A DNA stretch of 64,000 nt, taken from an uncultured virus (IMG/VR IMGVR_UViG_3300002835_000029) (Duplodnaviria; Heunggongvirae; Uroviricota; Caudoviricetes). The notes beneath the pieces were generated by a model. The model worked only from the letters and a program-made list of their open reading frames with translations. It had not been told where the DNA came from and did not search any database. The stretch spans positions 1 to 64,000 of IMG/VR virus record IMGVR_UViG_3300002835_000029, one strand, 5' to 3'. Below are positions 1-64,000 of the stretch, one piece after another (within the stretch, counting starts at the first letter, position 1; each line of letters begins with the position of its first letter). A program made the translations under genes and the position numbers.

Positions 1-804
1 CTCACTATTGATTTTGGGATTTTTGTTTTTTGTAGTAATTGTGCCAATAGGTTTGAGTAGTATGATTTGTGAATATTTGGAGAATAACTAATGATAACTA
101 TACCTCGTTGGGAATATTATCTTCTTTATTTTATTGCATTTATGCAATGTCTAAAATTTATAGATAGGATAGTTGAGTATAACAAATGAATCGTCTACAA
201 CAAGCCACCAAAACTTGGATAGAATCTGTGCAGAAATATTATGAGAATACTCCTCGTAATGAATTGACCCAAATTTATATGAGGGGATATTTTAGTGGTT
301 GGAGTGAGCGGGAGATATTGGGATTGGCCGAAAAACTACTAAAGAATGAACAAGACTATCCTTTGTATAGAGAGAATGAAGAATGAACGATAAACTCAGA
401 AAAGATGTTCAAGAGTTCTTGCTTGATTATGAAGAAAGACTTTTTATGTTAGGACTTCTTAATGGTGGTAATATAGAACATACTCTTGCTGATGATTTGA
501 AAACAACCAATTCCTTATTGGAAACTGCTGTTAATCTTTTGAGACAGTGTGTTGTTGATGACAATAAGATTGTTCCTCAAGAATGAACTATTTTCCTAAC
601 TTATAAAATAAGAAAATAATCCTACACCTGTAGAAAAAATTAGTGTGTCTGAAAAAGGTTAGGGGCTATAATAATTTAGATGCGGTGGGAATCTGCCGCT
701 TAAACATCTTTCGATGTTACTACGAAGCCTGAGTTAGCTGTGGTGGAACTACGGAGAACAAAGGAATCATAGAAAGGTATCTAACTTTTTCTATGAGGTG
801 ATTT

Positions 805-1050
805 ATGAAGACTAAAGTTTTAACAGAACAGAATAGGACTGAGTTTCAACGTAAGTATATCGACCATATTTTAGGATCTTTAAACTTTATGGAGATTAAA
901 GATAGACTAAGAGATTATCTAGAGGTCGAGAAAGATCATTCTTCCGTTTCTGCGTTAGAGGCAGAGATTAGACACGAAGCACCAGATGTGCTAGTGGATA
1001 ATTGGGAAGACATGAAAGGCCCAGCCACTTTAACAAAGAGTGGGAGGTAA
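805..1050 (+). CDS. Small hypothetical phage protein, paralog 1 of a tandem pair
   Basis: GAGGTG SD; aligns with the 1053..1316 protein (TEQN..RKYIDHI..DY..L.AEI...PDVL vs TEDN..RRYTDYI..DY..LQSEI...PEVL). Confidence 0.75.
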   Translation: MKTKVLTEQNRTEFQRKYIDHILGSLNFMEIKDRLRDYLEVEKDHSSVSALEAEIRHEAPDVLVDNWEDMKGPATLTKSGR

Positions 1051-1052
1051 TC

Positions 1053-1316
1053 ATGAAACGTATAATGACAATTACGGAAGATAATAAACCCTATGTTGTT
1101 AGAAGGTATACAGACTACATTACAAGTAGAATGGATAACCTAGAGCTACTAGAAGAATTTAAAGATTACTTCTTCAAGGAGAAAATCAACTATCCAGTTG
1201 ATACTCTACAAAGTGAAATCAATAAATTCTGTCCAGAAGTTTTAGAAGATCATATTGTAGAATCTGTAGTGGGAAAAGGATCAGAATTTTCTCGTAAGGC
1301 CCGACAAACTATATAA
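1053..1316 (+). CDS. Small hypothetical phage protein, paralog 2
   Basis: GGAGGT SD before ATG 1053; similar to the upstream ORF. Confidence 0.75.
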   Translation: MKRIMTITEDNKPYVVRRYTDYITSRMDNLELLEEFKDYFFKEKINYPVDTLQSEINKFCPEVLEDHIVESVVGKGSEFSRKARQTI

Positions 1317-1339
1317 TCATAAATAAAGAGAGGTGTATC

Positions 1340-1579
1340 ATGGCTAAAATATTTGACAGAGTTGTAAAATTTCATGTTCAAGGTGAAATCTACGGTGATG
1401 ATAACGTTGATCCAAATAGCGTAATCAATAACTATACTTGGACACAAAAAGACGTTGAAGGAGAAATCCATATTATTGGTCGCCACAAAGACAATCGTGG
1501 TAGAATCAACAAGATGGTAAAATTGTCAAAGGTTAGTCCTTGGCTTAGACCAAAAGGCGAACTCTTTGTTCAATTATAA
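1340..1579 (+). CDS. Hypothetical protein
   Basis: GAGGTG SD, 79 aa, followed by a terminator-like hairpin. Confidence 0.7.
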   Translation: MAKIFDRVVKFHVQGEIYGDDNVDPNSVINNYTWTQKDVEGEIHIIGRHKDNRGRINKMVKLSKVSPWLRPKGELFVQL

Positions 1580-1590
1580 TTGTTGAATAT

Positions 1591-1642
1591 GGTAGGGCGG
1601 GATAATTTAACCATTGGCCCGCCTTACCTATTCTTTTGTTTT
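1591..1642 (+). terminator. Intrinsic terminator
   Basis: GGTAGGGCGGG...CCCGCCTTACC stem followed by a T-rich tract. Confidence 0.6.
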
Positions 1643-1664
1643 AATTTCTAATTAAGGAGAATTT

Positions 1665-1874
1665 ATGAAGAATCTAATTTGTGCGGTTGCAATTGTTCTT
1701 GGGTCTGCTACACTTGCTAGTGCAGATTGTTGCAGCGGGTCATGTTCGACTAATCCAGTTAGGAAGGCTGGATCAACGGTTGTGAGCGTAACAAAGCGTG
1801 TTCTAACAGCACCATTTCGTATTGTAAAGAAGGCTAGGCAGAGTCGCCAGTGCGGCAGCAGTTGCTGTAACTGA
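1665..1874 (+). CDS. Exported Cys-rich small protein
   Basis: AAGGAG SD; signal peptide ending ASA; CCSGSC and CGSSCC motifs with a basic middle. Confidence 0.75.
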   Translation: MKNLICAVAIVLGSATLASADCCSGSCSTNPVRKAGSTVVSVTKRVLTAPFRIVKKARQSRQCGSSCCN

Positions 1875-2276
1875 ATTTAGTGAGATTGCCTAGCCAATGA
1901 AGTTTTTAGTAGTTGGCTAGGTATCTCATTATGACACTATTTCGCACCATAGTCCTTGAATATGACTTAATAGAAATTCACTATAACAAAAAATTAAAAA
2001 ACAAACCTTATCTTGTGAGAGTTTTCAGTTATAATAATAGCGATCCACATGAACTGAGAATAGATATTAGTGAGCTTAAAGATCTATATAAAATATTGAA
2101 ACAGCACAAAATTTTATGAAAAACCTAGTCTTGACAGAAGACGAGATAGATGTTATACTTTGGTTAATTGAAGATAGCTTTGATGATATACACGGTGGCC
2201 CGGAAGGTCTTTCCGAATGCATGAAGATCGAATTAGAAGTTATGAATGATCTTAAGAAAAAACTAGAAAAACTACT

Positions 2277-2690
2277 ATGATAAAACATTTTCCTATTAAC
2301 GATATAAATAAGATTGTAGAGCATTATTCTCAAAGAGATGGTGTTCCTATTAAATATGTTTGCACTACTGATATAAATAGCGATGACAATCCAGCAGATA
2401 TATTTTATAGGGAAACTCCACATCCAGATTTTGGTAACAGATATTTTTCATTAAGACCGCATTATGGAAAAGCTTACATTAGTAATGCTGATGGCGTAGA
2501 ATCACTAACTTTTGGCATGATAGAAGACGATGATGGTAATTTACAATATTCTCAATTCCATCACGATTATAAAGCATTTGATAATGGTAATATGATTGAT
2601 GGTGGACGAAAATATGTTAGATCATCCGGCAAGCCTATTTATTATGTTGTTCGTAATGGAGAGTTGACAACTGACAATACGGTGGTATAA
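2277..2690 (+). CDS. Hypothetical phage protein
   Basis: 137 aa ORF overlapping its neighbours; C-terminal IDGGRKY motif. Confidence 0.65.
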   Translation: MIKHFPINDINKIVEHYSQRDGVPIKYVCTTDINSDDNPADIFYRETPHPDFGNRYFSLRPHYGKAYISNADGVESLTFGMIEDDDGNLQYSQFHHDYKAFDNGNMIDGGRKYVRSSGKPIYYVVRNGELTTDNTVV

Positions 2691-2691
2691 T
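2664..2691 (+). promoter_or_regulatory. Sigma70-type promoter with extended -10
   Basis: TTGACA-16 bp-TATAAT, with TGG immediately before the -10. Confidence 0.55.
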
Positions 2692-3055
2692 GACTTTTAA
2701 TGAATGGCTAGAAGAAGTCGAATCATTTTCTTTACGAATGGAGAGAATATACGATGATCTTGTAAAATGCCCCAAAGATCCTGTGGATAATTGGTTACAA
2801 ATAAAAGATTGGCTAAAAGCAGCATATGACGAAGGATACAATCAAGGTATTAATATAAATGAATCAGAAACAAAAAGATAGAATACTTGAGATTATCAAA
2901 CTGTGTAGTGAAAAAGTTCAAGATCAAAAAGATCACGAATCTTCTGCTGGATATGGTGAAGATTATACTGATGGTAGAATTGTCGGCGGCGCTGCGTTAG
3001 CCCGACGAATATTAGATATATTAAAGGGGTTTCAAATTTAACAAAAAGGAATATT

Positions 3056-3214
3056 ATGAACAGTCGAAATTATTTTATTGTTGCCGCATTTGCTAGTTTT
3101 GTTTTTAGTGTTACACTATGGTTTGCAGGAGATAGTGACCTTAATAGGCAACAGGCACTATTCGTAGGATTGTGGGTTCCAAGTATACTTTCTTTAGGAA
3201 ATTTATTCAAATGA
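3056..3214 (+). CDS. Small two-TM membrane protein (52 aa, below the ORF-track cutoff)
   Basis: AAGGA SD; MNSRNYFIVAAFASFVFSVTLWFAG...ALFVGLWVPSILSLGNLFK; ATGA overlap with the next ORF. Confidence 0.7.
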   Translation: MNSRNYFIVAAFASFVFSVTLWFAGDSDLNRQQALFVGLWVPSILSLGNLFK

Positions 3215-3360
3215 ACAATTTTACCATATTTATCGTGGGTATAGTAGTAACTCTCATAACTGGTATGGGGGTTATTACTAGCCAAGTATTTATGGGCTAT
3301 AAAAAGCCAAAGATTCATCAACAGGACGTTAAATATGATGTTGTCAGCAAGTCTGCTTAA
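3211..3360 (+). CDS. Small single-TM membrane protein
   Basis: ATG 3211 overlaps the upstream stop; hydrophobic FTIFIVGIVVTLITGMGV. Confidence 0.6.
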   Translation: MNNFTIFIVGIVVTLITGMGVITSQVFMGYKKPKIHQQDVKYDVVSKSA

Positions 3361-3429
3361 AATATTTGAAGTATGTTGTGGCATATTATTGGCACGATCT
3401 ATACTTTACATAGTAAGTAAAGTTAAAAG

Positions 3430-3714
3430 ATGAAAACATACAAAGAAGAAATTAGAAAAGCAATTGATAATGTCATTTGCGATTGCTGTGGTCAATCTTG
3501 TGATACCATAAATATGGGGCCATCATGGGCTAGTCTTGGTGCTACTTGGGGTTATGGTTGCAAGGATGATGGTATGGAGTATGATATTGATTTGTGTGAA
3601 GATTGTTTTACTGAAGTATTACATTTTATCAAAGATAAAAAACGAAAAGTTTTAGGGGGATTCAATTACCCATATGATCATGATCCTTTAAATGGAAAGA
3701 GATATTTCCCATGA
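3430..3714 (+). CDS. Zn-binding hypothetical protein
   Basis: CDCC and CEDC motifs. Confidence 0.65.
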   Translation: MKTYKEEIRKAIDNVICDCCGQSCDTINMGPSWASLGATWGYGCKDDGMEYDIDLCEDCFTEVLHFIKDKKRKVLGGFNYPYDHDPLNGKRYFP

Positions 3715-3959
3715 ATGATTTTTCTTACATAACCGCACTAACAATCTTTGTTACTTATGTTGCAATTGATATGTTATACGCTTGGTACATTATGAGCGTT
3801 AACAAAAAGCGGGCCTTTACAGCAGCAGTTTTGACTAGTATAATCTACAGTCTACTGGCATTTGGCGTAGTATCATATAGTAAGAACATTTATTACTTAA
3901 TCCCGCTAGCGTCTGGAGCGTTTCTTGGTACATATTTAATGGTTAAATTTAAGGAATAA
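3711..3959 (+). CDS. Small three-TM membrane protein
   Basis: 82 aa with three hydrophobic segments. Confidence 0.65.
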   Translation: MNDFSYITALTIFVTYVAIDMLYAWYIMSVNKKRAFTAAVLTSIIYSLLAFGVVSYSKNIYYLIPLASGAFLGTYLMVKFKE

Positions 3960-4181
3960 TATGAAAGCTACATTTGAATTTGATCTTCCAGAAGATCAGC
4001 GTGAGTATGACGTAATGAATCAAGCAATCCGTATGCAAAAAGTATTATGGGATTTAAGCGAAGCATTACGCACATGGGAAAAATATGGTGATCCATTTAC
4101 AGATGCCCGTGATGCTGTAGTCAAAATAAGAGAAGAGTTTTACAGAATACTTAACAATTATGAAGTGAATATTGATCTATA

Positions 4182-4913
4182 ATGTTTAAAATTATAAAAC
4201 AATCCCGAATTAATTACTGGAGTTGCTCACATTTCGCTGACCTTATTAGGGGAAACACTAAGCCATTAGCATTAGGTTTAGATGAATGGGAAACTTGGAG
4301 ACAAGAATCTAAAACAAAACACCCTTTACGACACTGGATTGCTGAAGAAGTTCTAAACTTTTTACAGGACATTGTGCATCTTCCTATGGATATTTACTAT
4401 ACCATAGAAGTTTATGTTCGTAACAGATATATTGACAAACTTCATTATTTACGAACAGGACTAAAGCCGGGGAAGTATTATGATCTTGACTATCGTATTC
4501 TTCATGGTCTTTTTAATGAGTTAGTTCTTTTTGTTGAGAGTGATCAGGCTCATTTGATGAAAGCATATCCAGAGCGTAACTATAAGTTTGTTAACGGAAG
4601 ATGCAAACAAGCAGGATTAGACTATTTAAATTGGGCCTGTGACCTTAAACTTAATGAAGATAATGGTTTTAATCCAGATGATGAAGATTACAATAAGGCA
4701 ACAGCACAAGCAATAGCCTCTCAAAAGATTTTGGAACTTTACAATTGGTGGCTAGATAGAGACTACAGGGCGAATCCATATGATCTGTTCACTAAAGAAA
4801 AAGACGGAAAGTATTACTATCGCAAAATTGATGAGATGGAGCATAAGTATGACGAAGAAGATACTGAAAAACTAATTGAACTAATTAAGATTAGGAGTTC
4901 GCTATGGACTTAA
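4182..4913 (+). CDS. Hypothetical phage protein
   Basis: 243 aa Trp-rich ORF coupled to its neighbours. Confidence 0.7.
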   Translation: MFKIIKQSRINYWSCSHFADLIRGNTKPLALGLDEWETWRQESKTKHPLRHWIAEEVLNFLQDIVHLPMDIYYTIEVYVRNRYIDKLHYLRTGLKPGKYYDLDYRILHGLFNELVLFVESDQAHLMKAYPERNYKFVNGRCKQAGLDYLNWACDLKLNEDNGFNPDDEDYNKATAQAIASQKILELYNWWLDRDYRANPYDLFTKEKDGKYYYRKIDEMEHKYDEEDTEKLIELIKIRSSLWT

Positions 4914-5263
4914 ATGGTACACTAAAAGCAGTTTTTGATAAGCCAGACTTAGAATATGATCTCATTAATAATGAACGTATAGTAGCCAAATGTATTAATA
5001 GCCAAGTCTATTGCACAGACCTATATGGGGCTTTGTGCAATAACAGATTCTTTTATGGTGATAAAGAGTGGACTTGCTCATGGAGAATGTCTGGCGGCAT
5101 AGTAGCTGATATAATCAATAGTGGAGAATATATGGATTGGTATTGTTCTGGCAACGAAGGGGTTGTTACTGATGAAATTAAATTAGATTTAATGATGATG
5201 GGATGGACTGTTAAACCTTATGAGCCAAGATTACAACCGGGAATTTATAGAAATGAATGGTAA
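4904..5263 (+). CDS. Hypothetical phage protein
   Basis: 119 aa; LYGALCNN, CSWR and YMDWYCSG motifs. Confidence 0.7.
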   Translation: MDLNGTLKAVFDKPDLEYDLINNERIVAKCINSQVYCTDLYGALCNNRFFYGDKEWTCSWRMSGGIVADIINSGEYMDWYCSGNEGVVTDEIKLDLMMMGWTVKPYEPRLQPGIYRNEW

Positions 5264-6232
5264 TCTCACAAAAGAACAAAAGTTTGCTATCTTTTGGTGT
5301 TTCAATAATGCCATGAAATATATGGAAATTGATGAATATGATTCTAACAAAGATATAGTTGTAAACGGAATAAATATTAATGAAACTATTGCAGAATTGC
5401 TAAAGGACAGGTTATTTGTATGAACATTGATATTTCTAAAAATGAGGCTTGGAAGATTATAGATGCTATACAGGCATATAAAAAAGACTATGCATTAACA
5501 GCACCGGTTATTAAAACTATAGAGAATATCACAAAAAAGCTAAAGGCAATAACCAATGAGTAAAAGAGAACAACAACTAAATGAGTATATGAAAGAAAAG
5601 TACGAAAACAGTATAGGTATACAAGATACTAAGAAACGAATAGATTTCATAAACGAACAAATTCAATACTTAGAAAATGAAAGATTCTATCTAATATCTA
5701 AACTATTTAATGAGCAAAGCAAAAAATTTGTTATGGAGAACCATGAAGATTAATAACAAGACTCATATAACTATGAGCGATGAAGATGTTAAGGATGCTA
5801 TTATAAAGTATCTTTATCAAAATCAAGGAATAAGTGGAATTTTTGACGTTAAATTCAAAATTGTAAATGAACCAATTCCAACCCACAACTATATAGATAG
5901 TATAGATCATTGGGTATTTGATGGTGCAGAAATTGAGGTCGATTTAAATGAATGAACCAACCGCTTGGACAATATTGGGTATAGTATATATTATATGTGC
6001 AATAGTCACAGTAATAATCTGTCAAATTGAGAAAAGATGATTTGCTTTAAAATAAATCCAGAACTTACATGCGAAAAGGTATGTAATGCTCTGAAAAAAT
6101 TACTGGATGGTGGAAATCACCAAGGAGATACATTCTTGGTGATCACCATCAAAAAGGTAGAACAAACAAATGATGATTTAATACCCAAGTTAACATACGA
6201 GGGTGGTGTTGATAATAATGATTGATTAAAAA

Positions 6233-6239
6233 GTGTATA
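6233..6239 (+). promoter_or_regulatory. GTGTATA candidate phage-sigma (late) promoter
   Basis: Same heptamer lies 41-82 nt upstream of starts at 6286, 8186, 8881, 23378, 45505 and 10373(-). Confidence 0.5.
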
Positions 6240-6285
6240 TATATTCAAGGTAGAATATATTATTTACCAACTGGAGGGTTATAGC

Positions 6286-6627
6286 ATGAGAAATACACTA
6301 GTATCTATCCTTTTGATTTCGTGTTTAATATCTATCGCTTCTGTTTTTGCTTTTGATAATACAAACGAAAAGGTTTTAATCATATTTTCCGCCGATTGGT
6401 GTAAATACTGCCACATAGCTAAGAATGATATGAAGAATGACCCACAACTATCAGAGATTGTAAAAAATTATACCATCGTAGACGTAGATTTTGATGTTGA
6501 CAAAGACATCGTTGAAGGCTACAATATAAAGACGATCCCTGCCTTTGTGGTTTTCGAAAACGGTAAAGAGAAGGGAAGGAAGATTGGCTATAATGGGCCA
6601 AGCGGTTTAATAAACTTCTTAAAATAA
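6286..6627 (+). CDS. Thioredoxin-family protein with signal peptide
   Basis: FSADWCKYC CxxC, cis-Pro TIP motif, hydrophobic N-terminus ending VFA. Confidence 0.85.
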   Translation: MRNTLVSILLISCLISIASVFAFDNTNEKVLIIFSADWCKYCHIAKNDMKNDPQLSEIVKNYTIVDVDFDVDKDIVEGYNIKTIPAFVVFENGKEKGRKIGYNGPSGLINFLK

Positions 6628-6975
6628 GGGGGCGAAAGGTATCGACAGGTAAACGGATATATAGATGGCATCCACTGGTTAATCGACCGGCCAGTATAAA
6701 AGTCGATTAAAATGTTAGTTGGCGAAACTCGTTTCGCTCTCGCTGCCTGACCTAGTTAGGCAAGAGTGCGGTGGCATGAACCGTATTGCCCAATCATGCT
6801 GACTCCGATAATCGGATATGGTATCCTCACCAAACATAAATGGGGGTAATGATTGTATTCAATCTGACACAGATAATTCTGTTAGCTTTGTTAGCTGTGC
6901 GAGAACAACTAACTAAGGATGTAGATGTTTATATTGAAATTATTCTGGACGCGAGTTCGATTCTCGCCGCCTCCA
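6628..6975 (+). ncRNA. ssrA: tmRNA
   Basis: GGGGGCG/CGCCTCC acceptor stem with G3.U, T-arm GCGAG-TTCGATT-CTCGC, pk1 (ACTGG/CCAGT, TTAATCGAC/GTCGATTAA), tag frame 6721..6750 GETRFALAA*. Confidence 0.93.
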
Positions 6976-6976
6976 C

Positions 6977-7005
6977 TTGACAATAGCAACTAATAGAGAT
7001 ACAAT
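6977..7005 (+). promoter_or_regulatory. Sigma70 promoter for the tRNA
   Basis: TTGACA(6977)-17 bp-TACAAT(7000). Confidence 0.7.
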
Positions 7006-7010
7006 TAGTA

Positions 7011-7097
7011 GGAAGAATGGCAGAGTGGACTAATGCATCTGATTACTAATCAGAAGAAGCGTAAAAACTTCCGTGGGTTCGAATCCTACTTCTTCCG
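7011..7097 (+). tRNA. tRNA-Ser, anticodon ACT (ACU)
   Basis: GGAAGAA/TTCTTCC acceptor, G73, anticodon arm TCTGA-TT[ACT]AA-TCAGA, long variable arm GAAG/CTTC, TTCGAAT T-loop; CCA not encoded. Confidence 0.9.
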
Positions 7098-7122
7098 TTA
7101 CTTTTTTATGAAAGGTTGAATA

Positions 7123-7413
7123 ATGACTGTCAAAGAATTGCAAGACAATGGATACAAAGTAAAAGTTTTTCACAACCGTCTTTATAATGGATATCATGCT
7201 TGGCAAAACGGTAAGAGAGTCTATGGTTATACTGATGGAATTATTGGCCCAGATACCAAGGGTGGCTCTACCGAAGTTATTATTGATTCTCCTACTGGCG
7301 AACGTTTTCATGGACTTGCTATTTGTAGCACAGAAGATAACTATGATAAGAAACTTGGTGTTAGAATAGCACTTGGGAGGGCTTTATATGCAAATGAATC
7401 AACTAGAGTTTGA
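7123..7413 (+). CDS. Small phage protein with GxAxCSxxDNYxKKxGxxIAxxRA motif
   Basis: 96 aa; the motif resembles a widespread small phage alpha/beta family. Confidence 0.65.
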   Translation: MTVKELQDNGYKVKVFHNRLYNGYHAWQNGKRVYGYTDGIIGPDTKGGSTEVIIDSPTGERFHGLAICSTEDNYDKKLGVRIALGRALYANESTRV

Positions 7414-7957
7414 TTTTTCAGAAGATCAAGTAGACGATGAAGAAGAGTTAACCACAGTAATCTTGAATGGAATTCCAATAAAAGAATACAGCGTTTCAAA
7501 AAGTGGTAATATATACTCTCATTTTAAAAGAATTAATGAGGAAAAAAGTGGTTATCGTATTTGCATTATTGATACTTCATATAAAAAACTTTTAAAACCT
7601 CGTATATGTAAGCAAGGATATAATAAGGTGGATATTTCATTTGATTGTGGTACTTTTGATTATGAATATAGCTCAAAAGGAAGATATGGAGCTAAAAGAC
7701 AATCATTAAATTGTCGAGTTCATAAATTAGTAATTGATAGCTGGAAGCCATTTGATCAAAATCTACCAAAAGAAATTAATGCAAAAGACTATAAAAAGAC
7801 TCCAGAATCTATCAAAGTATTTCTAAGAGAGTTATTCATCGTCAATCATATAGATCACAATAAGTCTAATAATAGCCTTGATAATTTAGAGAGAGTAACC
7901 CACAAGCAAAATGCTAGGGCGGCAGTAAAACATTATGGATCAATAGATGAAGATTAA
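7388..7957 (+). CDS. NUMOD4-like/HNH homing endonuclease
   Basis: YSVSKSGNIYS, RVHKLV, VNHIDHNKSNNSLDNLE. Confidence 0.8.
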   Translation: MQMNQLEFDFSEDQVDDEEELTTVILNGIPIKEYSVSKSGNIYSHFKRINEEKSGYRICIIDTSYKKLLKPRICKQGYNKVDISFDCGTFDYEYSSKGRYGAKRQSLNCRVHKLVIDSWKPFDQNLPKEINAKDYKKTPESIKVFLRELFIVNHIDHNKSNNSLDNLERVTHKQNARAAVKHYGSIDED

Positions 7958-8185
7958 TATAAATGACTTTCCAGTAGATATAGATGACTATATAAATAAA
8001 CTGTTGAGGGATATAGAATCCCTTAAAAATATAGTAGAATCATTAAAACTGGAAGTAAAAACCCAAAGAAAAGAAATAGCCCTACTTAGAGAAGAAAGAA
8101 AAGCCATTTTAGACAACGATAAACCCCCCGGTTGGTGTATAAAATGGTAGCCTACCTAAAATATCCCACCTTAAGGAGTTTATTC

Positions 8186-8356
8186 ATGAAATATACATTT
8201 GTAGCATTATTACTTTCAATATTAGTATCATCTTTATCGGTAAATTTACTATATATTGACATACTTAATGAAATTAATCAGAGCCACAGTGTAAATGAGC
8301 ACAAGATGAGTATAATAATGGAAAAGGTAGATGAGCTAACATACAAAGCAGAGTAG
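8186..8356 (+). CDS. Small membrane-anchored or exported protein
   Basis: AAGGAG SD before ATG 8186; hydrophobic N-terminus. Confidence 0.6.
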   Translation: MKYTFVALLLSILVSSLSVNLLYIDILNEINQSHSVNEHKMSIIMEKVDELTYKAE

Positions 8357-8483
8357 ATTTATGTTTTTATGGCTAAATGACAGACTATTTAATAGATATC
8401 TAAAAGTTTTGCGAAAGATGGATATGCGTAGTATCTATCCTATAGCATTTAAGTGTGATTTTTTATACAGAGAGGAATTTTCT

Positions 8484-8777
8484 ATGGCACTAGTTTATAA
8501 TGTAACCGCTGGCCCAGTTGTTGATAGTGACGTTTCAGAGCGTAGACTTTCAGTGGCTGTTAATGGTGAAGTTCGTTCAACATCGCCCTTCCCAGCAAAT
8601 ACCACCAGTTTTGGTGAGCTATCATTCTCAGATAATGATAGTGTTGTTTTAACCTTAGTAGACGTTGACGATGCTGGCAATGTAAGTTCGCCAGCCACCG
8701 TGGAGTTTACTGCTGTTGATACTGTACCTCCCGTAGCACCGGGTGAATTTGGCGTGGCTTTTGTTCGTGAAGAGTGA
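8484..8777 (+). CDS. Ig-like beta-sandwich protein, possibly virion decoration; may start at 8361
   Basis: GAGGA SD; DDAGNVS...DTVPP signature of bacterial Ig-like domains. Confidence 0.6.
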   Translation: MALVYNVTAGPVVDSDVSERRLSVAVNGEVRSTSPFPANTTSFGELSFSDNDSVVLTLVDVDDAGNVSSPATVEFTAVDTVPPVAPGEFGVAFVREE

Positions 8778-8805
8778 ACAATAGTTACCTAATAAGTAAT
8801 GAATC

Positions 8806-8834
8806 AGGGGGTGGCGAAAGCTGCCCCCTTTTTT
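8806..8834 (+). terminator. Intrinsic terminator
   Basis: AGGGGGTGGC-GAAA-GCTGCCCCCT followed by a T-tract. Confidence 0.85.
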
Positions 8835-8880
8835 ATTTAGTGTATATATATAAGGGTTTTTTTAATCTTATGGGAAAATT

Positions 8881-9243
8881 ATGTTTAATTGGTTAAGAGA
8901 TAAAATATCTGACTATTCTAGATCGCCCAAGTGGTCTAACGTCAGGAAGGAACATTTAAAACATCAATCAATTTGTCAGGCGTGTAGGAGAAAAAACGAT
9001 CTACAAGTTCATCACATAATACCATATCATTTAGATCCAAGTAATGAATTAAATCCAGATAATTTAATCACATTATGCTCTGATTGTCATCTATTATTGG
9101 GCCATTTGATGGACTACAAAAGCTGGAATACAAATGTAGTCACTGACTGTGAACAAATATCACTCAAAATCAAGAATAGGCCATATAATGAACAAACTTA
9201 TCAACAACCTCGTAGTTGGATTTCTTATTGGTTTAATATCTAA
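8881..9243 (+). CDS. HNH endonuclease
   Basis: CQAC...VHHIIP...NLITLCSDCH. Confidence 0.85.
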   Translation: MFNWLRDKISDYSRSPKWSNVRKEHLKHQSICQACRRKNDLQVHHIIPYHLDPSNELNPDNLITLCSDCHLLLGHLMDYKSWNTNVVTDCEQISLKIKNRPYNEQTYQQPRSWISYWFNI

Positions 9244-9952
9244 TATATATGCTGGCACAATAGACCCCAATACTCCAGATGAAAAATATATTGAATATGG
9301 TAAAAAATTTGATTGCGTATTAGAGATAATGGGTTCTTATAATAATGATGGTTTATTCTCAGCCTCTGCTGTTGCTATAGATTCTCGTTGGGTATTAACG
9401 GCGGCTCATGTTGTGAAAGACTCTAAGTTTGCTTTCTTACACAGCGAAAAGAAAAAACAGATCATAGTTATAGATGAAATTATATGCCATGAAAACTTTG
9501 AAGAGAAGCAATTTGGATTTGCAGATATAGCATTATGTCATACAACATCAGACATAGAGCTTGAATTTTATCCAAAGCTATACGAAGAATCAAATGAAGT
9601 TGACAAAATATGCGCTATTGCTGGCTATGGTAAAACTGGTACTTTTATAACTGGAATACAGAATGGAGACAAGAAAAAAAGGGGCGGATCAAATAAAATA
9701 GATAGAATAGAAAATGATCTTTTAATTTGCAGTCCTTCTATATTAAATAGAACAGAGCTTGAATTCTTAATAGGTAGCGGGGATAGCGGCGGCGGTTTAT
9801 TTATAGATGGCAAATTGGCTGGTATAAATTCTTGTGTCACAACCCTTGACAAAAAGCCAGACTCAACGTATAATGATGATGGTTGTCATACGAGGATTAG
9901 TAACTTCTTAGATTGGATCAAGACACATATACAAAAAAAGAGAGCGAACTAA
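9188..9952 (+). CDS. Exported trypsin-like (S1) serine protease
   Basis: Signal-like N-terminus; VLTAAH, DIAL and GDSGG triad motifs. Confidence 0.9.
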   Translation: MNKLINNLVVGFLIGLISNIYAGTIDPNTPDEKYIEYGKKFDCVLEIMGSYNNDGLFSASAVAIDSRWVLTAAHVVKDSKFAFLHSEKKKQIIVIDEIICHENFEEKQFGFADIALCHTTSDIELEFYPKLYEESNEVDKICAIAGYGKTGTFITGIQNGDKKKRGGSNKIDRIENDLLICSPSILNRTELEFLIGSGDSGGGLFIDGKLAGINSCVTTLDKKPDSTYNDDGCHTRISNFLDWIKTHIQKKRAN

Positions 9953-9966
9953 AAGTTCGCCCTCTT
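9933..9966 (-). terminator. Intrinsic terminator for the minus-strand gene
   Basis: Minus strand reads AAGAGGGCGAAC-TTTTA-GTTCGCTCTCTTTTTTT; the G.U pair and U-tract work only on the minus strand. Confidence 0.75.
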
Positions 9967-10004
9967 AACCAAACATACGTATGTTCTCTATCAAACCCTA
10001 TCCA

Positions 10005-10373
10005 TCATGCTTCGCTTTGTAGATCATACTTGGCACTTGAAACATTAAGATCAAAACTCATTGAGTATGTTTTTGTGGCAGTGTTATCTGAAGTTAACGA
10101 TGTTTGTCTTGAAGCACTAAACTTACTTGGGAGATCATCTGCAAGCGTAGGAACACCAGATAAATTGTTTAAACCAGTTACAAACTTATCTACTATTGAA
10201 TATACTAATTCTCCGATTTCACCACTATTACCAACATTATAACTTTCTAATGCGGCAAATGGGATGAATATGCCACTAGTACCAGTGACAGTAGATGGAC
10301 CAGCTATAATGCCGGGGAAGAATACGTTTCTGCCGGGAAACATGTTACCAGATTGTGTTGGTGAAAAAGGCAT
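10005..10373 (-). CDS. Hypothetical, possibly virion, protein (122 aa); only credible minus-strand gene
   Basis: AGGAG SD, GTGTATA motif upstream and its own terminator downstream. Confidence 0.75.
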   Translation of the reverse strand: MPFSPTQSGNMFPGRNVFFPGIIAGPSTVTGTSGIFIPFAALESYNVGNSGEIGELVYSIVDKFVTGLNNLSGVPTLADDLPSKFSASRQTSLTSDNTATKTYSMSFDLNVSSAKYDLQSEA

Positions 10374-10434
10374 AAAAATCTCCTTATAAGGTTCTAAAAT
10401 CGAGTACTCATTACAATTATACACGAAAATCAAT

Positions 10435-11082
10435 ATGGACATTACTTTATTAGTCGGCACTTGCGATAAATACAATTTCCTATGGAACAAATTTGGTCTA
10501 TTATTCAACAGATACTGGGACCACAATATAGATATTCCAAGATATTTTTTATCAGAAACCCTAGAATTTAACGACTATGGTTTTAAATCTATTTTACCGG
10601 GCAAAATACCTTATTCAGATTGTCTAAAGTATGCTCTAGATAGAGTCGATACAGAGTACGTATTATGGTTACAGGATGATTATTTTTTGAGAAAAACTAT
10701 ACCAAAGTCACAATTTGATATGTATATTCAAATATGTCGGCAGGGAATAAATAGATTAGGAATTCATGAAGATAGTAGATTATATAATAAGTTTCATATA
10801 ATAGGAAACATGTATGCATTGCGTCAGCATAGTTTATATACAATATCAATGCAAGCTTCTATATGGAATAAAGAGTTTTTTAAATCTTGCTTGATCAACC
10901 ACGGTTCAGAAAACCCTTGGGAATTTGAGGTAAATGGGTCTAAAAGATTAAATAGCAGTATGCAACACAGAATACTGTTTGACAAACAAGATACGCCTTG
11001 GTACAATGAAGCTATGAGAAAAGGCGAATTTACTCCAGAATATTATGAGATAATAGCAAAAGAAAAATTATATGATATTTAA
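10435..11082 (+). CDS. Glycosyltransferase-like protein (GT-A)
   Basis: YVLWLQDDYF DxD-like motif; QASIWNKE and PWEFE. Confidence 0.6.
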   Translation: MDITLLVGTCDKYNFLWNKFGLLFNRYWDHNIDIPRYFLSETLEFNDYGFKSILPGKIPYSDCLKYALDRVDTEYVLWLQDDYFLRKTIPKSQFDMYIQICRQGINRLGIHEDSRLYNKFHIIGNMYALRQHSLYTISMQASIWNKEFFKSCLINHGSENPWEFEVNGSKRLNSSMQHRILFDKQDTPWYNEAMRKGEFTPEYYEIIAKEKLYDI

Positions 11083-11620
11083 AGAAGCCTTGCGTATAAA
11101 AATTGGTGATAAAATTTACACCCATTCTGGAGATATTGTGGTAATATCTGGATGGCATCAGAATTTTGAAAATTCTTGTATAAAAGATGACTTCTACTTT
11201 ATATGCATAGACAGTATGTTTAATACCATAAAGTATAGGTATAATGAATTATGTGGGCCAGAACTTTGCGACGAAGATAAAATGTTCATCGATTGGCTAC
11301 AAAACCAGAACATAATGAAGAGTGATATTCCGCTTTTAAAAGAAGCATTTATGTCTGGATTTTCTAGTGGGTATTCCCACAAGCAAAAGGTAAGGTCAGA
11401 AGACCAATTACAAAAATGACTTGGACAGAAATAAGATCGTGGGCCAAAGGTCTTGGATATGAGACTATTAAAGATAAAGACGATGCTCAGTATTATTGGG
11501 CAAAATCTAGTGATAATTCTATTAGCGGTAGCGGTGCTGCTCCAAGCGTTAGTAAACTGGCTAGGGCAATATTTAATCATCATACGAATGGTAAGTGGCT
11601 AGATCACCAAAGAGAGTATA

Positions 11621-12121
11621 ATGAAAAATAGTTTATTTATTGATAGAGAATGGGAAACCAAATGTATAGATAAAATATGCGATGAAATTCGTCATAATAG
11701 TCTTATTAACTTGTCTAGTCGCATAGGTATATTACAATTAAGTTATGAATATTCTGGGCTTGTGGCTCAATTAATATCTCATAAATTATCAAATAAAGAT
11801 GAGCCTATAGATATAGAACCCGTTAATATTCCATATAAAGATGAGTTTGAAGCATTTATTCATCCAAATCAATTAGATCCATACTATATCTTAATTGTAG
11901 TAGATAGCGGATGTCTCAGTGGAAATAATTTTAAGAAAATAGAACAAAAACTTTTAGATTATGGTTATCCAAGATCTCAATTATTTTTTACTTGCATAGC
12001 CTGTGATCTTAATAGCGTTTTTCGTCCAGATTTTTGTCCAATATATTTTGATGGCGATACAACAATGGCGCATTTTTGGTGGGAAACTAGAACAGATAAA
12101 TTTAATAGAGAAAAAACATGA
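11621..12121 (+). CDS. Phosphoribosyltransferase-like protein
   Basis: ILIVVDSGCLSGNNF resembles the type I PRPP-binding loop; ends with HFWWE. Confidence 0.55.
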   Translation: MKNSLFIDREWETKCIDKICDEIRHNSLINLSSRIGILQLSYEYSGLVAQLISHKLSNKDEPIDIEPVNIPYKDEFEAFIHPNQLDPYYILIVVDSGCLSGNNFKKIEQKLLDYGYPRSQLFFTCIACDLNSVFRPDFCPIYFDGDTTMAHFWWETRTDKFNREKT

Positions 12122-12753
12122 ATGTAAAATTAATTAGCGTTACTCCCGATGCAGAAAAATTAATGGCATATTGTGCTAGAGTATCAAATCCAAAAGGACA
12201 AGATAACGATAACTATGCTAAACTTTTGAAATATTGTATTGAGCATCAGCATTGGAGTATTTTTGAGCACGGCTTTATGACTGTTGAAATTAATACAACA
12301 AGAGGTATTGCTGCTCAGATTCTAAGACACAGAAGCTTTACTTTTCAAGAGTTTAGCCAACGTTATGCCGATACAGCATTGTTAGCAGAAGACATTCCGT
12401 TATTTGAACTTCGCCGTCAAGATACTAAAAATAGACAAAACAGTATAGATGACATTAGCGATGAAGTACGAGTTAAATGGAATACAAAAATTCGTGAGCA
12501 TTTCGCTAAAACAAAATCAATATACGATGACATGATTAAAGACGGGGTGGCTAAAGAGTGTGCTAGGTTTGTATTACCACTAGCAACTCCTACCAGACTT
12601 TATGTTTCTGGAAATGTCAGATCATGGATTACGTATATAGCACTAAGAGAAAAAAGCGGTACTCAGAAGGAACATATGGATATAGCGAATGGATGCAAAG
12701 AAATTTTTGTACAACAATTCCCTACAATTAGTGAGGCTTTGGATTGGAAATGA
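12118..12753 (+). CDS. thyX: Flavin-dependent thymidylate synthase
   Basis: HWSIFEH, QILRHRSFTFQEFSQRY, ECARFVLP. Confidence 0.95.
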   Translation: MNVKLISVTPDAEKLMAYCARVSNPKGQDNDNYAKLLKYCIEHQHWSIFEHGFMTVEINTTRGIAAQILRHRSFTFQEFSQRYADTALLAEDIPLFELRRQDTKNRQNSIDDISDEVRVKWNTKIREHFAKTKSIYDDMIKDGVAKECARFVLPLATPTRLYVSGNVRSWITYIALREKSGTQKEHMDIANGCKEIFVQQFPTISEALDWK

Positions 12754-13072
12754 AAATCAAGCTTGAAATGAGTGAAAGTGATATTATTCGTGCTATGCGT
12801 GATAATAGGTATTCACCACTTGAGTTATTAGCAGCAAAGCACTTCAAAGAAAATATAAAGAATGTAGAAGTGACCAATGACTCTATAGTGATTTGGGATG
12901 ATTCTATAAACGATTATAATTCATATAGATATTGCACAGATGATATAGATACCATAGGATCTTTTATTGATGAATGGGCAGAATATATTGATGGTCATTT
13001 AGTTGACTTTGCATTAGAACCCATATCTTTCTGTGTAGAAGACAACCGTTGAAAAAAAATTAAACTGGCCGC

Positions 13073-13100
13073 TTGACACTGCCGATAACTCTGGTATACT
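13073..13100 (+). promoter_or_regulatory. Sigma70 promoter upstream of rIIA
   Basis: TTGACA-16 bp-TATACT with extended TGG. Confidence 0.7.
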
Positions 13101-13145
13101 CAAAGTACACACAGCACTTAAGCACTTTTTAGGAGATTAGCAATT

Positions 13146-15278
13146 ATGAAACTTCACGCTAGTACGAACGTTATTGAGAAGTCCGGTCAGTTTGAAGAGT
13201 CCAAGTTCAGCATCGAAGCATCGTCTAAGGCATTCTTTATCCTTTCTGACGGTCTTTATTCTAACAAGATTCTCGCAGTTGTTCGTGAACTCTCTACTAA
13301 TGCCTACGATTCTCACGTTGAGGCTGGCAAGGCAAACGTACCTTTTGACGTTCATATCCCCACCGCCATCTCGCCCGTATTCTCTATTCGTGACTACGGC
13401 ACTAGCATGGATCATGAAAACTGTATGCAACTCTATACTACGTATTTCCGTAGCACCCGAAATAATAGCAATGATGCGGTTGGTTGTCTTGGTCTGGGTA
13501 GCAAGGCTCCCTTTGCATACTCCGATAGTTTTACCGTTGAGGCTTATCTTGATGGTACTCGTAGGCTTTATACTGCCTATAAGGATGAGAGCGGCAGTCC
13601 CGTCTTCTCTTTGATGGACGAGTCTGATACCAGCGAACAGAATGGTATCAAGGTTTCTATCAATGTGAATGAGTATGATATCAACCGATTTCAACATGAA
13701 TCGCACCATGTTTATGAACATTTCAAGGTAAAGCCAAACTTTGTGGCTTATAAGCCCTCATTCCGTAGCATTGATAAGGTTCTGGCTGGAACCAACTGGT
13801 ACTTTGATGACAATGCCAGAGAGAATCTTATTGTGATGGGTCAGATCTCATACCCAATTGACGTTAACCAGTTTACTGCTAATGGTGACAAGTCTTTCCA
13901 ACGTCATCGTGAATTTATTGAGTATTCTAACGGACTGAGAATCTTTGTGAATATTGGAGATGTTGACATTACTCCTAGTCGTGAGTCTCTTTCATATAGT
14001 CGAGACACTAAAAAGAATATTCTTAGCATGATTGATAATATCATTAACGAGATTGCTGTTAAGATTGAAGAACAAATTGCTAGCCAGCCTTCTTTGTTTA
14101 AGGCCCGTATGAAGTATGTTCAGATTAGCAATCAGTGTTCGTCTATCAATACTGCTGTTCAGTCTCTTCAAAAGTCTATCACTTGGAATGATATGAAGCT
14201 TTTTGATAGCGTTGCTGGAGAGTATATCAATGCTAAAGATAGTGGTATTAACTTGATGGAAAAGTCCCAGTATCGTTCTAAGGTTGATATTAAGTACGGT
14301 GTTGAGCGTATTGTCTTTAATACTCACACAAAGTTTTTTATTGATAACCTTACTAGGGGTGGAGTTAGTCGAATTCGTCAGTACATGAAAGAGAACGGTG
14401 GCTCTCAGGCTTGCTATGTCTACAAGCTTAAGGAAAGCGAGACTATTGACAACTGCCGTTTGTATGGTATCCTTGGTGATGCTGATCGGACAGATGTTGT
14501 CTTGACTTCAACTCTTGATAAAGTTAATTACAATCGTTCTAGTTATGGGTTTACAAACTCTGGTCCAGTTGTACAGGCACGGGTTTTCAATGAAGAAACT
14601 GGTCGCTTTGAGGATTGCAACATGAGCGTAAAGTATGAGAATGCTCACTATTTCACAGAGTCTAAGGGTTCTGTTGAAATTGATTCTCACGAAGTTGATG
14701 TCAGTTTTCTTGAAAATGTACTTGAATATGTTTGCAAGAATCACTCTGACATGGTTGAAGATGCTACGTTTTATATTGTCAAGCCATCCGTTGTAAAGAA
14801 TAGGAAGCTTGATGAGCGTGGTAACTGGACCCGTGGTGTTAACGTACTTGAAAAAGTTTTTGATCATGCCACAAAGACCAACAAGCAAAATATTATTAAT
14901 GTTAATCGTAGGGTTCCACTTTCAAATGAGCGATATGATCGATGGAAGGATATCATTACGATGACTTCTAATAGCGAAGTCAAGAACATCATTAATGAAT
15001 ACAACGAATATTGCTCCAACATTAATAACATTGCAACAGAAATGAATATGATTTACAGCATGTCAAAGATGTTGCCCAATGTTGAGAAGGTTAGTTTTAG
15101 CGATGTGAAACTCGATGATAATAAGTTCGCTAGCAAGTTTGACAAGGAAATGAAGAAGTATCCTATGCTCAGACTGCTTTCGATTCCTTGGAATGATGCT
15201 GATAGGAAGCTTGTTGCTGACTATATCGATACTATTGAATCGGGCCTGAAGGCCCAAACTGTTCTTAACTCACTGTGA
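13146..15278 (+). CDS. rIIA: RIIA-like protein (N-terminal GHKL/Hsp90-like ATPase)
   Basis: LYSNKILAVVRELSTNAYD, IRDYG, GCLGLGSKAPF, DITPSRESL; followed by a rIIB-like gene. Confidence 0.88.
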   Translation: MKLHASTNVIEKSGQFEESKFSIEASSKAFFILSDGLYSNKILAVVRELSTNAYDSHVEAGKANVPFDVHIPTAISPVFSIRDYGTSMDHENCMQLYTTYFRSTRNNSNDAVGCLGLGSKAPFAYSDSFTVEAYLDGTRRLYTAYKDESGSPVFSLMDESDTSEQNGIKVSINVNEYDINRFQHESHHVYEHFKVKPNFVAYKPSFRSIDKVLAGTNWYFDDNARENLIVMGQISYPIDVNQFTANGDKSFQRHREFIEYSNGLRIFVNIGDVDITPSRESLSYSRDTKKNILSMIDNIINEIAVKIEEQIASQPSLFKARMKYVQISNQCSSINTAVQSLQKSITWNDMKLFDSVAGEYINAKDSGINLMEKSQYRSKVDIKYGVERIVFNTHTKFFIDNLTRGGVSRIRQYMKENGGSQACYVYKLKESETIDNCRLYGILGDADRTDVVLTSTLDKVNYNRSSYGFTNSGPVVQARVFNEETGRFEDCNMSVKYENAHYFTESKGSVEIDSHEVDVSFLENVLEYVCKNHSDMVEDATFYIVKPSVVKNRKLDERGNWTRGVNVLEKVFDHATKTNKQNIINVNRRVPLSNERYDRWKDIITMTSNSEVKNIINEYNEYCSNINNIATEMNMIYSMSKMLPNVEKVSFSDVKLDDNKFASKFDKEMKKYPMLRLLSIPWNDADRKLVADYIDTIESGLKAQTVLNSL

Positions 15279-15306
15279 CGCTATAATAAGTTTAAGGAGA
15301 CATAAC

Positions 15307-16176
15307 ATGAAATACATTATTGCAAATGACGGTACTGTTACTGCGGTTGTTAGTGGTCAGGCATACTGCTTCGGCAAGTCCCACCCTAACTATAATAAGT
15401 TAATTAATCATCTTAAGAATAACAATGTCGAACACTTTGAGGCTTCTTACGATATCATTTCGCATGTTAATGCTTACTGCGATGGATATGTAAATTGCCA
15501 AGATGGTGGCTTGAGTTGGGATGGAATTAAGATGCCCGATATGTTTACTGGAACAATCCTTGATATGATTAAGCAAGGTTTTCCTTTTGAGCCTATGTTG
15601 AATTTCCTTGATAATCTTAGTCAGAATCCATCTGACCATGCTGTTATTGAGTTGTTCGACTTTATGGAAAACAAGAACATGCCTATCACATATGATGGTT
15701 GTTTCTTGTCCTATAAGGCTGTACGCGAAGACTACAAGGATATTTATTCCGGCACTTTTGACAATCGCGTTGGTTCTATTTGCGAAGTCCAGCGTAGTAA
15801 GGTAGACAGCAATCGTGACAACGGTTGTGGTAAGGGTCTACACGTTGGTGCTATTGATTATGCTAAGAGTTATGGCGGCATTGATATTGATAACGATAAT
15901 GATGGCGGTGGCAATCGTCTAATGATTTGCAAGGTTAATCCACGCGATGTTGTTAGCGTACCAAATGACTCTAAGTTTCAAAAGCTTCGCACTTGTCGAT
16001 ATGAAGTTGTATCTGAATTTGATAGCATTTTCGATAAGGTTGTTCATATGACCGGTGATGATATTGAACATGTTAATCGTAAGAAGCGTAACCGGGATTG
16101 GGTTGTTGAGGTTACGGCAAAGATGGATAGACTTAATAGAGTTCTTTCCAAGCGTAGGCAGGCTGTTAGTGTTTGA
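15307..16176 (+). CDS. rIIB: RIIB-like protein
   Basis: PITYDGCFLSYK, CGKGLHVG, KVNPRDVVSVP, KLRTCRYEVV. Confidence 0.88.
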   Translation: MKYIIANDGTVTAVVSGQAYCFGKSHPNYNKLINHLKNNNVEHFEASYDIISHVNAYCDGYVNCQDGGLSWDGIKMPDMFTGTILDMIKQGFPFEPMLNFLDNLSQNPSDHAVIELFDFMENKNMPITYDGCFLSYKAVREDYKDIYSGTFDNRVGSICEVQRSKVDSNRDNGCGKGLHVGAIDYAKSYGGIDIDNDNDGGGNRLMICKVNPRDVVSVPNDSKFQKLRTCRYEVVSEFDSIFDKVVHMTGDDIEHVNRKKRNRDWVVEVTAKMDRLNRVLSKRRQAVSV

Positions 16177-16189
16177 TTGTGTGTTAAAT

Positions 16190-16223
16190 CCGATGGGGGA
16201 AGAAATTCCCCTGTCGGTTTTTT
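16190..16223 (+). terminator. Intrinsic terminator
   Basis: CCGATGGGG...CCCCTGTCGG followed by TTTTTT. Confidence 0.75.
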
Positions 16224-16236
16224 CTTGGAGTAAATA

Positions 16237-17280
16237 ATGAATATTAATAACGATACAAAACTTGATTTCGATGATGTATTACTCGTTCCACAGAGATCCC
16301 GAGCCGCCTCACGGTCCTTGGTCGATGTAAAAAGAACGTTTAAATTTTTTCACTCATCTTTGGAGTGGAGTGGTGTTCCTATAATGGCCGCGAATATGGA
16401 TACCACTGGCACATTCGAAATGGCAGAATCTCTATCAAAGAAAAATTGTATCACATGCCTACACAAACATTATAATATAGAAGATTATATAGAAAATCTC
16501 CAAGATCTAAATACATTTTGGTATAGCATGGGAATTAATGATGAAGAAGTCAGCAAACTTAGGAAGATAGTTGATAGAATAGAAGATATACCAAATATCT
16601 GTATTGATGTTGCTAATGGATATACAGATAAGTTTGTAGACCACTGTGCAAAAATAAGGGAGAAGTTTGGAACTAGGCCCGTTATAATGGCTGGCAATGT
16701 ATGTACTCCCGAAATGGTTCATGAATTAATTCTTCACGGTGGCGTTGATATTGTTAAGGTTGGAATTGGGCCGGGATCAGCATGTACAACAAGACTAAAA
16801 GCTGGAGTAGGATATCCTCAATTATCAGCAATTAATGAATGCTCTCACGCTGCCCATGGATTAAAAGCACAACACAAGCACTTGGGTCTAATTTGTGCAG
16901 ATGGTGGCTGTAGGACTCCAGCAGACGTTGTAAAAGCATTTGCTGCTGGTGCAGACTTTGTTATGCTTGGAGGCATGATTGCTGGTACAGAGGAATGCAG
17001 TGGAGAATGGAGTCATATAAACGGTAGTAGGGTTTTAACATTCTATGGGATGAGTTCCCATGCAGCACAGGAAAAATATGGTGGAATTAAAAATTATAGG
17101 GCCAGTGAAGGTCGCGTTAAGACGGTAGAATATAAGGGTGAGGTATCAGATGTCATTGATGATATATTGGGTGGTATCAGAAGTGCTTGTGCATATGTTG
17201 GGGCAGATAGTATAAAAGACCTTCCAAAATGTGCAGAATTTGTTAAAGTTAATAGGGTACACTTTGATAGGAGCATTTAA
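16237..17280 (+). CDS. guaC: GMP reductase
   Basis: PIMAANMDTTG, CIDVANGY, KVGIGPGSACTTR, YRASEG; no CBS domains. Confidence 0.92.
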   Translation: MNINNDTKLDFDDVLLVPQRSRAASRSLVDVKRTFKFFHSSLEWSGVPIMAANMDTTGTFEMAESLSKKNCITCLHKHYNIEDYIENLQDLNTFWYSMGINDEEVSKLRKIVDRIEDIPNICIDVANGYTDKFVDHCAKIREKFGTRPVIMAGNVCTPEMVHELILHGGVDIVKVGIGPGSACTTRLKAGVGYPQLSAINECSHAAHGLKAQHKHLGLICADGGCRTPADVVKAFAAGADFVMLGGMIAGTEECSGEWSHINGSRVLTFYGMSSHAAQEKYGGIKNYRASEGRVKTVEYKGEVSDVIDDILGGIRSACAYVGADSIKDLPKCAEFVKVNRVHFDRSI

Positions 17281-17846
17281 TGGAACTGGAATTACAAGAA
17301 ATAATAAACAATAATGGATTACGCAAAGAATCTTTTCAATTGATGATTGACAAATTATCAAAAAAAGATAGTCCGTTGATTATAGAAACTGGCTGTGTAA
17401 GACAAGTAAATGATTACGGTGCTGGAATGTCAACTGTAATATTTGATAAGTTTATTCAAGACAATAAAGGTCAATGTTATTCAATAGATATAAATCCATA
17501 TAATATAGAATTAGCAAAAAGTATAACTAAAAATATAAGTCTTATATGTTCTGATTCAGTTTCTTATTTATTTCATATGAATAAACAGTTGAGAGAAATA
17601 AACAAAACAGTAGATCTTTTGTATCTAGATTCTTACGATTTTGATCATAACAATCCTCACCCATCATCTATGCACCATATTATGGAATTGTTATGTATTT
17701 GGCCTTCATGTTCTGCCGGAACTATAATTGCTGTAGATGACAATTTTGAAAATGGACACGGTAAAGGTAAATACGTTAAACAATTTATGAAGAACATAGG
17801 TATAGATCCTATTTTTGATGGCTATCAAATAGTTTGGGAATTATAA
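17280..17846 (+). CDS. Class I SAM-dependent methyltransferase
   Basis: IIETGC, SIDIN, SDSV, DLLYLDS. Confidence 0.75.
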   Translation: MELELQEIINNNGLRKESFQLMIDKLSKKDSPLIIETGCVRQVNDYGAGMSTVIFDKFIQDNKGQCYSIDINPYNIELAKSITKNISLICSDSVSYLFHMNKQLREINKTVDLLYLDSYDFDHNNPHPSSMHHIMELLCIWPSCSAGTIIAVDDNFENGHGKGKYVKQFMKNIGIDPIFDGYQIVWEL

Positions 17847-18271
17847 TGTCTAAATGGGATTATAGGTTTCTTGATTTAGCTAAATTTATTTCTGGATGGT
17901 CTAAAGATCCATCGACTAAAGTTGGTGCTGTCATAGTTGATAAAAATAATAGAATAGTCTCTGTTGGATATAATGGTTTTCCTAAACATATAGAAGATAA
18001 TGATAGACTGAAAGAGAGAGATACAAAGTATAATATTATTGTACACGGCGAGATAAATGCAATCTTATTTGCTAATAAATCTGTAGAAGGATGTACTTTA
18101 TATACTTACCCATTTATGCCATGTCCAAGATGTGCTGGTTTAATAATACAGTCAGGAATAAGCAGAATAGTTTCATTCGTAAACAAAATAGATAGATGGG
18201 AAAAAGACTTTGAATTATCAAGGGAATTATTTCATGAATCTGATGTCGAATGTGTGGAGTATCAAACATGA
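17846..18271 (+). CDS. dCMP deaminase
   Basis: SKDPSTKVGA, GYNGFP, HGEINA, PCPRC. Confidence 0.9.
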   Translation: MSKWDYRFLDLAKFISGWSKDPSTKVGAVIVDKNNRIVSVGYNGFPKHIEDNDRLKERDTKYNIIVHGEINAILFANKSVEGCTLYTYPFMPCPRCAGLIIQSGISRIVSFVNKIDRWEKDFELSRELFHESDVECVEYQT

Positions 18272-18717
18272 GTACTAATAATAAACGCACAGTAAAAGAG
18301 ACTCTAGATATGATAGAGGAATGTGTTTACTCAAACAAGCTAGAATTTCTTGCAGAACTAGTAGTCAGGCTAGAAAGTGAATATATAGATATTGCTAGAC
18401 TTGGAACAGATGACAATTATCAACCTAATTGGACTCATCTTCAAGTTTTAGATTATATGACATATGAACAAAAACCATGATTGTTTTTGACAGTACTAAT
18501 GGGTATAACAAGGTGAAAGAACAAGGAGAAAAAGATATGACGGTTGTAGAAATGGCAAAAGCACATTTGCAAAATGTTGCTCAAAGGATTGAAGAATTGA
18601 CAAAGCAGCAGGCTTTAATTCAAAATGAGATTGAGCAACTAAAGGCTTATGTGCAAAATGGCGTTAAAGATGTTCAAGTTTTCGAAGAATTAAATAGCAA
18701 TGAAGAAGGAGATTGAT

Positions 18718-19035
18718 ATGAATTATACTGAATTTTTTGACAGACTATCAAACCTAGCTGATGCATATCATTGGGATATTAATCATAATCGTGTTGTTGC
18801 CACCATTCAAAGTGGTCACTACAAGGGTGTAACATTAAATCCAATTACTGCTTTAGCACACAAGTCTGGGTTTGGATTTTTTCGTAATAATCGTGAAGAT
18901 ACAGAGTTCGCTGCTCGACTTCTGGGTATTCCGCGATCAATTGCTAGAAACGTATACAGTGCTACACTAGGCACTTATAATCGTGGCAATACACAGGTAG
19001 TAAGAGGTAGAATTCGTTCAGCATTGGAGGTATGA
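18718..19035 (+). CDS. Hypothetical protein
   Basis: AAGGAG SD; ~105 aa ORF. Confidence 0.65.
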   Translation: MNYTEFFDRLSNLADAYHWDINHNRVVATIQSGHYKGVTLNPITALAHKSGFGFFRNNREDTEFAARLLGIPRSIARNVYSATLGTYNRGNTQVVRGRIRSALEV

Positions 19036-19039
19036 TAGC

Positions 19040-19372
19040 ATGAATATTAATACATGGTTAGGTTGTGGCAGATTAACAAAGGATGCGGAATTAAGCACAA
19101 CCCAAAAGGGTACTGCTATGGCAAAGTTTCGTATGGCCGTGAATGATCGTCGCAATGAAGATACTCTATTCTTAAATATCCTATGTTTTGGAAAAATGGC
19201 TGAAGCATTAAAGGATCATCTAAAGAAGGGCAGATTGGTTGGCGTTCAAGGGAAGCTAAAAATTGATGATTATCAAGATAAGGATGGGAATCAAAAGAAC
19301 TCTATCTGCGTAATGGCAGATGAAATTTCTTTAGGCCCGTCTGGAATTGTAGGGCAAGACTCTAAAGAGTGA
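19040..19372 (+). CDS. ssb: Single-stranded DNA-binding protein (short)
   Basis: GRLTKDAEL, FRMAVN, LKKGRLVGVQGKL OB-fold pattern. Confidence 0.9.
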   Translation: MNINTWLGCGRLTKDAELSTTQKGTAMAKFRMAVNDRRNEDTLFLNILCFGKMAEALKDHLKKGRLVGVQGKLKIDDYQDKDGNQKNSICVMADEISLGPSGIVGQDSKE

Positions 19373-19396
19373 AATGGATAGTCAATCTGTCTAAGG

Positions 19397-19433
19397 AATG
19401 GCCCGTCGCCTTGTGCTTCGGGCCATTTTTTTT
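19397..19433 (+). terminator. Intrinsic terminator
   Basis: AATGGCCCG...CGGGCCATT followed by a T-tract. Confidence 0.8.
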
Positions 19434-19444
19434 AAGTTTGCGTC

Positions 19445-19472
19445 TTGACTGTGACGATAGTTATGGTATGAT
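19445..19472 (+). promoter_or_regulatory. Sigma70 promoter
   Basis: TTGACT-16 bp-TATGAT with extended TGG, directly after a terminator. Confidence 0.65.
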
Positions 19473-19489
19473 CACAGTAGGAAAAAATT

Positions 19490-19990
19490 ATGAACCCACA
19501 GCCACATCCTAGCGTTGGAAATTTTTGGGCATTTGTTATCATTTGCTTAACAATTTTTTATACATATAAGGCATACATTGAGGGCAAATCAATTAGCTTC
19601 AACAAGCTAGATAAGTTTGTTATTGGATATGTAGAAGACTACACGTATATTGAAAAACCAAAACAAGTAAAGGTTGTACCAACACAAAGCTGTGCTGTCA
19701 AGAGTGTACCAAAACGCACCGTTGCAGATAAGCCCAAACCTAAGAAAAATAACCCCGTCATTAATCAACCGGCAACCATACCTACTATTACACCAACAAC
19801 AACAACCCCTAAACCAAAACCAGTACGAGATGAGCAACTTTACAATGATTGTATTAGTTCGCTTGTAGCACTTGGATACAAAAAGACAGAAGCAAAACAG
19901 AAAACCAAACAAGCTTTTGATAATCATAAAGTAACTAGTATTCAAGAATTTATCAAGCTTATTACTATCAATACTATAGATTTCTCATGA
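19490..19990 (+). CDS. Membrane-anchored protein with Pro/Thr/Lys linker and RuvA C-terminal-like domain
   Basis: TM FWAFVIICLTIFY; PT-rich linker; DCISSLVALGYKKTEAK. Confidence 0.65.
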   Translation: MNPQPHPSVGNFWAFVIICLTIFYTYKAYIEGKSISFNKLDKFVIGYVEDYTYIEKPKQVKVVPTQSCAVKSVPKRTVADKPKPKKNNPVINQPATIPTITPTTTTPKPKPVRDEQLYNDCISSLVALGYKKTEAKQKTKQAFDNHKVTSIQEFIKLITINTIDFS

Positions 19991-20394
19991 ATATAATAGA
20001 TCAATCACTTGAAATAGCACTGAGCCTTTTACCTAAAGCCAAAGAGGAAAGACAAACTAAGAATAAATTTTTTCACTTTGCTTTTGGATACAAGAAAAAT
20101 AAACTTCTTGCAATAGGGCAAAACAATCCAGAGAAAACCCATACTCAAGCACTAGTATTAGCTAAAAGGTTCAATACAGATAGTGAATACCCTTACTTTC
20201 ACGCAGAAACTGATCTAATATCTCGTTTATGGGGTAAATATTATATAGATAATAGCCTCAAAATGGTTATTATAAGACTAAATAAGCGTGGCGAATTAAG
20301 ATGTAGTCAGCCGTGCGATAAGTGTGATAGAATAATGAGATCTCTAGGTATTAACAAAGTATGGTGGAGCATAGACAATGGATTCAATAAATAA
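19987..20394 (+). CDS. Zn-dependent deaminase (CDA superfamily)
   Basis: HAE...QPCDKC. Confidence 0.8.
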   Translation: MNIIDQSLEIALSLLPKAKEERQTKNKFFHFAFGYKKNKLLAIGQNNPEKTHTQALVLAKRFNTDSEYPYFHAETDLISRLWGKYYIDNSLKMVIIRLNKRGELRCSQPCDKCDRIMRSLGINKVWWSIDNGFNK

Positions 20395-20938
20395 CTTAGT
20401 TGGCATGAGAGTTTATTTAGTTGGTGCTATGGATAGAGTTCCAGACGGTGGAACTACTTGGCGTAAGCGAATAACTCCATATCTAAACGAACTAGGGGTA
20501 ACTGTCATTGACCCGTGCGACAAACCAATCAATGGGGTTATTGAAGATGAAGAGACTAGGCACTGGATAGAATACTACAAAGAGACAGAAAAGTATGAAA
20601 AGATCAAAGAGAAATTTGGTATAATACGCAGTGCAGATTTGCGATGTGTAGATATATCTGACTTCATTATTGCTCATATTGATCTTAATATTCATGCTTG
20701 TGGAACATACGAAGAGATAGTAACAGCTAATAGGGAGAAAAAGCCAGTTTTAATATGGTGCGAACAGGGTAAAAGCCAAGCACCCAATTGGTTATTCTTT
20801 ATGTTGCCACACGAACATATATTTAATTCTCTGAGCGAGGTATTAAACTATCTTAGCTATATAAATCAAGAAGAAGACGTAACAAAACTAAAACGATGGT
20901 TCTTTTTTAGGAATAACAAAATAAACTATGAATACTAA
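20378..20938 (+). CDS. Nucleoside 2-deoxyribosyltransferase / nucleotide N-glycosidase-like protein
   Basis: VYLVGAM, WR, DLRCVDISD, GTYEE. Confidence 0.8.
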   Translation: MDSINNLVGMRVYLVGAMDRVPDGGTTWRKRITPYLNELGVTVIDPCDKPINGVIEDEETRHWIEYYKETEKYEKIKEKFGIIRSADLRCVDISDFIIAHIDLNIHACGTYEEIVTANREKKPVLIWCEQGKSQAPNWLFFMLPHEHIFNSLSEVLNYLSYINQEEDVTKLKRWFFFRNNKINYEY

Positions 20939-22001
20939 AATTAATGTAATGGCCCCAATTAATCAGCTTGGTTACGGCGTATCATCCTTAAACATTATCA
21001 AAGAACTATCTAAATCCATAGAAGTTTCTTTATTCATGATAGGACAACCTCAAGTAACAAATCAAGAAGATGCCGACATAATCTCTAAATGTATAAAAAA
21101 TTCTCAGTTTTATGATTATAATGCCCCATGTATTAAAATATGGCATCAACATGATATGGCACAATTTGCTGGCAAAGGAACCAGAATAGGGTTTCCGATA
21201 TTTGAGTTGGATAAGTTTAATGATTTTGAAAAGCATCAACTTCAATCTTTAGATAGAGTGTTTGTATGTTCAGAATGGGCTAAGAAAATAGTATTAAATA
21301 ATACAACTATTGAAGAATCTAACGTTATAGTAGTCCCGCTGGGTGTTGATTCATCTATTTTTCAGCCGTCTGAAATGCCACAAAATAGTCCAACAAGATT
21401 TTTTAATTGTGGTAAATGGGAAATAAGAAAGGGGCATGATGTATTAGTTGATATATTTAACTCAGCGTTTAACGAAGATGATAATGTAGAACTATTCATG
21501 ATGTGCGAAAATCCTTTCTGCACAGAGCAGGAACAAAATGAATGGATAAATCTATATAAAAAGTCTAAACTGGGATCTAAAATACATATTATTCCACGAC
21601 AGAACACTCAGCAAGAAGTGTATAATATAATGTCCCAAACTCATTGTGGAATATTTCCAGCAAGAGCAGAGGGGTGGAATTTAGAGCTATTAGAAATGAT
21701 GGCTTGTGGAAAACGTGTAATAGCCACAGATTATTCTGCCCATACAGAATTTTGTAACTCTAATAATGCATTGTTAATACCTATAGAAGAAACCGAAACT
21801 GCATATGACGGTAAATGGTTTCACGGTCAAGGTAATTGGGCTAGGATAGATAATAGGGCCAAAAATATTGCTATAAAATATATGCAAAATATCCATGAAC
21901 TAAATATAACTAATAGTTTAACTGTTAACGAATATGGAATTACAACTGCTAAAAATTTTAGCTGGAAAAACACCGGGAGAAAAATATTAAATGTTATTTA
22001 A
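20928..22001 (+). CDS. GT4 (GT-B) glycosyltransferase
   Basis: GKWEIRKGHD, EGWNLELLEMMACG, TDYSAH. Confidence 0.88.
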   Translation: MNTKINVMAPINQLGYGVSSLNIIKELSKSIEVSLFMIGQPQVTNQEDADIISKCIKNSQFYDYNAPCIKIWHQHDMAQFAGKGTRIGFPIFELDKFNDFEKHQLQSLDRVFVCSEWAKKIVLNNTTIEESNVIVVPLGVDSSIFQPSEMPQNSPTRFFNCGKWEIRKGHDVLVDIFNSAFNEDDNVELFMMCENPFCTEQEQNEWINLYKKSKLGSKIHIIPRQNTQQEVYNIMSQTHCGIFPARAEGWNLELLEMMACGKRVIATDYSAHTEFCNSNNALLIPIEETETAYDGKWFHGQGNWARIDNRAKNIAIKYMQNIHELNITNSLTVNEYGITTAKNFSWKNTGRKILNVI

Positions 22002-22362
22002 TTTCTTCAAGAAAAAACCAGATAATGAACAAGTTTCAGAACCTAATGAAGTTTTAGCAAAAATAAGTTATATAGTTTCTAAAGGTTCAGATTCTACGAT
22101 AGTGGATGTAGAACTGGAGGATTATAGTGATGAATCTATTGAATCACTGTGTTATATAATCGACACTTTAGCAGAAGATAGGGCGATACTAGAAACTATG
22201 AATATAGTAAAAAATGCCCTTGTAGAAGAAGGTAGAGAAGATTGTCTAATTAAAATTTTCAATCTTATTAGTAAAGATACTAAAGCAAAAATCATAAATG
22301 GGCATAAAGATAGTAAGGCGGATGAACCTTGTATAAAACCGTCTGAAGTTTTCACAAAATAG
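21991..22362 (+). CDS. Hypothetical protein
   Basis: 123 aa ORF overlapping the upstream gene. Confidence 0.65.
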   Translation: MLFNFFKKKPDNEQVSEPNEVLAKISYIVSKGSDSTIVDVELEDYSDESIESLCYIIDTLAEDRAILETMNIVKNALVEEGREDCLIKIFNLISKDTKAKIINGHKDSKADEPCIKPSEVFTK

Positions 22363-22371
22363 GAGTCATAT

Positions 22372-22827
22372 ATGTCTAAAAAAATAGGATGGCAAAAATA
22401 TGAAGATTATATTGAAAAACAATTATCATGCCCCATATTACAGAATATAATACAGAATATGATGCCAGAAGCAGAAGAAGATATTTTGGGTGAAGAAGAC
22501 GATGACGATGATGAAGACGAATCATATGAAGATGAAGACAATAAAAAAGATATGATGTCAGCAGCTTTGCATAAGATGTTGCCACTCACTCCGCAGGTAA
22601 TAGATGATATATCTATGTTAGCTAATTTTGACTGCTGGATTGGTCACACAAACTTCGATATTACACCAGCCATAAAAAATAAACTCAATAAAATGCCCGG
22701 TATTGAGATACTAAAAATCTTTAGTCGTTATAGATTTTTTGTTGGTATAGGACAGATGTTTGATTTTCAGAATATAAGATTTGATATTGAACAAGAACTT
22801 ATAAAAGGAGAATTTGATGATGAGTAA
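22372..22827 (+). CDS. Hypothetical protein with acidic tract
   Basis: AGGAG SD; EEDDDDDEDE tract. Confidence 0.7.
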   Translation: MSKKIGWQKYEDYIEKQLSCPILQNIIQNMMPEAEEDILGEEDDDDDEDESYEDEDNKKDMMSAALHKMLPLTPQVIDDISMLANFDCWIGHTNFDITPAIKNKLNKMPGIEILKIFSRYRFFVGIGQMFDFQNIRFDIEQELIKGEFDDE

Positions 22828-23293
22828 TTGCATAGATGATAAGATACAGGTTGCCCTTAAGGATGAAAATATTGTTAAAATTATGAATAAGGCTTCTAAG
22901 AGATTTAGAAATCAATTAGATGCTGATTCTATAAAGACTTGCCAACTTAATGCGTTATGGAAAACATTCGTTAACTACAATGCAGAAAAGGGAGCTAAAT
23001 TTACAACTTATCTATATAAGGGCGTGTTTATTGAGTGCATGAAGGAGATTAAGTTTGCCAATAAAAATAAGTCTTTTGGAATGTTGCACCAAAATATAGC
23101 ATCCAATACAGATCCATTTTTTAGTATTGATCTAATGGACGAGTTTAAGAATTCAGAAGATAGGGATTTGATTGAAGATAGACTTAGCAATATGACTATA
23201 GCAGAAATATCTGAAAAACGTGGTAAAAATAGGGAAAGTATTAGACGTAAAATCCACAAACTTGCAGACAACATAAAAGATAAATTCTGTTAA
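22817..23293 (+). CDS. Phage RNA polymerase sigma factor (compact sigma70-like)
   Basis: Region 2-like ALWKTFVNYNAEKGAKFTTYLY; region 4 HTH MTIAEISEKRGKNRESIRRKI. Confidence 0.8.
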   Translation: MMSNCIDDKIQVALKDENIVKIMNKASKRFRNQLDADSIKTCQLNALWKTFVNYNAEKGAKFTTYLYKGVFIECMKEIKFANKNKSFGMLHQNIASNTDPFFSIDLMDEFKNSEDRDLIEDRLSNMTIAEISEKRGKNRESIRRKIHKLADNIKDKFC

Positions 23294-23295
23294 AT

Positions 23296-23302
23296 GTGTA
23301 TA
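23296..23302 (+). promoter_or_regulatory. GTGTATA candidate late promoter
   Basis: Immediately after the sigma gene stop and upstream of the structural/lysis block. Confidence 0.55.
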
Positions 23303-23377
23303 TAATTTTAGGAACTGGACTATAAAAGGATGCGGAATTATTACTTTGCAAATTTTATTTAATAAAAGGAGAATAAT

Positions 23378-23995
23378 ATGGCATCCCAAAAAGCAGTTTC
23401 TGCAAATGCATACAATAATGACGGTGGCGTTGTTCTAAATGGCGGTGCTGTTAGTGAAAATCTAACAGATCTATCACTTATCAACAATTTAGCTGACGTT
23501 CCGGGCTATGGTACAGTTGTAACTGAAGATACACCTACAGCCCCAAATAATTTTCGTGATCCACACGGTGTAACAAGGGCAAAAGAGGGTGGCACTTTTG
23601 CATATACTCCACCCGCTGGTAGCGAATTTCTATTAATGGCCGCTGGTGATACCAATGCTGGTAAAATCAATGGATCATCTTCAACTATTTTAACTATCCC
23701 CGGTGGTGCTACAGAAGCCGTAGTTAATAAGAATCTAAAGACTACTCAGTTTGGTTCATATGCTACAAGAACATTTAATGTTCTTGCAACTCCATCTAGT
23801 GGCAATTTCCCCGGTCTTACCAGAGGTACTGGTGCTGGTACTGCTGTAACTTATAGAGCTACCAGCGGTAACTTCCCAGCCGTTGATGATGCTGCAAGTA
23901 CTAGTAGAGCAGTTCCCGGTGAACTTACCTATAGATTTGGAGCAGCTTTACCAACTCGTAATGTTGCCTACAAGGCTAAAGATAGTAACGAATAA
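23378..23995 (+). CDS. Probable virion structural protein
   Basis: AAGGAG SD; Gly/Ala/Thr/Asn-rich, no Cys; downstream hairpin 24008..24046. Confidence 0.6.
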   Translation: MASQKAVSANAYNNDGGVVLNGGAVSENLTDLSLINNLADVPGYGTVVTEDTPTAPNNFRDPHGVTRAKEGGTFAYTPPAGSEFLLMAAGDTNAGKINGSSSTILTIPGGATEAVVNKNLKTTQFGSYATRTFNVLATPSSGNFPGLTRGTGAGTAVTYRATSGNFPAVDDAASTSRAVPGELTYRFGAALPTRNVAYKAKDSNE

Positions 23996-24069
23996 GTCGT
24001 TATTTTTGGATAAGTGCCTTTTGAGAAATCTTAAGGCACTTTATCCTTCTTTTTCCTACGGAGGCAATT

Positions 24070-24663
24070 ATGCTAGACATAAAAAGTCCAGAACATATCA
24101 CCTTTATATTTACTATCATTGGTGGTCTAGGAACATTTTTTAGCTTAATGTGGGTCAAGGTAATAAAACCAACAGTTAAATTTGTTAAAGGGCAGGAAGA
24201 AGTTGGTAGATCATTAGAAACAATCAAAAAAGAACTAACAACTAATGGTGGAAATAGCCTAAAAGACGCTATTGTAGACTTAAGATCTACCGTTAATAGG
24301 ATGGAAAAAAGACAAAAAGTTATAGAACAAAGAACAAAAGCCGCACTTCACTATAATGATGCGGCATTATTTGAAACAGATGATCATGGTAGACTAACTT
24401 GGACCAATAATAATTTTTATGAATTAACACAAGAAGTTATTAACAGTGTAGAAGGTTATGATTGGCTCAATTATATAAAAGAAGAAGATAGAGAAGATCT
24501 TTTTGATGAATTGAAATCTTGCTTAAAAATGAATAGAAAATTAGTCAAAACAGTACAAACAGTAGATGATAAGATAGTAAAAATGATGGGATTTCCATAT
24601 AGGATAAATGACAAGGAGCATGGTGGATTTTTAATAAGCATTTCTCAACTCAAGGAGATATAA
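24070..24663 (+). CDS. Single-TM protein with coiled coil (NGGNSLKD) and C-terminal PAS-like domain
   Basis: TM ITFIFTIIGGLGTFFSLMW; ALFETDDHGRLTWTNNNFYELT...VEGYDWLNYIKEEDRE matches the PAS pattern. Confidence 0.75.
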   Translation: MLDIKSPEHITFIFTIIGGLGTFFSLMWVKVIKPTVKFVKGQEEVGRSLETIKKELTTNGGNSLKDAIVDLRSTVNRMEKRQKVIEQRTKAALHYNDAALFETDDHGRLTWTNNNFYELTQEVINSVEGYDWLNYIKEEDREDLFDELKSCLKMNRKLVKTVQTVDDKIVKMMGFPYRINDKEHGGFLISISQLKEI

Positions 24664-24664
24664 G

Positions 24665-24886
24665 ATGTTAGATCTAAAAGTAGGTTCAAAAGCATTCTCA
24701 TTAAATACAACTGATCTTATTTCAGTTGGTAAGAACGCAGCATTAGTTGGTTTAGCCGCACTATTAACATATATTGGCGAAAATCTAACTAAGCTTGATC
24801 TTGGTAGCATGACAGCACTAATTGTGCCTGTTACAGTAGTATTAATTAACACAGTAGTTAAATGGGCAAAGGATAACTCAAAGTGA
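24665..24886 (+). CDS. Putative holin (two TM)
   Basis: 73 aa; two hydrophobic helices and a short charged C-terminus KWAKDNSK. Confidence 0.6.
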   Translation: MLDLKVGSKAFSLNTTDLISVGKNAALVGLAALLTYIGENLTKLDLGSMTALIVPVTVVLINTVVKWAKDNSK

Positions 24887-25803
24887 TGTTCAAGACACCG
24901 AAAGATTTATTAAAAGCCTATAAAGATGGCTTTGTAGGATCATACTGTGACCCAAAAGAGTTGGACAAGCTCTTAGGAGAACTGCCACATCCACTATTTG
25001 GTGTGGCAGCACATGATTTATATGGTACTGGAAAAGGAAAACTATCCCTACCGTTTAAGTCTCTCTTGAAGTTTGATCCCTCTTTTGGTCCATCAGAAAG
25101 GCAAGTCCAAGGAGATTGTGTTTCACATGCAACGCGAAATAGCGTAGATATTACACGCAGTTGTGAAATTATAAATGGACAACGAGAAGAGTTTGTGGCC
25201 CGTGGTGCTACTGAAGGTATTTATGGTTCACGCGGACACGGCGGTGAAGGTATGACTTGTGGTGGTGCTGCTAAATTCGTCCACCAAAATGGAGGAATAT
25301 TACTTCGTCAAAAGTACGGAGATTATGATCTTTCAACATATAGTGCTATTGGTGGCAGATGGGGTCGTACTGGTGTTCCAGAAGAATTAGTAAAAGCAGC
25401 AAAGAAACATCAAGTTAAGACTATCAGTTTAATTAACACAATAGATCAAGCCAGAGATGCAATAGCCAACGGTTATTCTATTAGTGTATGCAGTAATTCT
25501 GGATTTAGTTCTAGAAGAGATAAGAATGGTATTGCCGCCCGATCTGGATCATGGGGTCACGCGATGGCTTGGATTGGGATGGATGATACTCATGAAATTT
25601 ATAATGAAACACTATTCTTAGTCCAAAACTCTTGGGGGGTTTGGAATAATGGTGAGAAGCGTTTAGATCAACCAGATGGAAGTTTCTGGATAAGAGAACG
25701 AGATGCAGCAGAAATGTTAGCACAGAATGGCTCTTGGGTATTTAGTGATGTAGACGGCTTTCCTCCAAGAAAAGTAATTTGGACATTAAAAGATCAATTC
25801 TAA
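24886..25803 (+). CDS. Papain-family (C1) cysteine peptidase
   Basis: QVQGDCVSHA (Gln/Cys), WGHAM (His), VQNSWG (Asn). Confidence 0.85.
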   Translation: MFKTPKDLLKAYKDGFVGSYCDPKELDKLLGELPHPLFGVAAHDLYGTGKGKLSLPFKSLLKFDPSFGPSERQVQGDCVSHATRNSVDITRSCEIINGQREEFVARGATEGIYGSRGHGGEGMTCGGAAKFVHQNGGILLRQKYGDYDLSTYSAIGGRWGRTGVPEELVKAAKKHQVKTISLINTIDQARDAIANGYSISVCSNSGFSSRRDKNGIAARSGSWGHAMAWIGMDDTHEIYNETLFLVQNSWGVWNNGEKRLDQPDGSFWIRERDAAEMLAQNGSWVFSDVDGFPPRKVIWTLKDQF

Positions 25804-25816
25804 AAAGGGGTAAAAT

Positions 25817-26065
25817 ATGCCAATTTCAACAACAGATGTAATCACTAATGTAGTTTCTGGTAGAGAAACAATTCAAAACGGTTCAGCCGTTGTATATTGC
25901 TGGTTCGGAAAGCCAGTTAGTGGGAGTGGCAATTATCAAGCTCTTATAAGTCCATTTGAATATGAGAAATCTTATTCATATACAGCTATAGAAAACAGAC
26001 TAAAAGATAGATTTGATGACGTTACTTATTATACTACCGGATCTTCTGGCATATTAGGAGTTTAA
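25817..26065 (+). CDS. Small putative virion protein
   Basis: 82 aa ORF directly preceding the fibre gene. Confidence 0.55.
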   Translation: MPISTTDVITNVVSGRETIQNGSAVVYCWFGKPVSGSGNYQALISPFEYEKSYSYTAIENRLKDRFDDVTYYTTGSSGILGV

Positions 26066-26066
26066 G

Positions 26067-27572
26067 ATGGTTGTCACAAGAATACACCAATTACCATCTA
26101 GTTCCTCTATAACTCCAGACGATGTTTTGGTAATGGTAGATAATCCAGATGGAACACCTGTAACTAAAAAAATATTATGGAAGGATGTTGATGCACCATC
26201 TGGCACTATTACATATGGTCGCCGCAATAATCAGTGGGTTGATATTACATCTCCAGCTAATTTACAAATTCGTAGAGGAACATTAGCAGAAGTTAATGCA
26301 ATAACTCCATTAGAAGGTGAGCCTTTATGGGCTACCGACTCCAAAGTATTACGAATGGGTGATGGTATTACACAAGGAGGTGTGCCAATAAGTTTTTCTG
26401 AAAGCATACCTGCACTAACGACGACTATCACAGGGTCTACTCCAATATATTCAAGGAATGCAGCCCTTATTACTTTTCCTAAAAACATAATGACAATAAA
26501 TGGAAATGTGTTAACAGGAACAGGACCGTGGGTTGAAGGTTCGTGGCCCCTCTATAATAATCAAGATTTTGTTGATGGTAGAATAGCTACTATTTCATCC
26601 AACATAGAAGGTCTTACCGGTAATTTATTTTCTACTATGGGTACTGTCACTAATCTTACAAGCATATTACTAAATAATTTTAAATATATAAATGGAAATT
26701 TGTTTGATTCTACTACGATGAATAGTTTAACAACTCTGTCATTACCAGAAATTGTACATATTACTGGGAATTTTGGATTAACAGCAAATGCTCTAACGTC
26801 TTTTCAAATGCCAAAGCTCACTTATGCAAAATATTTATTATTTACTGGCTCAAACTTGACATCAATAAGCTTACCATTATTAAATACTATTGATTATTTT
26901 AATTTAACAGCAAACAGCTTAAGCTCTTTATCTCTACCATCATTACAGTATGTTGTTACTAGCAACGGTGGAAATTTTAATATCTCTTCGTCTTCTATGA
27001 CATCAATATCTATTCCATCGATAGTAGCGGTAGGGAGTTCTTTTTCTAGTACCATAACATTCACAACCCCCGTTTTACAAACACTAACTCTTCCTTCTCT
27101 TGGAACATGGAAAAGTTGTGGTTTGAATGTGTCTATAACTAATGCTTCGCTAAATCAAAGTAGTGTTGATAATTTATTAGCAACATTCGCATACATGGAT
27201 GGAACTAATGGAACAACATCTTATGGATCTCCTAATGCAAGAAGTATCAATATTAGTGGAGGGTCTAGCGCATCTCCTTCAAATTTAGGCAGTATTACTA
27301 CCAATGGTTCAAATTTCGTTTGTTCTGGTACAACTTGTACTGTAAATTTAACTAATCATGGATATCTCAGTGGAGATGTATTAAGAGTCAGTGGAATTAC
27401 AACAGCTACAAATGCAAACAGGTATGCTGTTATTACGGTAACTAATAGTAATCAATTTACTTATACTATATCATCTCAAACAGCAACTGGTGCTGGCACA
27501 GCCACTATCATTAAAGCTGGCTCTAGTGCAAAAGCATTAGTAACCAGAGGAGTAACACTAACTACTAACTAA
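26067..27572 (+). CDS. Tail fibre/adhesin: Mtd_N-like domain plus LRR/receptor-L-like repeats
   Basis: LQIRRGT..P.EGEP...D...RMGDG.T.GG; repeated LTSISLP-L units. Confidence 0.7.
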   Translation: MVVTRIHQLPSSSSITPDDVLVMVDNPDGTPVTKKILWKDVDAPSGTITYGRRNNQWVDITSPANLQIRRGTLAEVNAITPLEGEPLWATDSKVLRMGDGITQGGVPISFSESIPALTTTITGSTPIYSRNAALITFPKNIMTINGNVLTGTGPWVEGSWPLYNNQDFVDGRIATISSNIEGLTGNLFSTMGTVTNLTSILLNNFKYINGNLFDSTTMNSLTTLSLPEIVHITGNFGLTANALTSFQMPKLTYAKYLLFTGSNLTSISLPLLNTIDYFNLTANSLSSLSLPSLQYVVTSNGGNFNISSSSMTSISIPSIVAVGSSFSSTITFTTPVLQTLTLPSLGTWKSCGLNVSITNASLNQSSVDNLLATFAYMDGTNGTTSYGSPNARSINISGGSSASPSNLGSITTNGSNFVCSGTTCTVNLTNHGYLSGDVLRVSGITTATNANRYAVITVTNSNQFTYTISSQTATGAGTATIIKAGSSAKALVTRGVTLTTN

Positions 27573-27573
27573 T

Positions 27574-28785
27574 ATGTATCCATCTGTAAATCATCCAATT
27601 AACTGCGGTTTAGCATCAACCGTAAACTTCAATAATTATGCTAAAAAAAGGATTAGCGATAGATCTTTTGACATTGTAGGTAATGTCATAAATAGAATTA
27701 CAGTGTCTGGCTCTAATTCTATAGCTTATGATAAAGATAAAATGCTCAATAGGCAAACTAGTGCTGAATATGTTACAGATTTTACTATACAAAATATATT
27801 CAATCAATCTACATTCAATAGCCTTGTTAAATTTTCATCATCCAATCCATCTGTATTAACTATAAATAATAATGGTGGAATAGCTACGTATCAGAATGAT
27901 GGATATTGTACTATTACAGCAATATCTAATGATGGTGAAACATCAGCAATAGGACTGTATGCTCAAAAAACATATTCTGGAAATATAGACTCTTTTAACA
28001 GTTGGGCTAATAATTCATTAGCAAAAAATACTACTGATGCCATCGACAGTCGTATAAGCAACAAAGTTCCCGGTTACTCAAAACCTATTTTTTCTAATAT
28101 AAACAACTCATCTAATATTTATATTAGAAATACAGGATGTTGGGTTTCAGACATAGATTTAACGTGCATAAGTCCATGGAACTCATATGGTGGCAATAAT
28201 ATGGCGGGAGTACTTATTTCTCCTCGTCATGTTTTATTTGCCGCCCACTATCAACCACCAGTAGGAACAACAATAAGATATGTCACATCAGACAATATTG
28301 TTATTAATAGAACTATTGAAACATTGCAAACAGATCCTTCATACACTCCATATTATCCAGATATAACTATTGGTGTATTAAATTCTGATGTTCCTAATAG
28401 TATATCATTTGCTAAAATTTTGCCAGAAAACTGGACATCGTATTTACCTTCTATTTCTCATCCAATAAAACTTCCAGTTTTAATAACGGATCAAGAAAAA
28501 AAAGCTATGGTTGCTGATTTATATGCAATATCTAATCAAGTTGTACTGATGCGCCCGACAAATTCTTTTAGATTATCATTTTATGAAGATATTATTGGCG
28601 GAGATTCTGGTAGTCCATCATTTCTAATAATTAACAATCAATTAGTAGTTCTTACAGTTTGGACTAGTTCTAGTTTGGGTACATTTATAACTCAAAGAAA
28701 AAATGCTATCAACACAATGATGTCTCAGCTTGGCGGTGGGTATCAACTAACTGAAATAGATCTTTCATCTTTTTTATCTTATTAG
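27574..28785 (+). CDS. Ig-like (Big_2) plus trypsin-like serine protease
   Basis: FSSSNPSVLTI..G.CTITA; LISPRHVLFAAHY, DITIG, GGDSGSP. Confidence 0.8.
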   Translation: MYPSVNHPINCGLASTVNFNNYAKKRISDRSFDIVGNVINRITVSGSNSIAYDKDKMLNRQTSAEYVTDFTIQNIFNQSTFNSLVKFSSSNPSVLTINNNGGIATYQNDGYCTITAISNDGETSAIGLYAQKTYSGNIDSFNSWANNSLAKNTTDAIDSRISNKVPGYSKPIFSNINNSSNIYIRNTGCWVSDIDLTCISPWNSYGGNNMAGVLISPRHVLFAAHYQPPVGTTIRYVTSDNIVINRTIETLQTDPSYTPYYPDITIGVLNSDVPNSISFAKILPENWTSYLPSISHPIKLPVLITDQEKKAMVADLYAISNQVVLMRPTNSFRLSFYEDIIGGDSGSPSFLIINNQLVVLTVWTSSSLGTFITQRKNAINTMMSQLGGGYQLTEIDLSSFLSY

Positions 28786-28794
28786 GAGTTTAAT

Positions 28795-30099
28795 ATGGGT
28801 GTTGTAAAAATAACGCAGTTACCATCAGTATCATCTGTAACAGATGATGATCTTTTTGTTATGGTGGATAGCCCAAATGATCAAGCAATAACAAAAAAAG
28901 TTTCTGCCAGCACATTAAGAAGTTCTGTACTAAATCAAGCTGCAACTTTGCAATTAAAGCAGGGTCTTGATTCAGAAAGACTATTGGTAACTCCATCGGT
29001 AGCAGAACCGTTATGGACAACCGATACTAAAAAACTATATGTTGGTGATGGATCTACAGTTGGCGGAATAGTAATCTCATCCCCAATAGTTGAAATCTCT
29101 GGTAATAATACTACAAAATTTAACAATATATTAGGAAGCGGAAATCTATGCTTGGGATCAGGAAACTCAATAATTTCATCACTGCTTGGTTCAAGTTTTA
29201 ACTATAATGGTATTTATCACGCTAATACTTGTACTGCAAGTGGTTATAATATAACAATTTTATCTGGTAATGGCTGTGTTGGTAGCGGTGTTTATACATC
29301 TATTCTTAATGGAGATAGAAATACTGCTGGATCACCAGCCTCTAGTAACGCTACCATAATCACTGGTTTAAGAAATACTGTAACGTCTCCTAACTATGGG
29401 TTGATATGTAATGGAACTTTTAATATGAGCAGAGGAACTTATTCTTCTATTATAAATGGATTTGGTCATTCTGCTATTTCAGATTATACTTTTATTGGAA
29501 ATGGGAATCAAAACACAGCAACTGCTAACTATTCTAGCATCATTAACGGTCAAAACAATATTGCTAGCGGAATATATTCATCTATTTTAGGTGGTATATC
29601 CGCAAAAACTACTTTATATGGAGAAGTGGCACAGGCTGGTGGTAGTTTTGCTTCTGCTGGAGATGCACAGCGATCAACCATAGTGCTAAGAACTGAAACC
29701 TCAAGTAATACATCAAATGTAATTTTAACGGCAAATGGATCTGCATCTCTAGTAACATCTCCAAGTAACACGACTTCAAGAAATTTTATATTTTTACCAG
29801 ATAAAACTACGGTAAATTTTAACATACAAATTAGTGCTTATAATGACACGGATACTTCTTCAGCCGTATGGAATTTTGTTGGAGGTATTAAAAGAGGGGT
29901 TGGTGCTAGTACTACCGCTTTGATTGAAACACCCACTGAAACAAGCTGGAAAGATGCTGGTATGACTTCGGCTTTAGCCAGCGTAGCAGCAGATGCTACA
30001 AATGGAGGATTGTCTATTAGAGTTACTGGATTAGCAACTAAAAATATTAGATGGGTAGCGGCAGTAAATTACTGTCAAGCTAGCTATGGAACACCATAA
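28795..30099 (+). CDS. Tail fibre/adhesin: Mtd_N-like domain plus beta-helix repeats
   Basis: LQLKQG..P..AEP..TTDTKKLYVGDG.T.GG; repeated YSSIING..N.A units. Confidence 0.7.
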   Translation: MGVVKITQLPSVSSVTDDDLFVMVDSPNDQAITKKVSASTLRSSVLNQAATLQLKQGLDSERLLVTPSVAEPLWTTDTKKLYVGDGSTVGGIVISSPIVEISGNNTTKFNNILGSGNLCLGSGNSIISSLLGSSFNYNGIYHANTCTASGYNITILSGNGCVGSGVYTSILNGDRNTAGSPASSNATIITGLRNTVTSPNYGLICNGTFNMSRGTYSSIINGFGHSAISDYTFIGNGNQNTATANYSSIINGQNNIASGIYSSILGGISAKTTLYGEVAQAGGSFASAGDAQRSTIVLRTETSSNTSNVILTANGSASLVTSPSNTTSRNFIFLPDKTTVNFNIQISAYNDTDTSSAVWNFVGGIKRGVGASTTALIETPTETSWKDAGMTSALASVAADATNGGLSIRVTGLATKNIRWVAAVNYCQASYGTP

Positions 30100-31397
30100 T
30101 GATAGAAGCTCAAAATATACCTCTCAATTGTGGTTCTATATCTGAGAATTCATCTTATCTGTTTAAAAAACCAGATATTGGTGGAGATAGAGTAAAAATC
30201 ACAGCACAGCCCCAAGATAGGATATTAGTTTCTACTGGCTCTGGTTATACTACGAATTATGACGCTACAGTATTCAGATCTACTAATTCATCTACTATAA
30301 CTGATTTTAATATAATATTATATAAACAAGATGATATATCAGTTACTGTATATAGTACAGATAACAGTATTTTATCAAATTTAAATCCTAACAACTATAT
30401 ATGTTCTGGAGTGCCAACGGGAAGCACTTCTAAAAGAGCAGTAAAAATTATAGCAAGTGGAATAAATACATCTGATTTTAACATTGCAGAAGTAAATGTC
30501 AATTGTAATATAGGTGGACAAATAGATGCTTTTTGTGAATTTACATCTGGTAGTTTAGCAAAAAATTGTTCTGATAGCGTCGATAATAGACTATTAAATA
30601 AAAACCCAACTATAGCAAAAGATATTTATAGTACTCAAAACCATTCAACTTCTACATACGTTAGAAATACTAATTGTTGGGCTTATGATTTAGATTTAAC
30701 TTGCATAAGTCCTTGGAATACAACTGGATCAAATACTAGAGCTGGAACTCTAATTAGCCCAAGTCACTTAGTTTTTGCTACTCATTATGAAATAGATATC
30801 GGGGCTAAAGTTAGATTTGTTACTAATGATAATGTCGTTATAGAAAGAACATTAATAGACAAAATGCCAACATTGACTAGTGATATTTATTTGGGACTTT
30901 TAGATTCTGACGTACCAAATTCCATTAGTTTTGCCAAATTACTTCCTTCTAATTGGTCTATATATTTACCTACAATTTATAGAAATAAAAGTGGTACTTA
31001 TACCATCTACAGACTTCCAATGCTATCTTTAGATCAAGAAGAAAAAGCTTTAGTAAAAGAATTTCTATACGTGGACCCAACGGGCAGTTCCGCATATACA
31101 CAGCAACCAACACAAAATTATCTTGATCCCAATAATAGTTATTATAATACATACCCAAATAGAATATTATTTCATGAATCAATAATCGGTGGAGATAGTG
31201 GTAACCCATCATTTTTAATCATCAATAATCAATTGGTTTTGATAATAACATGGACCGGACCAGACAGTGGACCATTCTATAGTAATTTTATAAGTACATT
31301 AAATACTAATATGAATCTACTTTGGACAAGAAATAATAGATCTGGTAGTTCATATACTGTAACAACAATTGATTTGTCTTCATTCACTTTATACTAG
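30099..31397 (+). CDS. Trypsin-like serine protease, paralog of 27574..28785
   Basis: DLTCISPWN, LISPSHLVFATHY, DIYLG, GGDSGNP. Confidence 0.8.
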   Translation: MIEAQNIPLNCGSISENSSYLFKKPDIGGDRVKITAQPQDRILVSTGSGYTTNYDATVFRSTNSSTITDFNIILYKQDDISVTVYSTDNSILSNLNPNNYICSGVPTGSTSKRAVKIIASGINTSDFNIAEVNVNCNIGGQIDAFCEFTSGSLAKNCSDSVDNRLLNKNPTIAKDIYSTQNHSTSTYVRNTNCWAYDLDLTCISPWNTTGSNTRAGTLISPSHLVFATHYEIDIGAKVRFVTNDNVVIERTLIDKMPTLTSDIYLGLLDSDVPNSISFAKLLPSNWSIYLPTIYRNKSGTYTIYRLPMLSLDQEEKALVKEFLYVDPTGSSAYTQQPTQNYLDPNNSYYNTYPNRILFHESIIGGDSGNPSFLIINNQLVLIITWTGPDSGPFYSNFISTLNTNMNLLWTRNNRSGSSYTVTTIDLSSFTLY

Positions 31398-31405
31398 GAA
31401 TTACA

Positions 31406-31711
31406 ATGAATAAATATATACTATTAGCATTATTATTAGCTGGATGCTCAAATAATATGTTTTCTGTCAATCCAGAAGATATAACAAATATGTACTCTTC
31501 TTACGTAACGGAGTGGCAAGAGAAGTGTAAAGCAGCTTTTGATAACGCAGAAAAAGAGGTTTTTAAGGTAGATCCAAAACCACAGCCCGTTGTGGATACT
31601 GATCCAGACCCAGCCAAATGCGTTTGCAAAGGCACGGGAATAATAGTTCAAGGAGATGGTCATAAAACAGTGTGTCCATTTCATGCAAAGACCACTAATT
31701 TAAAGAGGTAA
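31406..31711 (+). CDS. Lipoprotein with C-terminal Cys/His motif
   Basis: Lipobox LLLAGC; CVCKGTG....GDG....CPFH. Confidence 0.75.
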   Translation: MNKYILLALLLAGCSNNMFSVNPEDITNMYSSYVTEWQEKCKAAFDNAEKEVFKVDPKPQPVVDTDPDPAKCVCKGTGIIVQGDGHKTVCPFHAKTTNLKR

Positions 31712-31715
31712 TAAG

Positions 31716-31991
31716 ATGGAATCGTGGAATGTTTGGTTGATTGTAATTGCTTTACTTATATTAGCAACTAACTTTGTAGATATTCCATACTGGGTATCTA
31801 GATTATTTGCTAAGTCTAAAGTCAAAGTTGTAGAGAACAAAGAAGAGGGATTTTTGGAAATAGTTAGTTTATGGTATCAGCTAAAAAATAAATGCGATGA
31901 ATACCATTTAACCGTAGCGTCTGAGAAATTAGACGAAGTATTTCCACTATTAAACAAAGTAATTGAGGACAACGATGGAAAAGTTTCTTAA
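31716..31991 (+). CDS. N-terminal TM protein
   Basis: WLIVIALLILA. Confidence 0.65.
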   Translation: MESWNVWLIVIALLILATNFVDIPYWVSRLFAKSKVKVVENKEEGFLEIVSLWYQLKNKCDEYHLTVASEKLDEVFPLLNKVIEDNDGKVS

Positions 31992-32442
31992 GGTTAGAAA
32001 TCTTATAGCACTAGTTTTACTAGGTTTAGCTTTATACAAACCGGTATTAAATTTAATTCCAGTTTTTCCAAAGCCCGATGTTGCTATTCTAAATATAGAT
32101 CGCCCAAGCGATGAAATAATAGAACTTGTTAAACCGGTATCATCATTAATTACTGACCCTACCGATAGAGCAAAGATGGCTATATATAGTCAAGAGTTTG
32201 CTAGTAGGGTAAAAACCTATGACGCTCAGTTACAACAAGTAAATGATGTGCTAGCATTATCTGCAAGTGGATTCTTTGAAGGGGCTATGAACGATAAGTA
32301 TAAAGATTTAGATGTCGCTATCATAGATTTAATTACTTCTGCCGCTGGTGGTGATGACAATCATAAACTAACAGATGAAGAAAAAAATAAAATCTCAGAT
32401 AGATTTATGGGCTTGGCTTGGTCACTAATACAGAAAAATTAA
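31975..32442 (+). CDS. N-terminal TM/signal protein, helical
   Basis: GAGG SD; LIALVLLGLALY. Confidence 0.65.
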   Translation: MEKFLKVRNLIALVLLGLALYKPVLNLIPVFPKPDVAILNIDRPSDEIIELVKPVSSLITDPTDRAKMAIYSQEFASRVKTYDAQLQQVNDVLALSASGFFEGAMNDKYKDLDVAIIDLITSAAGGDDNHKLTDEEKNKISDRFMGLAWSLIQKN

Positions 32443-32443
32443 T

Positions 32444-33082
32444 ATGGCAATACCAATTTTACAAATTAAACAGATTGTTGATTTTATCTTTTCAAAGAAT
32501 GGTTATGACATTAAAAATCTAAATATAAGTTTCCCCCAACCATTAGATATTAAAGTCATAAAAGATACCTCTGAAAATATCATTCTTTCATTTACTGAAT
32601 CTCTCCCAAAAGTCACTTGGAAAAAGTACATAAAGTTAAGTGCTTACGTACAGGGCTTGACTTTGGGTAAAGATGGTGGTACACTAAAGTTGAGATACCT
32701 TCCAGATATCAAGTTTTCCTATGATGAAAACTCAGAAACTCTGTTTGGTGGTTCTTTCGACACTAGCGACATAGAAGCTCAGATTGATGCTGAATACGCA
32801 GACGAAGAAAGAAACTTTTTAGCCAAAAAATGTTTGCAGTATGGCAACGAATGGGCTACAATAGCTAGCCAAGGCGGAATGAACTTTGCGGAGTGTGACA
32901 AATATAGCAAGAGGCAACTAAAAAGAGACTGCAAAGACTTCGTAATGTCTAATGTAAAACAAGATCCAGAAGTAATTCATGGGTCTGTTATACTATCATT
33001 CTTGCTAATCTATGTTGTTTTGCCCGTTATATTAAAGTTTATACTTGAAAGATTGTTTAGAAAACTTTTTAACGAATATTGA
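32444..33082 (+). CDS. Protein with C-terminal TM anchor
   Basis: GSVILSFLLIYVVLPVILKFIL. Confidence 0.65.
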   Translation: MAIPILQIKQIVDFIFSKNGYDIKNLNISFPQPLDIKVIKDTSENIILSFTESLPKVTWKKYIKLSAYVQGLTLGKDGGTLKLRYLPDIKFSYDENSETLFGGSFDTSDIEAQIDAEYADEERNFLAKKCLQYGNEWATIASQGGMNFAECDKYSKRQLKRDCKDFVMSNVKQDPEVIHGSVILSFLLIYVVLPVILKFILERLFRKLFNEY

Positions 33083-33108
33083 TAGTTGATTAAAAGAAAG
33101 AGGGGATT

Positions 33109-35343
33109 ATGCGCGTTCAAAAAAGGAACGGTAGTTTCGAAGTCTATACAGTTGAGAAGATTCATAAGGTTGTAGAGTGGGCGATAAAAGACATCGCTAA
33201 CGTTTCTTGGTCAGATATAGAGATGAATGCTAACCTCTCTTTAAAAGATGGAATAACCACAGAAGAAATCCATCAAATCTTAATCAAGTCTGCTAACGAT
33301 CTAACTTCTCCCAGCAAGCCAAACTATCAATATGTTGCATCTAGACTATTGAATATGTCCCTTAGAAAAGATCTCTGGGAAAACCATGATGCTCCACCAA
33401 GTTTGTTGTCTCATATATCTAGTAATGTAAAAGCTGAAATATATGATGAAACTCTATTATCAAAGTGGAGTAAAGAACAAATAGATCAGATTGAAAAGTT
33501 CGTGGATCATGATAGAGATTATTTATATACTTATGCTGGATTACAGCAAATGATAGATAAGTATCTTATTAAGAATAGGTCTACTGGACAGATGTATGAA
33601 ACACCACAGTTTGCTTATGTAGCAATCGCTATGTCTTTATTTGATACCGTAGAGGAAGTAGAAGAGGCATATGAATGTTTCTCTACATTTAAGATTAATC
33701 TTCCAACTCCAATCATGGCTGGAGTAAGAACTAAAATCAAACAGTTTGCTAGCTGTGTTCTAGTAGACGTTGAAGATGATCTTGATTCTATATTTTCAAG
33801 CGTACACGCTGTTGGAAAGTATACTGCAAGAAGGGCTGGCATTGGTTTAAATATTGGCCGCATTCGCCCAATTAACTCTAGCATTAGGGGCGGCGAAGTA
33901 ATTCATACTGGTCTTATCCCATACTTAAAGATATTTGAGTCAACGGTTAAAGCAACAAGTCAGAATGGTATTCGTGGTGGTTCTGCTACTGTGCATATTC
34001 CATTTTGGCACTATGAAATTGAAGATATAATGACATTAAAGAATAACGCGGGAACTGACGATAATAGAGTAAGAAAGCTAGATTATTCTGTTCAGTTTAA
34101 CAAGTTATTCTATGAGCGTTTAATTAAAAATGAAGACATTACACTAATGAGTCCTCATGAAACTGGTGGTCTTTATAGTTCTATGAACAATAATGAAGAC
34201 TTCAAAAAGCTATATGAAAAATATGAAAACGCTCGCTACGTAAAGATGAAGAAGAAAATTAACGCAAGAAAGCTTGCTGAAATTTTTACCAAAGAGAGAT
34301 TAGAAACTGGTCGCATTTATGTTATGAATATTGATAATGCTAATGAGCATGGATCATGGGATGCCCCAGTTTACATGAGTAATCTATGTCAAGAAATTAT
34401 CCATCCAACTAAACCAATATCATCTATAGATGACAAAGAAGGCGAAATTGGTATTTGTATTCTGTCAGCATTAAACCTACTTGAACTGGAAGATAACAAG
34501 GACATAGAAAAAGCTTGCTCTATTGCTGTAAAGTCTTTAGAATCTATTATTGATTATCAAGATTATCCAGTAGCGGCTGGTGAAAACTTTACAAAGAATC
34601 GTAGATCACTTGGAATTGGTATTACTAATTTTGCTGCATTTTTAGCAAAGCACAAGCTAAAATATGATGATGCCGAAACATTAAGATTAGTTCATGAAAT
34701 CATGGAAAAAATTCAGTGGTACTTACTAAATGAGTCCTGCAAACTTGCTGAACTCAAGGGTCCATGTAATAAATTTAATGAGACTAAATATTCTCGCGGA
34801 TTGCTTCCAATCGATTGGTACAAAAAAACAGTTGACGAACTGGTTAAGCCAGAGTATATTATGGATTGGGAGGGTTTGAGAGCTAGGATCAAAATTCATG
34901 GTCTAAGACACTCTACTCTGACTGCTATAATGCCCTGTGAGTCCTCTAGCGTCATCCAGAACAGCACAAATGGAATTGAACCTGTCCGTAGCCTCATGTC
35001 TTATAAAAAGGCTAAGAACGGCATCCTCAAGCAATTAGTGCCAAATTATGCTTCTCGTAAAAATTACTATACTTTAGCGTGGGAAATGCCAAACAACAAA
35101 GCAATATTAAATATTTGTGCAGTGTTACAAAAATTTGTTGATATGAGCATAAGTGTTAATTTATACTATAATTATTCCCATTATCCTGACGGCAATATTC
35201 CTTTGAGTATTTTGATCAAAGATCAGATACAGGGGTATAAATATGGTGTAAAGAACTTTTATTATTGCAATACGCCAGATTCTGATGGTAATACTGAAAA
35301 AGATTTGTTATCTACCTGTGAGGGTGGTTCTTGTGCAATATAA
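33109..35343 (+). CDS. nrdA: Ribonucleotide reductase class Ia alpha subunit
   Basis: ATP-cone VQKRNG, QFASCVL, SNLCQEI, C-terminal CEGGSC. Confidence 0.96.
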   Translation: MRVQKRNGSFEVYTVEKIHKVVEWAIKDIANVSWSDIEMNANLSLKDGITTEEIHQILIKSANDLTSPSKPNYQYVASRLLNMSLRKDLWENHDAPPSLLSHISSNVKAEIYDETLLSKWSKEQIDQIEKFVDHDRDYLYTYAGLQQMIDKYLIKNRSTGQMYETPQFAYVAIAMSLFDTVEEVEEAYECFSTFKINLPTPIMAGVRTKIKQFASCVLVDVEDDLDSIFSSVHAVGKYTARRAGIGLNIGRIRPINSSIRGGEVIHTGLIPYLKIFESTVKATSQNGIRGGSATVHIPFWHYEIEDIMTLKNNAGTDDNRVRKLDYSVQFNKLFYERLIKNEDITLMSPHETGGLYSSMNNNEDFKKLYEKYENARYVKMKKKINARKLAEIFTKERLETGRIYVMNIDNANEHGSWDAPVYMSNLCQEIIHPTKPISSIDDKEGEIGICILSALNLLELEDNKDIEKACSIAVKSLESIIDYQDYPVAAGENFTKNRRSLGIGITNFAAFLAKHKLKYDDAETLRLVHEIMEKIQWYLLNESCKLAELKGPCNKFNETKYSRGLLPIDWYKKTVDELVKPEYIMDWEGLRARIKIHGLRHSTLTAIMPCESSSVIQNSTNGIEPVRSLMSYKKAKNGILKQLVPNYASRKNYYTLAWEMPNNKAILNICAVLQKFVDMSISVNLYYNYSHYPDGNIPLSILIKDQIQGYKYGVKNFYYCNTPDSDGNTEKDLLSTCEGGSCAI

Positions 35344-35353
35344 TTTAAAAGAA

Positions 35354-35803
35354 ATGTTATTATATGACCCCAACACTGGAAATATATTCTGGAAAATAAA
35401 TCCTAATTTGGGATATACAAAGGCGGGAGATATCGCAGGTACTATTGATAATAAGGGGTATATAGTAATATCAGTAGGATATAAAAGATATAAAGCACAC
35501 AGATTGGCATGGTATTTGTATTATGATGAATGGCCTAAAAATCAAATAGATCACATTGATAGAAATAAACAGAATAATTGTATTAATAATTTACGAGATG
35601 TCACACAAGAAATTAATCAAAGTAATTCACATGTTAGAAAAGATTCAACTAGTGGGTATAGAGGTATTTCTTGGAATAAAATAAGAAAAAAGTGGCAAGT
35701 AAGAATACAAATTAATGGTAAACGCAAAGAGTTAGGCTTTTTTGATGATATAAATAAAGCTATAGAAAGAAGATTGGAACATGAAAACAATATTAAATAC
35801 TAA
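35354..35803 (+). CDS. Free-standing HNH-AP2 homing endonuclease
   Basis: YKAHRLAW, IDHIDRNKQNN..NLR, SGYRGISW..KWQVRI..LGFF. Confidence 0.88.
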   Translation: MLLYDPNTGNIFWKINPNLGYTKAGDIAGTIDNKGYIVISVGYKRYKAHRLAWYLYYDEWPKNQIDHIDRNKQNNCINNLRDVTQEINQSNSHVRKDSTSGYRGISWNKIRKKWQVRIQINGKRKELGFFDDINKAIERRLEHENNIKY

Positions 35804-36860
35804 AAACGTTGACTACTTGAAGCAACCATTATTTTTAGGCGAAAACTTATCATTACAGAGATATGATAAATTTAAATATCCAGTATTTTTTGATTTATAT
35901 AAGAAACAAATTGAATTCTTTTGGCGTCCAGAAGAAATAGAACTGAAGAAAGATCGTAATGACTTCAAAAATGATGATATTATGAGTGAGAATGAAAGAT
36001 TTATTTTCACATCTAATCTTAAATATCAAACTATGCTTGATTCAGTTATTTGTAGGGGTGTTCCAAGCTTCAATCAGTATGTTTCTAATCCAGAATTAGA
36101 AGCTTGTATGAATGTTTGGCAATTTTTCGAACAAATTCATAGTTACAGCTATACATATATTATTAAGAACGTATATAATAATCCTAGTGAAATATTAGAT
36201 AGCTGTTTAACAGACAAAGAAATTCTCAAACGAGCTAATGTAGCAATAAAAGAATATAACGCTTTACGAGAAGTAGGTCATTCCGGCAAAGTTAAAGATA
36301 TAAAAAAGCAGATTTACCTAACTCTCATTAGCGTTAACATACTTGAAGCAGTTAGATTTTATGTCTCATTTATTTCTGCATTCGCGTTTGCAGAAAATAA
36401 GAAAATGATCGGTAATGCAGACATTATTAAACTAATAAAACGCGATGAGGCATTACATCTTTATAATACTCAGGAAATTATTAAGATTCTTCATAATGTT
36501 CCAGAAGAGGGATTTGTAAAGATAGCAGAAGAATGCCAAGAAGAAGCCGTAGCAATGTTTGAATCCGCAGCAAATGAGGAAAAAGCATGGGCAGAATATC
36601 TATTTAAAGATGGATCAATCATTGGCTTAAATGAAAAGGTAATGGCTGAATACATTGATTGGCTATGTATGACCAGAAGAAAGAATATAGGACTACCATA
36701 CGATAAGGGTTGTAGAAACCCAATATCTGGATGGACTGACCCTTGGATGAATAGTGAATCAGTACAAGTTGCACCACAAGAGCATGAAATTACTTCATAT
36801 AAGATTGGTGCTAGTAAGAATGACTTAGAGGATGTTGACCTAGGAGGATTCGATCTATGA
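35781..36860 (+). CDS. nrdB: Ribonucleotide reductase class Ia beta subunit
   Basis: FFWRPEE, EQIHSYSY, RDEALH, VAPQE. Confidence 0.96.
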   Translation: MKTILNTKNVDYLKQPLFLGENLSLQRYDKFKYPVFFDLYKKQIEFFWRPEEIELKKDRNDFKNDDIMSENERFIFTSNLKYQTMLDSVICRGVPSFNQYVSNPELEACMNVWQFFEQIHSYSYTYIIKNVYNNPSEILDSCLTDKEILKRANVAIKEYNALREVGHSGKVKDIKKQIYLTLISVNILEAVRFYVSFISAFAFAENKKMIGNADIIKLIKRDEALHLYNTQEIIKILHNVPEEGFVKIAEECQEEAVAMFESAANEEKAWAEYLFKDGSIIGLNEKVMAEYIDWLCMTRRKNIGLPYDKGCRNPISGWTDPWMNSESVQVAPQEHEITSYKIGASKNDLEDVDLGGFDL

Positions 36861-37276
36861 TTTCTGTTCAATTACTTGATAATAATGCCAAAGTTCCAAC
36901 AAAAGCTAATATAAATGACGCAGGATTTGACTTATACTCAGTGCTTGATACCGTCATACCACCAAAACAACGTAAGACTGTCAGAACGGGGATAGCAATA
37001 CAAATGCCAGAACACTTTGCCGGTTTAATTTGGCCCAGATCGGGACTATCAGTTAAACATGGAATTGATGTTTTAGCAGGGGTAGTGGATAGCGGATATA
37101 GAGGAGAAATAATGGTATGCTTATACAACACTTCTGATGAAGTTGTAGGTATAAATACCGGGGATAGAATCGCTCAGATTATATTCCAAGAGGTTCCTCG
37201 CGTAAGTATGGAGGTCCATGAAACGTTAGGTTCCTCGCAACGAGGAGACAACGGCTTTGGCAGCAGCGGCAAATAA
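36857..37276 (+). CDS. dut: Trimeric dUTPase
   Basis: AGFDL, PRSG, GVVDSGYRGE, RIAQ, RGDNGFGSSG. Confidence 0.96.
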   Translation: MISVQLLDNNAKVPTKANINDAGFDLYSVLDTVIPPKQRKTVRTGIAIQMPEHFAGLIWPRSGLSVKHGIDVLAGVVDSGYRGEIMVCLYNTSDEVVGINTGDRIAQIIFQEVPRVSMEVHETLGSSQRGDNGFGSSGK

Positions 37277-37949
37277 CAATCCGAGAAAGAATAATAACAA
37301 CAAAAAAAATAAAAAGCAAACTCCTAAAGAAAATGTTTTAATAGCTAAAACAGACAATCAAAAAGAATATATCTTATCTATTGTTGAGAATGATATTATT
37401 TTTTGCACTGGCCCATCTGGTACTGGCAAATCTTTTATTGCTGCCGGTATAGCTGCTGAACATCTTATGAAGGATAAGATAGAATCCATTATAGTAACAA
37501 GACCCTTAGTTTGCACTGGCAAAGATATTGGTTCTTTACCGGGAGAACTTGGGGACAAAATTAAACCATACTTACAGCCTATGGAAGAAAATCTTAAATA
37601 TTTTCTAGGCAGAGATAAGTTTGGCTTGTACTATAATACTAGAAGAATAAGATTTGAGCCGTTAGAAACAATGAGAGGATCAACATTCCATAATGCATAT
37701 ATGATTTTAGATGAAGCCCAAAATTGCACATTAGAGCAGATTAAAATGTTTATAACAAGAATGGGCGAGAATTCTAAGGTTATGATCAATGGCGATACAA
37801 AACAAACAGACTTGTATCGTGGTAATGGATTATTAGAATGTATAGATAAATTAAGTAATATCAATGGTATTGGTATTTGCGGTTTAGGTTATCAAGATAT
37901 ACAAAGAAATGGAATATTAGGAGCGGTTTTACACGCTCTAGAATCTTGA
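37257..37949 (+). CDS. phoH: PhoH-family ATPase
   Basis: GPSGTGKS, RGSTF, LDEAQN, GDTKQTD; TTG start with GAGGAG SD. Confidence 0.93.
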   Translation: MAAAANNNPRKNNNNKKNKKQTPKENVLIAKTDNQKEYILSIVENDIIFCTGPSGTGKSFIAAGIAAEHLMKDKIESIIVTRPLVCTGKDIGSLPGELGDKIKPYLQPMEENLKYFLGRDKFGLYYNTRRIRFEPLETMRGSTFHNAYMILDEAQNCTLEQIKMFITRMGENSKVMINGDTKQTDLYRGNGLLECIDKLSNINGIGICGLGYQDIQRNGILGAVLHALES

Positions 37950-37956
37950 GGAAAAA

Positions 37957-38307
37957 ATGCTATATGACTACGTTTGTGATGAATGTTCGCATGAAATGAA
38001 GGACGTTTACCAATCTATAAAAGATGATGCTTTGACTCAATGTACAAATTGTGGAAAAGAAGGTCTGAGAAGGGTAATATATGGTGGCATAGCTTCTTTT
38101 ATGTCAGAACCTAAGACTATTGGAAGTCTCGCGGATAGAAATTGGTCTAAAAAAGGTCACTACGAGAAGTCTGAGATAGAAGCCCAATCGAAGAAGAGTG
38201 TGGGTAATGACTCGCACTTTTCTTCATTGGGGTCTGCCTCCAAAAAAGAAATAAATAAAATGTCAGAAACCCAAAGAACTAAATATATAATGACAGGTGA
38301 AAAATGA
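37957..38307 (+). CDS. FmdB-like zinc-ribbon protein
   Basis: YDYVCDEC...CTNCG..LRRVI. Confidence 0.75.
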   Translation: MLYDYVCDECSHEMKDVYQSIKDDALTQCTNCGKEGLRRVIYGGIASFMSEPKTIGSLADRNWSKKGHYEKSEIEAQSKKSVGNDSHFSSLGSASKKEINKMSETQRTKYIMTGEK

Positions 38308-39852
38308 AGTTTATTAGCTCATCAGATAGTTTTGAAAATATTGATAAGAAAGAAATTCATGAAGTATTGTTAAACAAACTTGGCAGATCCATCACAGATG
38401 AATCTGAACGAGTTTTTGCTAAGACTATTACTACCGACATGGGTGAAGGTAGGGTTCAGATGAAATATGCCATCATCACATTCAATAATCAACCTTATGA
38501 TCCTTATGGAGCAGACAGTCATAGAGAGTCTAATCTAAGATTAGAGTATAAGCCCGTAAGTCAACAAACATACAATTATTATACATCGTATTTGAAAAGC
38601 AAGAACTCACTATATATGACTAGAGCGCAAAGGAGTTTCATCAATGGCTAAAACAGGACCACTTGGAAAAGCAGAAGCTTTTTATGTTGAAGAAAAATTT
38701 AAGTCTGGACAATCAATAGAACAAATAGCAACAGATTTAGATAGAGCTTCTGGAGCTATAGAAAAACATATCAAGAAAAATAAAGTAGAACCACCAAAAA
38801 CATTGATCGATCAGCAGTTTGCTCGTCAGAACGGTGCTACTATAATGACAGAAAGTGCATCTACAATGATAGATGAAAAAAGAAAAGTTACTCCAATAAA
38901 GCACGAATGTGTTACTAAAATAAGATGATAAATTTCATAAGATCATATCAAGATTGGCTAGAAGAATATAAAAAAAACAAGTACAATACTTGGATAAGAG
39001 CAACCCTGACAAACAATGAAGAAATATACTTAAGAGAGTATTCAGAGTGGTTAGAGCTTAAAGATTATTGTAAACAAAAAAATCTGGGTGTAACCAAAGT
39101 TGGTCTACAGTATAGATCTAATTCCATTGAAGTTGATACATGCAACTCAGACGGTGTTTATCTAACAAGATCTATCCTTGCTTCTTTTGGGCAGTCAGAG
39201 AGGCAAACTTATACTGTTGGAAAAGTGTTTGAATCTAGAGTTGAAAAAAGTATCTGGGTTATTCCAGAGCTGATAAAACAGCTTGAAGAAGAAGATAATA
39301 TTGATCAATGTTTTGAAGAGGCGATAATTTATAACTATGTCAAACAAAGATAAGCCGCAATTATTTAATCAGACGTATCAAAAAGAATGGTCAGAAACTC
39401 ATAAATACAAGCATATTCATACTGGTGAATACTGTACTTTTGAAGCATATGTTGCAGAATATATAGTTTTGAGAAGATCTGAAAAATTGAACTTGGGTAA
39501 ACCTTCATATAAGTTCTGGACTAAAGGTGATCCACTACATTGGTTGTGGAAGAAACAGCACGGTGCTGCGGTTCAGCTTAAAAAGAAATATAGCGAAGAA
39601 GCTATATTGCAAGCTATAAAATCAAAAGACTTTGATAGGCTACTGGTACTTGGTGTGCAAAATGGAAGAGGATATAAGATTAGCCCAGAAGCAGAAAAAG
39701 TAATTGCCAAATATCAAAAGAAGATTGAAGAAGAACAAAATAAACCCCAAGTTAATCTTGAAGTTAAAGAAGAAAATACACCGCTTGAAACTAGATCGTC
39801 TAGCGGCTATAATACAAAAAGGACAACGTTGAACCAACTGAGGAATTTATGA
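38304..39852 (+). CDS. Four coupled hypothetical ORFs (38304..38651, 38644..38928 HTH-like, 38925..39353, 39337..39852)
   Basis: Overlapping start/stop chain; SIEQIATDLDRASGAIEKHI is HTH-like. Confidence 0.6.
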
Positions 39853-40955
39853 GCAAAACCAAAAAGATAACAGGTAAGTTTTCAGAAGATGCGGTTAGTA
39901 ATTCTATAGTAAGTAAGTATGGCGATGTTGTTAGGAGTGGAACAGAAGTTCTTCAAAATATAAATAGTCTGGGAGTTATAGGAATATCTCCAGCCCTTGA
40001 TATTGCTTTGGGCGGTGGGCTAAGAGAAGGATCTGTAGTAGTAATGACGGGAGATCCAAAAAGCGGAAAAACCACAACAGCATTACATTTTGCTGCCAAG
40101 TGTCAAAAGCTCAACAAAAGAATCATTTATATAAACACAGAGGGTAGACTATCTAAGCAAAACTTTGATGGTATTAAAGGTCTAGAACCAGATAATATTA
40201 TCATTATAGAATCAACTGATGAGAGAGTTCTATCAGCAGAAGACTTCTTAAACATTATTGAGTTTTATATTAACAATGATCCCGGTTGCCTCATAATTAC
40301 AGACTCACTATCTAATATGGTTCCAGCGTGTGAGCTAGAGGGAGAAGTTAGAACGGGCGTAAGAAATGCTTTGCCAAGATTACTCTCCATGTTTTTCAAG
40401 CGTATTAGTGGTACGCTTATGAAGAATAAGACTATATTAATTTGTATTACTCATAATATTGCTAATACTGGCGGATCTCCATATGCACCACAAAAGATGG
40501 CAGATTGTGGAAACATGTTACAATATCAAGCCGGTACAAACATGGTGATCACCCATCGCGGAAAGTGGCAAGTTCCAAAAGATACTGGTGTACACGTTGG
40601 TCAGATAGCAAACTGGGTAATAAAAACATCAACCGCTGGCGGTAGGCCAAATAGTACAGCAGAAAGTTGGATTAAGTACGGGGTTGGAGTTGACGAAGTA
40701 CAAGAGATAATTCAGATTGCCTGTGAGTTTAGACTTATCAAAGCGGCTGGTGCTTGGTATACTATACAGTGTGCCGTAGATGAACCAGAAAATCCCATTG
40801 TTTCTAAGGTGCTAGAAGAAAACCAGATAGGCAAGACTCCAGACGAAATAGAAAGATTCTTTAAGTTTCAAGGCGTTAACAACGTAGCAGAATTCTTGAA
40901 TGGCAATCTAGCAATTTCATCATTTATTTATAACAAGATAAAGGAGCTTCATTGA
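39849..40955 (+). CDS. recA: RecA/UvsX-like recombinase
   Basis: LDIALGGG, GDPKSGKTT, YINTEG, AGAWY. Confidence 0.9.
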   Translation: MSKTKKITGKFSEDAVSNSIVSKYGDVVRSGTEVLQNINSLGVIGISPALDIALGGGLREGSVVVMTGDPKSGKTTTALHFAAKCQKLNKRIIYINTEGRLSKQNFDGIKGLEPDNIIIIESTDERVLSAEDFLNIIEFYINNDPGCLIITDSLSNMVPACELEGEVRTGVRNALPRLLSMFFKRISGTLMKNKTILICITHNIANTGGSPYAPQKMADCGNMLQYQAGTNMVITHRGKWQVPKDTGVHVGQIANWVIKTSTAGGRPNSTAESWIKYGVGVDEVQEIIQIACEFRLIKAAGAWYTIQCAVDEPENPIVSKVLEENQIGKTPDEIERFFKFQGVNNVAEFLNGNLAISSFIYNKIKELH

Positions 40956-41374
40956 AAGTTACCGGCATAAATGGTAAAGAATATGCGTGGAATCTAACTG
41001 GATATGATGTTTTTAATGATGACAAGCGTAAGCGATCTAAATATCATATTCGGGCTAGAAACTTACTAAAAGAAATCTACAATAGTTATAGAATACTAGA
41101 AGAAGTAAAGTTACCGGGAAGCACAGCCTTACATAGAAAATCTGTACTGTACCTTGACTTTTATATTCCTTCTATTAAACTGGGGGTTGAGGTTCATGGA
41201 GAGCAGCACTATGAGTACAATCCATTCTTTCATAGGAGCAAAGCAGACTTCATAAAAGGTCAAGTTCGTGACGATGATAAGATAAACTGGTGTGAGTTGA
41301 ATGGAATTGAACTAATAACCCTAAAATATTCAGAAAGCGACGATGAGTGGCGACAAAGAATTAAAGGCATCTGA
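40952..41374 (+). CDS. Vsr/DUF559-like PD-(D/E)XK endonuclease
   Basis: LDFYIPSIKLGVEVHGEQHY...RDDDKINWC. Confidence 0.75.
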   Translation: MKVTGINGKEYAWNLTGYDVFNDDKRKRSKYHIRARNLLKEIYNSYRILEEVKLPGSTALHRKSVLYLDFYIPSIKLGVEVHGEQHYEYNPFFHRSKADFIKGQVRDDDKINWCELNGIELITLKYSESDDEWRQRIKGI

Positions 41375-41819
41375 TAAGTTAGCAGAATATATAGCATCAA
41401 TTAATGACTATATAAATTTGAGTAATACAAAGTTCTCTTCTTTTAGAGAAGAATATTTGTTTGTAGCAGATATGTCCTCTGATCAACTTAGGAAGTTAAC
41501 ACAAACAGAACTATTTGATGCCGCATATCTTTTATATGGTTACGCTACCTACATTCAAGACGAAATAAGTAAGAATAAAGTGGCATTGAACTGGTGCAAT
41601 GATCAAATGGAAAAGCTAATTGTTAAGAATAGTCAAGAGTTTGGTCAGTATACTAAGCACGAATCTAAGAAGCACATATTAGCTAATAGTAATTCATATG
41701 CTGCATCGCTAGAAAATATGAGAGAAGTAGCAGAGGCTAGGCTACAATCATTAGATGGTAAAGTATTTGAACTAAAGAGAAAAGCCGATATACTACTTGA
41801 GAAAGGTAAACGATCATGA
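41343..41819 (+). CDS. Helical coiled-coil protein, possibly a UvsY-like mediator
   Basis: All-alpha 158 aa ORF near recA; function inferred from position only. Confidence 0.4.
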   Translation: MSGDKELKASDKLAEYIASINDYINLSNTKFSSFREEYLFVADMSSDQLRKLTQTELFDAAYLLYGYATYIQDEISKNKVALNWCNDQMEKLIVKNSQEFGQYTKHESKKHILANSNSYAASLENMREVAEARLQSLDGKVFELKRKADILLEKGKRS

Positions 41820-42235
41820 GTATGAACGATTTTATAAATATGCTTAACGATGAGCAAAAGCAAGCTTTATTAAAAGCACTAGTTGGTGATAGTCCAACCG
41901 TAGCCAGCGTTCCAAAAGAAGTGAAAAAGGAAAGCATAAAGAAAATACAATCTTCCACGCCTCCTGCAAGCGTGAATGAAGATTTTACTGTTTTTAAGCA
42001 GGATAGTAATTCTAATACTAGGAGAAAAGAAGCCGTGAGAGCCAGAAAGAACGAGTGGAAAGACACGGGCGAGTTTAAGGATGTAGAAACTCCACAGTTT
42101 GAGAGAACACCCCGTCGCCGTCAACCACATAAAAGAGTAGAAGTAGAGTGCCACGTTTGTGGAAAATCATTCAAGGAAGATCCCAAGTTTGTTCATGGAG
42201 ATTACTACCGTTGCAATCGATGCACCGGCAAATAA
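41816..42235 (+). CDS. Zn-ribbon hypothetical protein
   Basis: CHVCG...CNRC. Confidence 0.65.
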   Translation: MSMNDFINMLNDEQKQALLKALVGDSPTVASVPKEVKKESIKKIQSSTPPASVNEDFTVFKQDSNSNTRRKEAVRARKNEWKDTGEFKDVETPQFERTPRRRQPHKRVEVECHVCGKSFKEDPKFVHGDYYRCNRCTGK

Positions 42236-42236
42236 T

Positions 42237-43703
42237 ATGGAAGTTAAACTAACTGATATTGGATCAGAAAGAGCCGTTTTAGCTGGACTATTGCAGCACG
42301 GTATAGATGGATATGTAGCTATATCTGACGTAGTGAGTCAAGATACTTTCGGACATTTGAATAATCAAATATTGTTTAAGTGCATTGAAAAGGTTATTCT
42401 CAACGATCAGAAAGTAGATATACCATCAATACTGTCGGCAGCAGATCAGTTGAATCTTTCTGAAAGCATAAACACAGATCAAGAGTTGAAGTATATTAAG
42501 TCTTTAATGGACTTCCCAATCAACAAAGATAATGTGTTTAGCTTTGCAATACAGATGAAGAAGTTTGAATTTGCACGTAAGATAAAAGGTCTTACTGCAA
42601 AAATTCATAAAGATGTAGATAGTGTTACTGGTGCTGAGTCTATAAATGAGATTATACAAATACTGGAGAATCCAGTTACTGATTTCTTAAGGGAAGATGA
42701 TAGCGGCGATCTTCCAGAAAAGATTGGCAAGGATGCCAAAGATTATATACAGTTTCTAGAAGAAAATAAATGTGACATTATAGGCATTCCAACCGGCTTC
42801 AACAAGTATGATGAAGCAATTGGCGGTGGATTGCGAAGGAAGTGTGTTGATTTAATATCAGCACGACCCAAAGTTGGGAAAAGCGTGTTCGCTGATAATG
42901 TAGCATTAAATGTATCTTCTGGTGGAGTTCCAGTATTGATGTTAGATACTGAAATGAGTAAGGAAGATCATTTAAATAGACTATTGGCAAACATAAGTGG
43001 AGTTCCAATCAATGAAGTAGCCACTGGTAAGTTTACAGAAGATGAAGAAAAACGACGCAAGGTAATGGAAGCAATTGAAAAGATTGAGTCTATACCTTAT
43101 AGTTATGTTAGCGTTGCTGGAAAACCATTTGAACAAATACTTAACCTAATTAAACGTTGGGTTATGCAAGAAGTCAAGATGGGTGATAATGGCAAGACAA
43201 ATAACTGTCTTATTATATATGATTATCTTAAGTTAATGTCATCCACTTCTATTACTAATAATATACAAGAGTACCAAGCACTTGGTTTTCAGATTACATC
43301 GCTACATAATCTTTGCGTCAAGCTTGACATACCATGCTTGTCCTTTGTACAATTGAACCGTGACGGCATAACAAAAGAAAGCACAGACGCTGTTTCTGGA
43401 TCGGACAGATTGATTTGGCTATGTACATCATTCAGTATATTCAAAATCAAATCTCCAGAAGAACTAGCAGAAGATGGGCCAAATGCTGGCAATAGGAAGC
43501 TTGTGCCAATTGTTTCAAGGCATGGTGGAGGTTTGGACGATGGTGATTATATCAACATGGTAATGCAGGGATCTCACGCCAAGTTAAGAGAACTTAAAAC
43601 ACGTAATGAATTTAAGAATCAACCAGTTGGAGATACTGGTATGGTAGATCAGAATACATTAGATAAGCTAAAAATTAATGGACTTGCAGAAGATCAAGAA
43701 TAG
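42237..43703 (+). CDS. dnaB: Replicative DNA helicase
   Basis: ERAVLAG, GIPTGF, ARPKVGKS, IYDYLKL, QLNR. Confidence 0.92.
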   Translation: MEVKLTDIGSERAVLAGLLQHGIDGYVAISDVVSQDTFGHLNNQILFKCIEKVILNDQKVDIPSILSAADQLNLSESINTDQELKYIKSLMDFPINKDNVFSFAIQMKKFEFARKIKGLTAKIHKDVDSVTGAESINEIIQILENPVTDFLREDDSGDLPEKIGKDAKDYIQFLEENKCDIIGIPTGFNKYDEAIGGGLRRKCVDLISARPKVGKSVFADNVALNVSSGGVPVLMLDTEMSKEDHLNRLLANISGVPINEVATGKFTEDEEKRRKVMEAIEKIESIPYSYVSVAGKPFEQILNLIKRWVMQEVKMGDNGKTNNCLIIYDYLKLMSSTSITNNIQEYQALGFQITSLHNLCVKLDIPCLSFVQLNRDGITKESTDAVSGSDRLIWLCTSFSIFKIKSPEELAEDGPNAGNRKLVPIVSRHGGGLDDGDYINMVMQGSHAKLRELKTRNEFKNQPVGDTGMVDQNTLDKLKINGLAEDQE

Positions 43704-44718
43704 TCTTAACGAGCAATCAGAAGAAGTATTCTCAAAACTAGGTATGAAATACGAAGTTTTGGGAGATAACATCTATTGTAATTGTCCTGTCCACGAAGGC
43801 AGCGATAACCCAAGAGCATTCTCATTCTCTAAAGATAAAGGCATATGGAAATGCTGGACTAGAGATTGTCAGCAACAATACAGGAATGATATATTTGGAG
43901 TTATAAGAGGATCACTTTCAAAGGAGATTGGAGTAGAGGCTGAATTTTCTGATGCTCTAAAATGGGCGTGTGATTTTCTAGGTATCAAAAAAGATAGAAG
44001 CTCATCTCAAAAAACTATTGTTAAAGAACCAATAAAAGAAGATGACTTTAATAAACTAGTAAACACAATAAACTCTAAAGTTAAACTAGATGATAATTAT
44101 CCAGCAATTGAAATAGAAGAATGCGTAAAAACACCGTCACAATATTTTATATCTAGGGGATTCAAACCAGAAACTTTAGTTCATTTTGATGTTGGAGATT
44201 GTTATGATCGTGGATCAAAATTATACGAAAGATCAGTAGTCCCCATTCATAATGATACGGGCGATAAAGTAATAGCTTGTATAGCAAGGTCTATAAAAGA
44301 ATATAGAAGCCCAAAGTTTCTTCTAGACCCAAAGGGGTTTGATAAGAGATATTTCTTTTATAACTATCACCGAGCTATAGAAAGTGTTAAACAAACATCA
44401 TCATTATTTCTAGTAGAAGGACAGGGCGATGTTTGGAGACTATATGAAGCTGGTATTACTCAGTCAATGAGTCTTTTTGGTAGGAATCTTAGCAAAGAAC
44501 AAGAATTAAAACTGTCTAAAATGCCCCTCACTCATATAATAGTCTTACTAGACAATGATCAAGCGGGTCGAGAGGCAAAAGTTCAACTCCAAAGACAATT
44601 GGGTAGAATGTATAAGTTATCTTTCCCCAAAATACCAACCAAAGACGTTGGCGAGATGAGAGTCGAACAAATACAGAATATTATCATACCACAGGTTAGG
44701 GGAACAATAAATGGTTAA
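43678..44718 (+). CDS. dnaG: DNA primase (Zn finger plus TOPRIM)
   Basis: CPVH...CWTRDC, LVEGQGD, LDNDQAG. Confidence 0.9.
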   Translation: MDLQKIKNSLNEQSEEVFSKLGMKYEVLGDNIYCNCPVHEGSDNPRAFSFSKDKGIWKCWTRDCQQQYRNDIFGVIRGSLSKEIGVEAEFSDALKWACDFLGIKKDRSSSQKTIVKEPIKEDDFNKLVNTINSKVKLDDNYPAIEIEECVKTPSQYFISRGFKPETLVHFDVGDCYDRGSKLYERSVVPIHNDTGDKVIACIARSIKEYRSPKFLLDPKGFDKRYFFYNYHRAIESVKQTSSLFLVEGQGDVWRLYEAGITQSMSLFGRNLSKEQELKLSKMPLTHIIVLLDNDQAGREAKVQLQRQLGRMYKLSFPKIPTKDVGEMRVEQIQNIIIPQVRGTING

Positions 44719-45451
44719 AATTATTGGGATTTCTGGTAGAAAACAGTCTGGTAAAAACACAGTAGCGAATTATATTAATGGCCAAGTGCTGAAAGAAAGG
44801 TCTATGATTAATGATTTTGCTATCAGCGACGATGGCAACCTACTAATAAATACTCAGGATATAACTGGAACAAGTGGATATGGAATATTTGATGTTACTA
44901 GAAAAGACTCAATTTTTATTGAGTATGCAGAAAAAGAATTGTGGCCTTATGTCAAGGTGTACCATTTCGCAGATTACTTGAAAGACATGTCAGTTAATTT
45001 ATTTGGACTCAATTCTAAGAATGTATATGGCACTGACGATCAAAAGAATGAACATACCCCATTTCTATGGGAAGAAATGCCAACCCCAACAAATAAAACT
45101 GGAAATATGACTCATAGAGAGTTTTTAGAATACTTTGGAACTAAAATAATAAGACGGGTTAAGTCAGATGCTTGGGTACACGCAACAATAAACAAAATAC
45201 TAAATGAAGATTCTCAGTTGGCTATTGTTCCAGATGTTAGATTCCCAAACGAAGTCAAGGCTATCAAGGACAATGGCGGAATAGTTATAAGATTAACTAG
45301 GAACATGTTCAATAGTGATTCTGAATCAGAATCATCATTAGATAGCGACAGATTTGATTGGCACAATTTTGATACAGTAATTGATAATCATAATATGACA
45401 CTAGAAGTTCTATGTGACGAACTCAAGAATAATACCTTTTGGAGAAATTAG
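44711..45451 (+). CDS. Deoxynucleoside monophosphate kinase (T4 gp1-like)
   Basis: IGISGRKQSGK, FADYLK, REFLEYFGT, DVRFPNE. Confidence 0.88.
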   Translation: MVKIIGISGRKQSGKNTVANYINGQVLKERSMINDFAISDDGNLLINTQDITGTSGYGIFDVTRKDSIFIEYAEKELWPYVKVYHFADYLKDMSVNLFGLNSKNVYGTDDQKNEHTPFLWEEMPTPTNKTGNMTHREFLEYFGTKIIRRVKSDAWVHATINKILNEDSQLAIVPDVRFPNEVKAIKDNGGIVIRLTRNMFNSDSESESSLDSDRFDWHNFDTVIDNHNMTLEVLCDELKNNTFWRN

Positions 45452-45504
45452 TATTTTATGTGTATACATATTATGTACTAAAGTCCTTCACTAAGGAGCA
45501 TAAT

Positions 45505-46188
45505 ATGAAACCAAAAGATCTTTTAACCAAAGAATTTCTTGAAGAGCATTATATTAAACAAAGAAAGAGCATTAACCAAATAGCTAAAGAATTCAATATC
45601 AATTCTCATAATTCAATAAGTCAATATATAAAAAAATATGGCCTGTATAGATCTAACTTAAAAGATAGTTCTAAAATATTGACCAAAGAATTCCTTGAAG
45701 AGTATTATATCAAACAAAATTTAAGTCTAAAAGACGTAGCTATACTTGCAGGATTTCAAAGAAAAGCTATAGTAAAAAAGGCTCTAGAAAAACATGGAAT
45801 TACAGAGAGAGAACACACTAAAAGTTCAAAATTCCAAATAGCAATAGAAAATAATAGAAAACATCACACTATACCAGCAAGGTATTTTTATTCATTAAAG
45901 CATGGAGCGAAAAAAAGAAAGATTAATTTTCAAATTACTGTTGATGATCTATGGCAACAATTTAAAATGCAAAATAGAAAATGTTCTTTGTCTGGATTAG
46001 AATTACAATTCCCAAAGTTTGGAGAAAAACCAACAGTACAAACCGCATCATTAGACAGAATAAACAGTGATCTAGGGTATACGACAGACAATATCCAGTG
46101 GTTACACAAAGATATAAATAAAATGAAGTGGGAATTAAGTCAAGAGAGATTTATAGAGCTATGCAAATTAATAACAAAGGAACAATAA
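45505..46188 (+). CDS. HNH-type endonuclease with two N-terminal HTH-like repeats
   Basis: LTKEFLEE(H/Y)YIKQ twice; CSLSG..SLDRINS..GY..DNIQW.H..IN.MK; AAGGAG SD. Confidence 0.8.
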   Translation: MKPKDLLTKEFLEEHYIKQRKSINQIAKEFNINSHNSISQYIKKYGLYRSNLKDSSKILTKEFLEEYYIKQNLSLKDVAILAGFQRKAIVKKALEKHGITEREHTKSSKFQIAIENNRKHHTIPARYFYSLKHGAKKRKINFQITVDDLWQQFKMQNRKCSLSGLELQFPKFGEKPTVQTASLDRINSDLGYTTDNIQWLHKDINKMKWELSQERFIELCKLITKEQ

Positions 46189-47211
46189 ATGTTATGTACT
46201 TATATTAGAAGTTCTTCATATAACCAATATGAATATTGTCAAATGAGTTATTTTATTACTTATAACTTAGGATTTAATCAACCGTCTGGTAAACGTGCAG
46301 ATATGGGTACTATTGTCCACAAGGTTATGGAAATATTAGCTAAAACCAAAGAAAAAATTCAACAAAATCTAAAGATCAAAAAAATACAATTTCAAGATGA
46401 TGCTTTAGGGTCTATTATCATTGATAAAAATGAATTTTTGACAGATAAGATAATAGATAAACTTTTAAATCTTAGTTTTGATTATTATTCTAATAGATCT
46501 TCTCATAATAAATTTACCAAAAAAGATAGAGAAGATTGTTTAAAAATGTGTTTTGACGCTGTTAGATATAACAATGGTCAGTTTGATCCAAGACTAAGGA
46601 AAATAGTGGCGGCAGAGCCTCACTTTGATATACCAATCGATGAAGATTGGGCTTTCTATGAGTATGAAGTAAATGGTCAAAAGATAAAAGGGCAGCTTGC
46701 TATTAAGGGTACTATTGACTTAGTAACAGAAACAGAAGAAGGTATTATTGAAGTAATAGATTGGAAGACAGGTCGTAGGCTAGATTGGGCAACCGGCGAG
46801 GAAAAGACATATGGTAAGCTATGTTCAGATCCTCAGTTATTGCTATATAATTATGCAATTTCTAAGCTCTTCCCCCAGTACAAGCAGTCAATAATGAGTA
46901 TCTTTTTTATTAAGGATGGTGGTCCATTTTCGATGTGTTTTGATAAAGCTGATGAAAAAAGGTTCTTGGAGATGCTAAAGGAAAGGTTTCTAGACATCAA
47001 AAAGAATGAAAAACCACAGCCAATTTCGCCCAATAGAGAGAACTGGAAATGCACTAAATTGTGCCATTATTGCAAAAACAAGTGGCCCGAAACCGACCAG
47101 AACATGTGTATATATATAGAGAATAGCATAAAAACTAATGGTATGGAACAAACCATAAAGGATTGTACAAGGTCAGGATTTGATATTGGATTCTATTCTG
47201 CTCCCGGTTGA
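46189..47211 (+). CDS. Cas4/AddB-like PD-(D/E)XK exonuclease
   Basis: GTIVH, GTID, IDWKTG, QLLLY; N-terminal Cys plus C-terminal CTKLCHYC cluster. Confidence 0.85.
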   Translation: MLCTYIRSSSYNQYEYCQMSYFITYNLGFNQPSGKRADMGTIVHKVMEILAKTKEKIQQNLKIKKIQFQDDALGSIIIDKNEFLTDKIIDKLLNLSFDYYSNRSSHNKFTKKDREDCLKMCFDAVRYNNGQFDPRLRKIVAAEPHFDIPIDEDWAFYEYEVNGQKIKGQLAIKGTIDLVTETEEGIIEVIDWKTGRRLDWATGEEKTYGKLCSDPQLLLYNYAISKLFPQYKQSIMSIFFIKDGGPFSMCFDKADEKRFLEMLKERFLDIKKNEKPQPISPNRENWKCTKLCHYCKNKWPETDQNMCIYIENSIKTNGMEQTIKDCTRSGFDIGFYSAPG

Positions 47212-47222
47212 GAAAAGGAAAT

Positions 47223-48095
47223 ATGAGTAAATTACTTACAATAGGAATGGCTACATATGACGATTTTGATGGAGTGTATTTTACCACTCAATCGTTAGTA
47301 ATGTACCAAGAGATACTAAAAAATATTGACTATGAGATAATAATTATAGACAATAATCCAACAGGAAAGCACGGGCAGGCTGTTAAAGACGTATCTGGGT
47401 GGCTTAGAAATCACGTAAAATATATACCATATGAAGAAAAGGCTAGTACAGCAGTAAGAAATGAAATATTTTCTAACTCGTCTGGTAAATATGCAATATC
47501 TATTGACTGCCACGTTTTAATCAAGCCCGGTGCAATAGAATCGCTATTAAAATACTATGAAAGTAATCCAGACTGCAAAGATATAATACAAGGACCAATG
47601 ATATATGACGATCAAGTTAGTTATTCAACTCAATTTGATCCCGCTTGGCGTGGAGATATGTTTGGAACATGGGGGACAAATACAGAAGCTTACGAAAAGG
47701 GAGAACCTTTTGATATACCAATGATGGGGCTTGGACTTTTTTCATGCGAGACAAAAAACTGGCTAGGCTTTAATAAGCACTTCAAAGGATTTGGTGGAGA
47801 AGAAGGATATATACACGAAAAATTTAGAAGAAATGGTGGACGGGCAATATGCTTACCACAACTAGGATGGTTACATAGATTTGGTAGACCAGAAGGTGTT
47901 AAATATAGACTAGTCTTAGAGGACAGGGTTTGGAATTATTTCGTTGGATGGCTAGAAATAACTAAAGATCCAAATGACATAATGGTGTTGGGTGCTTACA
48001 ACTATTTTAGAAATAGAATACCCAGAGAAAGCTTAGATAACATTTTTAACGACGCTAAAAAACTAATACTTGGAGACAATTATGCCACTTCCTAA
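47223..48095 (+). CDS. GT2 glycosyltransferase
   Basis: LTIGMATY, IIIIDN, RN..F, SIDCH, GFGGEE. Confidence 0.85.
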   Translation: MSKLLTIGMATYDDFDGVYFTTQSLVMYQEILKNIDYEIIIIDNNPTGKHGQAVKDVSGWLRNHVKYIPYEEKASTAVRNEIFSNSSGKYAISIDCHVLIKPGAIESLLKYYESNPDCKDIIQGPMIYDDQVSYSTQFDPAWRGDMFGTWGTNTEAYEKGEPFDIPMMGLGLFSCETKNWLGFNKHFKGFGGEEGYIHEKFRRNGGRAICLPQLGWLHRFGRPEGVKYRLVLEDRVWNYFVGWLEITKDPNDIMVLGAYNYFRNRIPRESLDNIFNDAKKLILGDNYATS

Positions 48096-49068
48096 AAGAA
48101 ATAAAGATGAAGACAAAGATAAGTTCGTAGCACGATGCATGGGTAGCGAAGTTATGAAAAAAGAATATCCAGATAATTCTCAAAGAGTGGCAATTTGTAT
48201 TGGTCAAGCTACCGCAGATTGTGGGTGCGTAGAAGCGGCTGATTTTAAATTGCAAATGGAAAATTATGGATACGAAGAAGAAATCACAGAAGAAAATTTT
48301 TATATCCCAACTCAAGCAGAGTATGAAGACTTTGGCGAAGAAGTAGAAGAGTATGATATTGCAGCAGAAAAACCCGGCTTATGGGAAAATATACGTAAGA
48401 AAAAAGAACGTGAAGGTAAAAACTACAAGCCAGCAAAAAGGGGCGACAAAGATCGTCCAGATCCAGAAGCTTGGAAAAAAGCTCAATCTGATGGTGGTGA
48501 TGAAATGGCTCTTGAGCAAATACAAAAAATGCACGATCAGCTTATGGAAATAGTCACAAAATTAAAAGTTATGCAGTTGTCAGTAGAATTCCAAGATTGG
48601 ACTAAGGATATGATTTCCAAAGCAGAAATCTATATACAAAATGTATATGATTTCGTTAAATACTATGAACCGGGGAAATACGAAGATGAATATACCGGCG
48701 ACGATGAAGAAGAAACAGAAGGTTCATATGAATATCAAGATACAAAAACTGGAGAAGTTTATACATACAGACGCAAAGGCTATTACGAAAAAGATGGCAG
48801 AGTCTTAATGTATATGGGTGAAGGCAGCGAGTACCAAGGAAGAAAAGTTACTCTTAATAAACCATTTAGAACTTCTAATGGTCCTAAAAAGTTTGCAGTA
48901 TACGTCAAAAATGAGAGTGGAAATGTTGTTATTGTTAGATTTGGCGATCCAAATATGACAATTAAGAAAAACATTCCAGAAAGACGTAAGAGTTTCAGAG
49001 CTAGACACAATTGTGATAATCCGGGTCCAAAGTGGAAAAGTCGATATTGGGCGTGTAAGAGTTGGTAA
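48082..49068 (+). CDS. Modular acidic/basic protein, probable head-internal protein
   Basis: Modules FVARCM..QRVAIC, GLWENIRKK, DWTKDMISKA and VRFGDP..RRKSFRARHNC..RYWAC separated by Glu-rich spacers. Confidence 0.6.
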   Translation: MPLPKRNKDEDKDKFVARCMGSEVMKKEYPDNSQRVAICIGQATADCGCVEAADFKLQMENYGYEEEITEENFYIPTQAEYEDFGEEVEEYDIAAEKPGLWENIRKKKEREGKNYKPAKRGDKDRPDPEAWKKAQSDGGDEMALEQIQKMHDQLMEIVTKLKVMQLSVEFQDWTKDMISKAEIYIQNVYDFVKYYEPGKYEDEYTGDDEEETEGSYEYQDTKTGEVYTYRRKGYYEKDGRVLMYMGEGSEYQGRKVTLNKPFRTSNGPKKFAVYVKNESGNVVIVRFGDPNMTIKKNIPERRKSFRARHNCDNPGPKWKSRYWACKSW

Positions 49069-49091
49069 TTAAATTTTGAATGGGGGTCATA

Positions 49092-49120
49092 TTGACTTAT
49101 GGCCCCCAAGGCGGTATAAT
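49092..49120 (+). promoter_or_regulatory. Sigma70 promoter of the polymerase genes
   Basis: TTGACT-17 bp-TATAAT. Confidence 0.75.
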
Positions 49121-49156
49121 AAGTTGTTGATCTCTTGATTTTGAATAAGGAAATAT

Positions 49157-50782
49157 ATGAACTGGTTCCCGTTGAAGAATTATACCCATTACAGTTTGCT
49201 CAAAGGTTATTCAAAGCCAGAAGAATTGGCTAAAAAATGTAAGTATAATGGATATCCAGCATGTGGTATTTGTGATTATAAAACATTATCTGGTGCAGTT
49301 GCTTTTTATAAAGCCTGCAAAAAACAGGGTATAAAGCCCATCATTGGATGCTCATTTGATTTTGCTACACTTTTTGCTAAGAATAAAGATGGGTGGTACG
49401 AGTTAATTGAGATGGTTTCATCACTAGATGAAAATGGTAAATTACCAGAGCAATATGACAACACAAATATCAGTAAAAATTTGATTAGTGTCTATAATGC
49501 TCCTACTGAATCAATGCCTATTAGTTATTATACAAATAGGGAAGATGCCAAACTTCACAGAATATTATTATGTTCTGATATGAAGACTACGCTACCAAAA
49601 ATAAAGAAATGCATTAGGCCAGACAACAGCGGTGGTATAAATGTAGACTCAAAATATCCCCAAGAGCATATGGATAAATTGGTATATTTTATGCAAGACT
49701 CTTTCTACGTTAAAGACAAAGACGAATCTAAGGGCTTAGACTCATCTAAACTAAAAGAGATTTATGACCAGTGTGAAGACTACGATATTCTCAGCAAGCC
49801 AATGTTGCCTAAATTTGAATGTCCAAAAGGGGCATCAGAAGAAGATTATCTCAAGGAACTATGTCGTATTGGCTGGAAGAAAATATTAATAGATCAAAAC
49901 AAGGTATCAAACGAAGAAGATAAGCAGAAGTATTTGAGTAGATTCAAGGAAGAGTTTGATGTTATTAAAGATGCTAATCTATTCGGATATTTTCTTATTG
50001 TTCGTGATATTATAAAGCACGTTAATGATATGGGTTGGCTATCTGGTCCCGGTAGAGGATCTGCCGCAGGATGTTTAATCTCATATTTAATTGGCATAAC
50101 GAAGATTGACCCAATAGAGTTTGACCTTCTATTTGCACGATTTTATAACGCTGGAAGAAACAGTGCTGATCATATATCTCTACCAGATATTGATATAGAC
50201 GTTCCCGGTACTAAGCGTGATGAAATTATTGCATATCTAAAAGATAAGTATGGGAATAGTCGAGTTAGCCAAATGTTAACGTTTGGAAGACTTCAAGGAA
50301 AGAGTGCTATTAAGGAAGTTTTACGTGTTAATGAGGCTTGCTCATTCTCTGAAATGAATGCTATAAGTAACTGTATACCAGACGAAGCAAGAATCTCAGA
50401 TCAATTAGCAGAAATGGATGATGAAGATCGATCTATTATTAAGTGGGCTTTGATTAATAACTCTGAGGATCTAAGAGATTTCTGTAGAATATCAGAAGAT
50501 GGAAAACTTGAGGGAGAGTATGCTGAATATTTTGAACAAGCTATTCAGATAGAGGGAACATTTAAAACTCAAGGCAAACACGCTGCCGGTGTGGTAATTT
50601 CAGCAGAGCCACTTCAAAAGGTATGCCCAATGGTAAAACAAAAAGGCTCGTCAGAAAAGGTGGCTGGACTTGAAATGGCAGACTTAGAGGCACTGGGCCA
50701 CGTAAAGTTTGACGTTCTAGGAATCAATTTGCTAGATAAAATTATGAAGATTGAAGAACTAACAGGAGTATCTAATGGCTAA
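49157..50782 (+). CDS. dnaE: DNA polymerase III alpha, N-terminal half (degenerate PHP plus palm/thumb)
   Basis: THYSLL, GPGRGSAAG, LPDIDID, GKHAAG, KFDVLG. Confidence 0.93.
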   Translation: MNWFPLKNYTHYSLLKGYSKPEELAKKCKYNGYPACGICDYKTLSGAVAFYKACKKQGIKPIIGCSFDFATLFAKNKDGWYELIEMVSSLDENGKLPEQYDNTNISKNLISVYNAPTESMPISYYTNREDAKLHRILLCSDMKTTLPKIKKCIRPDNSGGINVDSKYPQEHMDKLVYFMQDSFYVKDKDESKGLDSSKLKEIYDQCEDYDILSKPMLPKFECPKGASEEDYLKELCRIGWKKILIDQNKVSNEEDKQKYLSRFKEEFDVIKDANLFGYFLIVRDIIKHVNDMGWLSGPGRGSAAGCLISYLIGITKIDPIEFDLLFARFYNAGRNSADHISLPDIDIDVPGTKRDEIIAYLKDKYGNSRVSQMLTFGRLQGKSAIKEVLRVNEACSFSEMNAISNCIPDEARISDQLAEMDDEDRSIIKWALINNSEDLRDFCRISEDGKLEGEYAEYFEQAIQIEGTFKTQGKHAAGVVISAEPLQKVCPMVKQKGSSEKVAGLEMADLEALGHVKFDVLGINLLDKIMKIEELTGVSNG

Positions 50783-51455
50783 TAGAGACTATATTATATT
50801 TGATTTTGAAACAGGATCACGCAATCCACATCGTACTCAACCAACACAAATCGCCGCTATTGCCTTAGATGGAAGAACATTGCAGATGAAGGGGCAATTC
50901 AACAGTGAAATTAAGCCTATTTTTGATGATGAAAAAGCTATAGCGGCTGGATTTGACCCCATACAAGATGAAGCTCTAAAGATAACAAAGAAGACAAGGG
51001 AGCAATTAGAATTAGCACCATCCTTAAAGTCCGTATGGAATAAATTTACAAAATTTGTTGATCAATACAACTGGAAGGGTGAACCATTTTTTAATCCTAT
51101 CCCTGTTGGTTTTAATATAATTGGCTTCGATATGCACATAATAAACAGACTATGTAGAGATTTTGGACCTTGGGACAAAGAGAGAGAGCAGCAAAAACTA
51201 TTCAGTAGAGTCTATAAGATAGATATCATGGATAGTGTATTTGCTTGGACTGAAAGCGATCCCAGTGTTAGATCTATAAGCATGGATTCTTTGCGTGAGA
51301 GAATGGGCTTAAGTTTTGACAATGCTCACGATGCTCTACAGGACGTTAAAGATGAAGCAAATATATTTATTAAGCTTATGAAAACTCATCGTGCGGTATA
51401 CCAAAACATGAACTTTGATAAGGCTTTTGCTGACGGAAATTTGTATGTTAAATAA
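50775..51455 (+). CDS. DEDDh 3'-5' exonuclease (epsilon-like)
   Basis: FDFETG, GFN..FD, HDALQD. Confidence 0.9.
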   Translation: MANRDYIIFDFETGSRNPHRTQPTQIAAIALDGRTLQMKGQFNSEIKPIFDDEKAIAAGFDPIQDEALKITKKTREQLELAPSLKSVWNKFTKFVDQYNWKGEPFFNPIPVGFNIIGFDMHIINRLCRDFGPWDKEREQQKLFSRVYKIDIMDSVFAWTESDPSVRSISMDSLRERMGLSFDNAHDALQDVKDEANIFIKLMKTHRAVYQNMNFDKAFADGNLYVK

Positions 51456-53016
51456 TTTAGACTATAATGATAAAACAACTTGGCAACTGTTCGCAGAAGG
51501 CAAGACTAAGGGAATCTTTCAATTAGAAAGTAACCTTGGAAAATCATGGTCTAAAAAAGTTGCACCAAATAATATTGAAGAACTATCAGCACTAATTGCT
51601 ATCATTAGGCCGGGAACTTTGAAAGCAATTGTTGATGGGAAAAGCATGACCCAGCATTATGTAGACCGTAAGCACGGTAGAGAAGAAGTAACATATCTTC
51701 ATCCAGCACTTGAAGAGATTCTAAAGCCAACATATGGAGTTCTTGTATATCAAGAGCAGTCTATGCGTATAGCAGAGAAAATCGCTGGTTTCAATTTACA
51801 AGAGGCAGACGTTCTTCGTAAGGCCATTGGAAAGAAAAAGGCTGACCTCATGAATGAAGTCAAAAAATCATTCATAGCGGGGGCAGAGCGTGTTGGAATT
51901 GTAAGTAAGGAGAACGCAGAAGAAATTTTCGGATGGATTGAGAAATCATCAAGATACGCATTTAATAAATCCCACAGTGTTTCATATGCTGTATGTTCTT
52001 ATTGGAGTGCATACTTTAAGGCTCATAACACCAAGGAATTCTTTTTGTCTTACCTGTTCTACGCGAATGAAAAGCAAGACCCTCATCAAGAAGTTTATGA
52101 ATTGATATCTGAGGCAAAACTATTTGATATTGAGACAAGAACTCCAAGCTTAACCAACTTTGAAAGAAAGTTCAATATTAAGCGTGGTAAGATATACTTT
52201 GGTATTAAGGATGTAAAGTCACTAACGGGTGCGACCGGAGATAAGTTAATAGAAACTATAAATGAAGCTGAAAAGACTTTGAGTAAACCAGTAAAGGAAT
52301 TTACTTGGCTTGAAATCTTGCTTTTTATAGGATCAAATATTAGCTCTACTGCATTCAAGGCTTTAGCCTCAATAGGATTCTTTAGAAATTTCAAGAGCAG
52401 TGTTACTAGAAACAAAGCTCTCTATGATTATGAAATTTATAGAACTCTCACCAAAGCAGAACAGACTTGGATATTAAATCATTATAGTGATAAAAAGTGG
52501 AGTTCCTTTGTGGATTGCTTGAGAGATTTAGCACCGACTAAAAAAGATGGTGGTGGAACTAGCAAAGCTGACAGGAAGCAGGCTATAGAAAATGAAATAC
52601 AACTATTAGTAAGTCCACCGTATGATCTAGAAGACGATCCAACTTGGATTATAGATCAAGAGGTCAAATTTCTAGGATGTCCAGTTACAATGACGAAGGT
52701 TGAGACTTCTGACACTTCTGCTGCTAACACAACTTGCAAAGAAATAATCAATGGCAAGAAGGGTAAGGATATGTGCGTAGTTGCCAACATTCAAAGACTA
52801 TCAGATTATACCATCAATAAAGGCGAATCTAAGGGTCAGGTCATGTCATTTTTGACTATAGAGGATGATACGTGCATATTAGACAGTGTTATAGTATTTC
52901 CAAAGACCCGTGAAAAGTATAAATATATTCTATATGAAGGAAACAACTTAATTTTCTGTGGGTCAGTAAGTGATAAAGATACATCATTTATAGTAGATAA
53001 GATTCATGAAATTTAA
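51445..53016 (+). CDS. dnaE: DNA polymerase III alpha, C-terminal half (fingers, HhH, OB)
   Basis: GIFQLES, IRPG, YQEQ, LRKAIGKK, YAFNKSH, MSFLTIED. Confidence 0.93.
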   Translation: MLNNLDYNDKTTWQLFAEGKTKGIFQLESNLGKSWSKKVAPNNIEELSALIAIIRPGTLKAIVDGKSMTQHYVDRKHGREEVTYLHPALEEILKPTYGVLVYQEQSMRIAEKIAGFNLQEADVLRKAIGKKKADLMNEVKKSFIAGAERVGIVSKENAEEIFGWIEKSSRYAFNKSHSVSYAVCSYWSAYFKAHNTKEFFLSYLFYANEKQDPHQEVYELISEAKLFDIETRTPSLTNFERKFNIKRGKIYFGIKDVKSLTGATGDKLIETINEAEKTLSKPVKEFTWLEILLFIGSNISSTAFKALASIGFFRNFKSSVTRNKALYDYEIYRTLTKAEQTWILNHYSDKKWSSFVDCLRDLAPTKKDGGGTSKADRKQAIENEIQLLVSPPYDLEDDPTWIIDQEVKFLGCPVTMTKVETSDTSAANTTCKEIINGKKGKDMCVVANIQRLSDYTINKGESKGQVMSFLTIEDDTCILDSVIVFPKTREKYKYILYEGNNLIFCGSVSDKDTSFIVDKIHEI

Positions 53017-53067
53017 CGGTTGTTTTTTTGATCAGTCGTTGCTAATATATTAAGATAGGAGATTTGA

Positions 53068-53379
53068 ATGAATATATGTTCTTTTACGGGATATTTAGTA
53101 GAAAATCCCAACGTTTCTGTTGTGAATGATGTAGTTTTAGCAGAATTTACTATGGTAGTCTATACTTACCGCAAAACTAAAAGCGGGGAAAAAAATAGAA
53201 TTCCAACTTATATAAATTGTGAAGCTTGGCATACTGGTGCAGAAACCATAGAAAAATATGCAACAAAAGGAACCAAATTAGTGGTTAGTGCTTCTGCCAA
53301 ACATCCAGATAAGGATAGTTCTGAAATAATATTTAGGGTAAATGAATTTGATTTTTGCCATGGCGACATTGAGGACTGA
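53068..53379 (+). CDS. Second SSB-like OB-fold protein
   Basis: SFTGYL, INCEAW..GAE.I....KG. Confidence 0.75.
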   Translation: MNICSFTGYLVENPNVSVVNDVVLAEFTMVVYTYRKTKSGEKNRIPTYINCEAWHTGAETIEKYATKGTKLVVSASAKHPDKDSSEIIFRVNEFDFCHGDIED

Positions 53380-54045
53380 ATGATACCAAATAATATCATA
53401 CTAACATATAGAAATGATAATATTCCTAACTATGTATTCAATAACATCAAAAGATTGAATTCAGATAAAAATTTACTCTTTTTTACAGATAATGATATTG
53501 TTTCATTCTTATCAAAAGAATACGATTCATCGTATGTAGACTTTTTTAATAGCCTAAATCTTGGATGCACAAGAGGTGATTTTTTTAGATATTGTTATCT
53601 ACTAAAGTATGGTGGTTATTATTGCGATATAGACATTGAACATATTGCCCCAATATCAAGTTATATTTCTGATAACATAGAATTTTTCAGCATTAATTCT
53701 GGTGCTTGCCAGAATACTACATTTCAAGCTCTTTTATATTGTGAATCAGATCACCCAATCATTAAAAATTGCATATTAGACATAATGAATCCGACCTCAT
53801 CAAATGACGCCTTCTATTTTACTACTAGAGATATGTATAAAAATATTAAAAACTTCCTTTCAGTAGATGAGGTTATATCAAATGACTATATTGATAATGA
53901 TAAAATTATAGGTATAGGACAAGAAACTCCAATGAATAATAGGTGGTGCTGCGTATATAAAAACCGGCTCATAGCCTTCTCAAGATATGAAACTTACAGA
54001 AAAAATTCACCCGGAACAGATAAAGAAATAGGATTTTTTATATGA
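53380..54045 (+). CDS. GT32-like (DxD) glycosyltransferase
   Basis: MIPN.I, DFFRYCYL..YGGYYCDID. Confidence 0.85.
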   Translation: MIPNNIILTYRNDNIPNYVFNNIKRLNSDKNLLFFTDNDIVSFLSKEYDSSYVDFFNSLNLGCTRGDFFRYCYLLKYGGYYCDIDIEHIAPISSYISDNIEFFSINSGACQNTTFQALLYCESDHPIIKNCILDIMNPTSSNDAFYFTTRDMYKNIKNFLSVDEVISNDYIDNDKIIGIGQETPMNNRWCCVYKNRLIAFSRYETYRKNSPGTDKEIGFFI

Positions 54046-55712
54046 GAAAACCCAGAATATTATTTTGCAGTGAAGCAACATTTTTAAATACTGGTTATGC
54101 TACTTACACAAGAGAAATACTCAATTATTTATACAGCACTGGCAAGTATGATATTGCGGAAATGGCTTCATATGGCGAAAGAAGCGACCCAAGAGCATCA
54201 AATATACCTTGGAAATTTTATGGAGTTGTTCCAGACAATTCCTGCTCACAAGAAGAAAAAGATCAATACGCACAAAATCCAATGGCTCAGTTTGGAGAAA
54301 CAATGTTTGAGCATGTATGTTTAGACTTTTTACCAGACGTTGTATGCGATATACGAGATTTTTGGATGCTTGATTTTGCTGAACGGTCGCCCTTTAGAAG
54401 AAATTTTAAATGGTGCATTATGCCCACAGTAGATGCTAGACCGCAGGCTAGGCAGTGGGTATCAACATATGAATCCGCTGATGCCTGTTTAACATATTCT
54501 GAGTGGGCTGGCGAGGTATTGAAACAACAGTCTGGCGGTAAGATAAACTATATTGGCATTTCTCCTCCGTCTGCACACAGTGCTTATCAACCAATAGAAG
54601 ATAAGGCTGGACTTAGAGCATCAATGGGAATTAATCCAGATGCTAAAATTATTGGAACAGTGATGAGAAACCAGCGAAGAAAATTATATCCAGATTTATT
54701 TCAAGCATTTAGACTTTTATTAGACAGCGTAGAAGATAGCAGTAATTATTATTTATATTGTCATACAAGTTACCCCGACTTAGGTTGGGACATTCCAGAG
54801 TTATTACAGCAATACCAGCTATCATCTAAAGTATATTTTACATATATATGTGGACAAACTGGAAAACCTTTCCCATCTTTATTTAAGGGTGCTATTACAC
54901 AATCTCCATATACTGGTCAATTTGGTTCATCTTTGTCTAACGTAAAGCACGGCGTAGAATATGAAGAACTTTCTAAGATCATAAACTTGTTTGATCTATA
55001 TGTTCAGTATGCTAATTGTGAGGGTTTTGGATTACCACAAGTAGAAGCCGCCGCATGTGGAGTACCAGTAATGGCCACAGATTATTCTGCTATGGAAAGT
55101 GTAGTCAGAAATCTTGGTGGAACTCCACTTACTCCAAAAGCTTTATACAAAGAACTTGAAACTGGATGTTTTAGAGCGGTTCCAGACAATATATTAGCCG
55201 CTCAAAAGTTTAAAGAGTTTTTCGAACAGCCTGTCAGTATAAGAAGAAGACTAGGTTTTGATACCAGACAAGCGTTTCTAAAGCATTATCAGTGGGATAA
55301 GAGCGGAAGTGCTTGGGAAAGTTTCTTTGATAGTATAGAAATATCAGAAGATTTTGATAATTGGAAAAATCAACCAAGGATATCTACCCCAAAACCAAAG
55401 CCAGAAAAATTACCTAATAACATACCGCATAAAGATATTGCTAGATGGCTCATTGCGGAAGTGCTAGGAGAACCAGAAAGATTAAATTCATACTTTGAAT
55501 CAAGGATGATAAGAGATTTGACATATCAAAGTTCTACATCCACAACTGGTGGAATGTATTTTAATGAAAATTCATCTATGTTTGATGGAAAAAATAGCAG
55601 AAATGCATTTGATTTTAATACCGCTTATGATCAAATGGCTTATTTATGCCAAAGAAGAAATTTTTGGGAAAACAAAAGAATCGAAATGCTGAAAGCTAGA
55701 GGGATGACATGA
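54042..55712 (+). CDS. GT4 glycosyltransferase
   Basis: RNQRRK, EGFGLPQVEAAACG. Confidence 0.88.
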   Translation: MRKPRILFCSEATFLNTGYATYTREILNYLYSTGKYDIAEMASYGERSDPRASNIPWKFYGVVPDNSCSQEEKDQYAQNPMAQFGETMFEHVCLDFLPDVVCDIRDFWMLDFAERSPFRRNFKWCIMPTVDARPQARQWVSTYESADACLTYSEWAGEVLKQQSGGKINYIGISPPSAHSAYQPIEDKAGLRASMGINPDAKIIGTVMRNQRRKLYPDLFQAFRLLLDSVEDSSNYYLYCHTSYPDLGWDIPELLQQYQLSSKVYFTYICGQTGKPFPSLFKGAITQSPYTGQFGSSLSNVKHGVEYEELSKIINLFDLYVQYANCEGFGLPQVEAAACGVPVMATDYSAMESVVRNLGGTPLTPKALYKELETGCFRAVPDNILAAQKFKEFFEQPVSIRRRLGFDTRQAFLKHYQWDKSGSAWESFFDSIEISEDFDNWKNQPRISTPKPKPEKLPNNIPHKDIARWLIAEVLGEPERLNSYFESRMIRDLTYQSSTSTTGGMYFNENSSMFDGKNSRNAFDFNTAYDQMAYLCQRRNFWENKRIEMLKARGMT

Positions 55713-56824
55713 AATTATTATATATAGGACATTATAAAGAAAGTAGCGGCTGGTCAAAAGCAGCTATAGATTTAATACATGCTATAGATTCAGCTGGTAT
55801 AGATGTAGTTTGTAGGAATGTAAAACTAACACCAAAACCATTTAGTATACCAGATAAGATAACAGAGCTAGAAAAAAAGTCTTTAGACAATATTGATTTT
55901 TGCATCCAGCACCTATTACCACACCATATAGTTGGAACTTCTAAGTTCAAAAAGAATATTGCCTACTATGTTGGTGAGTCTAATACTTTAAAATACAATC
56001 CTTGGAAAACAAGCCTGAGTCTTGTTGATGAAATATGGGTTCCAAATAATACTCAATTGCATAATATGAAAAAAGATGGCTTTAGTAATGTAAAATACGT
56101 TCCACACGCATTTGATATTAGTAGATACAAAAAAGACATAAAGACGAGAGTTAATTTTGGAGCTAAAAATAGCAGCTTCAAATTTTATTATATTGCAGAT
56201 ATAAATGAAAGAAAAAATATAGAATCAGTTATCAAATCTTTTCATAGCGAATTTCATGCATATGAGCCGGTTTCGTTGGTTCTTAAGATTAAGAAATTTG
56301 GAGTAAATTCAACAGATTTAAAAAATCATGTAAAAAGTATGTGTGATTCAATTAAAAAGACTCTAAGAATCTATCCTAAGATTGAAGATTATCATGAAGA
56401 AATCATAATATCAGACGAAATGACTTCAGAAGAGATAGATATATTACATAAATCTTGTGATTGTATGGTCAACACAACTCACGGTGAAGGGTGGTCTATT
56501 CCTTCATTTGATGCTATGTGCTTTGGCAATACTCCAATATGTAGCAATGAGGGTGGACCAAAAGAATATATCTTAGATAGAAATCATGGAACACTAATAA
56601 ATGGGGTACAGTCTGTTTGTGAACATTCTGATTCTGCTTTTCCCAATATTTTTACCGGTAGGGAATTGTGGTTTACTCCAGATGAGCAAGAGATAAAATC
56701 TGCCATGAGATTCTATTATGACAATAGGGGTAATATAGATAAAACAAAAGGGCTAGAGTGTGCAGAAAAGTTTTCTTATGAAAATGTGGGAAATATTATA
56801 AAGGAAATACTAAATGCTGAATAA
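55709..56824 (+). CDS. GT4 glycosyltransferase
   Basis: ERKNI, GEGWSIPSFDAMCFG. Confidence 0.85.
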   Translation: MKLLYIGHYKESSGWSKAAIDLIHAIDSAGIDVVCRNVKLTPKPFSIPDKITELEKKSLDNIDFCIQHLLPHHIVGTSKFKKNIAYYVGESNTLKYNPWKTSLSLVDEIWVPNNTQLHNMKKDGFSNVKYVPHAFDISRYKKDIKTRVNFGAKNSSFKFYYIADINERKNIESVIKSFHSEFHAYEPVSLVLKIKKFGVNSTDLKNHVKSMCDSIKKTLRIYPKIEDYHEEIIISDEMTSEEIDILHKSCDCMVNTTHGEGWSIPSFDAMCFGNTPICSNEGGPKEYILDRNHGTLINGVQSVCEHSDSAFPNIFTGRELWFTPDEQEIKSAMRFYYDNRGNIDKTKGLECAEKFSYENVGNIIKEILNAE

Positions 56825-57806
56825 TACAACAAATAGAATTATTAGTCTAGCAAATAGTCCAAAAAAGGATAAGTATAATATTCTTACTTTTCCTACTCAC
56901 GAAAGGTATGAGACAGGGCTATGTAAAACAAATCATGAGTTTTATGCGTTGAATATTTCAAACATGAAAAAGTGGAATTCAAATCAAACAGATATTCCAG
57001 CAAATTATCATATTCTACCAGAAAATCAATTGTGTGATTATTTAAATTTTGATATGATTCTTGTTCAGAGCAAATTTGGACAGTTTCAAATGGCTCAAAA
57101 TATAAATAGGCAGCTTGGATTGCCAATCATATGTTTAGAACACACCTTACCAACCCCTAATTCAATGGCACAAAAGCAAATTGAAGAAATGCGGAGTATG
57201 AATGGCGACATAAATGTTTTTATATCGGATTTTTCTAGATCTGCTTGGGAGTTAGATGGAAAAGTTATTCATCATGGATTAGATACCAGCACCTTTAGTG
57301 TCAAAGACATTGAAAAAAATAATACAATTTTAACAGTTGCTAATGACTTTGTTAAAAGAGATTATTGTTTGAATTTCTCCGGGTGGAAAAGAATAACAAG
57401 TGGACTAAATACAAAACTAATAGGAGATACAGAAGGGCTTTCAGAAGCTGCTAAAAGTATAAATGATTTGGTCGATTCATATAATCAGTGCGCTGTATAT
57501 TTTAATAGTTCAACTCTTAGTCCAATACCCATGTCTTTGCTAGAGGCTATGTCCTGTGGGTGTGCTGTTGTTTCCACGGCAACGTGCATGATACCAAAGA
57601 TAATCAAGAATGGAGAAAATGGCTTTATCTCAAATAACGAGGGTGAGTTAAGGTCATATCTAGAATTACTATTAAATGATAAAAGCCTAAGAGAAAAAAT
57701 CGGTGCTAATGCTAGAAAAACTATAGAAGATAATTTTTCAGAAACACAGTTTGTAAATAATTGGAATAAGTTGTTCGATGAAGCCTATGAGGAATCAACA
57801 AAATGA
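56814..57806 (+). CDS. GT4 glycosyltransferase
   Basis: PMSLLEAMSCG, GENGF. Confidence 0.85.
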   Translation: MLNNTTNRIISLANSPKKDKYNILTFPTHERYETGLCKTNHEFYALNISNMKKWNSNQTDIPANYHILPENQLCDYLNFDMILVQSKFGQFQMAQNINRQLGLPIICLEHTLPTPNSMAQKQIEEMRSMNGDINVFISDFSRSAWELDGKVIHHGLDTSTFSVKDIEKNNTILTVANDFVKRDYCLNFSGWKRITSGLNTKLIGDTEGLSEAAKSINDLVDSYNQCAVYFNSSTLSPIPMSLLEAMSCGCAVVSTATCMIPKIIKNGENGFISNNEGELRSYLELLLNDKSLREKIGANARKTIEDNFSETQFVNNWNKLFDEAYEESTK

Positions 57807-58219
57807 AGATACAGATATTAAACGATATATCTGACTGCGTAGATGGTTATAATCCAGTTATGATAGAAAATGGTATGATCAATTTAGATGTACCAGATAA
57901 TTCTATCAGTTCTATCGTGATGATAAATACCATAGAGCAAGTACCACACAATAACATCAATAATTTTCTTGGAAAGATAAGACAATTACTTAGAATGAAT
58001 GGTAATCTCTTAATTACTGGGGTTGATGCAAATTGTCTATGCATGGATATGATAAATAAGGTTCTTGACTGCGATGTATTCAATGAGGTCGTATATAACA
58101 GAAAAGCTATTTATGACTGCAAAAATCTATCTGATAGATTAGATGCATTAGGCATCAAAACTGAAAAAATGTTTTTGAAAGGATCGACATATGAATTACA
58201 TGCCGTCAGGCACAATTAG
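57803..58219 (+). CDS. Truncated methyltransferase-like protein
   Basis: PDNSIS.I....IEQ..RQLLRMNG; no motif I glycine loop. Confidence 0.5.
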   Translation: MKIQILNDISDCVDGYNPVMIENGMINLDVPDNSISSIVMINTIEQVPHNNINNFLGKIRQLLRMNGNLLITGVDANCLCMDMINKVLDCDVFNEVVYNRKAIYDCKNLSDRLDALGIKTEKMFLKGSTYELHAVRHN

Positions 58220-58916
58220 CCAAACTAGCTGTAAAGAATGTATCTTTGCCATATACGAAGATAACACTCAGGTTGCATGTGAAGCTAATCGGATAGAAAA
58301 ATTCAAAAAGGATATTATAGAAGCCTATGATAACGAAAAAGAGTTTTTTGTAATAAATAGAATATGTAACCTATACAAAACTAAGGATTGGAATAATGGA
58401 CAAAAGGATTTAAGCAAAGCAAGGCTTGAATCTTCAATAACCTGTGATATTTTAATTAATTGCGATAATATAGATGATGAAATGATGGAATATATTCAAT
58501 CACTTTTATCAACAATCAATAAAAAATACATACTAAAGTTGTTTCATTCATATCAAATTTCTGATGACAAAAAAGAGAAAATCAAAAATCTAGTTTATAC
58601 TGATCATAACATATTTGTCTCTATGTACATTAATAAGGCCGAATACATATACTTGACATTACTCAAGTCTGCTAGTGCATTTCATACCATAGTAGATGAA
58701 ACTAATTACATAGGAATAGAAAAATTTATACTAGATATTGATACTATTATAAATGAGGATCTTGGGAGAGGTCTAATATTTAAGAGTGGATCGAAAACAG
58801 CTATATCAACATTAGCTTTTAAAATACTATATCCAGAATTGTATTTAGATTTCGAAAATAAATACCCAGAAGTAGAACAACAAATAAAAAATAACAACTT
58901 ATATATTGAGTTCTAA
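58191..58916 (+). CDS. Hypothetical protein in the glycosylation island
   Basis: N-terminal CKEC...C...C cluster. Confidence 0.6.
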   Translation: MNYMPSGTISQTSCKECIFAIYEDNTQVACEANRIEKFKKDIIEAYDNEKEFFVINRICNLYKTKDWNNGQKDLSKARLESSITCDILINCDNIDDEMMEYIQSLLSTINKKYILKLFHSYQISDDKKEKIKNLVYTDHNIFVSMYINKAEYIYLTLLKSASAFHTIVDETNYIGIEKFILDIDTIINEDLGRGLIFKSGSKTAISTLAFKILYPELYLDFENKYPEVEQQIKNNNLYIEF

Positions 58917-59678
58917 ATGGTAAGAATAATAAAGAAAAAACGAACAATAATCAAAAAACAGGCCGAAGAAAAAATACATGATTTTGTTACAATAATAATG
59001 CTATGTGATCTGCCGGGATATAGAATGAAATCTTATGGTCCAGTATCATTGATTCAAATAAATAAGAAAGTGTTAATAGATATACAAATAGAATGCATTA
59101 AAAAATGTTTCCCAAATAGCGAAATAATAGTTTGCATTGGGTTTGATGGTGAAAAGATATCAAAGTATATACGCTCAAAGTATAAAAATCTTAATATAAG
59201 AATAGTTGAAAATCAAGTATTTGGATCTTGCAATTCATGTGAGGGCTTCAGAATAGCAATTAATAATACTTTTAATGAGAAAATTCTTGTCGTGGATGGG
59301 AGTCTATTAATAAACAAAAAAGCTTTATCGCTAATAGATACTAATAAAATATGTGCCGTTGTTGAACGAAACCCATGCGAAAACCTAGAGATTGGCATAA
59401 ATGTAAACTCTCAAAATATAGCAGAGCATTTTTCTTTTGGTGCATATAAAACTTGGTCAGAGCTATTATATTTAAACGGTGCAGAGGTAATAGACACATT
59501 ACGAAAATTTTTGAATCATCAAGATAGTAAGAAAAAGTTTATCTTTGAAGCTATAAACGACATTATCAAAAATGATTACTCCATTTCTTGCATCGAAAAC
59601 AAATTTCCGATCTATAAAATAAATAACATCAAAACTTATCACACTATAAAGGATAATCATGAAATTTTTAATATCTGA
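58917..59678 (+). CDS. Sugar/choline nucleotidyltransferase-like protein (divergent)
   Basis: PGYRMKSYGP.SL, IIVCIGF, VVDG; canonical AAG motif altered. Confidence 0.65.
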   Translation: MVRIIKKKRTIIKKQAEEKIHDFVTIIMLCDLPGYRMKSYGPVSLIQINKKVLIDIQIECIKKCFPNSEIIVCIGFDGEKISKYIRSKYKNLNIRIVENQVFGSCNSCEGFRIAINNTFNEKILVVDGSLLINKKALSLIDTNKICAVVERNPCENLEIGINVNSQNIAEHFSFGAYKTWSELLYLNGAEVIDTLRKFLNHQDSKKKFIFEAINDIIKNDYSISCIENKFPIYKINNIKTYHTIKDNHEIFNI

Positions 59679-60468
59679 TTACAGCACACCTTGGAATACT
59701 GAGCCGTTTTATATCAATGCTGCCCTCTCTAAGATAAATATCGAGTCTAAGATTTTCGATAGTAGAAGCAGCATATATGACGAATTTGATCTTTTCAAGC
59801 CGGATATTTTAATAACTCACATAAGCGGTGTTTCAAAAGATATGATACACTATATGTTATCCAATAAAAATATATCACTATTAATAAATATCAATAATAT
59901 AGATACTACATCATTAGAAGATTTTGCCGCCTCATTAAGTGACAAAAAAATAAATGCTAAATTTTTTGGAAATAGCAATCTTGAGCTAAAGAATGGCTCA
60001 TATATTAAAATACTAGAATCAGCAGATATATTTTTGAATTCTGGAAATGCTGAATATTCTATAGAAAAATTGATTTTTGTAGAAAAAGAAGAGGATATAG
60101 TGGAATTAGATGGAACTTATCATTACTCTTCATGGAATCATAAGTTAGCTGATAAAGTAGATTTTATTTTGCCTGTTCATGTTTTGAACACTTTATTCCG
60201 TAACTACAAAGAGATTGTGTTTAAGGGTAGATCATATATAGGTTCACAATTAGCTTTTAATTCTATATATAGTGGAACTAAGGTCACATTTGACACAAAA
60301 GACACCAAGGATCTAGATAAAATAGACGATATATTCAAGGGGCAAAAATTATTATCATCAGTAAAAAACAAGCACACTTGTTTACACAGACTAAAAACAC
60401 TATTAAATAGTTTACATATTGATGACAAAGCATCAGAACTTACTAAAATTATTGGAGAAATTAAATGA
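59659..60468 (+). CDS. Divergent GT-B/CgeB-like protein
   Basis: FKPDILI; C-terminal KHTCLHRL. Confidence 0.45.
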   Translation: MKFLISDYSTPWNTEPFYINAALSKINIESKIFDSRSSIYDEFDLFKPDILITHISGVSKDMIHYMLSNKNISLLININNIDTTSLEDFAASLSDKKINAKFFGNSNLELKNGSYIKILESADIFLNSGNAEYSIEKLIFVEKEEDIVELDGTYHYSSWNHKLADKVDFILPVHVLNTLFRNYKEIVFKGRSYIGSQLAFNSIYSGTKVTFDTKDTKDLDKIDDIFKGQKLLSSVKNKHTCLHRLKTLLNSLHIDDKASELTKIIGEIK

Positions 60469-61256
60469 GTAATCTAATTACTATAGTTCTTAGCGGATTC
60501 AAAAGGCCGCACGTTTTAAAGCAACAGTTTGAAGCCATCAAATCTCAAACAGTGAGTGATATAGATATAATGATGTGGGTCAATGTTGTTGATAATGTAC
60601 AATTTGACAGAGATATATTAAACCAGTGCAATACAATAATATCAAACACTGATTATGGTAGCTGGGGAAGATTTGCCGTAGCTTTAAATGCAAGAACTAA
60701 ATACGTGTGTGTAATTGATGATGATACCATTCCGGGTAAAAAGTGGCTAGAAAACTGTTTAAAAACATTGGAAACTCATAATGGTATATTGAGTACTAGG
60801 GGAGTAATAGCACACAAAGGTTATGACCTGACATACCCAGCACCAAAAAGCTATACAGCCGTTGGATGGTGTAATCCTAATGAAGAAACCGTAAGAGTAG
60901 ACATGGGTTGTCATTCTTGGTTCTTTGAAAAAAATTGGTTGAGAGCTTTCTGGGCAGAAATGCCGGATATAAATCCAATGAGATACGGAGAGGATACGCA
61001 TCTATCATTCGCTGTAAAAAGGCATTTTGGATTAAATACATATGTTCCACCGCACCCAAAAGGTGATATGGACATGTGGGGATCTATGCCAGAGACAGCA
61101 TTAAAATACGGTGAAGAGCCAGTAGCAATATCTATGGATTATCACGCAAATATTGGTATGAATAGATATTGGAACTTTGTGAGACAAATGGGATATACAA
61201 TAGCTGAAGAAGAATCAGAAAAGGAACAAAATGAAATTCACAACGCCACCGAATAA
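60465..61256 (+). CDS. GT-A glycosyltransferase
   Basis: FKRP, WGRF, CVIDDDTIPG, GED. Confidence 0.8.
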   Translation: MSNLITIVLSGFKRPHVLKQQFEAIKSQTVSDIDIMMWVNVVDNVQFDRDILNQCNTIISNTDYGSWGRFAVALNARTKYVCVIDDDTIPGKKWLENCLKTLETHNGILSTRGVIAHKGYDLTYPAPKSYTAVGWCNPNEETVRVDMGCHSWFFEKNWLRAFWAEMPDINPMRYGEDTHLSFAVKRHFGLNTYVPPHPKGDMDMWGSMPETALKYGEEPVAISMDYHANIGMNRYWNFVRQMGYTIAEEESEKEQNEIHNATE

Positions 61257-61971
61257 AGATTATAGAGAAGATATCAAGGTTTTAGAGTCTGCACTAAAGT
61301 CTAAGGATAATATAAGCTTTTCGAAGTTTTGTGATGGAGAATGGTCTGTCATGTGCAATCAACCAATAAACAATAAAGAGTTTTGGTTTGATCCTAATAA
61401 TGAGCAAGATCAATTGAAGAGACAAGAACTAATAAATGCTTTTCAATATAAAAATTCTAGATATTTTGTAGGAGTTACGTGCGTTAACGTTTTTGGCTTA
61501 GAAACTCACCAGCAAATGAAAGAGTTGTCCGGTCAAGAAGAAAGTCATTTGACATGGGCAGACATATGGGTAAATAGCAATTATAAATATTATATCAATA
61601 ACATATTGCCCCACTACAAGGAAAGACCCGTTGTTTTATTTTGTAATAAGAACGCTAAAATAGAACGTCTACCATTTAGACCTAAAATAGTTTTTCCGGT
61701 AGAGAACAATGCTTGGCAAAGCAATTGGGATCTAATTGAAAAAAGTAAGTCTATGATTACCGATAGAAACTTAAAAGATATGATATTCTTATTCTGTTGC
61801 GGGCCATTTGGTAATATATTGTGTTATGAACTAACTAAACACTGTGAAGACAATACATACCTAGATATTGGATCAACGCTGAATCCATTTTTACAATCCG
61901 CTGAATTTGATAGACATTATTATTTAGGAAACAATTATTTTTCAAACATGACAGGAGCGTGGGATCAATGA
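61231..61971 (+). CDS. GT-D fold (DUF1792-like) glycosyltransferase
   Basis: FSKFCDGE, CCGPFG, LDIGS. Confidence 0.7.
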   Translation: MKFTTPPNKDYREDIKVLESALKSKDNISFSKFCDGEWSVMCNQPINNKEFWFDPNNEQDQLKRQELINAFQYKNSRYFVGVTCVNVFGLETHQQMKELSGQEESHLTWADIWVNSNYKYYINNILPHYKERPVVLFCNKNAKIERLPFRPKIVFPVENNAWQSNWDLIEKSKSMITDRNLKDMIFLFCCGPFGNILCYELTKHCEDNTYLDIGSTLNPFLQSAEFDRHYYLGNNYFSNMTGAWDQ

Positions 61972-62453
61972 ATTTAGGAATATATATATCTAGATTATCA
62001 GATAAAGAACAACTACATTATATAAGCTCTCTAGTTAATAACAATATAAACAATAAATCAATACATGATATAAGTATCTTTTATGATGATGTAGATTTTA
62101 ATGAAAATCATACTCTGTGCGGAATGTTTAATTCAACAGACTTATGGAGTTTCAATGGAAATTTGATAGTCACATCATTAGAGGCTTTAGCAACGTCCTT
62201 AAAGGTAGTGAATAATATTAATATCTTTTACTATCATGGATGGAATGAAGAGAAGAATACTCTGAGATTGGTGACATCTGTACAAAATGTGCAAATTATA
62301 TCTAGATCAGAAAAAGACTCAAAAGAAATATATAGAATCACAGGTAAATGTCCAATAGGAATATCAGAAAATTTTAATGACATTATCAACTTAATAGCAA
62401 GGTGCGAAGATGAATACAAATCAAATAATAACGATGTATACCAAACAGCATAA
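61968..62453 (+). CDS. Hypothetical protein, possible GT-B fragment
   Basis: AGGAG SD; last gene of the island. Confidence 0.55.
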   Translation: MNLGIYISRLSDKEQLHYISSLVNNNINNKSIHDISIFYDDVDFNENHTLCGMFNSTDLWSFNGNLIVTSLEALATSLKVVNNINIFYYHGWNEEKNTLRLVTSVQNVQIISRSEKDSKEIYRITGKCPIGISENFNDIINLIARCEDEYKSNNNDVYQTA

Positions 62454-63177
62454 GAGTACTTATGAGATTGCGGAAGAGTTAAATACTTATCCCAATCGCA
62501 TAAGACGTATTCTTATCAAGAGTGGCGTTAATCTAAAGACTAAAAGTGAGGCGCAGAAGAATGCAATAGAGAGTGGAACTGCCACTCACCCAACTAGCGG
62601 CAAGATAAGAACACAAGAAGAAAAGCTAAAGATTAGTTCTGGTCTTAAAAAGTATTGGGATGATATGTCAGACGAAATATATGAATCTCGCGTAGCACAA
62701 TCAAAGAAAAGGTGGGAAGAATTATCCGACGTAGAAAAGGATAAAATGATGACTGCTGCTATTAAGAGTATTCAAATTGCTGGCAAAGAAGGATCTAAAT
62801 TAGAGAAATTTTTATACGAAGAAATAACTAGGGCAGGATATAGTGTTGAATATCACAAAAAGCACCTTATCCAAAATCACGACATGGAACTTGATATGTA
62901 CGTACCCTCCATCAAGACTATAATAGAGGTAGACGGCCCATCCCACTTTCTTCCGATATGGGGAGAAGAAAAGCTCCAGAAGCAAATTAAGGCCGATACG
63001 CAAAAGAGTGGTCTTATCTTAAGCAAAGGGATGGTTATTTTGAGAATAAAAAACTTATCTGACTCGGTTTGTTTAGCCGATAAGGAGAAGTTGAGACTTG
63101 ACATTTTAAAATGTTTGAGTAGAATAAAGGAGTCGTTCCCTCCAAAATCAGAAAGGTATATAGAGATTGAAATATGA
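62410..63177 (+). CDS. HTH plus Vsr/DUF559-like endonuclease (probable homing endonuclease)
   Basis: STYEIAEELNT..IRRIL; EEKLKIS; SKLE..LDMYVP..IEVDG..H. Confidence 0.75.
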   Translation: MNTNQIITMYTKQHKSTYEIAEELNTYPNRIRRILIKSGVNLKTKSEAQKNAIESGTATHPTSGKIRTQEEKLKISSGLKKYWDDMSDEIYESRVAQSKKRWEELSDVEKDKMMTAAIKSIQIAGKEGSKLEKFLYEEITRAGYSVEYHKKHLIQNHDMELDMYVPSIKTIIEVDGPSHFLPIWGEEKLQKQIKADTQKSGLILSKGMVILRIKNLSDSVCLADKEKLRLDILKCLSRIKESFPPKSERYIEIEI

Positions 63178-63929
63178 GTAATATTGAAAGTATTTTTGAA
63201 GAAGTGGTATTATCTTCACCTAGTAATACAAATACATCAGTTAAGGACGTTGTAGTGTCAGATGTTCCATCCATGCTTTCCCCAGAGTGGCATGACTACG
63301 CTATGACTCTATTCACTGAGTCAGAGATGGTTGATGGTCATCCTCTAGTTGCCGGTTTAAGGCGTGTAGCAGAGCTTGTGCTGGGTCCAATTATGTTTAG
63401 TGGCCCAACACAGGTCTTTCCAGTTCAAAGAGAAGATCATCATGGTAGAGCGACCGTCATATTTAGCGTAGAATTTGCTAATGGTATGAGGTATGCGGAA
63501 GTTGCAGACTCTTGGGAAGGCAACACTGATGACATGTTCTGTGCTTTTGCGGTTGCTATTGCTAGCACCAGAGCAGAAGCAAGGGCTTTGCGTAAGGCAC
63601 TAAAGATTAAGGGTGTTGCTGCCGAAGAACTAACTAAGAAGGATACAGCAAAGATCGTCAGGGATATTTCTAATACTAAGAATGCTAGCGAGGGCGAGTA
63701 TGACGATCAGAGTAGAATGAGTGATGCACAATACAACTTTATTGATGTAAAGTGTAAGCAACTCAATATTGATGGAGAGAAGCTATTTGCACGTTTTAGT
63801 GTTGATAGCGGAAAGAAAGTTTCTAAGAAGATCGCTAGTGAAATCATTGATTCACTAAACGATTACCAGCGTGATAAGAGTTCAATTCCACAAGATATTA
63901 TAGGCTATAAACAGGAGTGGCGTAAATGA
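63174..63929 (+). CDS. Hypothetical protein, possibly a Rad52/Sak-like annealing protein
   Basis: AVAIASTRAEARALRKAL resembles the SSAP core helix; weak. Confidence 0.4.
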   Translation: MSNIESIFEEVVLSSPSNTNTSVKDVVVSDVPSMLSPEWHDYAMTLFTESEMVDGHPLVAGLRRVAELVLGPIMFSGPTQVFPVQREDHHGRATVIFSVEFANGMRYAEVADSWEGNTDDMFCAFAVAIASTRAEARALRKALKIKGVAAEELTKKDTAKIVRDISNTKNASEGEYDDQSRMSDAQYNFIDVKCKQLNIDGEKLFARFSVDSGKKVSKKIASEIIDSLNDYQRDKSSIPQDIIGYKQEWRK

Positions 63930-64000
63930 AGATTCTATATACAACAAAGAATGGCAGACTACAGGCAGAAATAGAGGGCGAATCACAGAAGGATCTATTT
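63926..64000 (+). CDS. Partial ORF running off the window end
   Basis: ATGA overlap with AGGAG SD. Confidence 0.55.
   Translation, partial: MKILYTTKNGRLQAEIEGESQKDLF

Follow-up and report, generated by a model that had tools for sequence, protein, structure and literature searches.

A peptidase-centred gene block that probably opens the host envelope in uncultured aquatic phages

A papain-type cysteine peptidase gene (pep) of an uncultured aquatic phage lies in a block of genes for membrane and exported proteins which, judging from sequence comparison and structure prediction, probably opens the host envelope. The window analysed here is a stretch of 64,000 nucleotides from this phage, whose genome is about 165 kb long. 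Lysis by double-stranded DNA phages is taught as the work of a holin and a peptidoglycan hydrolase, joined by spanins in Gram-negative hosts. Among the uncultured phages of lakes and oceans, a very large family has no recognisable hydrolase and keeps a protease-centred membrane module instead. In a search of representative sequences, homologues of pep were found in 1532 clusters at 50% identity (E <= 0.001), on contigs of up to about 170 kb. The most widely conserved core of the module consists of pep, an exported partner of the tm159 type and a protein with a cysteine motif. Our preferred reading, on which our judgement is evenly balanced, is that the working core of the module is a latent C1A peptidase that would act on the envelope from the periplasmic side and cause host lysis.

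Layout and context of the block

The genes of the block, its upstream neighbour and one distant gene of possible relevance are as follows.

6286..6627, + strand: secreted thioredoxin-like protein with a signal peptide and the motif WCKYC (Pfam Thioredoxin, E 7.2e-13)
23378..23995, + strand: p205, the upstream neighbour, with a terminator-like hairpin after the gene (read by eye)
24070..24663, + strand: membrane-anchored PAS protein, 197 aa (open reading frame, hydropathy, alignment, AF2, Foldseek)
24665..24886, + strand: tm73, 73 aa, with two hydrophobic helices (open reading frame, hydropathy, 46 distinct sequences)
24883..25803, + strand: pep, signal-less xylellain-type C1A cysteine peptidase, 306 aa (alignment, AF2, Foldseek, VIA)
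25817..26065, + strand: p82, small soluble protein, which adjoins pep in closer relatives
26067..31397, + strand: inserted cluster of four fibre-like genes (Pfam Mtd_N and Big_2, translations)
31406..31711, + strand: lipo101, predicted lipoprotein (MNKYILLALLLAGC) with lipobox, Pro-rich region and Cys motif
31716..31991, + strand: tm91, 91 aa, with an N-terminal TM helix (E 1.7e-4 to a 98-aa protein of locus L048)
31963..32442, + strand: tm159, N-anchored with a helical ectodomain (alignment; E 3.2e-27 to a 149-aa protein of L048)
32444..33082, + strand: p212, with a C-terminal hydrophobic tail, the last block gene before a ribonucleotide reductase gene

The PAS gene and the tm73 gene are separated by 1 nt, and the TGA of the latter overlaps the ATG of pep. 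Coordinates and homologous loci bear out the initial annotation in that these three genes are real, tightly coupled and conserved. The cassette was drawn too small, with the tm159-type exported protein and the Cys-motif protein, both core partners, lying outside 24070..25803. The unit is larger than three genes and resumes beyond the fibre insert at 31406-33082. In the whole stretch 24070-33109 all gaps are at most about 15 nt, and the fibre-like genes lie inside this array. Two of them carry Mtd_N and two end in trypsin-like motifs. This 5.3-kb cluster splits the module here and is missing or different in relatives, in which the insert between p82 and lipo101 ranges from 0 to about 5.5 kb. 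No family match was found for p82 in Pfam or PHROG scans, and the position of p212 is kept in locus L029 as well. The block as a whole sits in the replication and nucleotide-metabolism arm of the genome, with a sigma-factor-like gene on one side and the genes for ribonucleotide reductase on the other. Concerning p205, we treat it as context and not as a proven part of the module; in relatives it is followed by a TM-coiled-coil gene or a PAS gene.

Megablast of positions 20000-32000 and tblastn of pep against 50,697 GenBank phage records gave zero matches, and the relatives found for the phage polymerase were all below 34% identity; a cultured relative or a host was not identified by these searches. 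Promoter and terminator consensus scans performed no better than shuffled sequences (38 promoter-like sites vs 54 expected). The motif GTGTATAT occurs upstream of p205, the thioredoxin gene and three structural-arm genes; it looks like a generic extended -10 element and gives no expression timing.

The peptidase and its exported partners

The third gene had been described as a C1 peptidase with intact Gln, Cys, His and Asn residues and no signal peptide, and all of this holds. In an alignment of 57 sequences Q74, C79 and H226 are invariant, N249 is conserved in at least 90% and S250 is near-invariant, with the catalytic set in papain order, and hydropathy analysis detected neither a hydrophobic segment nor a signal peptide. 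The start is probably the ATG at 24886, where the homologues begin. The AF2 model (pLDDT 95.2) has the two-lobed papain fold. Foldseek returned 253 PDB matches at E <= 0.001, with C1A enzymes among the matches listed, the best being xylellain from Xylella fastidiosa (3OIS; Foldseek E 5.9e-11; VIA Z 21.5, rmsd 2.9 A, 231 residues), and VIA gave Z values of 17-21.5 across 195-249 residues against C1A structures. In these alignments the match begins at model residues 4-8 for C1A zymogens and at 31-51 for mature enzymes, and the N-terminal 50 or so residues of pep align with the propeptide segment of the zymogens. A sequence profile of pep reached 98 PDB sequences at E <= 1, with papain-family enzymes among the 60 listed. 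It reaches caricain at E 2e-5, and in its alignment to papain the Cys region falls on GDCvSh and the His/Asn region on HA...NSWG. PF00112 scored below its gathering threshold on pep (18.9 bits vs 20.7, E 0.0017), and 12 homologues of about 300-400 aa had no Pfam family match at E <= 0.01. By these comparisons the family appears to be a distant C1A branch that is barely seen by the Pfam model.

Like xylellain, pep is of the short bacterial type: the two are similar in size, share the Gln/Cys/His/Asn set and have a short stretch at the N-terminus in place of the classical long propeptide. It differs from xylellain in sequence (18-20% identity, with the Pfam C1 model below cut-off), in its membrane-protein module, in its inteins and in having forms, fused or exported, that include domains of the tm159, Cys-motif and thioredoxin-like types. 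CHAP and NlpC/P60, which serve as phage lysin domains, share the papain-like fold and Cys-His catalysis with pep; pep, unlike them, has the NSWG motif specific to C1A, and its matches are to cathepsins and papain and not to CHAP. BFVD contains two phage proteins with C1-like domains (ranks 17 and 22) whose annotations read 'Peptidoglycan binding-like' and 'N acetylmuramidase (Fragment)'. Xylellain-type C1A genes acquired by Myoviridae and Siphoviridae were reported in a 2023 survey, the available part of which assigns no function to the phage copies (PMC10380794).

Among the genes of the block pep is the best conserved (64-100% identity), and the module seems to be under unusually strong constraint. 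Inteins were found in pep homologues exactly at D78|C79, H226|227 and M228|229, and 114 of the 120 longer homologues listed have intein or homing-endonuclease domains. Solitary signal-less homologues occur in Bacteroidota chromosomes (two Mucilaginibacter, one Balneolaceae), beside glycosyltransferase/deacetylase or agmatine-deiminase genes and with no partner genes. In two Planctomycetota prophages (L108 and L111) a tm159-like/pep pair lies between capsid and cement-protein genes. In both, pep comes just after a capsid-fusion gene; upstream of it L108 has a portal gene, and downstream of it L111 has a cement-protein gene. The tm159-like gene overlaps the start of pep, and its kinship was read by eye, BLASTP having found none.

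The most widely conserved partner of pep is tm159. Its start is probably the ATG at 31975 (the ESM Atlas record begins at residue 5), and we infer a type II orientation for it. ESM Atlas scores for tm159 were at most 0.80, which is chance level. The second partner, lipo101, has the conserved motif CxCxGxGxIxxGDGHxTxCPxH and is homologous to the gene after pep in L048 (E 7.7e-15). Of the 48 distinct family members surveyed, several end in a thioredoxin-like WCxPC domain, and in many relatives a plain signal or anchor replaces the lipobox. When the 74 loci with at least 3 kb of downstream sequence were considered, a lipo101 homologue was present in 60 and a detectable tm159 homologue in 41.

Three fused proteins, P0279, P0295 and P0300, begin with a hydrophobic anchor, which is followed by a tm159-like domain and the peptidase. 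In addition, P0279 has a C-terminal Cys motif and P0300 a CPPC domain, and the N-terminally incomplete P0316 has both. BLASTP matches P0279 to tm159 in its N-terminal part (E 2e-6) and to lipo101 at the C-terminus of the peptidase (E 4e-8). A twin-arginine signal in P0258 and a lipobox in P0327 were read by eye, and Schlesneria has a 573-aa TM-peptidase-TM-thioredoxin protein. Because such homologues are fused behind anchors or bear Tat or lipoprotein signals, we consider it likely that pep acts in the periplasm.

Exported thioredoxin-like genes or domains of relatives are located inside the module or fused to module proteins. For example, the Cys motif is fused with a WCxPC domain in seven loci, and a secreted thioredoxin is the final module gene in L029; in L080 it is a tm159-like region that is fused with the Cys motif. 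The secreted thioredoxin at 6286..6627 is weakly similar to the fused thioredoxin-like domains (E 0.001-0.011) and is possibly a detached accessory of the module.

The lipobox and Pro-rich region of lipo101 and the N-terminal anchor of tm159 could suit a spanin pair, and a lipoprotein and a type II membrane protein near the enzyme are also found in the holin-endolysin-spanin cassette. The fusion of tm159 and the Cys motif to the peptidase elsewhere would rather suggest docking or activation partners than a membrane-spanning spanin. A complex prediction of pep with the tm159 ectodomain (residues 40-159), made without controls, gave run scores of 0.51, 0.00 and 0.00, the median lying below the mark, a result with no bearing either way on binding.

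The two-helix proteins and the PAS protein

The hydropathy profile of tm73 has a strong segment at 44-68 and a weaker one at 24-39, and the protein ends in the charged sequence KWAKDNSK, so that it combines the TM helix and charged C-terminus of a small holin. It is conserved in 46 distinct sequences and lies directly upstream of pep in 63 of 80 loci. One further locus is cut at its 5' end, and in all 16 non-truncated loci without tm73 a different two-helix protein of 60 aa (tm62) is encoded downstream of pep; a small two-helix protein therefore accompanies pep in every complete locus. Comparison of the two families by hhalign found no detectable kinship (probability 0.25%), and we treat them as analogous, apparently not homologous. 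The earlier call of a two-TM holin-like protein stands for the architecture, namely two hydrophobic segments in a protein coupled to pep. As to families, tm73 belongs to no PHROG family and none of 10 members matched a Pfam holin family at E <= 1. In the ESM Atlas the clusters closest to tm73 bear the name 'Holin family protein' (score 0.95), a language-model lead. We regard tm73 as holin-like by architecture only, differing from canonical holins in being outside the known families. With a first helix of weak hydrophobicity, it could be a protein of the small-hole kind, impassable to a 34-kDa enzyme.

The first gene had been read as a TM protein with a PAS-like domain and no output domain, and AF2 and Foldseek uphold the PAS fold. 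A single hydrophobic segment spans residues ~9-32. In the AF2 model (pLDDT 82.9) residues 7-94 form a helix and residues 99-193 a PAS fold, whose five strands (99-103, 109-112, 158-164, 169-178 and 184-193) have helices between them; nothing that resembles an output domain lies C-terminal of it. The top Foldseek matches are all PAS/LOV domains (E ~1e-5, TM-score on target at most 0.74), and PAS/LOV domains are among the matches listed of the 231 found in the PDB at E <= 0.001. At the sequence level the best Pfam model, PAS_10, reached 17.5 bits where its cut-off is 22.1, four PAS-type families had sub-threshold E-values of 0.0066-0.063, and the alignment profile did not find a PAS chain among PDB sequences, so that the fold search was required. 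From the charge distribution we infer an N-out/PAS-in topology.

In 33 sequences N59, G60, G61, S63, K65 and D66 of the NGGNSLKD segment (59-66) are invariant, as is the juxtamembrane motif ExxxNGGxSxKD. The NGGxSxxD motif had been linked in the initial annotation to phage membrane proteins encoded next to holins; when residues 1-95 were compared by tblastn with the 50,697 phage records, this was not borne out, the single match having E = 7. Also invariant are the polar, Cys or Met residues S150, C151, M154 and R156 in the long PAS helix and H94, Y95, W111 and N113 elsewhere. The conserved pocket residues are compatible with a candidate ligand or cofactor, although this is only suggestive.

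The PAS gene is present in 59 of 74 loci and missing in 15, and a search of the same kind found 360 relatives for the PAS protein compared with 1348 for pep. In L029 and L048, the two PAS-less lineages examined, a TM-coiled-coil gene of 106-109 aa without PAS directly follows the p205 homologue. In L048 this gene stays beside p205, while pep with its partners is found about 4.5 kb further upstream, where it adjoins a glycosyltransferase gene. The PAS protein is a lineage-specific, optional elaboration and not a required part.

Lysis and the competing roles

That no muramidase or amidase lies in the window, as the initial annotation had it, was confirmed by Pfam and PHROG scans, and the search that it proposed for an endolysin in the rest of the genome also found none, either in this phage or in four complete relatives. 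Among 128 proteins scanned against PHROG, RIIA/RIIB were the only matches that fell into the lysis category. Pfam scans detected no muralytic domain in the window or in the part of G001, the closest complete relative, that is missing here; they covered all but 2 G001 open reading frames that span locus borders and 21 window open reading frames already named by PHROG. Amidase_2, Phage_lysozyme, SLT, M23, NlpC/P60, CHAP and M15_4 were each found in none of 5 genomes, 4 of them complete. A virion-associated lysin was not recognised by Pfam or PHROGs either, which means that the muralytic enzymes of the clade may be invisible to these collections and weakens the argument from the missing endolysin. 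In G001 a ClpP gene (E 3.5e-22) adjoins TerL and would cover the head-maturation role, and pep as prohead protease is rejected as a main reading for this reason.

Our preferred reading starts from pep made in the cytoplasm as a latent enzyme, without a signal peptide and probably with a short N-terminal pro-segment. Lesions made by tm73 would let it into the periplasm, and there it would work with the tm159 ectodomain, lipo101 and the exported thioredoxin-like protein. As the gene fusions suggest, these partners may dock pep and hold its catalytic thiol reduced. The enzyme would then cut some peptide or protein on which the cohesion of the envelope depends, leading to host lysis, and would stand in for a muralytic endolysin, which is not recognisably encoded in the clade. 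The TM-helix-PAS protein would be a cytoplasm-facing accessory, possibly tuning the timing of tm73 in an antiholin-like manner; that PAS controls lysis timing we find doubtful.

Known lysis systems offer partial parallels. Cassettes of the lambda S-R-Rz/Rz1 type also couple a soluble enzyme that has no signal peptide with a small membrane protein of two helices, although the enzyme here is a C1A proteinase in the place where the holin-endolysin-spanin cassette has a peptidoglycan-degrading one. Endolysins occur in signal-less, membrane-anchored and signal-bearing classes, and so do pep and its homologues, in the manner of SAR and signal-peptide endolysins; pep differs in not being a muramidase, transglycosylase, amidase or known peptidoglycan endopeptidase. 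T4 RI lacks a PAS domain and is a periplasmic sensor, whereas the PAS domain here is predicted to face the cytoplasm. In T4 lysis inhibition, as given in the available part of the source, the antiholins RI and RIII act on holin T (PMC11413866), and a membrane-anchored accessory encoded with lysis genes, such as the PAS protein, could likewise set timing. A literature search found no account of a C1A protease lysis module, a PAS-holin pairing or inteins in papain-type genes.

Several observations count against lysis. The identity of pep across the clade is far above usual endolysin conservation, and the block is in the replication and nucleotide arm, not at the end of the structural arm. The solitary Bacteroidota copies and the position of the Planctomycetota pair count in the same direction, as do a tm73 without a holin family and the finding that no peptidoglycan-binding domain is present. 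C1A peptidases are proteinases that cut ordinary L-peptide bonds, and we know of no C1A peptidase that cuts peptidoglycan.

The block could have other roles. One is envelope remodelling without lysis, in which a periplasmic protease would cleave a protein of the host's surface or periplasm (receptor, porin, pilus or tether); this could serve superinfection exclusion, prevent re-adsorption of progeny to debris or prepare the envelope. The fusions and signals that suggest periplasmic action apply equally to it, a proteinase located in the non-structural arm would be in keeping with it, and the high conservation of pep suits a conserved protein substrate. The difficulty is that a signal-less enzyme requires a membrane lesion, which is lethal in itself; moreover, the small two-helix protein is with pep in every complete locus and no other lysis enzyme was found (7 families, 5 genomes). 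We consider this role improbable. More improbable still is a cytoplasmic or virion protease that matures head or fibre proteins or degrades host proteins, with unrelated membrane neighbours. The missing signal peptide, the fibre-like genes and p205 as neighbours here, the prophage pep genes of L108 and L111 next to capsid-fusion, portal or cement-protein genes, and the solitary signal-less Bacteroidota copies would all fit such an enzyme, but fused and signal-bearing homologues put the peptidase domain outside the cytoplasm, a tm159-like gene accompanies pep even in the prophages, ClpP beside TerL is the expected prohead protease, and the fibre cluster is a variable insert missing in many relatives.

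The original proposal was sensor-gated lysis. The PAS protein would respond to a small molecule or to the redox or energy state, and would thereby control the holin directly and with it the release of the protease. The PAS fold is real by AF2 and Foldseek, the PAS, tm73 and pep genes are 1 nt apart or overlapping and kept as a trio in 59 of the 74 loci, the invariant PAS residues fit a ligand or cofactor, and the juxtamembrane motif is invariant too. However, PAS gating is not a general feature of the module because 15 of the 74 loci have no PAS gene; L029 and L048 carry the PAS-less TM-coiled-coil gene after p205, distant from pep in L048, relatives are far fewer for PAS (360) than for pep (1348), and both the Pfam PAS models, which stayed below cut-offs, and the profile search of PDB sequences failed to find the domain. 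What survives of the proposal is the PAS fold, the gene coupling and the failure to find a canonical lysin, while gating as a property of the module does not, and we think direct gating rather unlikely.

The consequences depend on which role is right. Should pep be the lysis effector, it would represent a new enzymatic route to envelope rupture, indicate a proteinaceous weak point of the host envelope, offer a family of possible enzybiotic-type reagents and provide a case of a cysteine enzyme needing reduction in the periplasm. In the fullest version, a long shot in our estimation, the muralytic endolysin would, in a globally abundant clade of large aquatic phages, be replaced by a latent papain-type protease together with a new holin family, docking and reducing partners and PAS timing; the partners named are the tm159 ectodomain, the Zn-ribbon-like Cys-motif protein and the secreted thioredoxin, and PAS, in one lineage, would read the redox or energy state of the dying host. 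If true, phage lysis effectors would gain a new class, one that has an intracellular sensor built in. If the module is non-lytic, the host lysis route of these phages is still to be explained. In addition, with inteins placed exactly on the catalytic Cys and His, the pep gene is a natural marker for intein spread among aquatic phages.

Organization of the peptidase module

Judged from gene order in relatives, the module extends beyond the three genes reported in the initial annotation, which had read them as a sensor-gated lysis cassette of a PAS protein, a holin and a C1 peptidase. The observation of the three-gene cassette is itself confirmed, with plus-strand ORFs 1 nt apart or overlapping; the TGA of tm73 and the ATG of the peptidase gene (pep) share one base.

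Features of the module and its surroundings
23378-24069, p205 region including the 3' hairpin; 205 aa, Gly/Ala/Thr-rich
24070-24663, +, ORF of the PAS protein
24665-24886, +, ORF of tm73
24883-25803, +, ORF of pep
26067-31397, +, fibre-like cluster of four genes within the module
26067-27572, +, Mtd_N (E 1.8e-7)
27574-28785, +, Big_2; trypsin-like motif at end
28795-30099, +, Mtd_N (E 8.4e-7)
30099-31397, +, trypsin-like motif at end
6286-6627, +, secreted thioredoxin

Four small membrane or exported proteins come after pep in the distant locus L048. Three of them have window homologues at 31406-31711 (the lipoprotein lipo101, E 7.7e-15), 31716-31991 (tm91, E 1.7e-4) and 31963-32442 (tm159, E 3.2e-27), starting right after the 5.3-kb fibre-like cluster. 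L010, L018, L020, L029-L033 and L038, among others, carry pep-(p82)-lipo101-tm91-tm159-p212 without interruption, and therefore the cluster is a variable insert. Its two trypsin-like ends (AAHY/ATHY ... GGDSGSP/GGDSGNP) may belong to receptor-degrading or self-processing tail proteins.

Our counts were made on 80 loci, several of them duplicates. Among the 74 with room upstream, 59 have PAS, tm73 and pep, 3 have tm73 and pep, 9 have a glycosyltransferase gene directly 5' of pep, and 3 have none of these arrangements. Downstream, lipo101 was found in 60 of the 74 loci with at least 3 kb and a detectable tm159 in 41.

The PAS protein has a single TM segment and an invariant ExxxNGGxSxKD motif; the suggested link of NGGxSxxD to holin-adjacent proteins found no support in the search. 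In the AF2 model (pLDDT 82.9), a helix (7-94) precedes an alpha/beta domain, for which the best PDB matches listed are PAS/LOV domains (RsLOV, FixL and ARNT PAS-B among them; E ~1e-5, rmsd ~3 Å over ~107 columns). Because the Pfam PAS models scored under their cut-offs and a sequence-profile search with the gene family recovered no PAS chain, the assignment comes from the predicted fold, by which the C-terminal domain is modelled as PAS, as had been proposed. The PAS gene is dispensable: in L029 and L048 a TM-coiled-coil gene without the PAS domain follows the p205 homologue, and in L048 it is kept with p205, pep and its partners being located elsewhere. These two loci argue against PAS control of lysis timing, which we regard as rather unlikely.

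The upstream neighbour p205 had no family match. An extended -10-like motif (GTGTATATAAT) lies on its 5' side and a 9-bp hairpin with a T-run on its 3' side, and it may be highly expressed. A TM-coiled-coil gene always comes after its homologues, whether the PAS domain is present or not.

Identity and conservation of the peptidase

The peptidase is a distant yet genuine member of the papain family. It has no hydrophobic segment, and its catalytic residues are intact, as claimed earlier: in an alignment of 57 sequences with identities as low as 32%, no change occurs at Q74, C79 or H226, and N249/S250 (NSWG motif) are near-invariant. The score of PF00112 was slightly under its cut-off, and the family profile extends to caricain (E 2e-5). 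For the very confident model (pLDDT 95.2), the top structural match is xylellain (Foldseek E 5.9e-11; VIA-align Z 21.5, rmsd 2.9 Å, 231 residues), followed by procathepsins and propapain. The alignment begins at model residues 4-8 for zymogen chains but only at 31-51 for mature enzymes, and therefore we read the first ~50 residues as a putative short pro-segment. A 2023 survey reports the acquisition of xylellain-type C1A genes by phages of the Myoviridae and Siphoviridae, in passages that give them no function (PMC10380794).

The search at 90% identity returned 1348 relatives and the exhaustive search 1532 clusters at 50% identity. Identity to the window copy is 64-100% for pep across the 80 IMG/VR loci, while neighbour genes fall to 25-60%. 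Many homologues reach 640-1040 aa owing to inteins with LAGLIDADG endonucleases; such domains were found in 114 of the 120 longer homologues among those listed. Some intein-bearing alleles are 97% identical to the intein-free pep of the window, so intein presence is polymorphic among close phages. The junctions are D78|C79 (the catalytic Cys being the +1 residue), H226|227 and M228|229, and insertion at catalytic residues marks a functional, strongly conserved enzyme. Inteins at the three sites, at catalytic Cys79 and His226, were seen in homologues P0241, P0243, P0256, P0391 and P0392.

Solitary signal-less homologues (~38-39% identity) occur in Mucilaginibacter gilvus (L120), M. pankratovii (L123) and a Balneolaceae MAG (L117), in apparently non-phage chromosomal settings with GT87/GT2/polysaccharide deacetylase or agmatine deiminase and CN-hydrolase genes.

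Probable periplasmic action and the case for lysis

In homologues P0279, P0295 and P0300, a hydrophobic N-terminal anchor and a tm159-like domain precede the peptidase. P0279 (E 2e-6 to tm159, 4e-8 to lipo101) adds a CxxCxGxG motif, P0300 a CPPC thioredoxin-like end, and the N-terminally incomplete P0316 has both. A twin-arginine signal on P0258 and a lipobox on P0327 were read by eye. Also, Schlesneria encodes a TM-peptidase-TM-thioredoxin protein, a tm159-like part is fused with a Cys-motif part in L080, the Cys motif is joined to a WCxPC domain in seven loci, and the last module gene of L029 is a secreted thioredoxin. The charge distribution around the anchors would put these domains outside the cytoplasm. 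From the fusions, export signals and anchor charges we infer that pep probably acts in the periplasm together with these partners, where a thioredoxin-type partner may hold its thiol reduced.

A small two-helix protein accompanies pep in every untruncated locus of the 80. It is tm73 (one weak and one strong hydrophobic helix, charged tail), upstream of pep, in 63; a different protein, tm62 (60 aa, two-helix), lies downstream in all 16 untruncated loci without tm73, and the remaining locus is cut at pep. No kinship was detectable between the two families, and neither matched a known holin family; the sole positive hint is a language-model neighbour of tm73 named 'Holin family protein'. Holins, too, can be exchanged for unrelated proteins of the same shape, and by this analogy tm73 and tm62 are candidate holins.

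No other lysin was recognised in the scans. Of 128 proteins compared with PHROG, RIIA/RIIB alone fell into the lysis category. Pfam found no muralytic domain in 118 proteins of the present record or in 87 ORFs of the part missing from it but present in the complete relative G001, with 21 window ORFs already named by PHROG and two G001 ORFs across locus borders outside these scans. Seven lysin families were absent from five genomes (four complete), while control genomes were positive. ClpP adjoins TerL in G001, the usual prohead protease arrangement, and would be a head protease separate from pep.

The proposed interpretation is partly supported; PAS gating as a general feature is not supported. 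We give lysis as the purpose of the module an even chance. Against it, cleavage of peptidoglycan by a C1A enzyme is not known to us; the Bacteroidota chromosomal homologues have no module partner genes beside them; and the tm159-like/pep pair sits among head genes in two prophages of Planctomycetota. A virion lysin was likewise not recognised, so the muralytic enzymes of this clade may escape such searches. No published description of such a module was found in our literature searches.

Genome setting

The linear IMG/VR virus record has 128,858 bp (84% complete by CheckV), and the window covers its first 64 kb. Every confident gene there is on the plus strand, including RIIA/RIIB, ribonucleotide reductase, dUTPase, PhoH, a UvsX-like recombinase, DnaB, primase, a split DnaE-type polymerase and many glycosyltransferases; the structural arm, on the minus strand, makes up the remainder. 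No close GenBank phage was found. G001 is near-identical and collinear (166,604 bp, terminal repeats), from which ~33 kb is judged absent from the present record.

This phage type has at least five protease-like genes: pep, two fibre-cluster proteins, a separate 267-aa trypsin-family protein (9149-9952, +; PF00089, E 1.9e-17) and ClpP in the complete relative. A 123-aa ORF of G001 (165174-165545; L094:5174-5545) weakly matches Guanylate_cyc_2 (E 0.0004), which we take to be a papain-like clan family, and could represent a second small gene of cysteine-peptidase-like type.

The DnaE-type polymerase (49157-53016) is split: its ORFs of 541 and 533 aa flank an exonuclease-subunit-like ORF (50775-51455). 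The window is dotted with HNH or homing endonuclease genes (7373, 8881, 35285, 40952, 45439, 62410), the one at 35285 separating the ribonucleotide reductase subunits. Glycosyltransferase genes number at least eight (window sites 20928, 47208, 53380, 54042, 55709, 56814, 60465), and G001 additionally has a GDP-mannose 4,6-dehydratase (139051-139701); the set points to glycosylation of virion, DNA or envelope. In all lineages the GT4 gene (20928-22001) stays near pep, and in 9 loci it is immediately 5' of pep. Beside its module, the contig of the distant relative L048 has three DUF1501-like genes with twin-arginine signals (3-4274), a gene type characteristic of Planctomycetota and Verrucomicrobiota. 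Along with the homologues in Planctomycetota prophages, these genes may be a clue to the host range of some lineages.
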